A stretch of DNA of 64,000 bases, taken from the NCBI GenBank assembly GCA_964035575.1, contig OZ037838.1, forward strand, positions 1,984,001 through 2,048,000, read 5' to 3'. Shown piece by piece: positions 1 to 64,000 of the stretch. The position numbers and the translations under genes were made by a program. How positions within the stretch are numbered: the stretch's first letter is position 1; each line of letters starts with the position of its first letter. A model generated the notes under the pieces. It worked only from the letters and a program-made list of their open reading frames with translations, ran no database searches and was not told the origin of the DNA. Source of the DNA: Rhynchopus sp. YZ270_cl-10 (taxonomy: Eukaryota).

Positions 1-1425
1 TGTGTCGGTGCCGCACTCACCTTCACAGGCTACTTCTTCCTCAACAAAGCCGCCACAGGCTGGGACACACCCTTCCCCGCTCTGCTGCTGCTCTGCTGGA
101 TGTGGGGGAACGGCTCCTCGTACTACAATACTGTCGCAGTGTCGACCAGCATAAAGAACTTTCCACACCACCGCGGGATGATCACCGGGTTGATGGCCTC
201 CTTTTTTGGCCTCAGTGCGAGTGTGCTGCTGCAGTTCTATTTTGTGTTTTTCAAGCCAACACCTTTGGAGGCGTCAGACGGCGTTGTTTTGGCTCCTGAG
301 GACCATGTGGTGCACGAAACGGATGGGGTGCCTGATTTTTTGCTGTTTCTTGGTATTGCTTCAGCGTGTGTTGGGCTGGTGGCCGTGGTGTTCGTGTCGC
401 CTGCTGTGCCTGTTCAGGTGTCGGGCGCTGTGTCACGCAGACTGCGTGCCGCGTACGTTATCATTCTCTCTACTGCTGCAGTGCTGCTCGCTGCTGCCAT
501 CTACACCGCTGCTGAAGACGAAGGGCAAGGTGGCGGCACACCTGTCGAGATCGCTGTGCTCTGCGTGATGATGTTCCTGCTCGGCACCCTCGGCCTCCTC
601 CCGTTCCGCGCAGATCCACAGGTTGCAGTCACAGAAGAAGCAGCAACAACTTCCTGCAGCAAGACGTGCCTGCGTCCGAGCGAGGTCTTCCGAAGGGTAG
701 AGTTTTGGTGTCTCTTCGGCGCGTTGCTGCCCACTATGGGTGGCGGGTTGATGGTTCTGAACAATGTTGCGCAGATGGCGCGGGCACGTGGGTACGGCAA
801 TATCAGCGCAGTTCTGGTGCAGCTGATGTCGGTGTGCAACTGCTGCGCACGGCTTGCGATCGGCGCAGCTTCGGACGGTCTAGGGAAGCGCGTCTCGCGG
901 ACAGTCTTCTTCTGCGGGGTTCTGTTCCTGACGGTGTGCGCACAGCTGGTGCTCCTCATCCCTGTCGACTTTGCAATGATTCTCGGCAGCTGTGTTGCTG
1001 CCTTCGCTTACGGTTCCGCCTGGGCCATTTTCCCACCACTCATCTCTGAGCTCTTTGGCCTGCAGTACCTGGCAACGCTGTACTCCGTTACCGTAGTCTC
1101 TGCGTGCCTCGGGTCGCTCATCTTTTCCACCCTCATTGCATCTGCAGTGTACGAAGAACATCAGGACCCCAGTGGCGACTGCTACGGTGATGTCTGCTAC
1201 CGCCTTACGCATACTATAGTCGCGATTTCAGCCAGTGTGGGGCTTGTCTTCGCATGTGTCCTTTGGCATCGTACACGAGACCACGGCATGCAGCTGTTGC
1301 CTATGGATGACGAAGAGAGGCGAGAAGGCAGAGCTGCTTCAGAGAGTGACACCCTGCTTGACGAAACGCTTGCGACAGTCAAGGTTTCGGAGGGTACTGC
1401 AAGGAATGTGCTTCTCGCAACCTAA
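1..1425 (+). CDS. Nodulin-like / MCH1-type major facilitator superfamily transporter (5'-partial)
   Basis: The frame is open from base 1 (CVGAALTFTGYFFL...) into the 441-aa ORF. It has many hydrophobic helices, the nodulin-like motif KNFPHHRGMITGLMASFFGLS, MFS motifs GRL/ARLAIGAASD and ISELFGL, and a C-terminal CYGDVCY typical of this family. No introns. Confidence 0.85.
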   Translation, partial: CVGAALTFTGYFFLNKAATGWDTPFPALLLLCWMWGNGSSYYNTVAVSTSIKNFPHHRGMITGLMASFFGLSASVLLQFYFVFFKPTPLEASDGVVLAPEDHVVHETDGVPDFLLFLGIASACVGLVAVVFVSPAVPVQVSGAVSRRLRAAYVIILSTAAVLLAAAIYTAAEDEGQGGGTPVEIAVLCVMMFLLGTLGLLPFRADPQVAVTEEAATTSCSKTCLRPSEVFRRVEFWCLFGALLPTMGGGLMVLNNVAQMARARGYGNISAVLVQLMSVCNCCARLAIGAASDGLGKRVSRTVFFCGVLFLTVCAQLVLLIPVDFAMILGSCVAAFAYGSAWAIFPPLISELFGLQYLATLYSVTVVSACLGSLIFSTLIASAVYEEHQDPSGDCYGDVCYRLTHTIVAISASVGLVFACVLWHRTRDHGMQLLPMDDEERREGRAASESDTLLDETLATVKVSEGTARNVLLAT

Positions 1426-2900
1426 GAGGGGGTAGGGGGAAGGGGGGGAAAGGGGGGGGTTTTTTGTGGTGATGACGAAAAAGGATTGCCAGAAACAGAG
1501 ACTGTTTTTCTGGTTCTGCAAGCAGTCCACGGGTGGTTCTCGGGTGGTGTGTTTAGAATTTGTATTTTTTTTTTACATTGGGGAAACTGATTGTCAATTT
1601 CCCTTTCGAGCGGAACACATGTTGGCTCCTTTTCTTTTATTACGTTGCGCACAGTGCCTCTACGTTCATATACAGTTGCAGAATTCTCATATTCCTGCAA
1701 CGTTTGCAGCGCTCCCTATCGAGGGTGAACCGCACACAAGCACGTTTGGATGCGCAGTGTGGCAAAATACCCATCTTTCCAGATTTCCCCGTTTTAGAAT
1801 CAACAGAGTGTTAACCCTAATTTTTTTTGCGTACGAATCGAAAATCCCAGAACAGAGTTCTACACTATTTTGTTTGCACTGCGACACTGCAAGTCTGTCC
1901 ATGTTTTACGATAAAAGAGTGAAGTACTCCACTAAAGAAATCGAGCAAAATGTGGTGAACTCGTCAGTGCCCGCTTGCGAAAGTGAATTTTACTTTACAA
2001 ATAATGTACCATTACGAGGCACATTCACATGGTACAAGTCTTCTTCCTAAAAGATTTGAACTTGGAACCATCCTTCAGGTATGGTGCAGCCTTCCTGCTT
2101 GGCCTTCCTGAGATTTACAAATTGCGTGTTTTTCTTCAATATTGCTTCATTTTTTGTATGTTACGTTTCGATACCAATTTACCGTGTGGCATTATGCGTT
2201 GTGAAAAACTGATGGGACAAACGAAAGCTCGTTCAGTGAAGGTGTTTCAGATGTGCACGAGAGGCACGTTTATGTTTCAACATTTTTTTAAAGTTTTTTC
2301 TGTTGTCTCGACAAATCAGTTTCTAATTTTTTGTGTTGACCAGGATACATTAGTCCCTGGTTATGGTACTATTGTTTGTTTGTTTTGCTCTGCCAGAGTG
2401 GCAGCACTTGGCCTGTTCGGGTTTACGGTTGTGTTTGGCAAAGGCACATTCATCAACTCAAGCTTTATTAAATTAAAGGACACAGCCTGCATACTTTCCT
2501 GCAACTTAGGCACAGTCAGCACACCCCAGTGTGGCCATTGTCCTTCGTTTTTGTGATATGCAGAAACGTGTGGGGAGCTCTCCTGAGTTCATCCACATCC
2601 AATATTCACGTCTGTTGCTACCTTATTTGTTTCTTGTTCCCGAACCGGTCTGTTTGCTCCCCATCAGGCGATAGGCTTCCACTCCCGAATGGGATGGGTT
2701 GCCATGTGCGTGACTTTTATGCTTGGTTATTTGTCCACAAGAGTCGCTCAAATGAAAGAACGTGTGTTTTGCTTTTCCCACTTCCCCACAAAGTCCTGGC
2801 AATGTTGTCCCACGTACTTTCTCTTCAGCATCTGCATCGCAGCATCATCCCACATACGTTGCCTTATCTTGCTCCTCACCACATCACACATCCCCAGACA

Positions 2901-2931
2901 CTCACTCTCTTCCCTTTTCTGTACACCTCAG
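2901..2931 (+). promoter_or_regulatory. Putative (trans-)splice acceptor: polypyrimidine tract plus CAG 4 nt before the ATG
   Basis: CTCACTCTCTTCCCTTTTCTGTACACCTCAG|AACAATG; the same signal lies upstream of copy 2 (about 7923-7953). Confidence 0.45.
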
Positions 2932-2935
2932 AACA

Positions 2936-5563
2936 ATGGCGACATGCGGGATCCAGTCGCTGACAGTGTTGCTGTGTGTGGTGCTGATTCTGTCGACAGG
3001 TGCGATCATCGGTGGCTTCACTCTGTCAACATGGGACGACCTTCTGGAGAAGGCACGTGACACAGGTGACGAGGGCTTCGGGATGTGTCTCGACAGTGGT
3101 ACGGCGGACATTGAAACGGTCTCGGCACGCTACCTGCGCTCCGTCCTTGGCAACGTGGACACGGCGGTGCTGGAGTACCTGAAGGTGCCTGAGCAGCTGA
3201 TGATGTCTGTTGCCAACCTGGCGAAGGCACACCACCCAGACGTCAGCACGAGCCCCGCCTTTATGACGAATATCATGCGTCCTGCACTTATATCCAATTT
3301 CAAGGCTGGTGCTGACGTTGGGCTTGCCTTCCTCGAATACGAAGTGTACCCGTGGAGTCCGGCACATCCTGTTCCTTGGAAAATGTCAGAAGGGTACGCA
3401 GGCAGGGGCGCGCGGACCAGGATCGCACCGTTGAGTACATCGGGAGGTATCTTGCCGACGAACGGCACGAAGGTTCTCATGTTATTAGAACTGCTAGACC
3501 CGGTGACGCTGCAGCCAGGGCAATCGGACATCGTCATCTTTACCGAAGTGAACGACGTGGGAGTCTTGAAGTATCCCTCAGAACCGTGCAACCAGCTACC
3601 AGACTACAACAAAGGCGAGGTCAAGGGAATGTGCTTCTATCCCATTGCTATGCTCGAACCCCCGGGTTCCCAAGCCTTTCTTGAACAGCAACGCGGGCTC
3701 CACAACTTGGGTGCTGACGATCCGCCCATAAACCCTGCAGAGACGTTTGTCTACTCACCCGCGAATGCACGCTGGGATAGCATGTCATGGGCTGTCAGCT
3801 ACACCTTCAGCCACCCAGATACGTACACGATGTACCCCAAGCAAGGCAAGCGTCTGGGTACTATCACATCCGCCGTGACTACGCAGGGAGTAACCGACGT
3901 GGTGCGTGCACAGCTGCTCCCGACCGGCACATCGCTGTACATGGTTGAAGACTCATCAGGATCAGTGGGGACACTTGTGGCGTACAACAGAGGACGGGAG
4001 CTGAGGAAGGTACGAGAAATGACCATACTTGGCATCGTGCTAGACATAGTATACAGCATGAACATAACAAACCACTCGATGGAAGACGCGACGTCGCACA
4101 TCCCCTCAGTTATTGCAGAGCACGGTCAGTTTGCGTTCACACACCAGCGGAACTACAGAGACCTTGTGGAGATGACAAAGACGTCCTTCCTGAAGTGGTC
4201 TGACTCAAACGGCACAGAGTTCTGGACAGTCACTTCGACAATTGCACACGGATCGATTTTTTGGTATTCAACTCTTCTTGTGCCGAGGGCGTCTGTGATG
4301 GAGGCGATTGATGCGTCGACGAATGCAATCCGTGCGAAGGTGTCAGCAGACCTGTCCTCTGCAGACGCACAGAAGGAGGATGCGGTGATTGTGATGGTGA
4401 TTGTGACGGCGGTTGCGGTGATCGGACTTCTTGCCATTGCTGTTGTGTTCACACGCTACATCACATTACCTCTGCTGAAGCTTGGGAGTGAGATGGCAAG
4501 TGTGGCTGTGATGGACCTGGAGGCTGTGGACACGGGCCGTGCAGTGTCTCAGCTGAGTGAAGTGGGGGTGATGCAGCGCAGCTTTGTTACCATGGTGGCG
4601 AACCTGGTGGAGTACCGGAACTACATGCCGCAAAGTGTGCTTGTCAACGACAGTGAGACAGAGGAAGAACCCACAGAATCAGCCGAGTCTGTGCGGAAGT
4701 CGCGAGTACAGGGGGGGTCTCATGGCTCATCCGATTCCCGTTGCACAGACTCGATGCACAGCTCAGAGGCGGTGCAGAACCAGAAGGCACTGCTGCGTGT
4801 GGAAGGGATGAAGAAGAAGAAGGTGTCGTTGGCACACATGAACGTCGTGGCGTGGCACGCCTTCATCAAGAAGCACAAGGACGCAGAGATGCTCTCCGCA
4901 CACGCTGGTGTGGTGGAGAGGATCCTGACAGCAGTGCAGCACAACAAGGGTGTGTGCGACACGTTTGCTGGCGACAAGATACTTGCCACCTTCAACGCCT
5001 TTGTTCCGAAGCCTTCGCACAGTGTTGCTTGTGTGAAGGCTGCACACGAAGTGGCAACAGCACTTGGTGATGTGCACAGGATCTCGTATGGCTGCACAAC
5101 AGGCGAGGCACGTGTTGGGAACATGGGTTGCAACGGGATGAAGAAGGTGTCGATTCTTTCTGAGTCGATGTCGTGGGTGGTTGTTCTTGAGCGTTGGAAC
5201 AAAATGAACGACCTGCCTGGTGTCATCGACCGCAATGTGTCACGTGATACGGAGGGACAGGTGGTGCTGCGTTGTGAAGGTGCTGTGCTGTTTAAGAAGT
5301 TGAGTGAGAATGTGCAGACTGTGTTTTCCGTACGTGGTCTGTGCAGCAGCGAAAACGAGGAGTGGATGTACCAACTGGAGTCTGCTTCAAACAACCCGCA
5401 CGCACTGTGGAACGAGGTCTTCGAGCACGTCATCAAACAGGACTTTGAGAAGGCTTCTTCTCTTCTGGAAAGCGTCGCTCAGGACCAACGCACACCTTAC
5501 GAAGAGCTTGTGGGCTACGTGGCGGCGAAGGCTTATGCACCGTTCGTTGTGATAATGCATTGA
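2936..5563 (+). CDS. Receptor-type class III nucleotide cyclase-like protein, copy 1 (TM-ectodomain-TM-HAMP-degenerate cyclase), 875 aa, intact frame
   Basis: ATG at 2936 matches the start of the paralogues (MATCGIQS). It has an N-terminal TM, a second TM (VIVMVIVTAVAVIGLLAIAVVF), a HAMP-like segment (ITLPLLKLGSEM...SEVGVMQRSFVTMVANL) and cyclase-fold motifs GVCDTFAGDKILATFN and GCTTGEARVGNMG. Confidence 0.8.
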   Translation: MATCGIQSLTVLLCVVLILSTGAIIGGFTLSTWDDLLEKARDTGDEGFGMCLDSGTADIETVSARYLRSVLGNVDTAVLEYLKVPEQLMMSVANLAKAHHPDVSTSPAFMTNIMRPALISNFKAGADVGLAFLEYEVYPWSPAHPVPWKMSEGYAGRGARTRIAPLSTSGGILPTNGTKVLMLLELLDPVTLQPGQSDIVIFTEVNDVGVLKYPSEPCNQLPDYNKGEVKGMCFYPIAMLEPPGSQAFLEQQRGLHNLGADDPPINPAETFVYSPANARWDSMSWAVSYTFSHPDTYTMYPKQGKRLGTITSAVTTQGVTDVVRAQLLPTGTSLYMVEDSSGSVGTLVAYNRGRELRKVREMTILGIVLDIVYSMNITNHSMEDATSHIPSVIAEHGQFAFTHQRNYRDLVEMTKTSFLKWSDSNGTEFWTVTSTIAHGSIFWYSTLLVPRASVMEAIDASTNAIRAKVSADLSSADAQKEDAVIVMVIVTAVAVIGLLAIAVVFTRYITLPLLKLGSEMASVAVMDLEAVDTGRAVSQLSEVGVMQRSFVTMVANLVEYRNYMPQSVLVNDSETEEEPTESAESVRKSRVQGGSHGSSDSRCTDSMHSSEAVQNQKALLRVEGMKKKKVSLAHMNVVAWHAFIKKHKDAEMLSAHAGVVERILTAVQHNKGVCDTFAGDKILATFNAFVPKPSHSVACVKAAHEVATALGDVHRISYGCTTGEARVGNMGCNGMKKVSILSESMSWVVVLERWNKMNDLPGVIDRNVSRDTEGQVVLRCEGAVLFKKLSENVQTVFSVRGLCSSENEEWMYQLESASNNPHALWNEVFEHVIKQDFEKASSLLESVAQDQRTPYEELVGYVAAKAYAPFVVIMH

Positions 5564-7957
5564 GTTCGCGTTGTATTGTTCATAGCTCGGAAGTGAAACA
5601 GTTTTGCGAAAGCATTATTGTGTCGTGCATGTTTATTACGCGTATTTCGCTGACGTCTTGTGACAAAGCTCACAGAGACGATCATGTTTTAGTTTTACTT
5701 GATATGCCGTGGGGGATTCATGTTTACGCCCACACGGGTGGTGCTCTGCAGCTGACACTCCCTGTGGGACGTGTCTTATTGACTGTAATGTTTTTGTGTT
5801 GTTTGTGAAGTGGCTTTACAGTCACTACTCTCTGAAGAAGAGAGAATAGACATGGTGGCAACCTTCTTGTAGAGCGCTTTTGAGTGAAATGTGGTCGAGG
5901 CTGCTGCTTTCCGTCTTCAACACAAACAGGGATACGAAGTCCCACACCACAACCACGAGCTGGTTATCCTCCTTGTCTTTTCATCCCCTTTGCTATAATT
6001 CTTCGTCGGTGGCTGTAGCTGGTGGAAGCACTTCTCTTTACGTTTTCGTTTTGAGATGTGCCCCCAGTATTGCACAGCGTGAACCTAACCGTCTCAAACC
6101 CAAACCTTTGTTGTCAAACCCATTTTCCCATTGCGATTTTTTACGTTTTTATCAACAGAGTGTGTACGTTAAGATTTTTGACGAATTCCTTAGGGCATTC
6201 TACCTGGCGCACTTTCTCTGCGATGAAAAATGAATAGTCTGGATGCTTGGGCATCTGTACTTTTTCCCTGTTTTGGAGAAGCTTTCACCAGGGGTGTTTA
6301 TTCCGTCAGGCCACTACCGGGTTTTGGGTTGGGCACTGATGTTTTCTTTGTGCTTTTGGGCGGAGACTTTTCGGAATCTAGTTTTAGGACCCTCCCGAAG
6401 GACACCCCCGTTGTATCAACTTGTTACACCTCCTGTTTTGTGTTCATCTTTTGACCAGCAGGAGAATCTTTTGCAGCATTTTTCAGATTTTCATTAGCTT
6501 GCTTTTACACCTTCAGCCTTCACGTAGTGGTAAAATGGCTTATAGAAGTGGTGCCTAACAGCCCACAGCCTCGAGCACTTCTAGGCGTGGAGTGGAAGGA
6601 TAGTGTCTGTGTGGTTTTAGTGATTCCCTCCCCTCCCCCCTCGTTTATACTCTGTTACCGCATAAATGCTTTACACCTTTAAAAGGGCAGCAGTCTTTTG
6701 ACTAGTCTAGAGAGTGCGACACCTCCCTTGCGAGCTATCCGAAGCAGTAGCAGAGGTCATACTAAGGCTCTGCGCCTGATCGGGTGACGTACTTACCTTT
6801 TTTTGACTCCTTCCTGCGACACCCCAAATGGCGAGTAAAACAAAAAAGGGGGGTGGTGGAAATCATTTTGCATCATTTATAATTTTAGTTTTTTGTTCAG
6901 CCCTATTTTGCCCAATTCCAGCCGAATTACACCGAATTGCACCCCAAGTACATCTCAGGTGTTTTTGAGGTAGCTTACCAGGGGGTTACCTGTTTTGCTT
7001 GCTCAGGTGACGACGGGCTGCTCAGATACAGAAGAGAAGGTGACTCCCCGCTCCAGAAAAAGTAGTTTTTTGCAAGAGCTTGTTTACTACATCACTTTTC
7101 TTAGTTGTCAACGAGGCGAATTGTCGGTGTCATACTGCCTGGGTATGGTGCAAGCAGTGCGGGGCTTCTGTCTCGCCCTCTTTGCCCTGGTGGACACGAG
7201 TCGTCGGCAATGATATGTGCCATTGAAGTTGAGGACGTCGGTAAAACAATAATGCTGTGTCGTCAGCACCATGGATCTCCTCGAGCCTCCTCCTTGCATC
7301 TCCTCGGCGCTGTTGTTGGATGATCCTCAGGTACTGTTTAAAACACCTGCTACCTTACGATAGAGCTGTGCAAGCAAATCGTGCTCGTCGTCCCCGTCTT
7401 CACTGGCCAGGTACGCGAGGTACTGCGTCCACTCCTTGCTGAGTCACCTTCAGATCCATATACAACACTCACCGTGGAAAATTTGAGTTCAAGAGCGGTT
7501 TTGAGTTCCTCTGTGATCGGCACTTCCACACGCACTCGCTTCTGCAGAGACATAGTTGTTTTGTATTTATTTGATTTTTGTGTGGAACGCTTACAAATTA
7601 TAAATTACAAGAATGGTGACATAGGGGGGTGGGTGATGATTATCTTAATTGTTTCCCCTCTATCTGTCCAACACCACGCCGTATTTCTATACAGGGGGGC
7701 ACTACACAGTACTAATGTGACATGGTTAAAGCAAGGCAAAAAAACGGCATTTTTGCGCAATTGCACCCAATTACAGCCCACCGACACCCGGAATAAACGG
7801 TACATAATCTTATTAAATATGATGTTGAAATAGGTATTTCACGTTTAACCTTACTTCTTATCAGTTCCATTCCGCATACGTTGCCTTATCATGCTCCTCA
7901 CCACATCACACATCCCCAGACACTCACTCTCTTCCCTTTTCTGTACACCTCAGAACA

Positions 7958-10551
7958 ATGGCGACATGCGGGATCCAGTCGCTGACAGTGTTGCTGTGTG
8001 TGATGCTGATTCTGTCGACAGGTGCGATCATCGGTGGCTTCACTCTGTCAACATGGGACGACCTTCTGGAGAAGGCACGTGACACAGGTGACGAGGGCTT
8101 CGGGATGTGTCTCGACAGTGGTACGGCGGACATTGAAACGGTCTCGGCACGGTACCTGCGCTCCGTCCTTGGCAACGTGGACACGGCGGTGCTGGAGTAC
8201 CTGAAGGTTCCTGAACAGTTGATGATGTCTGTTGCCAACCTGGCGAAGGCACACCACCCAGACGTCAGCACGAGCCCCGCCTTTATGACGAACATCATGC
8301 GTCCTGCACTTATATCCAATTTCAAGGCTGGTGCTGACGCTGGGCTTGCCTTCCTCGCATACGAAGCGTACCCGTGGAGTCCGGCACATCCTGTTCCGTG
8401 GAAAATGTCAGAAGGGTACGCAGGGTGGGGCTCGCGGTGCCTGATCGCACCGTTGACTACAGCGTCAGGCATCCTACCGACGAACGGCACGAAGGTTATC
8501 TTTAAATTAGAAATGACAGACCCGGTGACGCTGCAGCCAGGGCAATCGGACATGCTCCTCTTATCCGAAGTGAACGACGTGGGAGTCTTGAAGTATCCCT
8601 CAGAACCATGCAACCATCGCCCAGACTACAGCAAAGGCGAGGTAAAGGGAATGTGCTTCTATCCCGTAGCTATGCTCGAACCCCCGGGTTCCCAAACCCA
8701 TCTCGCCCATCAACGCGAGCTCTACTACTTGGGTGCTGACGATCCACCCCTGAACCCTGCAGAGACGATAGTCTACCCGCAATGGCACGCTGGGACCACA
8801 TGTCATGGGAGATCAGCTACACCTTCAGCCACCCAGATATGTACACGATGTACCCCAAGCAAGGCAAGCGTGTGGGTACTGTAACGTCCGCCGTGACTAC
8901 GCAGGGGGTAACCGACGTGGTGCGTGCACAGCTGCTCCCGACCGGCACATCGCTGTACCTTGTTGAGGACTCATCAGGATCAGTGGGGACACTTGTGGCG
9001 TACAACAGAGGACGGGAGCTGAAGACGGTACGAGAAATGAGCTCGCTTGGCATCGTGTTAGATCTTGTGTACAGCATCAACATAACGAACCACTCAATGG
9101 AAGACGCGACGTCGCACATCCCCTCAGTGATTGCAGAGCACGGTCGGTTCGCGTTCACACACCTGCGGAATTACAGAGACCTTGTGGATATGACAAAGAC
9201 GTCTTTCCTGAAGTGGTCTGACTCAAACGGCACAGAGTTCTGGACAATCACGTCGATAATTGCACACGGATCGATTTTTTGGTATTCAACTCTTCTTGTG
9301 CCGAGGGCGTCTGTGATGGAGGCGATTGATGCGTCGACGAATGCAATCCGTGCGAAGGTGTCAGCAGACCTGTCCTCTGCAGACGCACAGAAGGAGGATG
9401 CGGTGATTGTGATGGTGATTGTGACGGCGGTTGCGGTGATCGGACTTCTTGCCATTGCTGTTGTGTTCACACGCTACATCACATCACCTCTGCTGAAGCT
9501 TGGGAGTGAGATGGCAAGTGTGGCTGTGATGGACCTGGAGGCTGTGGACACGGGCCGTGCAGTGTCTCAGCTGAGTGAAGTGGGGGTGATGCAGCGCAGC
9601 TTTGTTACCATGGTGGCGAACCTGGTGGAGTACCGTAACTACATGCCGCAGAGTGTGCTTGTCAACGACAGTGAGACAGAGGAAGTGTCAGAGACGGATT
9701 CTACACAGGGTCTGAAGTCGCAGCAGTCAGGCTTGTCCAGCGGTTCAGCTGATGCGATGCAGAACCAGAAGACACTGCTGCGTGTGGAAGGAATGAAGAA
9801 GAAGAAGGTGTCGTTGGCACACATGAACGTCGTGGCGTGGCACGCCTTCATCAAGAAGCACAAGGACGCAGAGATGCTCTCCGCACACGCTGGTGTGGTG
9901 GAGAGGATCCTGACAGCAGTGCAGCACAACAAAGGTGTGTGCGACACATTTGCTGGCGACAAGATACTTGCCACCTTCAACGCCTTTATTCCGAAGCCTT
10001 CGCACAGTGTTGCTTGTGTGAAGTCTGCACACGAAGTAGCAACAGCACTTGGTGATGATCTCAAGATCTCGTATGGCTGCACGACAGGCGAGGCACGTGT
10101 TGGGAACATGGGCTGCAACGGTATGAAGAAGGTGTCGATTCTTTCTGAGTCGATGTCATGGGTGGTTGTGCTTGAGCGTTGGAACAGAATGAACGACCTG
10201 CCTGGTGTCATCGACCGCAATGTGTCACGTGATACGGAGGGACAGGTGGTGCTGCGTTGTGAAGGTGCTGTGCTGTTTAAGAAGTTGAGTGAGAACGTGC
10301 AGACTGTGTTTTCCGTACGTGGTCTGTGCAGCAGCGAAAACGAGGAGTGGATGTACCAGCTGCTGGAGTCTGCTTCAAACAACCCGCACGCACTGTGGAA
10401 CGAGGTCTTCGAGCACATCATCAAACAGGACTTTGGGAAGGCGTCTTCTTTGCTGGACAACGTCACTCAGGACCAACGCACACCTTACGAAGAGCTTGTG
10501 GGCTATGTGGGAGAGAAGGACTATGCACCATATATTGTGTCAATGCACTAA
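7958..10551 (+). pseudogene. Cyclase-like receptor copy 2, split by a 4-nt deletion near 8776
   Basis: ORFs 7958-8884 and 8782-10551 together cover the copy 1 protein. Copy 2 reads GTCTAC-CCGCA-ATG where copy 3 reads GTCTAC-TCACCAGCA-ATG. An assembly error is not excluded. Confidence 0.7.
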
Positions 10552-11384
10552 TGACACTCGAGTTTGGGGTGCAAAGTTTTCCATAATTTTTATGCGCGGG
10601 TACACAAGCATTATTGTTATTACATCTCTCAGAATGTTATGTCAAGCGACGCTAGGGACAGTTCAGTGAACCCACGAGGGGTACAAAGGGTTGGATATCC
10701 CGTTTCAAGGTTGTGTCGACTAGACGGGAAATCTATGAGTACGCGAGAGAATTCAGAACAAAACAACACCTACCCTATCCACACTAAATTTTTATGCAAT
10801 AGCATGGCAATTTAGTGTGTTTAGGGCAGGTTTGGCCCAAAAATTTCCGTGACAAATAGTCAACAAGGAGTGTGAAATATGCACTGGTTTTCTGGGAACG
10901 CAATATTTTCTTGTGTCTAGTCCTCCGCAAGCAGAGGACATACTTTCCGGATTCGAAAGTCGAATTTCTTGTGCGAAGCGCTGCAAAGTTTGCAGCGCTT
11001 CGCTTTTGAGAGTGAACCGCACACAAGCACGTTTGGCTGCGCAGTGTGGCAAAATACCCATCTTACCTCTTTTGTGCTCCGCCACCGACACTCAACAAAC
11101 GGTCGAGATCTGATCAAGCGAAACGGATATATATTTTTCTTTTTTCAGAAAGTTTACACTTGCCAGACACGCAGAGACATAAGCCTCTGAGAGTGACCAG
11201 AACTGGCCTCATGAACAAAGTGACCCCGTCACAGCCAGAACGCGACTCAATTGGTCAAACGCCGAAGGAAAAGGAAGCATGCAGCATGGCGAAAATAATA
11301 AAACCTACATTCTTGAGCTCTTCTAAACGACGTGATTTTCATTGGACGCATCCCCTTCTCCAATTCAATTCAACAACTGTAGCT

Positions 11385-12072
11385 TTCTCCCTCAAAATTC
11401 GATAACACAACCTGCGCCGAAGCTGCTGAGGTCGGAAGACAAAGAGTGAGGGAGAAGGGTCACAACCCTCAAAATTCGATAACACAACCTGCGCCGAAGC
11501 TGCTGAGGTCGGAAGACGAAGAGTGAGGACGGCGGGCCACATGCATAAACATGAATCCAACTGCTGGGCGTGTTTGCTGTATGAAAGACAGTATACCCAT
11601 CAGTACGAACAAAAAGAGTGTAGAATAGTTGACAACAGTACGTCCCTCGACGGTACTGTGTATAAAACCTGCCCTAGGGTACTGAGTATTCATATAAGCA
11701 GAACATGGTTCGCGAGCAGTAGGTTCAAATGCATTACAGAAACAAATAACAACAGTAACACCTGTAACTTTCTCCCTCAAATTTCGATAACACAACCTGC
11801 GCCGAAGCTGCTGAGGTCGGAAGACGAAGAGTGAGGGCGGAGGGCCACATGCATAAACATGAATCCAAATGCTGGGCGTGTTTGCTGTATGAAAGACAGT
11901 ATCCCCATCAGTACGAACAAAAAGAGTGTAGAATAGTTGACAACAGTACGTCCCTCGACGGTACTGTGTATAAAGCCGGTCCTAGGGTACTATGAGTCTT
12001 CAAAAAAGCAGAACATGATTCGCGAGCAGTAGGTTCAAATGCATTACAGAAACAATTAACCACAGTAACAAC
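11385..12072. repeat. Local duplications: a ~60-bp motif x3 (11391, 11468, 11776) and a ~305-bp tandem duplication
   Basis: CTCAAA(A/T)TTCGATAACACAACCTGCGCCGAAGCTGCTGAGGTCGGAAGAC recurs three times; 11468-11760 is repeated at 11776-12070. Confidence 0.85.
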
Positions 12073-12098
12073 AATAACGCCAAATATCTATTTCCCCC

Positions 12099-12367
12099 TT
12101 TTTTTTTTTTTTTTTTTTGAAAAACGCTAATAACTTTTTAGCCCCCCTCTGTAAGTGTTGATTGAATTGGAGTCGGGGAGCACAAGCAAAGGGCAATGAA
12201 AGGAAAACAATGAGTAAAAGAACAAGATAGAAGAGCCAGTATTTATGTCTGACTTACACACGCAATTCCAATCATTCGAACCGAAGCCGCCCAAACATTT
12301 CGGTCTGTATTATTTCCTAACAACCGTGCGCGTACCGCTTCGTGTGTTGTGTACAAAAATAATAAAA
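12099..12367 (-). mobile_element. Short poly(A)-tailed retroposon-like repeat, copy A
   Basis: A poly-T run followed by ~250 bp that is essentially identical to 18537-18800; no ORF. Confidence 0.5.
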
Positions 12368-13230
12368 CCTACATTCTTGAGCTCTTCTAAACGACGTGAT
12401 TTTCATTGGACGCATCCTCCAGGACCCTAAGGACCCCGAGGGACGCTGCGCGAACAACAAAAGCCCCGAAACATGGTATAAAAAGATAATCTGACCACGG
12501 TGACAGCCAAGAACCGGACAGAAAAACAATAAGAAAGAGACCTTTGAAATGTGCCTTACGTACACATACATCCTTTAAATTTGATTGCAATACAATGGTC
12601 CGCTCGTGGGAGTGTGATTATGTTTGTGACTGGTACACCGGTGTATCCGACCCCTGCGTGCCCACATCTACTTCGAGTACTACAAGGGCTATGAACTACA
12701 ATCCACGGAGAAACTGAAACCGCACTCCTACCTTTCCCTTATTGTAGTATCCCATCCCCTCAATCGCTAAATCACTAAAGACCAAAGGGAGAGGTTGTGG
12801 CAGAACGCACACCCAGCCTATGGACGAGATGCGGTGCCTACTCCAACCCTCCCCAGAAAAAGAAACAGGGGGGGATTAGGGATACGGTTCAATTTTTGCT
12901 ATCAACCTTTTGCATTGTCTGGAAACGTAAACAGAATTTAACACACGCATGCACAAAAATAGATAGCTTAAAATGGATGAGAAACGGGGTTTGACCTTTT
13001 GAATCAAGGTGCCGTAATAACAAAAGACACCCAACAAACAAGGCATATGGAACGCAACACCCCTTGGAAAAGACGTGAAGATGAACAAACAGCCCACGTA
13101 GTGCACTGTAGGCGTAACACCTCAAAAAAAGGTACGTCAGTCTTAGCAACGCCCCACAGTGGGCACGAAGCACCACCGCACGAGGTAGCATCAACATCCT
13201 ACGTGCTTGTCACTCAAACTGCATACGCAC

Positions 13231-16200
13231 TGCGTCATCATGCTACTTTGGCGCTGCGCATACATCTGAGGCTGCGGCAGGACTTGTGTTGCGCGCTCAG
13301 ATGAAAACAGCGGCCGTCATGAGAGAAGGGTACACCACCGCAAACCGCCTTCAGTCGACACTGTGCTAAAAACGCTACGCCAGAAAAGAATAGGCGTAAC
13401 GGGGTGAATTGAGAGGCAAACAGTGCACCCAACGGTCGCCACTGTGCGCAAAGAAACTACATTGCACTGCAAACAAATGTGCACCTGCGTAACAAAGGAA
13501 GCAACAGTGTGACGTCAAGCAGAAAACGGTGTGTCGGCCTTGTAGCTGCGCTGTCCTGCAGCAGCGACAGCAGGTGCTGCGCTGGCTGCAGGACGCGACT
13601 GCTAGTCATGATGCTCTGCTGCCTGCAGGAAGCGACTGCTGGTATTGCTGCTGCGCTGGCTGCAGGACGCGGCTGTCATGAGAGAAGGGTACACCACCGC
13701 AAACCGCCTTCAGTCGACACTGTGCTAAAAACGCTACGCCCGAAAAGAATAGGCGTAACGGGGTGAATTGAGAGGCAAACAGTGCACCCAACGGTCGCCA
13801 CTGCGCGCAGAGAAACTATTGAGCACTGCACACAAATGTGCACCTATGCGTAACAAAGGAAGCAACAGTGTGACGTCAAGCAGAAAACGGTGCGTCGGCC
13901 CTGTAGCTGCGCTGTCCTGCAGCAGCGACAGTAGGTGCTGCGCTGTCTGCAGGACGCGACTGCTAGTCATGATGCTCTGCTGCCTGCAGGAAGCGACTGC
14001 TGGTATTGCTGCTGCGCTGGCTGCAGGACGCGGCTGTCATGAGAGAAGGGTACACCACCGCAAACCGCCTTCAGTCGACACTGTGCTAAAAACGCTACGC
14101 CAGAAAAGAATAGGCGTAACGGGGTGAATTGAGAGGCAAACAGTGCACCCAACGGTCGCCACTGTGCGCAAAGAAACTACAGTGCACTGCACACAAATGT
14201 GCACCTATGCGTAACAAAGGAAGCAACAGTGTGACGTCAAGCAGAAAACGGTGTGTAGGCCTAGTAGCTGCGCTGTCCTGCAGCAGCGACAGTAGGTGCT
14301 GCGCTGGCTGAAGGACGCGACTGCTAGTCATGATGCTCTGCTGCCTGCAGGAAGCGACTGCTGGTATTGCTGCTGCGCTGGCTGCAGGACGCGACTGCTA
14401 GTCATGATGCTCTGCTGCCTGCAGGAAGCGACTGCTGGTATTGCTGCTGCGCTGGCTGCAGGACGCGGCCGTCATGAGAGAAGGGAATGTCGTTCTCGTC
14501 CTCCTTGCTCACCAAAGTAATCTGTCGCTAGTACAGTCTCCACAACATCAGTACTTGCGACGGCCGAATGCATGAGCCACTACAGGACCACCGATCATTC
14601 CCTTCATCCTCAACAACGCGTAGCAGTGTGTCAACTAAGAATCTGCACGCAGGCCCCAACGTAGTGCCAAACGGGTATGCAACGGCAGTAGCCTGACAGC
14701 ACTGCTTAGCATAGGAAAGTCTTCGGCCGGAAAGCACGGCAGAAACAGGCTCATGGGGTTGAACACTCCGGTGGTCTAGATGAAATGATACTGACCATAC
14801 TGTGCATGATGACGGCCGCTACCGACTAGCAGGAGCAGGAGAGGCGTTGAGAGCTAGAAAATCGTATAGCAAAATGTACCACAAACGGGGATATCGTCAT
14901 CGGCAGTGCCTACTGCGATACGCAGATCATTTGAGTAGTCGCCCCCGCGGACATATGCTAGCGATGATGAGCACTCTGTGGGATAACCTTCTGGAGAAGA
15001 CCCTCAACACCAAAGGGAAACTGTTAGGGACTTAACAGCAGTCCCATGCTTGCCTACTCCCACGAAACTAGGACACTAACACGGTCCGCGCAACACCCCA
15101 GCCTTGAGCACATGTTCGATTCCGATGACGCTCATCGGTACATTCTTGCTGGTGGGAGCTATGATCAGAAAAAACTGCATCAGTCACTGCGCGAGCAGAG
15201 TACAGAAACAGTAGCAGAGTACGGAAACACACCGACTGGTGCTGTACCGCTATGCGCCGTAGAGCAACACCTGTGCACTATAATGCTGCGCCAATAAATA
15301 GTCGCAACGGAGTCAAAGTGGGTGGCAACAGTGCGCCAAACGGTCGCAGTTATGCAGAGAATAAGTTTATACAGGAACACACTTATACTCTCATTTATAC
15401 TGTGGACCCCCGCCCCCCGCCCCCGCAAATAGTAAAGCAATAAAGACAATCAAGACAATAAGGACAATAAGACAAAAATAATTGTTGTAGTGAAACGCAC
15501 ACGCCGCGACCAGTCGGTGACAAGGGACTGGGATGGCGTTCGAATCCCTTTAAACGTTGCATGCCATCATACATCGCAAATATGCGCAACGTGGAAAAAT
15601 GGGACATACAATGCGTCATCATGCTATTTTGGCGCTGCGCATACATCTGAGGCTGCGGCAGGACTTGTGTTGCGCGCTCAGATGAAAACAGCGGCCGTCA
15701 TGAGAGAAGGGTACACCACCGCAAACCGCCTTCAGTCGACACTGTGCTAAAAACGCTACGCCAGAAAAGAATAGGCGTAACGGGGTGAATTGAGAGGCAA
15801 ACAGTGCACCCAACGGTCGCCACTGCGCGCAGAGAAACTATTGAGCACTGCACACAAATGTGCACCTATGCGTAACAAAGGAAGCAACAGTGTGACGTCA
15901 AGCAGAAAACGGTGCGTCGGCCCTGTAGCTGCGCTGTCCTGCAGCAGCGACAGTAGGTGCTGCGCTGTCTGCAGGACGCGACTGCTAGTCATGATGCTCT
16001 GCTGCCTGCAGGAAGCGACTGCTGGTATTGCTGCTGCGCTGGCTGCAGGACGCGGCTGTCATGAGAGAAGGGTACACCACCGCAAACCGCCTTCAGTCGA
16101 CACTGTGCTAAAAACGCTACGCCAGAAAAGAATAGGCGTAACGGGGTGAATTGAGAGGCAAACAGTGCACCCAACGGTCGCCACTGTGCGCAAAGAAACT

Positions 16201-18250
16201 ACAGTGCACTGCACACAAATGTGCACCTATGCGTAACAAAGGAAGCAACAGTGTGACGTCAAGCAGAAAACGGTGTGTAGGCCTAGTAGCTGCGCTGTCC
16301 TGCAGCAGCGACAGTAGGTGCTGCGCTGGCTGAAGGACGCGACTGCTAGTCATGATGCTCTGCTGCCTGCAGGAAGCGACTGCTGGTATTGCTGCTGCGC
16401 TGGCTGCAGGACGCGGCCGTCATGAGAGAAGGGAATGTCGTTCTCGTCCTCCTTGCTCACCAAAGTAATCTGTCGCTAGTACAGTCTCCACAACATCAGT
16501 ACTTGCGACGGCCGAATGCATGAGCCACTACAGGACCACCGATCATTCCCTTCATCCTCAACAACGCGTAGCAGTGTGTCAACTAAGAATCTGCACGCAG
16601 GCCCCAACGTAGTGCCAAACGGGTATGCAACGGCAGTAGCCTGACAGCACTGCTTAGCATAGGAAAGTCTTCGGCCGGAAAGCACGGCAGAAACAGGCTC
16701 ATGGGGTTGAACACTCCGGTGGTCTAGATGAAATGATACTGACCATACTGTGCATGATGACGGCCGCTACCGACTAGCAGGAGCAGGAGAGGCGTTGAGA
16801 GCTAGAAAATCGTATAGCAAAATGTACCACAAACGGGGATATCGTCATCGGCAGTGCCTACTGCGATACGCAGATCATTTGAGTAGTCGCCCCCGCGGAC
16901 ATATGCTAGCGATGATGAGCACTCTGTGGGATAACCTTCTGGAGAAGACCCTCAACACCAAAGGGAAACTGTTAGGGACTTAACAGCAGTCCCATGCTTG
17001 CCTACTCCCACGAAACTAGGACACTAACACGGTCCGCGCAACACCCCAGCCTTGAGCACATGTTCGATTCCGATGACGCTCATCGGTACATTCTTGCTGG
17101 TGGGAGCTATGATCAGAAAAAACTGCATCAGTCACTGCGCGAGCAGAGTACAGAAACAGTAGCAGAGTACGGAAACACACCGACTGGTGCTGTACCGCTA
17201 TGCGCCGTAGAGCAACACCTGTGCACTATAATGCTGCGCCAATAAATAGTCGCAACGGAGTCAAAGTGGGTGGCAACAGTGCGCCAAACGGTCGCAGTTA
17301 TGCAGAGAATAAGTTTATACAGGAACACACTTATACTCTCATTTATACTGTGGACCCCCGCCCCCCGCCCCCGCAAATAGTAAAGCAATAAAGACAATCA
17401 AGACAATAAGGACAATAAGACAAAAATAATTGTTGTAGTGAAACGCACACGCCGCGACCAGTCGGTGACAAGGGACTGGGATGGCGTTCGAATCCCTTTA
17501 AACGTTGCATGCCATCATACATCGCAAATATGCGCAACGTGGAAAAATGGGACATACAATGCGTCATCATGCTATTTTGGCGCTGCGCATACATCTGAGG
17601 CTGCGGCAGGACTTGTGTTGCGCGCTCAGATGAAAACAGCGGCCGTCATGAGAGAAGGGTACACCACCGCAAACCGCCTTCAGTCGACACTGTGCTAAAA
17701 ACGCTACGCCAGAAAAGAATAGGCGTAACGGGGTGAATTGAGAGGCAAACAGTGCACCCAACGGTCGCCACTGTGCGCAGAGAAACAATGGAGCACTGCA
17801 CACAACATGTGCACCTGTGCGTAACAAAGGAAGCAACAGTGTGACGTCAAGCAGAAAACGGTGCGTCGGCCCTGTAGCTGCGCTGTCCTGCAGCAGCGAC
17901 AGTAGGTGCTGCGCTGTCTGCAGGACGCGACTGCTAGTCATGATGCTCTGCTGCCTGCAGGAAGCGACTGCTGGTATTGCTGCTGCGCTGGCTGCAGGAC
18001 GCGGCCGTCATGAGAGAAGGGTACACCACCGTAAACCGCCTTCAGTCGACACTGTGCTAAAAACGCTACGCCAGAAAAGAATAGGCGTAACGGGGTGAAT
18101 TGAGAGGCAAACAGTGCACCCAACGGTCGCCACTGTGCGCAGATAAACAATGGAGCACTGCACACAAATGTGCACCTATGCGTAACAGAGGAAGCAACAG
18201 TGTGACGTCAAACAGAAAACGGTGTGTCGGCCTTGTTGCTGCGCAGCCCT
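13231..18250. repeat. Compound tandem repeat: 361-bp units inside ~1.95-2.02-kb higher-order units
   Basis: Identical translated ORFs recur at offsets of 361 (13768/14129), 2022 (13768/15790) and 1948 (14528/16476). Confidence 0.9.
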
Positions 18251-18536
18251 GCACCAGCGGCTGCTGGATAAGATGATGTGAGAAGCGATAGCAGGTATTG
18301 ATGTTGCGTCACATGCGGAACGCCGAAGGCTGGTCCGGTAGCTGCGCACACTGCAGAGGCGGGACACCACAAAGAACTGAGGCTGTGGCTGCTCTTGAAA
18401 GCGGTTCCCCCGGCGGAATCGGCGCAAGGACCTGATGCAGGGGCGGCTGAGCACGTCCACCCAAGCGCACACAGGACAAGTAAACTCAGCGGTATGGAAA
18501 TTCGCGAGGAAAGCGTCGGCGATGGCCGCGTGGGCA

Positions 18537-18800
18537 TTTTTTTTTTTTTTTTTGAAAAACGCTAATAACTTTTTAGCCCCCCTCTGTAAGTGTTGATTGA
18601 ATTGGAGTCGGGGAGCACAAGCAAAGGGCAATGAAAGGAAAACAATGAGTAAAAGAACAAGATAGAAGAGCCAGTATTTATGTCTGACTTACACACGCAA
18701 TTCCAATCATTCGAACCGAAGCCGCCCAAACATTTCGGTCTGTATTATTTCCTAACAACCGTGCGCGTACCGCTTCGTGTGTTGTGTACAAAATAATAAA
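18537..18800 (-). mobile_element. Short poly(A)-tailed retroposon-like repeat, copy B
   Basis: Poly-T followed by the same ~250 bp as 12099-12367. Confidence 0.5.
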
Positions 18801-19783
18801 AGTAGCGTACCGTGCGCCTGCGGCGCAAATTTGCAGCCCACCTTCCCATGACATCGTATGGCTGTAAAAATGTACAATTTTAAGCGCAGTTTTTTGAATT
18901 ATTGCGTACCCTGGCTTCGCCAGGAACCTTGATGCTATGACCACCGTTTCTTTTTGTACCTGTACTGAGGTTACTGATAATTCGTGTGTCTGGTGCAAAT
19001 ATCAATGAAGTTGAACTCCGCAGTTGGATACCCGAGGAATTCTCACATTCCGCCGGGGCCCCGAACTTGAGCTGGGCCGGGCTCGACCGAGTTTTGAACC
19101 TAGGGTTTTTATTATTATTTTTTATTTGCAAAAAAGTGGTAGTGCATGGCACTAGCTTTTTTATTTTTTTGGAAATCTCAGGGACTACGCTGCTGCTTGG
19201 CTTTCCCTGAGATTTACAACTTGCGTTTTTTTTGTATGTTACGTTTCGATACCAATTTACAGTGTGGCGTTTTGAAAAACTGATGGGACAAACGAAAGCT
19301 CGTTCAGTGAAGATGTTTCAGATGTGCACGAGAGGCACGTTTATGTTTCAACCTTTTTCTGTTGTCCCGACAAATCAGTTTCTAATTTTTTGTGTTGACC
19401 AGGATACATTAGTCCCTGGTTATGGTACTGTTCTTTGTTTGTTTTGCTCTGCCAGAGTGGCAGCACTTGGCCTGTTCGGGTTTACGTTTGTGTTTGGCAA
19501 AGGCACATTCATCAACTCAAGATTTATTAAATTAAAGGACACAGCCTGCATACTTTCCTGCAACTTAGGCACAGTCAGCACACCCCAGTGTGGCCATTGT
19601 CCTTCGTTTTTGTGATGTGCAGAAACGTGTGGGGAGCTCTCCTGAGTTCACCCACATGCAAAATCCATGTCTGTTGCTACCTTATTTGTTTCTTGTTCCC
19701 GAACCGGTCTGTTTGCTCCCGATCAGGCGATAGGCTTCCACTCCCGAATGGGATGGGTTGCCATGTGCGTGACTTTTATACTT

Positions 19784-20507
19784 TTATAGGTCCTGGGCTG
19801 GACCTTAAATTGCATCCGGAGGTCCGTTCCTCCTGAAACTCTGAAGGTGTTGAGCGCTGGCATCGATTTCTTGACCTGAGGGATTACCGAACAGGCGAGG
19901 AGGGTATGCGGGGCGTTTTGTGCCTTCAGGGGCTTTTCTTTTTCTTTTTCTTTGCCCTACCTCTTCTGTAACAGTGCATAGCCTTTGTCTTTTTGGGTTA
20001 TGCGACTCCCCCCCCTTGTCCTCAGGTCCCTGCCCCTACTATATGCGAGTTAAAAAACCTTGGCAGGGTATATAAATGCTGGGATGTGGCTTCCCTATGA
20101 TATGACGGTGCTCGCACCTGGAGCATTAAACAGTGACAACAGTCAGGCCAGGACTTCGGTTCTGCTGCACCTTGGGGTGTACTGTTAGGACATACATGTC
20201 AATTCCTCAGATAAAGGGTGAGGCCCAACTGTCGGTACAGCATAGGACGCTCAGAGAGATGTTGCGATCCCCCCTTTGCTCTCTTGTCTCAACTATCGTT
20301 CACTAAGAGTTGGGTGAAGCGAACGGGAGTATCTGTAAGCTCACAACTCTTCAGGGCCGCCGGCTGACTAGCGGTTGTGTACCGCCCTCGTTCTCTTACG
20401 GTACGGCAAGCCATTAGGTTTCCTTTTTACACCTTCTGTTGGTAGTTCTTTCATCAGAGCTCGCATCACACATGGGTCAGTCGGAGGGCCTGCATCAATA
20501 ACTTCAC
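19784..20507. mobile_element. ~725-bp non-coding insertion with a probable 9-bp target-site duplication
   Basis: Absent from the paralogous upstream region of copy 1 (about 2710-2730); flanked by TTTATACTT at 19775-19783 and 20508-20516. Confidence 0.55.
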
Positions 20508-20824
20508 TTTATACTTGGATATTTTTCCACAATAGTCGCTCAAATGAAAGAATGTATAGGTTGTTTTGCTTTTCCCACTTCCCCGCAAGGTCCTGACAAT
20601 GATGTCCCCCCGTACTTTCTCTTCAGCATCTGCATCTCTACATGTGGACTGCTGCTCATCATCGTGCGTTACATCACACACGCTGATGCAACTCCATCAA
20701 GACGAACACTTCTTTGACGACAGATGTCTACGAGGTCACAGTCAACCTGCCCCCTGTCTCTGTTCCACACCACATATCCCCAGCAGGTTTTTCCATTTTG
20801 TACGAGTGCACATTCTTCTGAACA

Positions 20825-23408
20825 ATGGCGACATGCGGGATCCAGTCGCTGACAGTGCTGCTGTGTGTGGTGCTGATTCTGTCGACAGGTGCGATCATCG
20901 GTGGCTTCACTCTGTCAACATGGGACGACCTTCTGGAGAAGGCACGTGACACAGGTGACGAGGGCTTCGGGATGTGTCTCGACAGTGGTACGGCGGACAT
21001 TGAAACGGTCTCGGCACGCTACCTGCGCTCCGTCCTTGGCAACGTGGACACGGCGGTGCTGGAGTACCTGAAGGTGCCTGAACAGTTGATGATGTCTGTT
21101 GCCAACCTGGCGAAGGCACACCACCCAGACGTCAGCACGAGCCCCGCCTTTATGACGAACATCATGCGTCCTGCACTTATATCCAATTTCAAGGCTGGTG
21201 CTGACGCTGGGCTTGCCTTCCTCGCATACGAAGCGTACCCGTGGAGTCCGGCACATCCTGTTCCGTGGAAAATGTCAGAAGGGTACGCAGGGTGGGGCTC
21301 ACGGTGCCTTATCGCACCGTTGACAATATCGTCAGGCATCCCGCCGACGAACGGCACGAAGGTTATCTTTAAATTAGAAATGACAGACCCGGTGACGCTG
21401 CAGCCAGGGCAATCGGACATGCTCCTCTTTTCCGATGTGAACGACGTGGGAGTCTTGAAGTATCCCTCAGAACCATGCAACCATCGCCCAGACTACAGCA
21501 AAGGCGAGGTCAAGGGAATGTGCTTCTATCCCGTAGCTATGCTCGAACCCCCGGGTTCCCAAACCCATCTCGCCCATCAACGCGAGCTCTACTACTTGGG
21601 TGCTGACGATCCACCCCTTAACCCTGCAGACACAATAGTCTACTCACCAGCAATGGCACGCTGGGACAGCATGTCATGGGAGATCAGCTACACCTTCAGC
21701 CACCCAGATATGTACACGATGTATCCCAAGCAGGGCAAGTGTGGGTACTGTAACTTCCGCAGTGACTACGCAGGGAGTAACCGACGTGGTGCGTGCACAG
21801 CTGCTCCCGACCGGCACATCGCTGTACCTTGTTGAGGACTCATCAGGATCAGTGGGGACACTTGTGGCGTACAACAGAGGACGGGAGCTGAAGACGGTAC
21901 GAGAAATGAGCTCGCTTGGCATCGTGTTAGATCTTGTGTACAGCATCAACATAACGAACCACTCAATGGAAGACGCGACGTCGCACATCCCCTCAGTGAT
22001 TGCAGAGCACGGTCGGTTTGCGTTCACACACCAGCGGAATTACAGAGACCTTATGGATATGACAAAGACGTCCTTCCTGAAGTGGTCTGACTCAAACGGC
22101 ACAGAGTTTTGGACAGTCACTTCGACAATTGAACACGGATCGATTTTTTGGTATTCAACTCTTCTTGTGCCGAGGGCGTCTGTGATGGAGGCGATTGATG
22201 CGTCGACGAATGCAATCCGTGCGAAGGTGTCAGCAGACCTGTCCTCTGCAGACGCACAGAAGGAGGATGCGGTGATTGTGATGGTGACGGCGGTTGCGGT
22301 GGTCGGACTTCTTGCCATTGCTGTTGTGTTCACACGCTACATCACGTCACCTCTGCTGAAGCTTGGGAGTGAGATGGCAAGTGTGGCTGTGATGGACCTG
22401 GAGGCTGTGGACACGGGCCGTGCAGTGTCTCAGCTGAGTGAAGTGGGGGTGATGCAGCGCAGCTTTGTTACCATGGTGGCGAACCTGGTGGAGTACCGTA
22501 ACTACATGCCGCAGAGTGTGCTTGTCAACGACAGTGAGACAGAGGTGTCAGATACGGATTCTACACAGGGTCTGAAGTCGCAGCAGTCAGGCTTGTCCAG
22601 CGGTTCAGCTGATGCGATGCAGAACCAGAAGGCACTGCTGCGTGTGGAAGGGATGAAGAAGAAGAAGGTGTCGTTGGCACACATGAACGTCGTGGCGTGG
22701 CACGCCTTCATCAAGAAGCACAAGGACGCAGAGATGCTCTCCGCACACGCGGGTGTGGTGGAGAGGATCCTGACAGCAGTGCAGCACAACAAAGGTGTGT
22801 GCGACACGTTTGCTGGCGACAAGATACTTGCCACCTTCAACGCCTTTGTTCCGAGGCCTTCGCACAGTGTTGCTTGTGTGAAGGCTGCACACGAAGTAGC
22901 AACAGCACTTGGTGATGATCTCAAGATCTCGTATGGCTGCACGACAGGCGAGGCACGTGTTGGGAACATGGGTTGCAACGGGATGAAGAAGGTGTCGATT
23001 CTTTCTGAGTCGATGTCGTGGGTGGTTGTTCTTGAGCGTTGGAACAGAATGAACGACCTGCCTGGTGTCATCGACCGCAATGTGTCACGTGATACGGAGG
23101 GACAGGTGGTGCTGCGTTGTGAAGGTGCTGTGCTGTTTAGGAAGCTGAGTGAGAATGTGCAGACTGTGTTTTCCGTACGTGGTCTGTGCAGCAGCGAAAA
23201 CGAGGAGTGGATGTACCAACTGGAGTCTGCCTCAAACAACTCGCACGCACTGTGGAACGAGGTCTTCGAGCACATCATCAAACAGGACTTTGAGAAGGCT
23301 TCTTCTCTTCTGGAAAGCGTCGCTCAGGACCAACGCACACCTTACGAAGAGCTTGTGGGCTACGTGGCGGCGAAGGATTATACACCGTTCGTTGTGAGAA
23401 TGCATTGA
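20825..23408 (+). pseudogene. Cyclase-like receptor copy 3, split by a 2-nt deletion near 21740
   Basis: ORFs 20825-21835 and 21741-23408 together cover the protein. Copy 3 reads GGCAAG-T-GTGGGT where copy 2 reads GGCAAG-CGT-GTGGGT. Confidence 0.7.
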
Positions 23409-23503
23409 GTTTGTGGGCTATGTGGGAGAAGGCTTATGCACCATATGTTGTGTCAATGCACTGATGCTACTGTCACGTCCATGTGTGGTGTTTCCACACC
23501 GCA

Positions 23504-23658
23504 CACAGCTCCACAGCTCCACAGCTCCACAGCTCCACAGCTCCACAGCTCCACAGCTCCACAGCTCCACAGCTCCACAGCTCCACAGCTCCACAGCTCC
23601 ACAGCTCCACAGCTCCACAGCTCCACAGCTCCACAGCTCCACAGCTCCACAGCTCCAC

Positions 23659-23661
<3 letters not shown>
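23504..23661. repeat. (CTCCACAG)n microsatellite, about 20 copies, abutting a 48-nt poly-T (23662-23709)
   Basis: A perfect octamer run, directly visible. Confidence 0.95.
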
Positions 23662-23713
<52 letters not shown>

Positions 23714-23747
23714 CTTTCCAGATGAAAGTGAGGGTAAGGGGTAGAAA

Positions 23748-26700
23748 ATCCTAAAAAACCTTAGTTTTTTAGTCTTTACTATAGAGATGTGCGCCACCCA
23801 CACCACACACACTACACACCCACACACAGCACACCCACACACACCCACACACACACACACACACACCCCCTCACCACCAGGGGGATTTGACCAAAAAATC
23901 GATTTTTTTAAATAAATAGTTGCTCATCCAAAAGTGAATTTTTTGGGCTTAACGTGTTGTTTGGGGGCATTGAGGCCCAAAAAAAAAATCCTAAAAAACC
24001 TTAGTTTTTTAGTCTTTACTATAGAGATGTGCGCCACCCACACCACACACACTACACACCCACACACAGCACACCCACACACACCCACACACCCACACAC
24101 ACACCCCCTCACCACCAGAGGGGATTTGACCAAAAAATCGATTTTTTTAAATAAATAGTTGCTCATCCAAAAGTGAATTTTTTGGGCTTAACGTGTTGTT
24201 TGGGGGCATTGAGGCCCAAAAAAAAAATTTAAGACAGTCCTGTTGAAAAAATGGACTGCCAAATGACATGTGGCATTCGGCCAAAAAGCAGCTTTTTTGG
24301 TCATTTTTACCTTGTAAAACATGACACTTGTGGCATGCTTCCCAGTACACAAAAGTGTATTGAAAAACCTGAAAAAACACATGTAATATGTGATGGTCAA
24401 AAGTGCAAGGTTCATTCGTTAATGAACTTTTTGAGTACCAGTTATACCTGGGGAATATGGTCAGATCACTCTTCAGACCAGCTGGAGTTTACCACAAAAA
24501 CACCACTTTTTACAGGCCACTTTTAAAGCAGTTCATGAAGGCATGAGTGAGGTTTTTTTGTACACGTTACCGTGAGCGGGCGCGCGAAGCGCGCACGCGA
24601 ACGCCCCGCGGGAAGCGAATAGCTGACCGCCTGCCCAGTGTGTGAGGTCCATACAAAAAAAACCACCTGTAAAAAAAGGTGAGGTCCTCCTCATGTTTCC
24701 ATGGAAGTGTCACACAAGAACGACAGGTTTTTTAGCCCGTCACCAAATCCTAAAAAACCTTAGTTTTTTAGTCTTTACTATAGAGATGTGCGCCACCCAC
24801 ACCACACACACTACACACCCACACAGAGCACACCCACACACACCCACACACACACACACACACACCCCCTCACCACCAGGGGGATTTGACCAAAAAATCG
24901 ATTTTTTTAAATAAATAGTTGCTCATCCAAAAGTGAATTTTTTGGGCTTAACGTGTTGTTTGGGGGTATTGAGGCCCAAAAAAAAATTTTTTTTCAGTCG
25001 TGTTCAGAAATTGGACTGCCAAATGACATGTGGCATTCGGCCAAAAATCCTAAAAAACCTTAGTTTTTTAGTCTTTACTATAGAGATGTGCGCCACCCAC
25101 ACCACACACACTACACACCCACACACAGCACACCCACACACACCCACACACACACACACACACCCCCTCACCACCAGGGGGATTTGACCAAAAAATCGAT
25201 TTTTTTAAATAAATAGTTGCTCATCCAAAAGTGAATTTTTTGGGCTTAACGTGTTGTTTGGGGGTATTGAGGCCCAAAAAAATTTTTTTTTTCAGTCGTG
25301 TTCAGAAATTGGACTGCCAAATGACATGTGGCATTCGGCCAAAAATCAGCTTTTTTGGTCATTTTTACCTTGTAAAACATGACACTTGTGGCATGCTTCC
25401 CAGTACAGGAAAGTGCATTGAAAAACCTGAAAAAACACATGTAATATGTGATGGTCAAACGTGCAAGATTCCTTCGTTAATGAACTTTTTGAGTACCAGT
25501 TATACCTGGGGAATATGGTCAGATCACTCTTTTGACCATCTGTCATGTACCACAAAAACACCACTTTTTAACAGGGCACTTTTCACCTGAAAAGCCAGTT
25601 CATGAAGGCATGAGTGAGGTTTTTTTGTGATGCGTTACCGTGAGCGGGCGCGCGAAGCGCGCACGCGAACGCCCCGCGGGAAGCGAATAGCTGACCGCCT
25701 GCCCAGTGCGTGAGGTGCTTACAAAAAAAACCACCTGTAAAAAAAGGTGAGGTCCTCATCACGTTTCCATGGAAGTGTCACACAAGAACGACAGGTTTTT
25801 TAGCCCGTCACCAAATCAGCTTTTTTGGTCATTTTTACCTTGTAAAACATGACACTTGTGGCATGCTTCCCAGTACAGGAAAGTGCATTGAAAAACCTGA
25901 AAAAACACATGTAATATGTGATGGTCAAAAGTGCAAGATTCCTTCGTTAATGAACTTTTTGAGTACCAGTTATACCTGGGGAATATGGTCAGATCACTCT
26001 TTTGACCATCTGTCATGTACCACAAAAACACCACTTTTTAACAGGGCACTTTTCACCTGAAAAGCCAGTTCATGAAGGCATGAGTGAGGTTTTTTTGTGA
26101 CGCGAACGCCCCGCGGGAAGCGAATAGCTGACCGCCTGCCCAGTGCGTGAGGAAAAAAAGTGTGGTCCTCATCACGTTTCCATGGAAGTGTCACACAAGA
26201 ACGACAGGTTTTTTAGCCCGTCACCAAATCGATTTTTTTAAATAAATCCTAAAAAACCTTAGTTTTTTAGTCTTTACTATAGAGATGTGCGCCACCCACA
26301 CCACACACACTACACACCCACACACAGCACACCCACACACACCCACACACACACACACACACACCCCCTCACCATCCAGAGGGGATTTGACCAAAAAATC
26401 GATTTTTTTAAATAAATAGTTGCTCATCCAAAAGTGAATTTTTTGGGCTTAACGTGTTGTTTGGGGGTATTGAGGCCCAAAAAAATTTTTTTTTTCAGTC
26501 GTGTTCAGAAATTGGACTGCCAAATGACATGTGGCATTCGGCCAAAAATCAGCTTTTTTGGTCATTTTTACCTTGTAAAACATGACACTTGTGGCATGCT
26601 TCCCAGTACAGGAAAGTGCATTGAAAAACCTGAAAAAACACATGTAATATGTGATGGTCAAACGTGCAAGATTCCTTCGTTAATGAACTTTTTGAGTACC

Positions 26701-29700
26701 AGTTATACCTGGGGAATATGGTCAGATCACTCTTTTGACCATCTGTCATGTACCACAAAAACACCACTTTTTAACAGGGCACTTTTCACCTGAAAAGCCA
26801 GTTCATGAAGGCATGAGTGAGGTTTTTTTGTGATGCGTTACCGTGAGCGGGCGCGCGAAGCGCGCACGCGAACGCCCCGCGGGAAGCGAATAGCTGACCG
26901 CCTGCCCAGTGCGTGAGGTGCTTACAAAAAAAACCACCTGTAAAAAAAGGTGAGGTCCTCATCACGTTTCCATGGAAGTGTCACACAAGAACGACAGGTT
27001 TTTTAGCCCGTCACCAAATCAGCTTTTTTGGTCATTTTTACCTTGTAAAACATGACACTTGTGGCATGCTTCCCAGTACAGGAAAGTGCATTGAAAAACC
27101 TGAAAAAACACATGTAATATGTGATGGTCAAAAGTGCAAGATTCCTTCGTTAATGAACTTTTTGAGTACCAGTTATACCTGGGGAATATGGTCAGATCAC
27201 TCTTTTGACCATCTGTCATGTACCACAAAAACACCACTTTTTAACAGGGCACTTTTCACCTGAAAAGCCAGTTCATGAAGGCATGAGTGAGGTTTTTTTG
27301 TGACGCGAACGCCCCGCGGGAAGCGAATAGCTGACCGCCTGCCCAGTGCGTGAGGAAAAAAAGTGTGGTCCTCATCACGTTTCCATGGAAGTGTCACACA
27401 AGAACGACAGGTTTTTTAGCCCGTCACCAAATCGATTTTTTTAAATAAATCCTAAAAAACCTTAGTTTTTTAGTCTTTACTATAGAGATGTGCGCCACCC
27501 ACACCACACACACTACACACCCACACACAGCACACCCACACACACCCACACACACACACACACACACCCCCTCACCATCCAGAGGGGATTTGACCAAAAA
27601 ATCGATTTTTTTAAATAAATAGTTGCTCATCCAAAAGTGAATTTTTTGGGCTTAACGTGTTGTTTGGGGGTATTGAGGCCCAAAAAAAAAATTTAAGACA
27701 GTCCTGTTCAAAAAATGGACTGCCAAATGACATGTGGCATTAGGCCAAAAATCAGCTTTTTTGGTCATTTTTACCTTGTAAAAACATGACACTTGTGGCA
27801 TGCTTCCCAGCACACAATAGTGCAAAAAAGTCACCCTAGAGTTTTTTTGTACACGTTACCGCGAGCGGGCGCGCGAAGCGCGCACGCGAGCGCCCCGTGG
27901 GGAGCGAATAGCGGACCACCTGCCCAGTGCGTGAGGTGCTTACAAAAAAAACCACCTGAAAAAAAAGTGTCATCACGTTTCCATGGAAGTGTCACAAGAA
28001 CGACAGGTTTTTTAGCCCGTCACCAAAATAGTTGCTCATCCAAAAGTGAATTTTTTGGGCTTAACGTGTTGTTTGGGGGTATTGAGGCCCAAAAAAAAAT
28101 TTTTTTTCAGTCGTGTTCAGAAATCCTAAAAAACCTTAGTTTTTTAGTCTTTACTATAGAGATGTGCGCCACCCACACCACACACACTACACACCCACAC
28201 ACAGCACACCCACACACACCCACACACACACACACACACACCCCCTCACCATCCAGAGGGGATTTGACCAAAAAATCGATTTTTTTAAATAAATAGTTGC
28301 TCATCCAAAAGTGAATTTTTTGGGCTTAACGTGTTGTTTGGGGGTATTGAGGCCCAAAAAAAAATTTTTTTTCAGTCGTGTTCAGAAATCCTAAAAAACC
28401 TTAGTTTTTTAGTCTTTACTATAGAGATGTGCGCCACCCACACCACACACACTACACACCCACACACAGCACACCCACACACACCCACACACACACACAC
28501 ACACACCCCCTCACCATCCAGAGGGGATTTGACCAAAAAATCGATTTTTTTAAATAAATAGTTGCTCATCCAAAAGTGAATTTTTTGGGCTTAACGTGTT
28601 GTTTGGGGGTATTGAGGCCCAAAAAAAAAATTTAAGACAGTCCTGTTCAAAAAATGGACTGCCAAATGACATGTGGCATTAGGCCAAAAATCAGCTTTTT
28701 TGGTCATTTTTACCTTGTAAAAACATGACACTTGTGGCATGCTTCCCAGCACACAATAGTGCAAAAAAGTCACCCTAGAGTTTTTTTGTACACGTTACCG
28801 CGAGCGGGCGCGCGAAGCGCGCACGCGAGCGCCCCGTGGGGAGCGAATAGCGGACCACCTGCCCAGTGCGTGAGGTGCTTACAAAAAAAACCACCTGAAA
28901 AAAAAGTGTCATCACGTTTCCATGGAAGTGTCACAAGAACGACAGGTTTTTTAGCCCGTCACCAAATTGGACTGCCAAATGACATGTGGCATTCGGCCAA
29001 AAATCAGCTTTTTTGGTCATTTTTACCTTGTAAAACATGACACTTGTGGCATGCTTCCCAGTACAGGAAAGTGCATTGAAAAACCTGAAAAAACACATGT
29101 AATATGTGATGGTCAAAAGTGCAAGATTCCTTCGTTAATGAACTTTTTGAGTACCAGTTATACCTGGGGAATATGGTCAGATCACTCTTTTGACCATCTG
29201 GCGTTTACCACAAAAACACCACTTGTTACAGGCCACTTTACAGGCCAGTTCGTGAAGGCACGAGTGAGGTTTTTTTGTACACGTTACCGTGAGCGGGCGC
29301 GCGAAGCGCGCACGCGAACGCCCCGCGGGAAGCGAATAGCTGACCGCCTGCCCAGTGTGTGAGGTCCTTACAAAAAAAACCACCTGTAAAAAAAGGTGAG
29401 GTCCTCATCACGTTTCCATGGAAGTGTCACACAAGAACGACAGGTTTTTTAGCCCGTCACCAAATGACTAAGAGGCACTGGGGCGACTACAGACATTATC
29501 ATCCACTGAAAAGAAACTGAAAAGAAAAACAAATGGAACAACAATAACACAAACGGGGCAGAAGGAACACCGGCACCACAGGGTGTGTGAGACACTGTGA
29601 AATTCGCTGAAATCGCAGGGCTACTCCAGAAAACTGTGAGGGGGGTGGGAAATCCTAAAAAACCTTAGTTTTTTAGTCTTTACTATAGAGATGTGCGCCA

Positions 29701-32700
29701 CCCACACCACACACACTACACACCCACACACAGCACACCCACACACACCCACACACACACACACACACACCCCCTCACCACCAGGGGGATTTGACCAAAA
29801 AATCGATTTTTTTTTAAAAAAAATAGTTGCTCATCCAAAAGTGAATTTTTTGGGCTTAACGTGTTGTTTGGGGGTATTGAGGCCCAAAAAAAAATTTTTT
29901 TTCAGTCGTGTTCAGAAATTGGACTGCCAAATGACATGTGGCATTCGGCCAAAAATCAGCTTTTTTGGTCATTTTTACCTTGTAAAACATGACACTTGTG
30001 GCATGCTTCCCAGTACAGGAAAGTGCATTGAAAAACCTGAAAAAACACATGTAATATGTGATGGTCAAAAGTGCAAGATTCCTTCGTTAATGAACTTTTT
30101 GAGTACCAGTTATACCTGGGGAATATGGTCAGATCACTCTTTTGACCATCTGTCATGTACCACAAAAACACCACTTTTTAACAGGGCACATTTCACCTGA
30201 AAAGCCAGTTCATGAAGGCATGAGTGAGGTTTTTTTGTGATGCGTTACCGTGAGCGGGCGCGCGAAGCGCGCACGCGAACGCCCCGCGGGAAGCGAATAG
30301 CTGACCGCCTGCCCAGTGCGTGAGGTGCTTACAAAAAAAACCACCTGTAAAAAAAGTGTGGTCCTCATCACGTTTCCATGGAAGTGTCATACAAGAACGA
30401 CAGGTTTTTTAGCCCGTCACCAAATCAGCTTTTTTGGTCATTTTTACCTTGTAAAACATGACACTTGTGGCATGCTTCCCAGTACAGGAAAGTGCATTGA
30501 AAAACCTGAAAAAACACATGTAATATGTGATGGTCAAAAGTGCAAGATTCCTTCGTTAATGCATTTTTTGAGTACCAGTTATACCTGGGGAATATGGTAA
30601 GATCACTCTTCAGACCAGCTGGAGTTTACCACAAAAACACCACTTTTTACAGGCCACTTTTAAAGCAGTTCATGAAGGCATGAGTGAGGTTTTTTTGTAC
30701 ACGTTACCGTGAGCGGGCGCGCGAAGCGCGCACGCGAACGCCCCGCGGGAAGCGAATAGCTGACCGCCTGCCCAGTGTGTGAGGTCCATACAAAAAAAAC
30801 CACCTGTAAAAAAAGGTGAGGTCCTCCTCATGTTTCCATGGAAGTGTCACACAAGAACGACAGGTTTTTTAGCCCGTCACCAAATCCTAAAAAACCTTAG
30901 TTTTTTAGTCTTTACTTTTGAGATGTGCGCCACCCACACCACACACACTACACACCCACACACAGCACACCCCCCACACACACACACACACACACCCCCT
31001 CACCACCAGGGGGATTTGACCAAAAAATCCTAAAAAACCTTAGTTTTTTAGTCTTTACTATAGAGATGTGCGCCACCCACACCACACACACTACACACCC
31101 ACACACAGCACACCCACACACACCCACACACACACACACACACACCCCCTCACCACCAGGGGGATTTGACCAAAAAATCGATTTTTTTAAATAAATAGTT
31201 GCTCATCCAAAAGTGAATTTTTTGGGCTTAACGTGTTGTTTGGGGGTATTGAGGCCCAAAAAAAAATTTTTTTTCAGTCGTGTTCAGAAAATGGACTGCC
31301 AAATGACATGTGGCATTCGGCCAAAAATCAGCTTTTTTGGTCATTTTTACCTTGTAAAACATGACACTTGTGGCATGCTTCCCAGTACAGGAAAGTGCAT
31401 TGAAAAACCTGAAAAAACACATGTAATATGTCATGGTCAAAAGTGCAAGATTCCTTCGTTAATGAACTTTTTGAGTACCAGTTATACCTGGGGAATATGG
31501 TCAGATCACTCTTTTGACCATCTGTCATGTGCCACAAAAACACCACTTTTTAACAGGGCACTTTTCACCTGAAAAGCCAGTTCATGAAGGCATGAGTGAG
31601 GTTTTTTTGTGATGCGTTACCGTGAGCGGGCGCGCGAAGCGCGCACGCGAACGCCCCGCGGGAAGCGAATAGCTGACCGCCTGCCCAGTGCGTGAGGTGC
31701 TTACAAAAAAAACCACCTGTAAAAAAAGTGTGGTCCTCATCACGTTTCCATGGAAGTGTCACACAAGAACGACAGGTTTTTTAGCCCGTCACCAAATCCT
31801 AAAAAACCTTAGTTTTTTAGTCTTTACTATAGAGATGTGCGCCACCCACACCACACACACTACACACCCACACACAGCACACCCACACACACCCACACAC
31901 ACACACACACACACCCCCTCACCACCAGAGGGGATTTGACCAAAAAATCGATTTTTTTAAATAAATAGTTGCTCATCCAAAAGTGAATTTTTTGGGCTTA
32001 ACGTGTTGTTTGGGGGTATTGAGGCCCAAAAAAAAAATTTAAGACAGTCCTGTTCAAAAAATGGACTGCCAAATGACATGTGGCATTCGGCCAAAAATCA
32101 GCTTTTTTGGTCATTTTTACCTTGTAAAAACATGACACTTGTGGCATGCTTCCCAGCACACAATAGTGCAAAAAAGTCACCCTAGAGTTTTTTTGTACAC
32201 GTTACCGCGAGCGGGCGCGCGAAGCGCGCACGCGAGCGCCCCGTGGGGAGCGAATAGCGGACCACCTGCCCAGTGCGTGAGGTGCTTACAAAAAAAACCA
32301 CCTGAAAAAAAAGTGTCATCACGTTTCCATGGAAGTGTCACAAGAACGACAGGTTTTTTAGCCCGTCACCAAATCGATTTTTTTAAATAAATAGTTGCTC
32401 ATCCAAAAGTGAATATTTTGGGCTTAACGTGTTGTTTGGGGGTATTGAGGCCCAAAAAAAAAATTTAAGACAGTCCTGTTCAAAAAATGGACTGCCAAAT
32501 GACATGTGGCATTCGGCCAAAAATCAGCTTTTTTGGTCATTTTTACCTTGTAAAACATGACACTTGTGGCATGCTTCCCAGTACACAAAAGTGTATTGAA
32601 AAACCTGAAAAAACACATGTAATATGTGATGGTCAAAAGTGCAAGATTCCTTCGTTAATGAACTTTTTGAGTACCAGTTATACCTGGGGAATATGGTCAG

Positions 32701-35700
32701 ATCACTCTTCAGACCAGCTGGAGTTTACCACAAAAACACCACTTTTTACAGGCCACTTTTAAAGCAGTTCATGAAGGCATGAGTGAGGTTTTTTTGTACA
32801 CGTTACCGTGAGCGGGCGCGCGAAGCGCGCACGCGAACGCCCCGCGGGAAGCGAATAGCTGACCGCCTGCCCAGTGTGTGAGGTCCATACAAAAAAAACC
32901 ACCTGTAAAAAAAGGTGAGGTCCTCCTCATGTTTCCATGGAAGTGTCACACAAGAACGACAGGTTTTTTAGCCCGTCACCAAATCCTAAAAAACCTTAGT
33001 TTTTTAGTCTTTACTATAGAGATGTGCGCCACCCACACCACACACACTACACACCCACACACAGCACACCCACACACACCCACACACACACACACACACA
33101 CACCCCCTCACCACCAGAGGGGATTTGACCAAAAAATCGATTTTTTTAAATAAATAGTTGCTCATCCAAAAGTGAATTTTTTGGGCTTAACGTGTTGTTT
33201 GGGGGTATTGAGGCCCAAAAAAAAAATTTAAGACAGTCCTGTTCAAAAAATGGACTGCCAAATGACATGTGGCATTAGGCCAAAAATCAGCTTTTTTGGT
33301 CATTTTTACCTTGTAAAAACATGACACTTGTGGCATGCTTCCCAGCACACAATAGTGCAAAAAAGTCACCCTAGAGTTTTTTTGTACACGTTACCGCGAG
33401 CGGGCGCGCGAAGCGCGCACGCGAGCGCCCCGTGGGGAGCGAATAGCGGACCACCTGCCCAGTGCGTGAGGTGCTTACAAAAAAAACCACCTGAAAAAAA
33501 AGTGTCATCACGTTTCCATGGAAGTGTCACAAGAACGACAGGTTTTTTAGCCCGTCACCAAATCGATTTTTTTAAATAAATAGTTGCTCATCCAAAAGTG
33601 AATATTTTGGGCTTAACGTGTTGTTTGGGGGTATTGAGGCCCAAAAAAAAAATTTAAGACAGTCCTGTTCAAAAAATGGACTGCCAAATGACATGTGGCA
33701 TTCGGCCAAAAATCAGCTTTTTTGGTCATTTTTACCTTGTAAAACATGACACTTGTGGCATGCTTCCCAGTACACAAAAGTGTATTGAAAAACCTGAAAA
33801 AACACATGTAATATGTGATGGTCAAAAGTGCAAGATTCCTTCGTTAATGAACTTTTTGAGTACCAGTTATACCTGGGGAATATGGTCAGATCACTCTTCA
33901 GACCAGCTGGAGTTTACCACAAAAACACCACTTTTTACAGGCCACTTTTAAAGCAGTTCATGAAGGCATGAGTGAGGTTTTTTTGTACACGTTACCGTGA
34001 GCGGGCGCGCGAAGCGCGCACGCGAACGCCCCGCGGGAAGCGAATAGCTGACCGCCTGCCCAGTGTGTGAGGTCCATACAAAAAAAACCACGTGTAAAAA
34101 AAGGTGAGGTCCTCCTCATGTTTCCATGGAAGTGTCACACAAGAACGACAGGTTTTTTAGCCCGTCACCAAATTTTTTTTCAGTCGTGTTCAGAAATTGG
34201 ACTGCCAAATGACATGTGGCATTCGGCCAAAAATCAGCTTTTTTGGTCATTTTTACCTTGTAAAACATGACACTTGTGGCATGCTTCCCAGTACAGGAAA
34301 GTGCATTGAAAAACCTGAAAAAACACATGTAATATGTGATGGTCAAAAGTGCAAGATTCCTTCGTTAATGAACTTTTTGAGTACCAGTTATACCTGGGGA
34401 ATATGGTCAGATCACTCTTTTGACCATCTGTCATGTACCACAAAAACACCACTTTTTAACAGGGCACTTTTCACCTGAAAAGCCAGTTCATGAAGGCATG
34501 AGTGAGGTTTTTTTGTGATGCGTTACCGTGAGCGGGCGCGCGAAGCGCGCACGCGAACGCCCCGCGGGAAGCGAATAGCTGACCGCCTGCCCAGTGTGTG
34601 AGGTGCTTACAAAAAAAACCACCTGTAAAAAAAAGTGAGGTCCTCATCACGTTTCCATGGAAGTGTCACACAAGAACGACAGGTTTTTTAGCCCGTCACC
34701 AAATCAGCTTTTTTGGTCATTTTTACCTTGTAAAACATGACACTTGTGGCATGCTTCCCAGCACAGGAAAGTGCATTGAAAAACCTGAAAAAACACATCT
34801 AATATGTGATGGTCAAAAGTGCAAGATTCCTTCGTTAATGAACTTTTTGAGTACCAGTTATACCTGGGGAATATGGTCAGATCACTCTTTTGACCATCTG
34901 GCGTTTACGACAAAAACACCACTTTTTAACAGGCCACTTTACAGGCACAAGTAAGGTTTTTTTGTACACGTTACCGTGAGCGGGCGCGCGAAGCGCGCAT
35001 GCGAACGCCCCGCGGGAAGCGAATAGCTGACCGCCTGCCCAGTGTGTGAGGTGCTTACAAAAAAAACCACCTGTAAAAAAAAGTGAGGTCCTCATCACGT
35101 TTCCATGGAAGTGTCACACAAGAACGACAGGTTTTTTAGCCCGTCACCAAATCCTAAAAAACCTTAGTTTTTTAGTCTTTACTATAGAGATGTGCGCCAC
35201 CCACACCACACACACTACACACCCACACACAGCACACCCACACACACCCACACACACACACACACACACCCCCTCACCACCAGAGGGGATTTGACCAAAA
35301 AATCGATTTTTTTAAATAAATAGTTGCTCATCCAAAAGTGAATTTTTTGGGCTTAACGTGTTGTTTGGGGGCATTGAGGCCCAAAAAAAAAATTTAAGAC
35401 AGTCCTGTTGAAAAAATGGACTGCCAAATGACATGTGGCATTCGGCCAAAAAGCAGCTTTTTTGGTCATTTTTACCTTGTAAAACATGACACTTGTGGCA
35501 TGCTTCCCAGTACACAAAAGTGTATTGAAAAACCTGAAAAAACACATGTAATATGTGATGGTCAAAAGTGCAAGGTTCATTCGTTAATGAACTTTTTGAG
35601 TACCAGTTATACCTGGGGAATATGGTCAGATCACTCTTCAGACCAGCTGGAGTTTACCACAAAAACACCACTTTTTACAGGCCACTTTTAAAGCAGTTCA

Positions 35701-38700
35701 TGAAGGCATGAGTGAGGTTTTTTTGTACACGTTACCGTGAGCGGGCGCGCGAAGCGCGCACGCGAACGCCCCGCGGGAAGCGAATAGCTGACCGCCTGCC
35801 CAGTGTGTGAGGTCCATACAAAAAAAACCACCTGTAAAAAAAGGTGAGGTCCTCCTCATGTTTCCATGGAAGTGTCACACAAGAACGACAGGTTTTTTAG
35901 CCCGTCACCAAATCCTAAAAAACCTTAGTTTTTTAGTCTTTACTATAGAGATGTGCGCCACCCACACCACACACACTACACACCCACACAGAGCACACCC
36001 ACACACACCCACACACACACACACACACACCCCCTCACCACCAGGGGGATTTGACCAAAAAATCGATTTTTTTAAATAAATAGTTGCTCATCCAAAAGTG
36101 AATTTTTTGGGCTTAACGTGTTGTTTGGGGGTATTGAGGCCCAAAAAAAAATTTTTTTTCAGTCGTGTTCAGAAATTGGACTGCCAAATGACATGTGGCA
36201 TTCGGCCAAAAATCAGCTTTTTTGGTCATTTTTACCTTGTAAAACATGACACTTGTGGCATGCTTCCCAGTACAGGAAAGTGCATTGAAAAACCTGAAAA
36301 AACACATGTAATATGTGATGGTCAAAAGTGCAAGATTCCTTCGTTAATGAACTTTTTGAGTACCAGTTATACCTGGGGAATATGGTCAGATCACTCTTTT
36401 GACCGTCTGGCGTTTACCACAAAAACACCACTTTTTACAGGCCACTTTACAGGCCAGTTCGTGAAGGCACGAGTGAGGTTTTTTTGTACACGTTACCGTG
36501 AGCGGGCGCGCGAAGCGCGCACGCGAACGCCCCGCGGGAAGCGAATAGCTGACCGCCTGCCCAGTGTGTGAGGTCCTTACAAAAAAAACCACCTGTAAAA
36601 AAAGGTGAGGTCCTCATCACGTTTCCATGGAAGTGTCACACAAGAACGACAGGTTTTTTAGCCCGTCACCAAATCCTAAAAAACCTTAGTTTTTTAGTCT
36701 TTACTATAGAGATGTGCGCCACCCACACCACACACACTACACACACACACCCACACACACCCACACACACCCACACACACACACACACACCCCCTCACCA
36801 CCAGAGGGGATTTGACCAAAAAATCGATTTTTTTAAATAAATAGTTGCTCATCCAAAAGTGAATTTTTTGGGCTTAACGTGTTGTTTGGGGGTATTGAGG
36901 CCCAAAAAAAAATTTTTTTTCAGTCGTGTTCAGAAATTGGACTGCCAAATGACATGTGGCATTCGGCCAAAAATCAGCTTTTTTGGTCATTTTTGCCTTG
37001 TAAAACATGACACTTGTGGCATGCTTCCCAGTACAGGAAAGTGCATTGAAAAACCTGAAAAAACACATCTAATATGTGATGGTCAAAAGTGCAAGATTCC
37101 TTCGTTAATGAACTTTTTGAGTACCAGTTATACCTGGGGAATATGCTCAGATCACTCTTTTGACCATCTGGCGTTTACCACAAAAACACCACTTTTTACA
37201 GGCCACTTTACAGGCCAGTTCATGAAGGCACGAGTGAGGTTTTTTTGTACACGTTACCGTGAGCGGGCGCGCGAAGCGCGCACGCGAACGCCCCGCGGGA
37301 AGCGAATAGCTGACCGCCTGCCCAGTGTGTGAGGTCCTTACAAAAAAAACCACCTGTAAAAAAAGGTGAGGTCCTCATCACGTTTCCATGGAAGTGTCAC
37401 ACAAGAACGACAGGTTTTTTAGCCCGTCACCAAATCCTAAAAAACCTTAGTTTTTTAGTCTTTACTATAGAGATGTGCGCCACCCACACCACACACACTA
37501 CACACCCACACACAGCACACCCACACACACCCACACGCACACACACACACACCCCCTCACCACCAGAGGGGATTTGACCAAAAAATCGATTTTTTTAAAT
37601 AAATAGTTGCTCATCCAAAAGTGAATTTTTTGGGCTTAACGTGTTGTTTGGGGGTATTGAGGCCCAAAAAAAAATTTTTTTTCAGTCGTGTTCAGAAATT
37701 GGACTGCCAAATGACATGTGGCATTCGGCCAAAAATCCTAAAAAACCTTAGTTTTTTAGTCTTTACTATAGAGATGTGCGCCACCCACACCACACACACT
37801 ACACACCCACACACAGCACACCCACACACACCCACACACACACACACACACACCCCCTCACCACCAGAGGGGATTTGACCAAAAAATCGATTTTTTTATA
37901 TAAATAGTTGCTCATCAGAAAGTGAATTTTTTGGGCTTAACGTGTTGTTTGGGGGTATTGAGGCCCAAAAAAAAATTTTTTTTCAGTCGTGTTCAGAAAA
38001 TGGACTGCCAAATGACATGTGGCATTCGGCCAAAAATCAGCTTTTTTGGTCATTTTTACCTTGTAAAACATGACACTTGTGGCATGCTTCCCAGCACAGG
38101 AAAGTGCATTGAAAAACCTGAAAAAACACATCTAATATGTGATGGTCAAAAGTGCAAGATTCCTTCGTTAATGAACTTTTTGAGTACCAGTTATACCTGG
38201 GGAATATGGTCAGATCACTCTTTTGACCATCTGGCGTTTACGACAAAAACACCACTTTTTAACAGGCCACTTTACAGGCACAAGTGAAGTTTTTTTGTAC
38301 ACGTTACCGTGAGCGGGCGCGCGAAGCGCGCACGCGAACGCCCTGCGGGAAGAGAATAGCGGACCACCTGCCCAGTGCGTGAGGTGCAGGGCTTCCCACA
38401 GGGGGGACCAGGGGGGACCACTGGTCCCCCTGGGGGAAAATAAAAATAATAAGGGGGGACCAGGGGGGACCAGCCTGCCCTTGAGTGTTCCGAGGCTGCC
38501 TATTAGGAATTTTCCACATTTTTTTTAATTTTTCCCACCCTCCCGTCCCCGCGCATCCAAATACAGGCAACTACACGACGGTGATGTACAGTACATTACA
38601 AGTGAAGTTACATGTAACGTTACAAGTGAGTTACAAGTGAGTTACAAGTGGGATACATGAATTACAGGCAAAATCCTAAAAAACCTTAGTTTTTTAGTCT

Positions 38701-41700
38701 TTACAAAAGAGATGTGCGCCACCCACACACACACACACACACCCCCTCACCACCAGGGGGATTTGACCAAAAAATCGATTTTTTTAAATAAATAGTTGCT
38801 CATCCAAAAGTGAATTTTTTGGGCTTAACGTGTTGTTTGGGGGTATTGAGGCCCAAAAAAAAATTTTTTTTCAGTCGTGTTCAGAAATTGGACTGCCAAA
38901 TGACATGTGGCATTCGGCCAAAAATCAGCTTTTTTGGTCATTTTTACCTTGTAAAACATGACACTTGTGGCATGCTTCCCAGCACAGGAAAGTGCATTGA
39001 AAAACCTGAAAAAACACATGTAATATGTGATGGTCAAAAGTGCAAGATTCCTTCGTTAATGAACTTTTTGAGTACCAGTTATACCTGGGGAATATGGTCA
39101 GATCACTCTTTTGACCATCTGGCGTTTACGACAAAAACACCACTTTTTAACAGGCCACTTTACAGGCACGAGTGAGGTTTTTTTGTACACGTTACCGTGA
39201 GCGGGCGCGCGAAGCGCGCACGCGAACGCCGCGCGGGAAGCGAATAGCTGACCGCCTGCCCAGTGTGTGAGGTGCTTACAAAAAAAACCACCTTGAGTGT
39301 AATTGCTTTAGTAAATGACACTTGGCATTATGCCAAAATCAGCATTTTTGCCTTGAAAAACCTAAAAAATCACATGTAATGTGTGGTGGTCAAAAGTGCA
39401 CGATTCCTTCGCTAATGCATTTTTTGAGTACCAGTTATATCTGGGGAATATAGTCAGATCACTCTTCCAGCTGGCGTTTACCACAAAAACACTACTTTTT
39501 CAACAGGCCACTTTTCGCCTGAAGAGCCACTTAAGGCAGGCACCACCAGCCAGCCAGTTTCCATGAGCGGCAGAACTGGAATGTGCGTATTGGGCAGTGA
39601 AACTGCCGAGTACGCACACTCCAGTTCAGAAAAAAATCCTAAAAAACCTTAGTTTTTTAGTCTTTACTATAGAGATGTGCGCCACCCACACCACACACAC
39701 TACACACCCACACACAGCACACCCACACACACCCACACACACACACACACACACCCCCTCACCACCAGAGGGGATTTGACCAAAAAATCGATTTTTTTAA
39801 ATAAATAGTTGCTCATCCAAAAGTGAATTTTTTGGGCTTAACGTGTTGTTTGGGGGCATTGAGGCCCAAAAAAAAAATTTAAGACAGTCCTGTTCAAAAA
39901 ATGGACTGCCAAATGACATGTGGCATTCGGCCAAAAAGCAGCTTTTTTGGTCATTTTTACCTTGTAAAACATGACACTTGTGGCATGCTTCCCAGTACAG
40001 GAAAGTGCATTGAAAAACCTGAAAAAACACATGTAATATGTGATGGTCAAAAGTACAAGATTCTTTCGTTAATGAACTTTTTGAGTACCAGTTATACCTG
40101 GGGAAAGATAGTCAGATCACTCTTTTGACCATCTGGCGTTTACGACAAAAACACCACTTTTTAACAGGCCACTTTACAGGCACGAGTGAGGTTTTTTTGT
40201 ACACGTTACCGTGAGCGGGCGCGCGAAGCGCGCACGCGAACGCCCCGCGGGAAGCGAATAGCTGACCGCCTGCCCAGTGTGTGAGGTGCTTACAAAAAAA
40301 ACCACCTGTAAAAAAAGGGAGGTCCTCATCACGTTTCCATGGAAGTGTCACACAGAACGACAGGTTTTTTAGCCCGTCACCAAATCGATTTTTTTAAATA
40401 AATAGTTGCTCATCCAAAAGTGAATTTTTTGGGCTTAACGTGTTGTTTGGGGGCATTGAGGCCCAAAAAAAAATTTAAGACAGTCCTGTTCAAAAAATGG
40501 ACTGCCAAATGACATGTGGCATTCGGCCAAAAATCAGCTTTTTTGGTCATTTTTACCTTGTAAAACATGACACTTGTGGCATGCTTCCCAGTACAGGAAA
40601 GTGCATTGAAAAACCTGAAAAAACACATGTAATATGTGATGGTCAAAAGTGCAAGATTCCTTCGTTAATGAACTTTTTGAGTACCAGTTATACCTGGGGA
40701 ATATGGTCAGATCACTCTTCAGACCATCTGGCGTTTACCACAAAAACACCACTTTTTAACAGGGCACTTTTCACCTGAAAAGCCAGTTCATGAAGGCATG
40801 AGTGAGGTTTTTTTGTGATGCGTTACCGTGAGCGGGCGCGCGAAGCGCGCACGCGAACGCCCCGCGGGAAGCGAATAGCTGACCGCCTGCCCAGTGCGTG
40901 AGGTGCTTACAAAAAAAACCACCTGTAAAAAAAGTGTGGTCCTCATCACGTTTCCATGGAAGTGTCACAAGAACGACAGGTTTTTTAGCCCGTCACCAAA
41001 TTGTGGGAAACAAACAAAGGACAAGAGAAATCCTAAAAAACCTTAGTTTTTTAGTCTTTACTATAGAGATGTGCGCCACCCACACCACACACACTACACA
41101 CCCACACACAGCACACCCACACACACCCACACACACACACACACACACCCCCTCACCACCAGGGGGATTTGACCAAAAAATCCTAAAAAACCTTAGTTTT
41201 TTAGTCTTTACTATAGAGATGTGCGCCACCCACACCACACACACTACACACCCACACACAGCACACCCACACACACCCACACACACACACACACACACCC
41301 CCTCACCACCAGGGGGATTTGACCAAAAAATCGATTTTTTTAAATAAATAGTTGCTCATCCAAAAGTGAATTTTTTGGGCTTAACGTGTTGTTTGGGGGT
41401 ATTGAGGCCCAAAAAAAAATTTTTTTTCAGTCGTGTTCAGAAATTGGACTGCCAAATGACATGTGGCATTCGGCCAAAAATCAGCTTTTTTGGTCATTTT
41501 TACCTTGTAAAACATGACACTTGTGGCATGCTTCCCAGTACAGGAAAGTGCATTGAAAAACCTGAAAAAACACATGTAATATGTGATGGTCAAAAGTGCA
41601 AGATTCTTTCGTTAATGAACTTTTTGAGTACCAGTTATACCTGGGGAAAGATGGTCAGATCACTCTTTTGACCATCTGGCGTTTACGACAAAAACACCAC

Positions 41701-43453
41701 TTTTTACAGGCCACTTTACAGGCACGAGTGAGGTTTTTTTGTACACGTTACCGTGAGCGGGCACGCGAAGCGCGCACGCGAACGCCCCGCGGGAAGCGAA
41801 TAGCTGACCGCCTGCCCAGTGTGTGAGGTGCTTACAAAAAAAACCACCTGTAAAAAAAGGGAGGTCCTCATCACGTTTCCATGGAAGTGTCACACAGAAC
41901 GACAGGTTTTTTAGCCCGTCACCAAATCGATTTTTTTAAATAAATAGTTGCTCATCAGAAAGTGAATTTTTTGGGCTTAACGTGTTGTTTGGGGGTATTG
42001 AGGCCCAAAAAAAAATTTTTTTTCAGTCGTGTTCAGAAAATGGACTGCCAAATGACATGTGGCATTCGGCCAAAAATCAGCTTTTTTGGTCATTTTTACC
42101 TTGTAAAACATGACACTTGTGGCATGCTTCCCAGCACAGGAAAGTGCATTGAAAAACCTGAAAAAACACATCTAATATGTGATGGTCAAAAGTGCAAGAT
42201 TCCTTCGTTAATGAACTTTTTGAGTACCAGTTATACCTGGGGAATATGGTCAGATCACTCTTTTGACCATCTGGCGTTTACGACAAAAACACCACTTTTT
42301 AACAGGCCACTTTACAGGCACAAGTGAAGTTTTTTTGTACACGTTACCGTGAGCGGGCGCGCGAAGCGCGCACGCGAACGCCCTGCGGGAAGAGAATAGC
42401 GGACCACCTGCCCAGTGCGTGAGGTGCAGGGCTTCCCACAGGGGGGACCAGGGGGGACCACTGGTCCCCCTGGGGGAAAATAAAAATAATAAGGGGGGAC
42501 CAGGGGGGACCAGCCTGCCCTTGAGTGTTCCGAGGCTGCCTATTAGGAATTTTCCACATTTTTTTTAATTTTTCCCACCCTCCCGTCCCCGCGCATCCAA
42601 ATACAGGCAACTACACGACGGTGATGTACAGTACATTACAAGTGAAGTTACATGTAACGTTACAAGTGAGTTACAAGTGAGTTACAAGTGGGATACATGA
42701 ATTACAGGCAAAATCCTAAAAAACCTTAGTTTTTTAGTCTTTACAAAAGAGATGTGCGCCACCCACACCACACACACTACACACCCACACACACACACAC
42801 ACACCCCCTCACCACCAGGGGGATTTGACCAAAAAATCGATTTTTTTAAATAAATAGTTGCTCATCCAAAAGTGAATTTTTTGGGCTTAACGTGTTGTTT
42901 GGGGGTATTGAGGCCCAAAAAAAAATTTTTTTTCAGTCGTGTTCAGAAATTGGACTGCCAAATGACATGTGGCATTCGGCCAAAAATCAGCTTTTTTGGT
43001 CATTTTTACCTTGTAAAACATGACACTTGTGGCATGCTTCCCAGCACAGGAAAGTGCATTGAAAAACCTGAAAAAACACATGTAATATGTGATGGTCAAA
43101 AGTGCAAGATTCCTTCGTTAATGAACTTTTTGAGTACCAGTTATACCTGGGGAATATGGTCAGATCACTCTTTTGACCATCTGGCGTTTACCACAAAAAC
43201 ACCACTTTTTAACAGGCCACTTTTCACCTGAAAAGCCAGTTCATGAAGGCACAAGTGAAGTTTTTTTGTACACGTTACCGTGAGCGGGCGCGCGAAGCGC
43301 GCACGCGAACGCCCCGTGGGAAGCGAATAGCGGACCACCTGCCCAGTGCGTGAGGTGCTTACAAAAAAAACCACCTGTAAAAAAAGAGAGGTCCTCATCA
43401 CGTTTCCATGGAGGTGTCACACAAGAACGACAGGTTTTTTAGCCCGTCACCAA
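23748..43453. mobile_element. Array of a ~761-bp non-autonomous Helentron/DINE-1(HINE)-like element; tandem and self-nested copies
   Basis: Ends are fixed (ATCCTAAAAAACCTTAG... and ...AGGTTTTTTAGCCCGTCACCAA). There is an 11-bp asymmetric subterminal inverted repeat CTAAAAAACCT/AGGTTTTTTAG, terminal hairpins and an internal CA-rich microsatellite. Insertion is at AA|AT (TT on the other strand) without duplication. Head-to-tail 761-bp units start at 35151, 35912, 36673 and 37434. Confidence 0.75.
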
Positions 43454-43687
43454 ATTGTTTTCTGTACATCTAATCATTCACAAAAAATTTATTTACATTC
43501 TACCTTCTAGAAAAAACTGTACAGCACAAAAAAAAAAAAACGGAAAAGTAAAAAGTAAAAAAGGGGGACGCTCCTGCACCCGCTCCTGTGGGGACAACCC
43601 CGGCTTGCGCCGGGGCAGTCGCCCTTTGCGGGCCCCTGAGCTTCCCCAAAACCTTGCTCGACGAAAAAAAAAAAAAAAAAAAAAAAC

Positions 43688-43906
43688 CCGTATGAGGCAG
43701 GTCTGAGCCCCATCCTGGAACCCAACCACCTCATCCTGGGCAACAACAAGCCCGCTGACATTCTGCTGTCCACAGGGGTCGGGGAGTCGAGAGGACGAGC
43801 TATCGATGTGACTGTGTGGACGCCGACGTCAGCGTCGATGGTGCAGGGTGCCGCAGTCGCGAAGGGGTACGCGGCGACGAAGGCGGAAACTGCCAAGAGG
43901 AAGAAG
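43688..43906 (+). pseudogene. Fragment encoding the N-terminal half of a restriction-like endonuclease (RLE) of a CRE-like retrotransposon
   Basis: Translates PYEAGLSPILEPNHLILGNNKPADILL...AIDVTVWTP...YAATKAETAKRKK, homologous to GAGLGPVIEQ...RPADIYL...LDVTHVAP...KTQGQRKREK in the long ORF; ends at the gap. Confidence 0.85.
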
Positions 43907-44106
43907 NNNNNNNNNNNNNNNNNNNNNNNNNNNNNNNNNNNNNNNNNNNNNNNNNNNNNNNNNNNNNNNNNNNNNNNNNNNNNNNNNNNNNNNNNNNNNN
44001 NNNNNNNNNNNNNNNNNNNNNNNNNNNNNNNNNNNNNNNNNNNNNNNNNNNNNNNNNNNNNNNNNNNNNNNNNNNNNNNNNNNNNNNNNNNNNNNNNNNN
44101 NNNNNN
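43907..44106. other. Assembly gap (200 N)
   Basis: Run of N. Confidence 0.99.
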
Positions 44107-44143
44107 GGTTTGCGGGTTTGCGGGTTTGCGGGTTTGCGGGTTT
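44107..44143. repeat. (GGGTTTGC)n tract, the reverse complement of the (GCAAACCC)n tracts
   Basis: About 4.5 copies directly after the gap. Confidence 0.9.
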
Positions 44144-45992
44144 TTCAATGCACTTTCCTGTACTGGGAAGCATGCCACAAGTGTCATGTTTTACAAGGTA
44201 AAAATGACCAAAAAAGCTGATTTTTGGCCGAATGCCACATGTCATTTGGCAGTCCAATTTCTGAACACGACTGAAAAAAAATTTTTTTTTGGGCCTCAAT
44301 ACCCCCAAACAACACGTTAAGCCCAAAAAATTCACTTTTGGATGAGCAACTATGTATTTAAAAAAATCGATTTTTTGGTCAAATCCCCCTGGTGGTGAGG
44401 GGGTGTGTGTGTGTGTGTGTGGGTGTGTGTGGGTGTGCTGTGTGTGGGTGTGTAGTGTGTGTGGTGTGGGTGGCGCACATCTCTATAGTAAAGACTAAAA
44501 AACTAAGGTTTTTTAGGATTTGGTGACGGGCTAAAAAACCTGTCGTTCTTGTGTGACACTTCCATGGAAACGTGATGAGGACCACACTTTTTTTACAGGT
44601 GGTTTTTTTTTGTATGCACCTCACGCACTGGGCAGGTGGTCCGCTATTCGCTTCCCACGGGGCGCTCGCGTGCGCGCTTCGCGCGCCCGCTCGCGGTAAC
44701 GTGTACAAAAAAACTCTATGGTCACTTTTTTGCACTATTGTGTGCTGGGAAGCATGCCACAAGTGTCATGTTTTACAAGGTAAAAATGACCGAAAAAGCT
44801 GATTTTTGGCCGAATGCCACATGTCATTTGGCAGTCCATTTTTTGAACAGGACTGTCTTAAATTTTTTTTTTGGGCCTCAATACCCCCAAACAACACGTT
44901 AAGCCCAAAAAATTCACTTTTGGATGAGCAACTATTTATTTAAAAAAATCGATTTTTTGGTCAAATCCCCTCTGGATGGTGAGGGGGTGTGTGGGTGGGT
45001 GTGTGGGTGGGTGGTGTGGGTGTGGGTTTGCGGGTGTGTGGTGTGGGTGGCGCACATCTCTATAGTAAAGACTAAAAAACTAAGGTTTTTTAGGATTTTT
45101 GGCCGAATGCCACATGTCATTTGGCAGTCCAATTTCTGAACACGACTGAAAAAAAATTTTTTTTTGGGCCTCAATACCCCCAAACAACACGTTAAGCCCA
45201 AAAAATTCACTTTTGGATGAGCAACTATTTATTTGGTGACGGGCTAAAAAACCTGTCGTTCTTGTGTGACACTTCCATGGAAACATGAGGAGGACCTCAC
45301 CTTTTTTTACAGGTGGTTTTTTTTGTATGGACCTCACACACTGGGCAGGCGGTCAGCTATTCGCTTCCCGCGGGGCGTTCGCGTGCGCGCTTCGCGCGCC
45401 CACTCACGGTAACGTGTACAAAAAAACCTCACTCATGCCTTCATGAACTGCTTTAAAAGTGGCCTGTAAAAAGTGGTGTTTTTGTGGTAAACTCCAGCTG
45501 GTCTGAAGAGTGATCTGACCATATTCCCCAGGTATAACTGGTACTCAAAAAGTTCATTAACGAAGGAATCTTGCACTTTTGACCATCACATATTACATGT
45601 GTTTTTTCAGGTTTTTCAATACACTTTTGTGTACTGGGAAGCATGCCACAAGTGTCATGTTTTACAAGGTAAAAATGACCAAAAAAGCTGCTTTTTGGCC
45701 GAATGCCACATGTCATTTGGCAGTCCATTTTTTGAACAGGACTGTCTTAAATTTTTTTTTTGGGCCTCAATGCCCCCAAACAACACGTTAAGCCCAAAAA
45801 ATTCACTTTTGGATGAGCAACTATTTATTTAAAAAAATCGATTTTTTGGTCAAATCCCCCTGGTGGTGAGGGGGTGTGTGTGTGTGTGTGTGTGGGTGTG
45901 TGTGGGTGTGCTGTGTGTGGGTGTGTAGTGTGTGTGGTGTGGGTGGCGCACATCTCTATAGTAAAGACTAAAAAACTAAGGTTTTTTAGGAT
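44141..45992. mobile_element. Nested copies of the same HINE-like element, in opposite orientation to the main array
   Basis: Reverse-complement ends TTGGTGACGGGCTAAAAAACCT and CTAAGGTTTTTTAGGAT; the same internal modules. Confidence 0.8.
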
Positions 45993-46012
45993 TCCTAGTA
46001 CAGAGCTGTGGA

Positions 46013-46156
46013 GGGGACCACTTTTTTACAGGGGACCACTTTTTTACAGGGGACCACTTTTTTACAGGGGACCACTTTTTTACAGGGGACCACTTTTTTA
46101 CAGGGGACCACTTTTTTACAGGGGACCACTTTTTTACAGGGGACCACTTTTTTACA
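46013..46156 (+). repeat. 18-bp tandem repeat (GGGGACCACTTTTTTACA) x8 at the retrotransposon 5' end
   Basis: Copies start at 46013, 46031, 46049, 46067, 46085, 46103, 46121 and 46139. Confidence 0.95.
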
Positions 46157-46301
46157 CATTACAACACACTTGTCCTTTCTTTTTAACCCCTCCCTTCCTT
46201 TCCCTCCCCTTTCCTTTGTTTTTATTTTTGTGAGCCTTGTACGCCTCCTCGGGGCGGTCCCTGGGCAACGGTTGAGGGTGCAGGCCGGCGAAGCGCAAGG
46301 C
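46139..46301 (+). ncRNA. HDV-like self-cleaving ribozyme in the retrotransposon 5' UTR (shortest form given; P1 can come from any of the 8 repeats)
   Basis: P1 GGGGACC / GGTCCCT (46256-62, G-U at position 1); P2 GCCTTGTAC (46234-42) / GCGCAAGGC (46293-301); P3 GCC/GGC; L3 TCCTCGG; P1.1 CC/GG (46263-64); GCAA linker; P4 CGGTTG/CAGGCCG; J4/2 GCGAA with the C75 equivalent at 46289. Order and core sequence follow the genomic HDV ribozyme. Confidence 0.85.
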
Positions 46302-46354
46302 GTAGTGTGTCTTGCCCTTATTTCCTTTTGTTTTTTGTTTTCCTTTTGGTGAAG

Positions 46355-49300
46355 ATGTGCAGGTGGAGAGCCCAGGTATGGGCTGTGGCGCTCCTGTGTG
46401 GAGCCATAGATGATGGTGGCGCATTGCCCAACTGGACCTGCAGCAGCACAAGAAGTCATCGAGCAGCACCTGACGATAGCAGCAACTCCAGCGGCGGCAG
46501 CAAAGGCGGCGGCAGCACCACCTTCAGAGGTATCGGCTACTACTACTACAGCTGCAGTAGTGGCAGCTTCAGCTCGAGCACGGGCACTGAAAGCAGCGGC
46601 AAGCAGAGCTGGGGAAGTAACCCCAGTGGGGTCAGCGGCAACGGGACCTACTACAGCAGCGCCAAAAGCAGTGGCTATTTTTTGCGGGATAGTGGCGGGG
46701 ATGTGGGACGCTCTGATAGCAGTGGTAGAGGTGGCAGCAGCAGCAGCAGCAGAAACAGCAACCACAGTAACAGCAGCAACAGTAGCACAAGCATCAGTAG
46801 CAGCAACAGCTACTACAACAGCAGCTGCTACAGTTTCGGCTACAGCAACTGCTACAATTACTACTGCAGCAAGAGCGAGAGCACCTGCAACTGCAACTGC
46901 AACGACTACGGCATGAACAACAACAGCAACTGCTACAGCAACAGCCATCACTGCTGCAAGAGCACCAGCAACAGCACCAACAACTGCACCTGCAACAACC
47001 GCAAGAGCTACAACTACAGCAGTTACAGCAACTGCAGCAGCCAAGGCTGGAGTGAGAGAGTGGGTGCAGGCGGTGCCGGGCATGGTGGAGGCTCAGTCAG
47101 GAGTGGGTATGGAGTTTTAGACGGCGACGATGATGGCCCCCGCCCCCCCGGCAGCAGCAGCTCCTTCAGCCACAAGAACCTCAGCAACAGTCTCCTCAGC
47201 GGTGGCAGCGGGAGCCCCCTTCCCCCCCATTATTACCCCATAAAGAGGCCTTTTGAGCCCAACAACCCAAGCAGCTACAGCTTTGATAGCAGTAACAAAA
47301 ATTTTTGTGGAGGCAACACAGCAAAAAACTGTTGTCATTATAGACCACACCCCCCTCCCCCCCATGATAACCCCAAAAAGAGGCACGGTATGCCCAACCA
47401 TTTCAGTGGCTGCAACTGTGATAGCAGCAAAAACGTACTCCTCGGAGTCCTGGGTAGGGTCCCGGTATCACCCCTGGCGTGCAGCAGCGGTAGCAGCACC
47501 ACCTACAGCATCAGCAACTGCAGCAGCAATAGCACAAGTGTATCTATAGGCGCCTACAGCAACACCAGCTCCTGCAGCGACGCCAACAGCAACAGCAATG
47601 ACTACAGCAGCTGCAGCATCAACATCATGGGTGACGGTGTGAGAGGTATGCTGGTGTTCGGGGACAGCCTTGAGGGGCTTGAGGGTCAGAGTTGCTGTGT
47701 GACGATGCGGGTGTGGCGGACCTTTCTCACCCCCACTTTCCAAAAGGGGAACGTAAAGTTAGAGCTATGGTTCGACTGGTGGTGCAACCTCTGGGAGGTC
47801 TTCACCTCCTTGCGCCAACCAGACCCCTGCTGGGTAGCCGAGGCACCTGAGTGGGGAGTGTTTGTGTCTTTCGCGGTCCTGGATCTGTGGAAGGACAGAC
47901 GCGCCCCCACCCTCAGTCTCCTCCTTTTGTGGCTGGTGGGTAGGAGGAGGCCCAGGAGGTTGTGCAGGGGTCCCCGGTCTTTGAACTGGGCCAAAGCACA
48001 GGCGGGTAAGCTCCGTCGGCGCAAGCTCCGTCGGCGCAAGGCGCCCTGCAATCGTCCGCCCTCTCCGTTCGCACCCGCAGGTTCCCGCAGTTTCAGGGGT
48101 GCTGACGCTGTGAGAGGGGCAGTGCAGTGTGCGGCCATCTGGGTACTGGTGGTTGTGGGCTCTGAGCTTGGGAGGTCAGCGCCACATGCTTTGGGTTGTG
48201 TGCTGTTTCGGGACGCGGAGTTGCTGGGGGTGGGGCTGCTGCGGGGACTGTGCAGATTACGCAGGGGAGGGCGGTGGCTGGAAGGGGTGAGCGAGCGAGT
48301 GCGCCGATGGACCGGAGGGATCCGAGTGGCTGCCAGCTTGGTGAGGGCCAGTGTGCTGAGGGTGAGTCAGTTTTCGGTGAGTGCGGCCGGGTGGGTTTGG
48401 GTTGCATGGTCCGCAGGCGGTTTTTTGGCGGGTGTTGTGGCACTGGTCGGTGTCGCGCGCCCACTTGGCTGGGTTCTTCTCTTGGAGGTGTACCGTGTGG
48501 CAACACTCATGTGGACTCGTAGGATCGGGATGGCTTTTGGCATGCTGGCCTTATCCCTACTGGTCTTGCTGTCACTGTTGTGGCGAGCGGTGACGCCCTG
48601 GGACCTGCTCCCTGCCCCTGCTGATCCGAAGCACCCGATAGGCTTGTCCCCGTACGCTTTGTCGGGCGGCTGTGCGAATAGGGAGTCGCCTGCGTACCAT
48701 GCCGACGCCGTGGTAGTGGACAGAGTCCTGACCAGATACGGAGCCCAGCGGAACGTCACCTCCTCCACCAACGACTGCGGATACCTGGCGTTGCATTACT
48801 GGGATAGCGTAGCTCAGCCGGACGTTAAGGCCCTGCGCAAGGTGGTTGTGGATGCCGCTACGTCGGTGCCCGATAGGATGGTTCAGGTTTTGGGAAGTGG
48901 ACTGGCCGTCACGGAGTTTGTAAACGGTGTTTCAGGCACTGCTCACCTAAATCACATGGGGCTCCAGCTCTTCGCCACTTCGCAGCAGAAGAACATCGTG
49001 GTGGTGCAGGCTAGTGAGGACGACCCGCTGGTGCTCATCTCCCCGGGGTGCCGTTTCCTGACGGCCGCGGCCATTGCTAAGTTCCAAGACACGTTGGATA
49101 CAGTGGTCATCAGCCTCTGCGGCTCGCATTTCGAATACGTGTCCGTAGGGGCGGACAACGCGAATTCGAAGGAGTCCGTCGCATGGAAGATGCGTAAGGC
49201 TGCGCGAGACGCCGTTTTGGACCCGGCCCAGAAGATCGGCCCCATCCCCACCACCACCAGGACGACGGCGCCCCTATCAACTAAGTTGGGGAACATCAAC

Positions 49301-52300
49301 GCCGAGCGAGTGTTCTGCCCCTTCGACAAGTGCCGCCAGGGAATCCTGTCATCCTTCAAGGGTGAGGGGCTGTGCAGGAAGAGCATCCTGGACCACATGC
49401 GCCGGCACCAAGCAGAGGACTCTTATGTGTCGGACGACCTCCTCGGACACCTCGGGATGGCCCGCTGCGCCAATGATCAATGCGACAAAATCATCCCAGG
49501 TTCTAGAGAGTGGTGCAACCTATGTGAGGTGGCTTTTGGCGAGGCGGGTTTCACGGCCCCGGACCGACGTGATCGGGGCGGACTCACGGCCGAAGATGAC
49601 CTCCCTACTTTCGAGGCTATTGGCACCACGCGTGTGCAACTCAAAGGGGGCTGTCCGGAGGCTTACCTTGAGCAGTATTCGCGACTTTTCCTGAAGGTTT
49701 TGCTGGACATACTGTCACACCAAGACGAGCTCGCGTGGAAAAAATTTGCTTTGTTTTTCACGGTCCTCCACAGAGTGCGGTCGGATCGAGGGGGGGAGGG
49801 GCAGGCCAAGCGTCATTCTCGCGGTTGGGCGAAGGATTTGCAGCTCTGGGAAGAAGGGAAATTCGTCACTTTGTGGAACGACACCGTTGAGGGCCGCAAA
49901 CCTCCTGCTGCGTGGACTGACGGCGATACCGTAGAGGGGAAGAAGAAGCGAGCGGTGGCGAAGGCAAGGGCGGGTCTGCCAAGCCAGGCCATGACGAGCG
50001 CCACCAGCGCGGGTGTTGCCCCCCACACGAAGGTGACTTTGGAGAAGCTGGAGGCCAAGCACCCCTCACCCGACGCCGATCCGGGGGTTTTCGATTGGCC
50101 GGATACAGTTGACGTTCCGCCTGTGACGCCGCTTGAGTTGATGAAGGCCATGCGCAGCATGCCGCGATCGTCCGCAGCTGGCCCCTCCCACGTCACGGGA
50201 GCTCACCTCCGTACCCTCTGTTTGCAGCGTCGGGCTGGGTCTAAGGGCGCTCTAGGGGCCTTGGCGGCTGTACTCTCCTCGCTGGCCAAAGGGGAGGCCC
50301 CGCCTGAGGTGTCCCATTTCCTGGCAGGGGCGAACCTGGTTGCTTTACGGAAGTTGGCAAAGACTCCCGATCAGGAGGAGGATGTGCGGCCCATTGCCGT
50401 TGGAGACACGCTCAGACGGCTGGTGGGCAAGATCCTGGCGACTCGGGTGCGTACTCAGTCCCGTTCCATCTTCCTCAGGGGGAACCAAGTGGGAGTGGCA
50501 ATGCCCAGGGGTACTTCAGCGGCGGCGGATGTCATTGCGCAGTACGCAGAGCGCCACAAGGAGGATGACAAGGTAATCCTCAAAATAGATTACCGCAATG
50601 CCTTTAACAGCATTGATCGGACCGAGATGCTTCGCGCCGTGGATGCACACCTCCCCGAGCTGGCTCCCTGGGTGAGGTGGTGTTACATGTCTCCATCTTG
50701 CCTTTTCTTCGGCGAGGCCATCGTGAGGTCACAGAGGGGGGCTCAGCAAGGGGACCCCCTCGGTCCTCTGCTGTTTGCCCTCACCATACACCAAATGACG
50801 TTGGAGCTCCGTAGTGTGCCGGACTTGGATGGTACGTTGTGGTACCTGGACGACGGCTCCTTGCGTGGCCCCCCAGAGGCGGTGTACAAGGCATACCAGA
50901 TTCTGCTAGAACGCAGTGTCCGCCTGGGTCTGGAGGTGAACGAGAGTAAGTGTGAGCTCGTTGCGATGGGGGGTCTGACGGCGCAACAACTTGGACAGGT
51001 CGGCTTTGTGATCCGGGACGATAAGCAGCAGGGAGGGGAGGGTTTCAAGCTGCTAAGCCACACGGGTTTCGAATTTTTGGGTCTGCCGATTGGAACCAGT
51101 GCGTATTGTGAGGAGTACATGCTGGTAAAGATGGAGACAACGCGGTCTAACCTCAGGGCCCTCATCGAACTGGATGACGCGCAGGTGGCGTACTACATCC
51201 TGCGTTACTGCGAAGGCTTCTGCCGCATGGTTTTTTACATGCGTGGGGTGACGGTGGTGGCCACAAAGTACCTGGGGATTTTCGACGAGGAGATCGGCAA
51301 GTGCCTCGCTGCCCTCCTGCACGACGCTCACGGTAGCCTTCCGCAGCTCGCCAGGGACCAGGCTGCCCTCCCCATTGCAATGGGAGGTCTAGGGATACGC
51401 AGAACCCGGGATCACTGGTCGGCAGCAGCTCTTGCGTCCCAAGCTGGGAACTTCCAGTTGGCGCAAACCCTCGACCCACAGTACGCCTGGGATGCTCTGA
51501 GATGGAAGCATGCTGTTTCAGACTACAACGAGAGGGTGGACCTGAAGTACAAACTCAACACAGACCAGCCCACCCAGCTCCCTGTCCAGCAGAAGCTCTC
51601 GGCGGCTATTGTTGATGCGCAGGCAGACAAGCTCATGCTGGCCTTGAGCACGAGGGACCGTGCCCGCATGAAGTCCCTTCTCCTCCCCATGTCCGGGGCG
51701 TACCTCACAGCGATCCCCTCCAACGCCAACATGTTGGAGAGCACCACCTTTGCGGCGGTGACGCGTTTCCGGCTAGGAGTGGCCATCCATGTGCCGGACT
51801 CCGTCTGCTCTTGTTGCTCTGGTGCGGGGACGCAACTTAAGATGGACGCGTATGGGGACCACTCCTTCGCCTGTTCCCACAGGGGATGCAGAATCCGCCG
51901 GCATGATGCCCTGAAACTTGCTCTGGGGGAGGCCGCGACAGGTGCTGGTCTAGGCCCGGTGATCGAGCAGCGTACAGGGGAACCAGGTGAGGGTGGCCAG
52001 CGACCAGCTGACATTTACCTGCCAGGAGGCGTATCTGAGAGCGCGCCGCGGTGTTTGGATGTGACCCATGTCGCCCCGACCCTGCCCTCCTACCGCCGGC
52101 CCGCTGCGAAGTTTATTGGGTGGACGGCGAAGACTCAAGGTCAGAGGAAGAGGGAGAAGCACGAGTTGTACTGCCGGCACAGGATGTCCTTTTCGCCGGT
52201 GGTGTTTGAGGCCTTTGGCGGAGCTGGGGACGAGGCGAATTTGCTGTTAGCTCAGCTGGGTGGTCTGGCAAAAGATGTGTCTTCCCGTCTGGTGGGGTCG

Positions 52301-55264
52301 GCTGAGACGCGTATCCGCGAGCGGGTAGCTATTCGCTATCAGAAAGAAGTCGGTGCCTCTTTCCTGCGTAGGGGGGCTTTGTGCTTGGGGATTTCGACCA
52401 TTGGTTCCCACAAGGAAAGCGGAACCCCGGAAGAGACGGACCCCTTGGACATGGACCGGTACGCTCGCAGCAGCAGCGACGCAGTGGAGCCCCTCCTCGT
52501 GGACCCCAACGCGCCAGATGACGACATGGCGAAGGTGGACGAACCCGGGACGCGGAAGCGCAAGCGTGATGACCCCCAGCCCTACGCGGAGGAGATGTCT
52601 CACGATTGGGAGGGCACCAGGCACAGAGCGGAGTATGCACTGGATTCCCCTGGGGAGCAGGCGGAAGATGTGTGCGACGCGTGGGAGCAGCTCAGGGAAC
52701 AGGCACCTTCGGATTTGCCGTCCGCACTGTCGCAAGCGGCTACCCTGGGTGCGGCCCCAGTTCCGTGGGAGTTTGTTGAAGGGGATTGTGCTTTCCAGGC
52801 CCTGCTCCACGCAGCGAACGTGGACATGCCGGTTTTGGAGTTGCGCAAAGCCACAGTGGCCAAGGTCCAGGGCCGGCCTTTCCTTGCACGCAAGACCCAG
52901 CCGGATTTCCGCCGTTGGGCACGTCTGATGACGAGCGGGGACAGGGGGGACCAGCGGACTTGGGCGGACACGATTGCAGTGGCCGGGGCGGGTGAAGCGC
53001 TCGGGGTGGTGGTCGTCATCCTTAGCGACCATTACAGACCTTCGCTCTGGGTCCCCTATACTGGAAAGCCCACCAAAGTTGTACTCCTGCTGCATTCAGG
53101 GACAAAAACCTTGGACGACGGAACCGAGATCCCTGCGCACTACGCTCCCCTGCGACCGAACCCGCAGTGGGAGTTTTACATCCTCTCGAGCACTTCCTCA
53201 GGTATTGTCCACATGAAGGTTTGCGAGTCAGTGAGCGAAATGCAGTTCTGTGGGGCACAGGGGGAGGCGAATTTTGGTGTGGAATGCGTGCAATGTCAAT
53301 CGATATTCTTTCGATGTGACGCGCATTTCAGGTGTACTGCGTGTGGTACGGAGGTTTGTCTGCGGTGTGCCGAGGGTTCCAAGTTCTGCCATCTGTCGAA
53401 GGCAGGCGGGGTGGAGTTCCGCACCAGGGCGCCACCTGCCGCACAGCACGCTGCCGGTCCCAGGGGAGGGGCAGAGATGGAAGACGGGGAGACTCGCCCC
53501 CCGACCCCAACGACAGACCCGGCGGACACCCCCATGACGGACGACACTCCGGCGCCGGGTTTTGTGCGCCCAAAGGAGGAGACTCTGGAGGAAGAAGCCC
53601 CCGCCCGAGAAGAGAGTTTCGAGGAGGCGTCCCTCAGACAGCAGCTGGAGCAGGCACGCCGGGAGGCAGAGGCGTCCGCGGAGGCATTGCGGGAGGCGCG
53701 GCGGGGGGAGGAGGAACTTCGCGCCCAGTGTGAAGAAGAATGCTCTCGCTGGCGGCAGAAGTGCTGGGAAGCGGGCGAGGGAGATAAGGCGGCGAGGGAC
53801 GAGGCGAGAGAGCAGCTGTGGCAGTACGAGCAGCAGCTGCGACAGCAGTCTGAGGACGCGGCGCAGGTGGAGCAACAGCAGAGGGAGAAGGCTGCACGGA
53901 TGCAACAGCAGCAGCAACAAGCCGAGGTTTTGCGAGCTCAGTTGGAGCTACAGCAGCAACAGCTACATCAACAGCAGCAGGAGGAGGCTGCGCGGATGCA
54001 ACAGCAACACCGACAGGCGGAGGAGTTGAGAGCCCAGTTGGAACTGCAGAAGCAGCAGCTGCAGCAACAGCAACAACAACAACAACAACACCAGCCGCCC
54101 CCACTACAGCAGCTGCCACAGCAACAGCCCCCGCCGCAACAGCCGCAGCAGCAGCAACAACACCACCAACACCTACCGCCGCAACAGCCGCTGCAGAAAG
54201 AATCACACCAGCCGCAACAGCCGCAGCAGCAGCAACATCAGCAGCAGCAGCAACACCACCAACACCAACAGCCACTGCAGAAAGACCAACACCAGCCACG
54301 CCAGCCGCAGCAGCAACAGCAACACCAGCCGCAAGGGCCGCAGCAGCCGCAGCAGCAACAACACCAACCACTCCCTCCGCAACATCTGCAACACCCGGTA
54401 GATGGGGCTCAACCCCCCTGGCAGAAGAAGCAGGCGGGGTCTCCCCCCAAAGTGAAAATGGAGGCCGCTCCGACTGAATCCCCTCCCAAGGTGAAGATCG
54501 AGCCCCCGGAAGATCACAAGTCCCCCGAAACACCACCGCCTGTGCCTTTCAACGTGAAGCGTATGACGGACGAGAAGGCTCGGGAGACGGTCAGGGACAT
54601 CCTGAAGGAGGCGAACGAGGTTTGGAAATGGAAAAAGACGGACATCCACGTGCGGGAGGGCCTCTACCCTTGCCTCTCCATGGGTAACCCTGTCCCTTCC
54701 GGTGTGACCCAGTGGATCGACATGTTCCACTACAGACAGGGTAGGGGTAAAAGCTGTCTCCCTACTAGTCAGATGACCCTGATAGCTTTCAAGGAGTGGC
54801 TAGCGGTAATGCGGGCCGCCGGGGTGGCTGCGAAGTGGTCCAAGGAGGAGGTGTCCACGGCCGCAAAAACCCGGAACTCGCTGGTCTCGAACAAAGCCGC
54901 CCGCAAGGATTGGGACAAAGCCGTGCAAGAGCGACAGGCGCGAGAAGAAGCGTCGCGGCAGGGTCGAGATCCTCAAGCCCAGCCATCCCACCTTTCCTCC
55001 TCCTCCCCCAGCACAGGCAGTGGCAGCTACACCTCCAACGCCCAACCTGTGCCCTCCTCGTCCGTCAAGAAGGTAGAGCGCCCCGCTGGAGCTAGGACTG
55101 GAGACCGGTCATCCCAGGTGGTCGCAGGGGCCAGTGCCATTTTCCTGGAGAAAACGGCCTCGGCTCCGGTGCATGCGCGGCAGGCGCGAGTGGTACACCA
55201 GGAGGTGAACGTGCGCGCCCCCGGCCGCGGGGGAGGCGGCGGCAGGGGGACAAAGCGACGCTGA
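46355..55264 (+). CDS. Retrotransposon polyprotein: low-complexity N-terminus, OTU-like 1, C2H2/Cys zinc fingers, reverse transcriptase, CCHC, RLE, OTU-like 2, Cys-rich finger, coiled-coil/Q-rich region
   Basis: RT motifs: VRPIAVGDTLRRL, KIDYRNAFNSIDR, GAQQGDPLGPLLF, WYLDD (about 50839), GLEVNESKCE, LPIAMGGLG. CCHC: CSCC...DHSFAC...RRHD. RLE: RPADI...LDVT...K..KH...FSPVVFEAFGG. OTU-like: NDCGY...HFEYV (about 48770-49140) and GDCAF...WAD...HYAPL (about 52780-53150). The first in-frame ATG is 46355; the true start is uncertain. Confidence 0.9.
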   Translation: MCRWRAQVWAVALLCGAIDDGGALPNWTCSSTRSHRAAPDDSSNSSGGSKGGGSTTFRGIGYYYYSCSSGSFSSSTGTESSGKQSWGSNPSGVSGNGTYYSSAKSSGYFLRDSGGDVGRSDSSGRGGSSSSSRNSNHSNSSNSSTSISSSNSYYNSSCYSFGYSNCYNYYCSKSESTCNCNCNDYGMNNNSNCYSNSHHCCKSTSNSTNNCTCNNRKSYNYSSYSNCSSQGWSERVGAGGAGHGGGSVRSGYGVLDGDDDGPRPPGSSSSFSHKNLSNSLLSGGSGSPLPPHYYPIKRPFEPNNPSSYSFDSSNKNFCGGNTAKNCCHYRPHPPPPHDNPKKRHGMPNHFSGCNCDSSKNVLLGVLGRVPVSPLACSSGSSTTYSISNCSSNSTSVSIGAYSNTSSCSDANSNSNDYSSCSINIMGDGVRGMLVFGDSLEGLEGQSCCVTMRVWRTFLTPTFQKGNVKLELWFDWWCNLWEVFTSLRQPDPCWVAEAPEWGVFVSFAVLDLWKDRRAPTLSLLLLWLVGRRRPRRLCRGPRSLNWAKAQAGKLRRRKLRRRKAPCNRPPSPFAPAGSRSFRGADAVRGAVQCAAIWVLVVVGSELGRSAPHALGCVLFRDAELLGVGLLRGLCRLRRGGRWLEGVSERVRRWTGGIRVAASLVRASVLRVSQFSVSAAGWVWVAWSAGGFLAGVVALVGVARPLGWVLLLEVYRVATLMWTRRIGMAFGMLALSLLVLLSLLWRAVTPWDLLPAPADPKHPIGLSPYALSGGCANRESPAYHADAVVVDRVLTRYGAQRNVTSSTNDCGYLALHYWDSVAQPDVKALRKVVVDAATSVPDRMVQVLGSGLAVTEFVNGVSGTAHLNHMGLQLFATSQQKNIVVVQASEDDPLVLISPGCRFLTAAAIAKFQDTLDTVVISLCGSHFEYVSVGADNANSKESVAWKMRKAARDAVLDPAQKIGPIPTTTRTTAPLSTKLGNINAERVFCPFDKCRQGILSSFKGEGLCRKSILDHMRRHQAEDSYVSDDLLGHLGMARCANDQCDKIIPGSREWCNLCEVAFGEAGFTAPDRRDRGGLTAEDDLPTFEAIGTTRVQLKGGCPEAYLEQYSRLFLKVLLDILSHQDELAWKKFALFFTVLHRVRSDRGGEGQAKRHSRGWAKDLQLWEEGKFVTLWNDTVEGRKPPAAWTDGDTVEGKKKRAVAKARAGLPSQAMTSATSAGVAPHTKVTLEKLEAKHPSPDADPGVFDWPDTVDVPPVTPLELMKAMRSMPRSSAAGPSHVTGAHLRTLCLQRRAGSKGALGALAAVLSSLAKGEAPPEVSHFLAGANLVALRKLAKTPDQEEDVRPIAVGDTLRRLVGKILATRVRTQSRSIFLRGNQVGVAMPRGTSAAADVIAQYAERHKEDDKVILKIDYRNAFNSIDRTEMLRAVDAHLPELAPWVRWCYMSPSCLFFGEAIVRSQRGAQQGDPLGPLLFALTIHQMTLELRSVPDLDGTLWYLDDGSLRGPPEAVYKAYQILLERSVRLGLEVNESKCELVAMGGLTAQQLGQVGFVIRDDKQQGGEGFKLLSHTGFEFLGLPIGTSAYCEEYMLVKMETTRSNLRALIELDDAQVAYYILRYCEGFCRMVFYMRGVTVVATKYLGIFDEEIGKCLAALLHDAHGSLPQLARDQAALPIAMGGLGIRRTRDHWSAAALASQAGNFQLAQTLDPQYAWDALRWKHAVSDYNERVDLKYKLNTDQPTQLPVQQKLSAAIVDAQADKLMLALSTRDRARMKSLLLPMSGAYLTAIPSNANMLESTTFAAVTRFRLGVAIHVPDSVCSCCSGAGTQLKMDAYGDHSFACSHRGCRIRRHDALKLALGEAATGAGLGPVIEQRTGEPGEGGQRPADIYLPGGVSESAPRCLDVTHVAPTLPSYRRPAAKFIGWTAKTQGQRKREKHELYCRHRMSFSPVVFEAFGGAGDEANLLLAQLGGLAKDVSSRLVGSAETRIRERVAIRYQKEVGASFLRRGALCLGISTIGSHKESGTPEETDPLDMDRYARSSSDAVEPLLVDPNAPDDDMAKVDEPGTRKRKRDDPQPYAEEMSHDWEGTRHRAEYALDSPGEQAEDVCDAWEQLREQAPSDLPSALSQAATLGAAPVPWEFVEGDCAFQALLHAANVDMPVLELRKATVAKVQGRPFLARKTQPDFRRWARLMTSGDRGDQRTWADTIAVAGAGEALGVVVVILSDHYRPSLWVPYTGKPTKVVLLLHSGTKTLDDGTEIPAHYAPLRPNPQWEFYILSSTSSGIVHMKVCESVSEMQFCGAQGEANFGVECVQCQSIFFRCDAHFRCTACGTEVCLRCAEGSKFCHLSKAGGVEFRTRAPPAAQHAAGPRGGAEMEDGETRPPTPTTDPADTPMTDDTPAPGFVRPKEETLEEEAPAREESFEEASLRQQLEQARREAEASAEALREARRGEEELRAQCEEECSRWRQKCWEAGEGDKAARDEAREQLWQYEQQLRQQSEDAAQVEQQQREKAARMQQQQQQAEVLRAQLELQQQQLHQQQQEEAARMQQQHRQAEELRAQLELQKQQLQQQQQQQQQHQPPPLQQLPQQQPPPQQPQQQQQHHQHLPPQQPLQKESHQPQQPQQQQHQQQQQHHQHQQPLQKDQHQPRQPQQQQQHQPQGPQQPQQQQHQPLPPQHLQHPVDGAQPPWQKKQAGSPPKVKMEAAPTESPPKVKIEPPEDHKSPETPPPVPFNVKRMTDEKARETVRDILKEANEVWKWKKTDIHVREGLYPCLSMGNPVPSGVTQWIDMFHYRQGRGKSCLPTSQMTLIAFKEWLAVMRAAGVAAKWSKEEVSTAAKTRNSLVSNKAARKDWDKAVQERQAREEASRQGRDPQAQPSHLSSSSPSTGSGSYTSNAQPVPSSSVKKVERPAGARTGDRSSQVVAGASAIFLEKTASAPVHARQARVVHQEVNVRAPGRGGGGGRGTKRR

Positions 55265-55472
55265 GCCTCCCCCCTTTTTTCTTCTCCCATTTGTAATGTG
55301 TAGATTGTGAATTTTTTCCCCCATGTGTGTTTTTTCTATGGTTTTTTCTCCCCTTTCCCTTTCCCCTTTGTTCACAGCCCGGGTCTTTCCAGGAGTGTTC
55401 TCCTCTCAGGGCCCTCAGGGTGTTTTTTTTCCTTTTTTATTTCTCCTCCCCCATTTTTTCAGACAACAAGGA

Positions 55473-55476
<4 letters not shown>

Positions 55477-55508
<32 letters not shown>

Positions 55509-58156
55509 CCCTAGGCTCGACTTTTTTTTGTTCCACATCAAACTGGACAGGGCAAGGGGGGTACGTTTATAATGCACATGAAAGGCGCTTGGTCCGAGCG
55601 AAGCGAGGGCCAAAAGTCTTACAATCAGTACATGTGCCGGTTTAGTTAGAACGAGGCACAAAAGTGAATTAAACGAGGGAGATATTTGTCATCAGCATGT
55701 CGCCCTATTATGTATCGTTGTTTGCCGAGCGAAGCGAGGCATACAACTATATTTAGCTCTATGACAATTTGGGATAAAGGAGGGGTGAACATTAACACGG
55801 GAGAGGCAGGGGTGAATATAGACTGTCCAGTCTGTGTGGTTTTGCTGTATTTCCAGTATTGGTGCCCAGCTGGTTCTGGAGGGGAGGAAGGGGCGGGATG
55901 GGGCTTTCTTTTTACAATACGAAGTTCCTTTCTTGTTACTTTTGTTTTGTCTCTTGTAGTCTTTTTTGTTTGGATGATTAACGCCAGTAGCGACCCCCCA
56001 TGGAACTCGTAGGGGATGGGGTGGGGGAAAAAATCTCCGTCGCTTACTCCTAGGCCGACGCCCACAGACAAACCGCCTCCTTGGCTTACTCCTGACGTTT
56101 TCTGTGAGGGGGAAGATTTGGAATTTACATACAAGGGGCTTGACACCAGGGGGATTACACACATGTATCTAATGGGAGGGGTTGGGGGTAAAAAGGAAAC
56201 AGGGAACTAAACAGGTGTTGCTACACACAAAAGTTGGGGTGGGGGAAAATAACAGAGAAGGGAAGGGCAACAGTGCCCACATAAACCACAATCACAACCA
56301 ATCGCGAGGCCCTTCTATTTGAAGGTCGCCTCCATCATCAGCACCAGGACCGCCCTAAGCGCCCCGTACTGACTCGTCTGCCGTCCTCCGACGCGCCCCA
56401 GCTCCTCCCGCTGATCCCACCACGCGTCCAGCGCCTCGTACGCCACCTCCGGTGCCAAGGGAGTCATTCCCTCTCGCCTGGTCCCTCCCCTGGGGAAGAA
56501 GCAGTCCGCCCACTCTTCGACATTTCTCGGCACCCTGTCCCCTTCCTTCTGGCTGTGTGGGACTAACCCTTTCGCCTCCACATCCGACCCTCGCGAGATA
56601 GGGGGAGAAGGCCGCCTTGCTGTGGTCTCCGCAGACCTGTCCTCCACTACACCGGAGCGACGAGTGTGGTTCCCCTGCGCCCGCCGCGAAGTCCCAAGGG
56701 TGGTCAGCTTCGTCCTTCTTTCCGCGTGGGACTTAGCCGTCCATCCACCAGTCTTCGCTGAACCCAAGTGGTGGTCACCAGTCAGAGCTGTTGGTGTGGT
56801 GTTGTAGCTCTGCTCTGATGGCCCCCAGACGAAGGATTCTGCTGCGGTTGCGGTGTTGTTGTCCATGGTGGTGTCGTGGTCGGCGCAGTCGGCGGAATCC
56901 TCCTCATCCATAACCTCCTCCTTCACCTCCGTTGCCGCGTCCTGTGGGGGAGCTGGGTTGCTGTTGTAGTAGCTACCTCCCACTGTCTGCGGTGTTGTCG
57001 GCTGAACTGGCTGAACTGGCTGAACTGGCTTTGCCCTCAGCACACACTTTGCGTTGGCGCTCCCACATCCCTCACACCATGTGCGCTCGCAGGAACTACA
57101 AAACCAGTGGGGGACACTACATTCGGTGATGAGTGCGCAGTTTTCGCACGTGAGCAATTCCCCCTGTCTCCCCGGGCGCTCCTCCATCCGTGACAGCGCT
57201 CCGGTGCTGTGGCACTGCATCTCTGGAAGGGGGGTGTCGGGGGCAAGGCTTCGCAGATATGCAAACGTGTTGTCTGTCATGCATAACGGCGAGAAGTGGC
57301 CAGCCTCGTGAGCTCCTGTGTGCAGCACTGCTACGGCCCCGTTCGACTTGCTGGCTGGTCTATGGATGTGCACCTTAGAGTCCGATGACACGACCGCCAC
57401 AATGACTACCTGCAAAGCCCGTGCCAGACCCGCCAGTGCTGTCTGGTCCGCCCACGACCTGCGATCCCTGTTCCCTGCCAGGCTCATCCATCGCACCCAG
57501 GTCGCGAGGTCGGGCATCGCATTTCTCGCCAGGTCAGCATCTCTCTTCACTCTCTCCACCGCCAGGGACCGAAGGGTCGACGATGTCACCACCTTCCAGC
57601 TCCGCACTGACCAGCACACTGCGTCGAACGCACAGTCTCCTACTCGGAACGGCACGGGCACCTGCGGTCGGGACAGCCCCCACTTCACCAAGTTGGCCTC
57701 CAGTTCGCTGTGGGGGGTTGGGTCCTGTGCTGCTGTCTCTGGCGCCGTTTCCTTCTCGTTGCCTGTCTCTGGCTCCTCCTCCGCACTCACCCTGATGTCT
57801 CCCTGGTGGTCGTCTGTCACTTCCAGGTTAGGTAGATGGTCGGGGGGCAAGCGTATCAAGTCCCCCTCTTCCGGGTCGACGGTGGGATCTAAGTCCACAC
57901 GCTCTCGCAGAGGACCCCTCAGGCAACCAGTCAGAGACCCTCGATCCGTCGCGGCCTTCCCGATCTGTCGCTGCAGCGTCGTCCCTAGCCCCCAATTCCA
58001 CCTCTGTGACATCTCCACTCTGTTCCCAAGCTTCCTGTCCGCTGCGAAACGGAGCATCTGCTGCCATATCGACGCCGCCGCGGGTCCCAGACCTCCTGTG
58101 GTCTCCAGGGCGAAGGGTGTGAACGCCAGCCGCTCCGCCGCACACGCGTCACCATG
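55477..58156 (-). mobile_element. 3' part of a second, diverged CRE-like retrotransposon with ~0.8-kb 3' UTR and 30-nt poly(A)
   Basis: An ORF remnant ending at 56315, a UTR, and poly-T at 55477-55506 on the + strand. Confidence 0.8.
56315..58156 (-). pseudogene. C-terminal ORF of element 2: RLE end, OTU-like domain, Cys-rich finger, C-terminal domain
   Basis: HGDAC...FTPFALETTGG (RLE end); GDCAFDAV...SWADQTALAGLARALQVVIV...HFSPL (OTU-like); CENC...C..HWFCSSCERTWCEGC. Collinear with the C-terminal third of the long ORF. Confidence 0.85.
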
Positions 58157-58356
58157 NNNNNNNNNNNNNNNNNNNNNNNNNNNNNNNNNNNNNNNNNNNN
58201 NNNNNNNNNNNNNNNNNNNNNNNNNNNNNNNNNNNNNNNNNNNNNNNNNNNNNNNNNNNNNNNNNNNNNNNNNNNNNNNNNNNNNNNNNNNNNNNNNNNN
58301 NNNNNNNNNNNNNNNNNNNNNNNNNNNNNNNNNNNNNNNNNNNNNNNNNNNNNNNN
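58157..58356. other. Assembly gap (200 N)
   Basis: Run of N. Confidence 0.99.
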
Positions 58357-58599
58357 CGCAAACCCGCAAACCCGCAAACCCGCAAACCCGCAAACCCGTA
58401 AACCCGCAAACCCGCAAACCCGCAAACCCGCAAACCCGCAAACCCGCAAACCCGCAAACCCGCAAACCCGCAAACCCGCAAACCCGCAAACCCGCAAACC
58501 CGCAAACCCGCAAACCCGCAAACCCGCAAACCCGCAAACCCGCAAACCCGCAAACCCGCAAACCCGCAAACCCGCAAACCCGCAAACCCGTAAACCCGC
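58357..58599. repeat. (GCAAACCC)n octamer tract, about 30 copies
   Basis: Directly visible; two GTAAACCC variants. Confidence 0.95.
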
Positions 58600-59389
58600 A
58601 CTAGAAGAAAGCTCGCTAAAATGTGGCAGGATGGTGTGGTTGTGAGGTATATGGCTCCGCCGCGAATTAATGTTGAAAAGATTAGTATCATTCAGCAAAT
58701 GCAGAAATGATGTGCCTATTCATTCATAGAAAACCTGAAATGACACGGAAAAGTCGAAAAAATGAGGGAGGATGTAGTTTTGAGGCACGTTGCTACGCCG
58801 CGAATTATTGATACATGCTGCTGACATGACTGATACAGTAAAAGATTATCAGAAAAGGTCACTGAAATGTAGCAGGATTTACCCACTAAATATTTGGACA
58901 AAAACTGCTAAATTTAGCAGTTTAGCAGTGTGTTTAAGGAAGGATATTTTGCTCCGCCGCTAATATTGACACATAAGAGACTGTGGTTGTTAAGCTGTTT
59001 GGATCCGCCGCAAAATTACTCACAGGGATAAGAAAGCTCGCCAACATGTAGCAAGCTTGTCTGGTTGTGGTGTGGTTGCTCCGCCGCTATTAATTTTTCA
59101 GGTTTGCATGACTATAAGAAAGTTTGCACAGTTTGCACAATGTTATTTACTATCATCTCCGGGGAAGACTGCTACCAGTGTCAAAATAATGGTACTTGTG
59201 TGCTTGGCTATTTTCCACACATCTTAACGTAAGGAAGGCACGTTTATTTTGAGACTTCCCATGTTTGACAAAGTTGTGTGGCAAGCGATAATCGTTGTGC
59301 TTCCAATGAACAACGACACTGTTCTAAATACTGACTTGTGCTGGGAAACCTGTCATCAATGTCAAAAATATGGTGGTTTTCTGTTTTCT

Positions 59390-62300
59390 AAAATCATGTA
59401 AAAACTGATACATGCATTTTAAGTCAAAAATACCCATTTCTCAGTGCAAATTGACCCCACCACAGCACGCACAGACTCCAGAGACCCAAAATCAAAATTT
59501 TTTTTTTTTGATTTTTTGTAGGCAAAAATTGCTTGGAAAATTTTTTGGTCAAAAATCCTGGTTTTTGGGGTATCATACATGTGTATGACCAATTTTCAGG
59601 TGGTCAAAAGTGGTGTCTGACCCCCATGTCCAGGTTATGGAAATGTCCTATGAAGCCATTGCGAAGGAATTTGGTACTTTTGAGCATTGCACATTATGTA
59701 CTGACCAAAAAACCCACACAATACCCCAAAAACACCAAAAAACATGTAAAAACTGAAACATGAATTTTAGGTCAAAAATACCCATTTCTCAGCGCAAATT
59801 GACCCCATCACAGCACACACAGACTCCGGAGAGCCAAAATCAAAAATTTTTTTTTTCGATTTTTTGTAGGCAAAAATTGCTGGGAAAAATTTTTTGGTCA
59901 AAATCCTGGTTTTTGGGGTCTCATACGTGTGTATGACCAAATTTTAGCTGCTCTAATGTGGTGTCTGACCCCCATGTTCAGGTTATGGAAATGTCCTATG
60001 AAGCGATTGTCGAAGGAATTTTGTACTTTTGAGCATTGCACATTATGTACTGACCAAAAAACCCACCTAAAACCCCCAAAACACCAAAAATCATGTAAAA
60101 ACTGATACATGCATTTTAGGTCAAAAATACCCATTTCTCAGCGCAAATTGACCCCATCACAGCACACACAGACTCCGGAGACCCAAAATCAAAAATATTT
60201 TTTTTCGATTTTTTGTAGGCAAAAATTGCTGGGAAAAATTTTTTGGTCAAAATCCTGGTTTTTGGGGTCTCACACATGTGTATTACCAAATTTTAGGTGG
60301 TCAAAAGTTGAGTCTGACCCCCATGTCCAGGTTATGGAAATGTCCTATGAAGCGATTGTCGAAGGAATTTTGTACTTTTGAGCATCAGAAATTAGGTACT
60401 GACCAAAAAACCCACCTAAAACCCCAAAAACACCAAAAATCATGTAAAAACTGATACATGCATTTTAGGTCAAAAATACCCATTTCTCAGCGCAAATTGA
60501 CCCCATCACTGCACGCACAGACTCCGGAGAGCCAAAATCAAAAATTTTTTTTTTCGATTTTTTGTAGGCAAAAATTGCTGGGAAAAATTTTTTGGTCAAA
60601 ATCCTGGTTTTTGGGGTCTCATACGTGTGTATGACCAAATTTTAGCTGCTCTAATGTGGTGTCTGACCCCCATGTTCAGGTTATGGAAATGTCCTATGAA
60701 GCGATTGTCGAAGGAATTTTGTACTTTTGAGCATTGCACATTATGTACTGACCAAAAAACCCACCTAAAACCCCCAAAACACCAAAAATCATGTAAAAAC
60801 TGATACATGCATTTTAGGTCAAAAATACCCATTTCTCAGCGCAAATTGACCCCATCACAGCACACACAGACTCCGGAGACCCAAAATCAAAAATATTTTT
60901 TTTCGATTTTTTGTAGGCAAAAATTGCTGGGAAAAATTTTTTGGTCAAAATCCTGGTTTTTGGGGTCTCACACATGTGTATTACCAAATTTTAGGTGGTC
61001 AAAAGTTGAGTCTGACCCCCATGTCCAGGTTATGGAAATGTCCTATGAAGCGATTGTCGAAGGAATTTTGTACTTTTGAGCATCAGAAATTAGGTACTGA
61101 CCAAAAAACCCACCTAAAACCCCAAAAACACCAAAAATCATGTAAAAACTGATACATGCATTTTAGGTCAAAAATACCCATTTCTCAGCGCAAATTGACC
61201 CCATCACAGCACACACAGACTCCGGAGACCCAAAATCAAAAATATTTTTTTTCGATTTTTTGTAGGCAAAAATTGCTGGGAAAAATTTTTTGGTCAAAAT
61301 CCTGGTTTTTGGGGTCTCATACGTGTGTATGACCAAATTTTAGCTGCTCTAATGTGGTGTCTGACCCCCATGTTCAGGTTATGGAAATGTCCTATGAAGC
61401 GATTGTCGAAGGAATTTTGTACTTTTGAGCATTGCACATTATGTACTGACCAAAAAACCCACCTAAAACCCCCAAAACACCAAAAATCATGTAAAAACTG
61501 ATACATGCATTTTAGGTCAAAAATACCCATTTCTCAGCGCAAATTGACCCCATCACAGCACACACAGACTCCGGAGACCCAAAATCAAAAATATTTTTTT
61601 TCGATTTTTTGTAGGCAAAAATTGCTGGGAAAAATTTTTTGGTCAAAATCCTGGTTTTTGGGGTCTCACACATGTGTATTACCAAATTTTAGGTGGTCAA
61701 AAGTTGAGTCTGACCCCCATGTCCAGGTTATGGAAATGTCCTATGAAGCGATTGTCGAAGGAATTTTGTACTTTTGAGCATCAGAAATTAGGTACTGACC
61801 AAAAAACCCACCTAAAACCCCAAAAACACCAAAAATCATGTAAAAACTGATACATGCATTTTAGGTCAAAAATACCCATTTCTCAGCGCAAATTGACCCC
61901 ATCACTGCACGCACAGACTCCGGAGAGCCAAAATCAAAATTTTTTTTTTTCGATTTTTTGTAGGCAAAAATTGGTGGGAAAATTTTTTTTGGTCAAAAAT
62001 CCTGGTTTTTGGGTCTCATACATGTGTATGACCAAATTTCAGGTGGTCAAAAGTGGTGTCTGACCCCCATGTCCAGGTTATGGAAATGTCCTATGAAGCC
62101 ATTGCCGAAGGAATTTTGTACTTTTGAGCATCAGAAATTAGGTACTGACCAAAAAACCCACACAAAACCCAAAAACACCAAAAATCATGTAAAAACTGAT
62201 ACATGCATTTTAGGTCAAAAATACCCATTTCTCAGCGCAAATTGACCCCACCACAGCACGCACAGACTCCGGAGAGCCAAAATCAAAAAATTTTTTTTTC

Positions 62301-62490
62301 GATTTTTTGTAGGCAAAAATTGCTGGGAAAAATTTTTTGGTCAAAATCCTGGTTTTTGGGGTCTCATACATGTGTATGACCAAATTTTAGGTGGTCAAAA
62401 GTGGAGTCTGACCCCCATGTCCAGGTTATGGAAATGTCATATGAAGCCATTGCTGAAGGAATTTTGCACTTTTGCGCATCAACAATTATG
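59390..62490. repeat. 349-bp satellite, about 9 copies, with a 698-bp A/B dimer periodicity
   Basis: AAAATCATGTAAAAACTGATACATGC recurs every ~349 bp; identical ORFs at 59898, 60596 and 61294 (offset 698). Confidence 0.9.
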
Positions 62491-63104
62491 TACTGGGCAT
62501 TTTTCCCACACAAATTTGACCCAGTACTCAAGGACAATTTGACCTTGGTTCTTCTCTCAGGGTCTTCTGACCAATTTTTAACATGTCTAAAATGGTATCT
62601 GACCCCCATGTCCAGGTCATAAAAACGCCCAATCAGTCCATTAAAGCCACAGATTTGATGTTTTGAGTAGTTGTGGTTAAATGTGGCCCAATTTTCCCAG
62701 CCAAAAAATGACCCCAAAAATCACGAAAAAAAATATTTTAAAGCCGATACACTTACACACCTAAATTTGGCCCAATATGTCCAATGTGGTCCTCCAGGGT
62801 TGCAATGGCCTCATTTTATGGGCATACTGGCCATATTTCATACTTATGTCACATTTTGAAATTTTCGTCACATACAATACACACACCTTAGAACCACAAA
62901 ATATCGTCAATTCCTTCACAAAAATAGCCGTGAAATGCCGCACCCATTTTAGGTATCTTCAGAAAATGCTAACATCCAAACCCAGTACATTACGTCGTTT
63001 TTGGGCCCCAATCTACCGGAGTGTATTATCAGAAATACTGGGACCACGCGATCCAGCAATCCTGCAGCGTCGCCATTTTGTACCCCTCAAACCCGTAATA
63101 ACTA

Positions 63105-63578
63105 GAAACCCGCAAACCCGCAAACCCGCAAACCCGCAAACCCGCAAACCCGCAAACCCGCAAACCCGCAAACCCGCAAACCCGCAAACCCGCAAACCCG
63201 CAAACCCGCAAACCCGCAAACCCGCAAACCCGCAAACCCGCAAACCCGCAAACCCGCAAACCCGCAAACCCGCAAACCCGCAAACCCGCAAACCCGCAAA
63301 CCCGCAAACCCGCAAACCCGCAAACCCGTAAAACCCGCAAACCCGCAAACCCGCAAACCCGCAAACCCGCAAACCCGCAAACCCGCAAACCCGCAAACCC
63401 GCAAACCCGCAAACCCGCAAACCCGCAAACCCGCAAACCCGCAAACCCGCAAACCCGCAAACCCGCAAACCCGCAAACCCGCAAACCCGCAAACCCGCAA
63501 ACCCGCAAACCCGCAAACCCGCAAACCCGCAAACCCGCAAACCCGCAAACCCGCAAACCCGCAAACCCGCAAACCCGC
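63105..63578. repeat. (GCAAACCC)n octamer tract, about 59 copies
   Basis: Directly visible. Confidence 0.95.
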
Positions 63579-64000
63579 ACTAGAAGAAAGCTCGCTAAAA
63601 TGTGGCAGGATGGTGTGGTTGTGAGGTATATGGCTCCGCCGCGAATTAATGTTGAAAAGATTAGTATCATTCAGCAAATGCAGAAATGATGTGCCTATTC
63701 ATTCATAGAAAACCTGAAATGACACGGAAAAGTCGAAAAAATGAGGGAGGATGTAGTTTTGAGGCACGTTGCTACGCCGCGAATTATTGATACATGCTGC
63801 TGACATGACTGATACAGTAAAAGATTATCAGAAAAGGTCACTGAAATGTAGCAGGATTTACCCACTAAATATTTGGACAAAAACTGCTAAATTTAGCAGT
63901 TTAGCAGTGTGTTTAAGGAAGGATATTTTGCTCCGCCGCTAATATTGACACATAAGAGACTGTGGTTGTTAAGCTGTTTGGATCCGCCGCAAAATTACTC

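Follow-up and report, generated by a model that had tools for sequence, protein, structure and literature searches.

The stretch of DNA analysed here (64,000 nucleotides; the window) carries on its plus strand a long uninterrupted ORF that we assign to a CRE/SLACS-like non-LTR retrotransposon, preceded by the parts of an HDV-type ribozyme fold and, further upstream, by a tandem array of 18-nt units. The features were as follows:

45994..46012, plus strand: 19 nt separating the satellite from the array, probably target or filler DNA and not part of the element; zero depth over 45994-46005 in public sequencing runs X2 and X4
46013..46156, plus strand: array of eight 18-nt units (repeat detection and pairing check)
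46146..46233, plus strand: J1/2 linker in its shortest form, 88 nt, pyrimidine-rich and predicted to be unstructured; up to 214 nt when counted from the outermost unit
46234..46242, plus strand: 5' strand of P2 (pairing check)
46243..46255, plus strand: P3, L3 (TCCTCGG) and P3, with CC 46247-48 as the L3 side of P1.1 (Rfam alignment and pairing check)
46256..46264, plus strand: 3' strand of P1 (P1'), GGTCCCT, and the GG of P1.1 (pairing check)
46269..46287, plus strand: P4 (~4 bp) and its loop L4 (46273-46283)
46288..46292, plus strand: J4/2 with the predicted catalytic C46289 (Rfam alignment and pairing check)
46293..46301, plus strand: 3' strand of P2 (pairing check)
46307..55264, plus strand: uninterrupted ORF of 2985 codons, CRE/SLACS-like non-LTR retrotransposon, first ATG at 46355
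46340..46357, plus strand: possible spliced-leader acceptor for the ORF mRNA (pyrimidine tract, AG at 46353-54, ATG at 46355)
48770..49135, plus strand: OTU-like protease motifs, identified by eye (aa ~822-943)
50375..51088, plus strand: reverse transcriptase (RT) domain RVT_1 (aa 1357-1594, E 9.7e-19)
51806..52060, plus strand: CCHC knuckle and restriction-like endonuclease (RLE) motifs RHD, E, RPAD and D (aa 1834-1918; motif comparison with PMC12857005)
52781-53143, plus strand: second set of OTU-like motifs, identified by eye (aa ~2159-2279)

An intact ORF with RT and RLE lies directly downstream of the core, in agreement with an earlier note on this DNA, which had placed the core at the 5' end of a CRE/SLACS-like element. 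A single ORF in which RT is followed by a CCHC knuckle and RLE motif is expected of CRE-clade elements, and this arrangement was found here. The motif reads C-x2-C-x14-H-x3-C-x8-RHD-x19-E-x11-RPAD-x15-D; three of its spacers fall outside the SLACS/CRE ranges given in PMC12857005 (14 vs 7-8, 8 vs 9-10, 15 vs 12-14), and RPAD stands in place of R/KPD. Among 7995 candidates, 63 were scored as homologs, the best informative name being a Diplonema papillatum protein annotated as SLACS. A 3379-aa member of that protein's cluster matched at 30% over 1251 aa (E 6.8e-127), and L1 chains (E 1.7e-7) and R2 chains (E 0.01) scored far below it. On this best named match and the RLE motif, rather than on an RT tree, the element is probably CRE/SLACS-like.

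About 1000 aa extend beyond the RLE. Pfam gave no OTU match in either OTU-like stretch, and four sub-regions of the ORF were likewise negative for OTU and RLE families; a Pfam OTU domain was found in the homolog P0006 (E 3e-4). A second tract-AG occurs at 46233-34, just before P2. The first 250 codons form a low-complexity region rich in Ser, Asn and Cys (46410-47050), and another plus frame holds an Ala/Thr-rich ORF (46410-46916). Elsewhere in the window, the regions 2756-10551, 20822-23408, 13310-18003 and 59390-62495 contain a large receptor-like gene in three tandem copies, two of them frameshifted, and one 361-bp and one 349-bp tandem array. By eye, the receptor-like genes resemble euglenozoan receptor adenylate cyclases.

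Element boundaries and flanking repeats

The earlier note had both array and element begin at G46013. The array does begin there, and the 5' boundary of the element is likely to coincide with it. No target-site duplication that would fix this boundary was seen at the window copy because its 3' side runs through T30 into a second CRE-like fragment in opposite orientation and then into an assembly gap. Upstream, the satellite match stops at 45993 and is followed by 19 other bases before the array; positions 46003-46013 match in phase the (GAGCTGTG)n microsatellite of 23504-23662. None of the contigs of runs X2 and X4 covered 45994-46005, a gap that by itself proves nothing.

At 23504-23709, (CACAGCTC)20 is directly followed by T48, and the same 8-mer phase borders the element's 5' end on the other strand; in protein P0057, from another contig, the 8-mer lies between poly(A) runs. 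The 8-mer microsatellite is a possible retroelement target. From 23745 to 45993 extends a 22-kb modular satellite, whose block order changes at short ATTT overlaps and whose strand switches at the gap 43907-44106. One of its blocks contains a look-alike of the array unit (19 copies), and another is a 10-nt tandem with perfect GGGGACC (38403-38471, 42443-42511). The satellite module was also considered as a decayed core and rejected (similarity p=0.47 and 0.18). Two further CRE-like fragments, at 55477-58156 (minus strand) and 43690-43906 (plus strand), are each cut by an assembly gap bordering (AAACCCGC)n; the minus-strand fragment and the main element are arranged tail to tail, and the second OTU-like region is common to both. 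The D. papillatum protein P0006 terminates in a translation of the 8-mer repeat found beside the window gaps; this and the SLACS-annotated match point to a diplonemid, probably marine, as the likely host. A spliced-leader stem motif had no exact match in the window, and its two 1-mismatch matches were near chance expectation.

The HDV-like core and its reiterated P1 strand

By sequence and pairing check, all parts of a nested HDV-type double pseudoknot except the 5' strand of P1 lie within 46234-46301, and the core proposed there by the earlier note was complete in helices and core bases. P1 (46139-45/46256-62) has 7 bp with G.U at the predicted cleavage position and is available eight times. 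P2 (46234-42/46293-301) has eight of nine positions paired, including one G.U, with one A.C mismatch, and P3 (46243-45/46253-55) has 3 bp, GCC/GGC, closed by L3 (TCCTCGG). P1.1 joins CC 46247-48 to GG 46263-64, with GCAA next, and P4 (46269-72/46284-87) is short, with ~4 bp and an 11-nt loop. J4/2 is GCGAA and includes C46289, which by analogy presumably has the role of C75 in HDV. The conserved bases of L3 and J4/2 were present in the alignments to both RF02682 and RF00094.

The array comprises 8.1 copies of 18 nt at 100% identity, with the unit GGGGACCACTTTTTTACA (six T). The first 7 nt of every unit are GGGGACC, a perfect 5' strand for P1, and the repeat phase begins at the predicted cut G, with cuts predicted 5' of G46013, 46031, 46049, 46067, 46085, 46103, 46121 and 46139. 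Between 45000 and 46227, full 7/7 partners of GGTCCCT occurred only at the eight unit heads, and the six partners at 6/7 were in the upstream satellite, the nearest at 45870. The claims that P1' is partnered locally only by GGGGACC heads and that the eight strands are equivalent were thus upheld, each head giving 7 bp with G.U at the predicted cut. We regard it as very probable that the HDV-like fold is a real and selected ribozyme, and the array units probably serve as its alternative P1 strands.

A descriptor for the HDV core found one core in the 64-kb window and 0.03 cores per dinucleotide shuffle (n=100), and in 0/100 shuffles did such a core have a fully matching P1 strand within 400 nt, a statistic that is generous because the descriptor was written with knowledge of the 46234-46301 core. 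The Rfam covariance-model check called for by the earlier note is independent of the descriptor but weaker: RF02682 matched with E=0.0074 on 551 nt (E=0.86 window-wide), at a score of 26.5 bits below the gathering score of 44. RF00094 scored 17.2 bits against a gathering score of 50 (E=5.4 on 551 nt). The HDV models ranked first and third by score among the five matches in the 551-nt stretch, and a search at gathering scores returned none. As these models lack a long J1/2, they cannot score the 5' strand of P1. No second HDV core was found in the window by descriptor, fuzzy match or Rfam at E <= 5. The fold z-score of the core was 0.27, which is uninformative for a pseudoknot.

A degenerate core pattern retrieved 95 control loci (2 on viral contigs, 93 on metagenome contigs), among which there were no relatives of the element and no tblastn match of the RT region. 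Within distances of up to 700 nt, 60 control loci had no perfect P1 partner, 35 had one and none had two or more; 20 of the 95 passed a filter on P2 and J4/2, one of these having two looser partners. The energy difference separating the HDV fold from the best nested one was 0.1 kcal/mol for the window core, inside the range of -9.8 to +7.1 of 11 distinct complete control matches. One control locus (L091), ~275 bases from a contig end, has an HDV-like ribozyme with a P1 partner 177 nt upstream. Directly before that partner lies sequence that we take to be 28S rDNA just downstream of the R2 site, and the locus is likely an rDNA-inserted element. Loci L003, L018, L040, L050, L054, L061, L067, L075, L077 and L081, together with relatives, belong to a dispersed repeat family with an HDV-like core and a single P1 partner, which lies 105-152 nt upstream where the repeat meets its varying flanks; P1 differs between members (GGCAGGC, GGGAGGC) with matching P1'.

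Other copies of the 5' end

Part of the element was present in 7 of the 11 public runs listed, none of which is recorded as RNA. Contigs of five different runs were compared, with four runs over 45700-47400 and two (X2 and X4) over 45994-46345; variants are given among those listed at a share of at least 2% in X2 and X4. In the core these were 46273 T>A, 46276 G>T and an A after 46277, so that all three sites fell in the 11-nt L4 of the 68-nt core (p ~0.003); the two main L4 variants were identical in X1, X4 and X6. No helix variant at or above 2% was listed in X2 or X4, and there were no diverged relatives among the 95 pattern loci. Covariation of P1 with P1' was not seen; P1' never varied among the variants listed, and the pairing is therefore conserved rather than covarying. 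The linker carried four listed substitutions and several indels. Protein P0042 is a 99% copy of the endonuclease region that then breaks into two 7-residue repeats, which would point to a sister array whose unit is 21 nt long and has a changed head; the core belonging to that array could supply the missing P1 covariation.

Within the array, the main variant was the loss of unit position 9, giving a 17-nt unit, at 60% and 35% of depth in X4 and 21% and 28% in X2 (positions 46129 and 46147, respectively). Loose ends in X2 and X6 had the spacer altered and GGGGACCA kept. A minor variant with an A after unit position 6 (3.5% in X4, 2% in X2) may break the last P1 pair.

Counting repeats at the 5' junctions of other copies, as the earlier note had proposed, gave apparent junctions with one or two units among the long contigs listed, starting at the first G or 3 nt before it. 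X4 record 10 matched from exactly G46139, with 657 unrelated bases upstream, and so has one unit; X4 record 9 and X2 record 1 matched from 46118, and have two units plus 3 nt (ACA). Protein P0064 is a reverse-frame ORF of another copy, on a 1.56-Mb contig, which ends after one unit, either at a junction or else at a variant spacer. It was the one true copy recovered by off-frame translation searches of the 5' end (among 13 of 30 matches examined; 1/5 candidates), and the plus-frame search recovered none among 873 candidates. From these contigs, unit number appears to vary between copies.

The earlier note had named two observations that would tell against the ribozyme, full-length copies lacking the core and copies starting at positions unrelated to GGGGACC. 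Of the two-deletion models tried, the only one to explain the P0064 peptide removes 4 nt from the 3' strand of P3 and 2 nt from P2; an X4 loose end is consistent with this 4-nt P3 deletion as well, so copies with a broken core exist. At least one copy, in a minority, thus seems to lack an intact 3' strand of P3, which bears on the first of those two observations. A 1176-nt subfamily contig (X4 record 11, X1 record 1) has the core, with 796 upstream bases that show no array match.

Summed contig depth over the core exceeded that over the early ORF ~49x in X1 and ~107x in X4, dropping by ~46330, just after P2, and hinting at a high-copy non-autonomous partner family that bears the ribozyme. Across runs X1, X2 and X4, an excess of about 50-100 times took in the array and the linker as well as the core. 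The unit-to-core depth ratio was roughly 2.1-2.7, to which the look-alike satellite motif may add on the array side; as depth is not copy number, the existence of a short, high-copy family averaging about two units is a lead and not a result. Multi-unit contigs had a depth similar to that of the core in X2 and X4. Depth was high again over 47182-47400, and contigs joining 46517 to 47345 were present in X1 and X5.

Possible array turnover and comparison with known systems

The best explanation of these data, to which we give an even chance, is an HDV-like 5' end with a variable tandem cut strand, in which ribozyme trimming is balanced by regrowth through slippage. Host polycistronic transcription would read into the element, as Euglenozoa biology and the likely host suggest; genes of D. 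papillatum are arranged as for such transcription (PMC10161547). The core would then fold and P1' capture a single GGGGACC; all eight would already have been transcribed by the time P1' appears. Cleavage 5' of the captured G would leave an RNA with a 5'-OH and one to eight units. Target-primed reverse transcription of the cut RNA would produce insertions that start at a unit head, which the three junctions fit. Units could be restored if the end of the cDNA pairs again one unit further in and is recopied, or by DNA slippage, and a copy that loses its first bases would be predicted to keep a usable P1 in the next unit.

Loop energies give model weights over the eight sites from 0.25 at the innermost to 0.06 at the outermost, and a cleavage ladder in 18-nt steps is plausible on this model. 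The linker is predicted to be unstructured (-0.09 kcal/mol). In the pseudoknot-free ensemble P1' pairs locally with G46251-54 (0.83), with unit 1 at 0.07 and every other unit below 0.01. HDV-like ribozymes are slowed by long unstructured linkers (PMC4908430), and the distance from P1 to P1' in R2 ranges from 23 to over 700 nt (PMC3774820). In a toy model with one cut per cycle, eight units fall to a mean of 3.6 after one cycle, and 97% of copies are single-unit after six. Since cleavage can only shorten the array, eight perfect units would need regrowth, for which an inward slip of the cDNA end or DNA slippage is the simplest route, and a balance of trimming and regrowth has in our judgement equal chances of being right or wrong. 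The idea that the array buffers the element against 5' erosion is not supported in the form given by the earlier note, as the ribozyme itself would erode the array in the toy model and a regrowth step is required. The 5' strand of P1 is formed by the first RNA bases, which are easily lost at integration, so spare units would benefit the element; that the array was selected as such a buffer is nevertheless doubtful. Rather unlikely, at present, is a fuller scheme of a self-renewing 5' end, in which the ribozyme trims and the RT regrows the terminal unit in the manner of a telomere so that the seven ribozyme bases most prone to loss always have a spare, the cassette is common to a non-autonomous family some 50- to 100-fold commoner, and the units double as spliced-leader acceptors from which the ribozyme could remove the capped leader again. 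A spliced leader ending in G would rebuild P1.

Among the alternatives, the one that survives best is that the cut made by the core is in practice at the innermost unit, either at once or after successive cuts, and that the additional units are a neutral VNTR produced by DNA slippage with no role. Many 5' VNTRs occur in the CRE-related FoTeR and MoTeR elements (PMC12857005), tandem repeats abound in this genome, loop energy is most favourable for the nearest unit, the toy ratchet ends in one unit and one-unit copies appear to exist. Set against this, the repeat phase coincides with the predicted cut G, spacer variants mostly leave the P1 bases intact, and multi-unit contigs occur at core-like depth in X2 and X4, whereas strict innermost cutting would leave one unit in each new copy. 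We consider this alternative unlikely, and the origin of the unit in the insertion target, as in R2, less likely still. There, the cut would fall in upstream target sequence and each non-annealed integration would add one copy, a mechanism known for R2 (PMC3774820), and the satellite offers a look-alike, GAGGACC...T7-ACAG, 19 times in the window, of which the one at 44574 has 16 matches to the unit with a 3-nt gap (p=0.0005, 2000 shuffles). The satellite motif pairs only 6/7 with P1', however; the window copy is not inserted at a look-alike, one- and two-unit contigs continue into other sequence, and the satellite module does not resemble the core (p=0.47 and 0.18).

It is very improbable that the array consists mainly of repeated spliced-leader acceptors or promoter monomers. 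Its junctions do read pyrimidine tract-ACAG|G, with the acceptor point a single base 3' of where the cut is predicted and with 9/12 pyrimidines before the AG at seven internal junctions, the AG is retained in the spacer variants seen, and nearly all D. papillatum mRNAs carry the leader (PMC10161547), but two downstream tracts have 10/12 pyrimidines, one of them directly before the ATG, the conserved 7-mer is the exact complement of P1', and a diplonemid host is itself only probable. Equally hard to credit is a core that is HDV-like by descent and inactive or very slow here, owing to a long unstructured linker of the kind that slows ribozymes (PMC4908430) and to competing hairpins such as that favoured by P1' in the pseudoknot-free ensemble: broken-P3 copies and an Rfam score below gathering would fit such a relic, but the listed core variants are confined to L4 at summed depths of tens of thousands, the ORF is intact and the energy gap is typical of controls.

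The 5' end described here has its nearest counterparts in other retroelements. L1Tc/ingi Pr77, NARTc and SIDER2 likewise involve HDV-like release of a euglenozoan retroelement from polycistronic RNA, with the ribozyme common to short high-copy partners (PMC4035085, PMC6765202). SIDER2 has two tandem 77-nt ribozyme hallmarks, and TbSIDER2 a hybrid fold (PMC4035085, PMC6765202). These elements differ in belonging to an APE-type clade with a compact 77-nt ribozyme, and in doubling the whole hallmark, not the P1 strand alone (PMC4035085, PMC6765202). With SLACS, CZAR, CRE1/2, MoTeR and FoTeR of the CRE clade, the element here has in common the single ORF, RT with C-terminal RLE, zinc-finger-like motifs and 5' tandem repeats (PMC12278014, PMC12857005). 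Its differences from them are that it lies, as far as seen, in neither a spliced-leader gene nor a telomere, and that its ORF continues for ~1000 aa past the RLE. Mouse L1, with its 5' monomers, and HeT-A/TART, with their sacrificial 5' ends, also have reiterated units at the 5' terminus whose loss is tolerated whenever the element transposes, and there the units are promoter-based; here the repeated unit is instead the predicted ribozyme substrate strand.

The earlier note knew of no described case in a CRE/SLACS-like element or with reiterated P1 strands. The latter have a precedent: Eickbush, Burke and Eickbush (2013) described R2 junctions in which P1 is duplicated; cleavage there is 'presumably at either', and an internal cut removes the duplication (PMC3774820). 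For CRE elements or diplonemids, we found no report of an HDV-like ribozyme in the part of the open-licence literature available, and CRE elements may already have been noted by Ruminski et al. (2011) or in Repbase reports. A review lists R2, L1Tc, baggins and RTE as ribozyme-bearing (PMC6765202), and PMC3636483 ties the ribozyme to R2 and similar elements. In the parts available, PMC12278014 ties it to INGI only and not to CRE, and PMC12857005 does not mention a ribozyme.

Like the element here, R2 is an RLE-type non-LTR element with an HDV-like ribozyme at its 5' end and a long distance between P1 and P1', and its non-autonomous SIDEs keep the ribozyme (PMC3774820). In R2, however, the duplicate is 28S target sequence, found at ~5% to over 90% of junctions depending on species and mostly in two copies, although one junction insert holds a 20-nt unit three times, per a figure legend (PMC3774820). 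In contrast, the unit here appears to be borne by the element, which is CRE-like and outside rDNA, and occurs as eight perfect copies and in 17- and 18-nt forms. If true, our interpretation would extend HDV-like 5' processing to the CRE clade, and the array would be a natural test of the point left as 'presumably' in R2, that of one core choosing among several P1 strands. As the unit count at a junction would record the cut site of the parent RNA, junctions would read out both site choice and the repair of 5' ends during retrotransposition, the least understood step of non-LTR integration.
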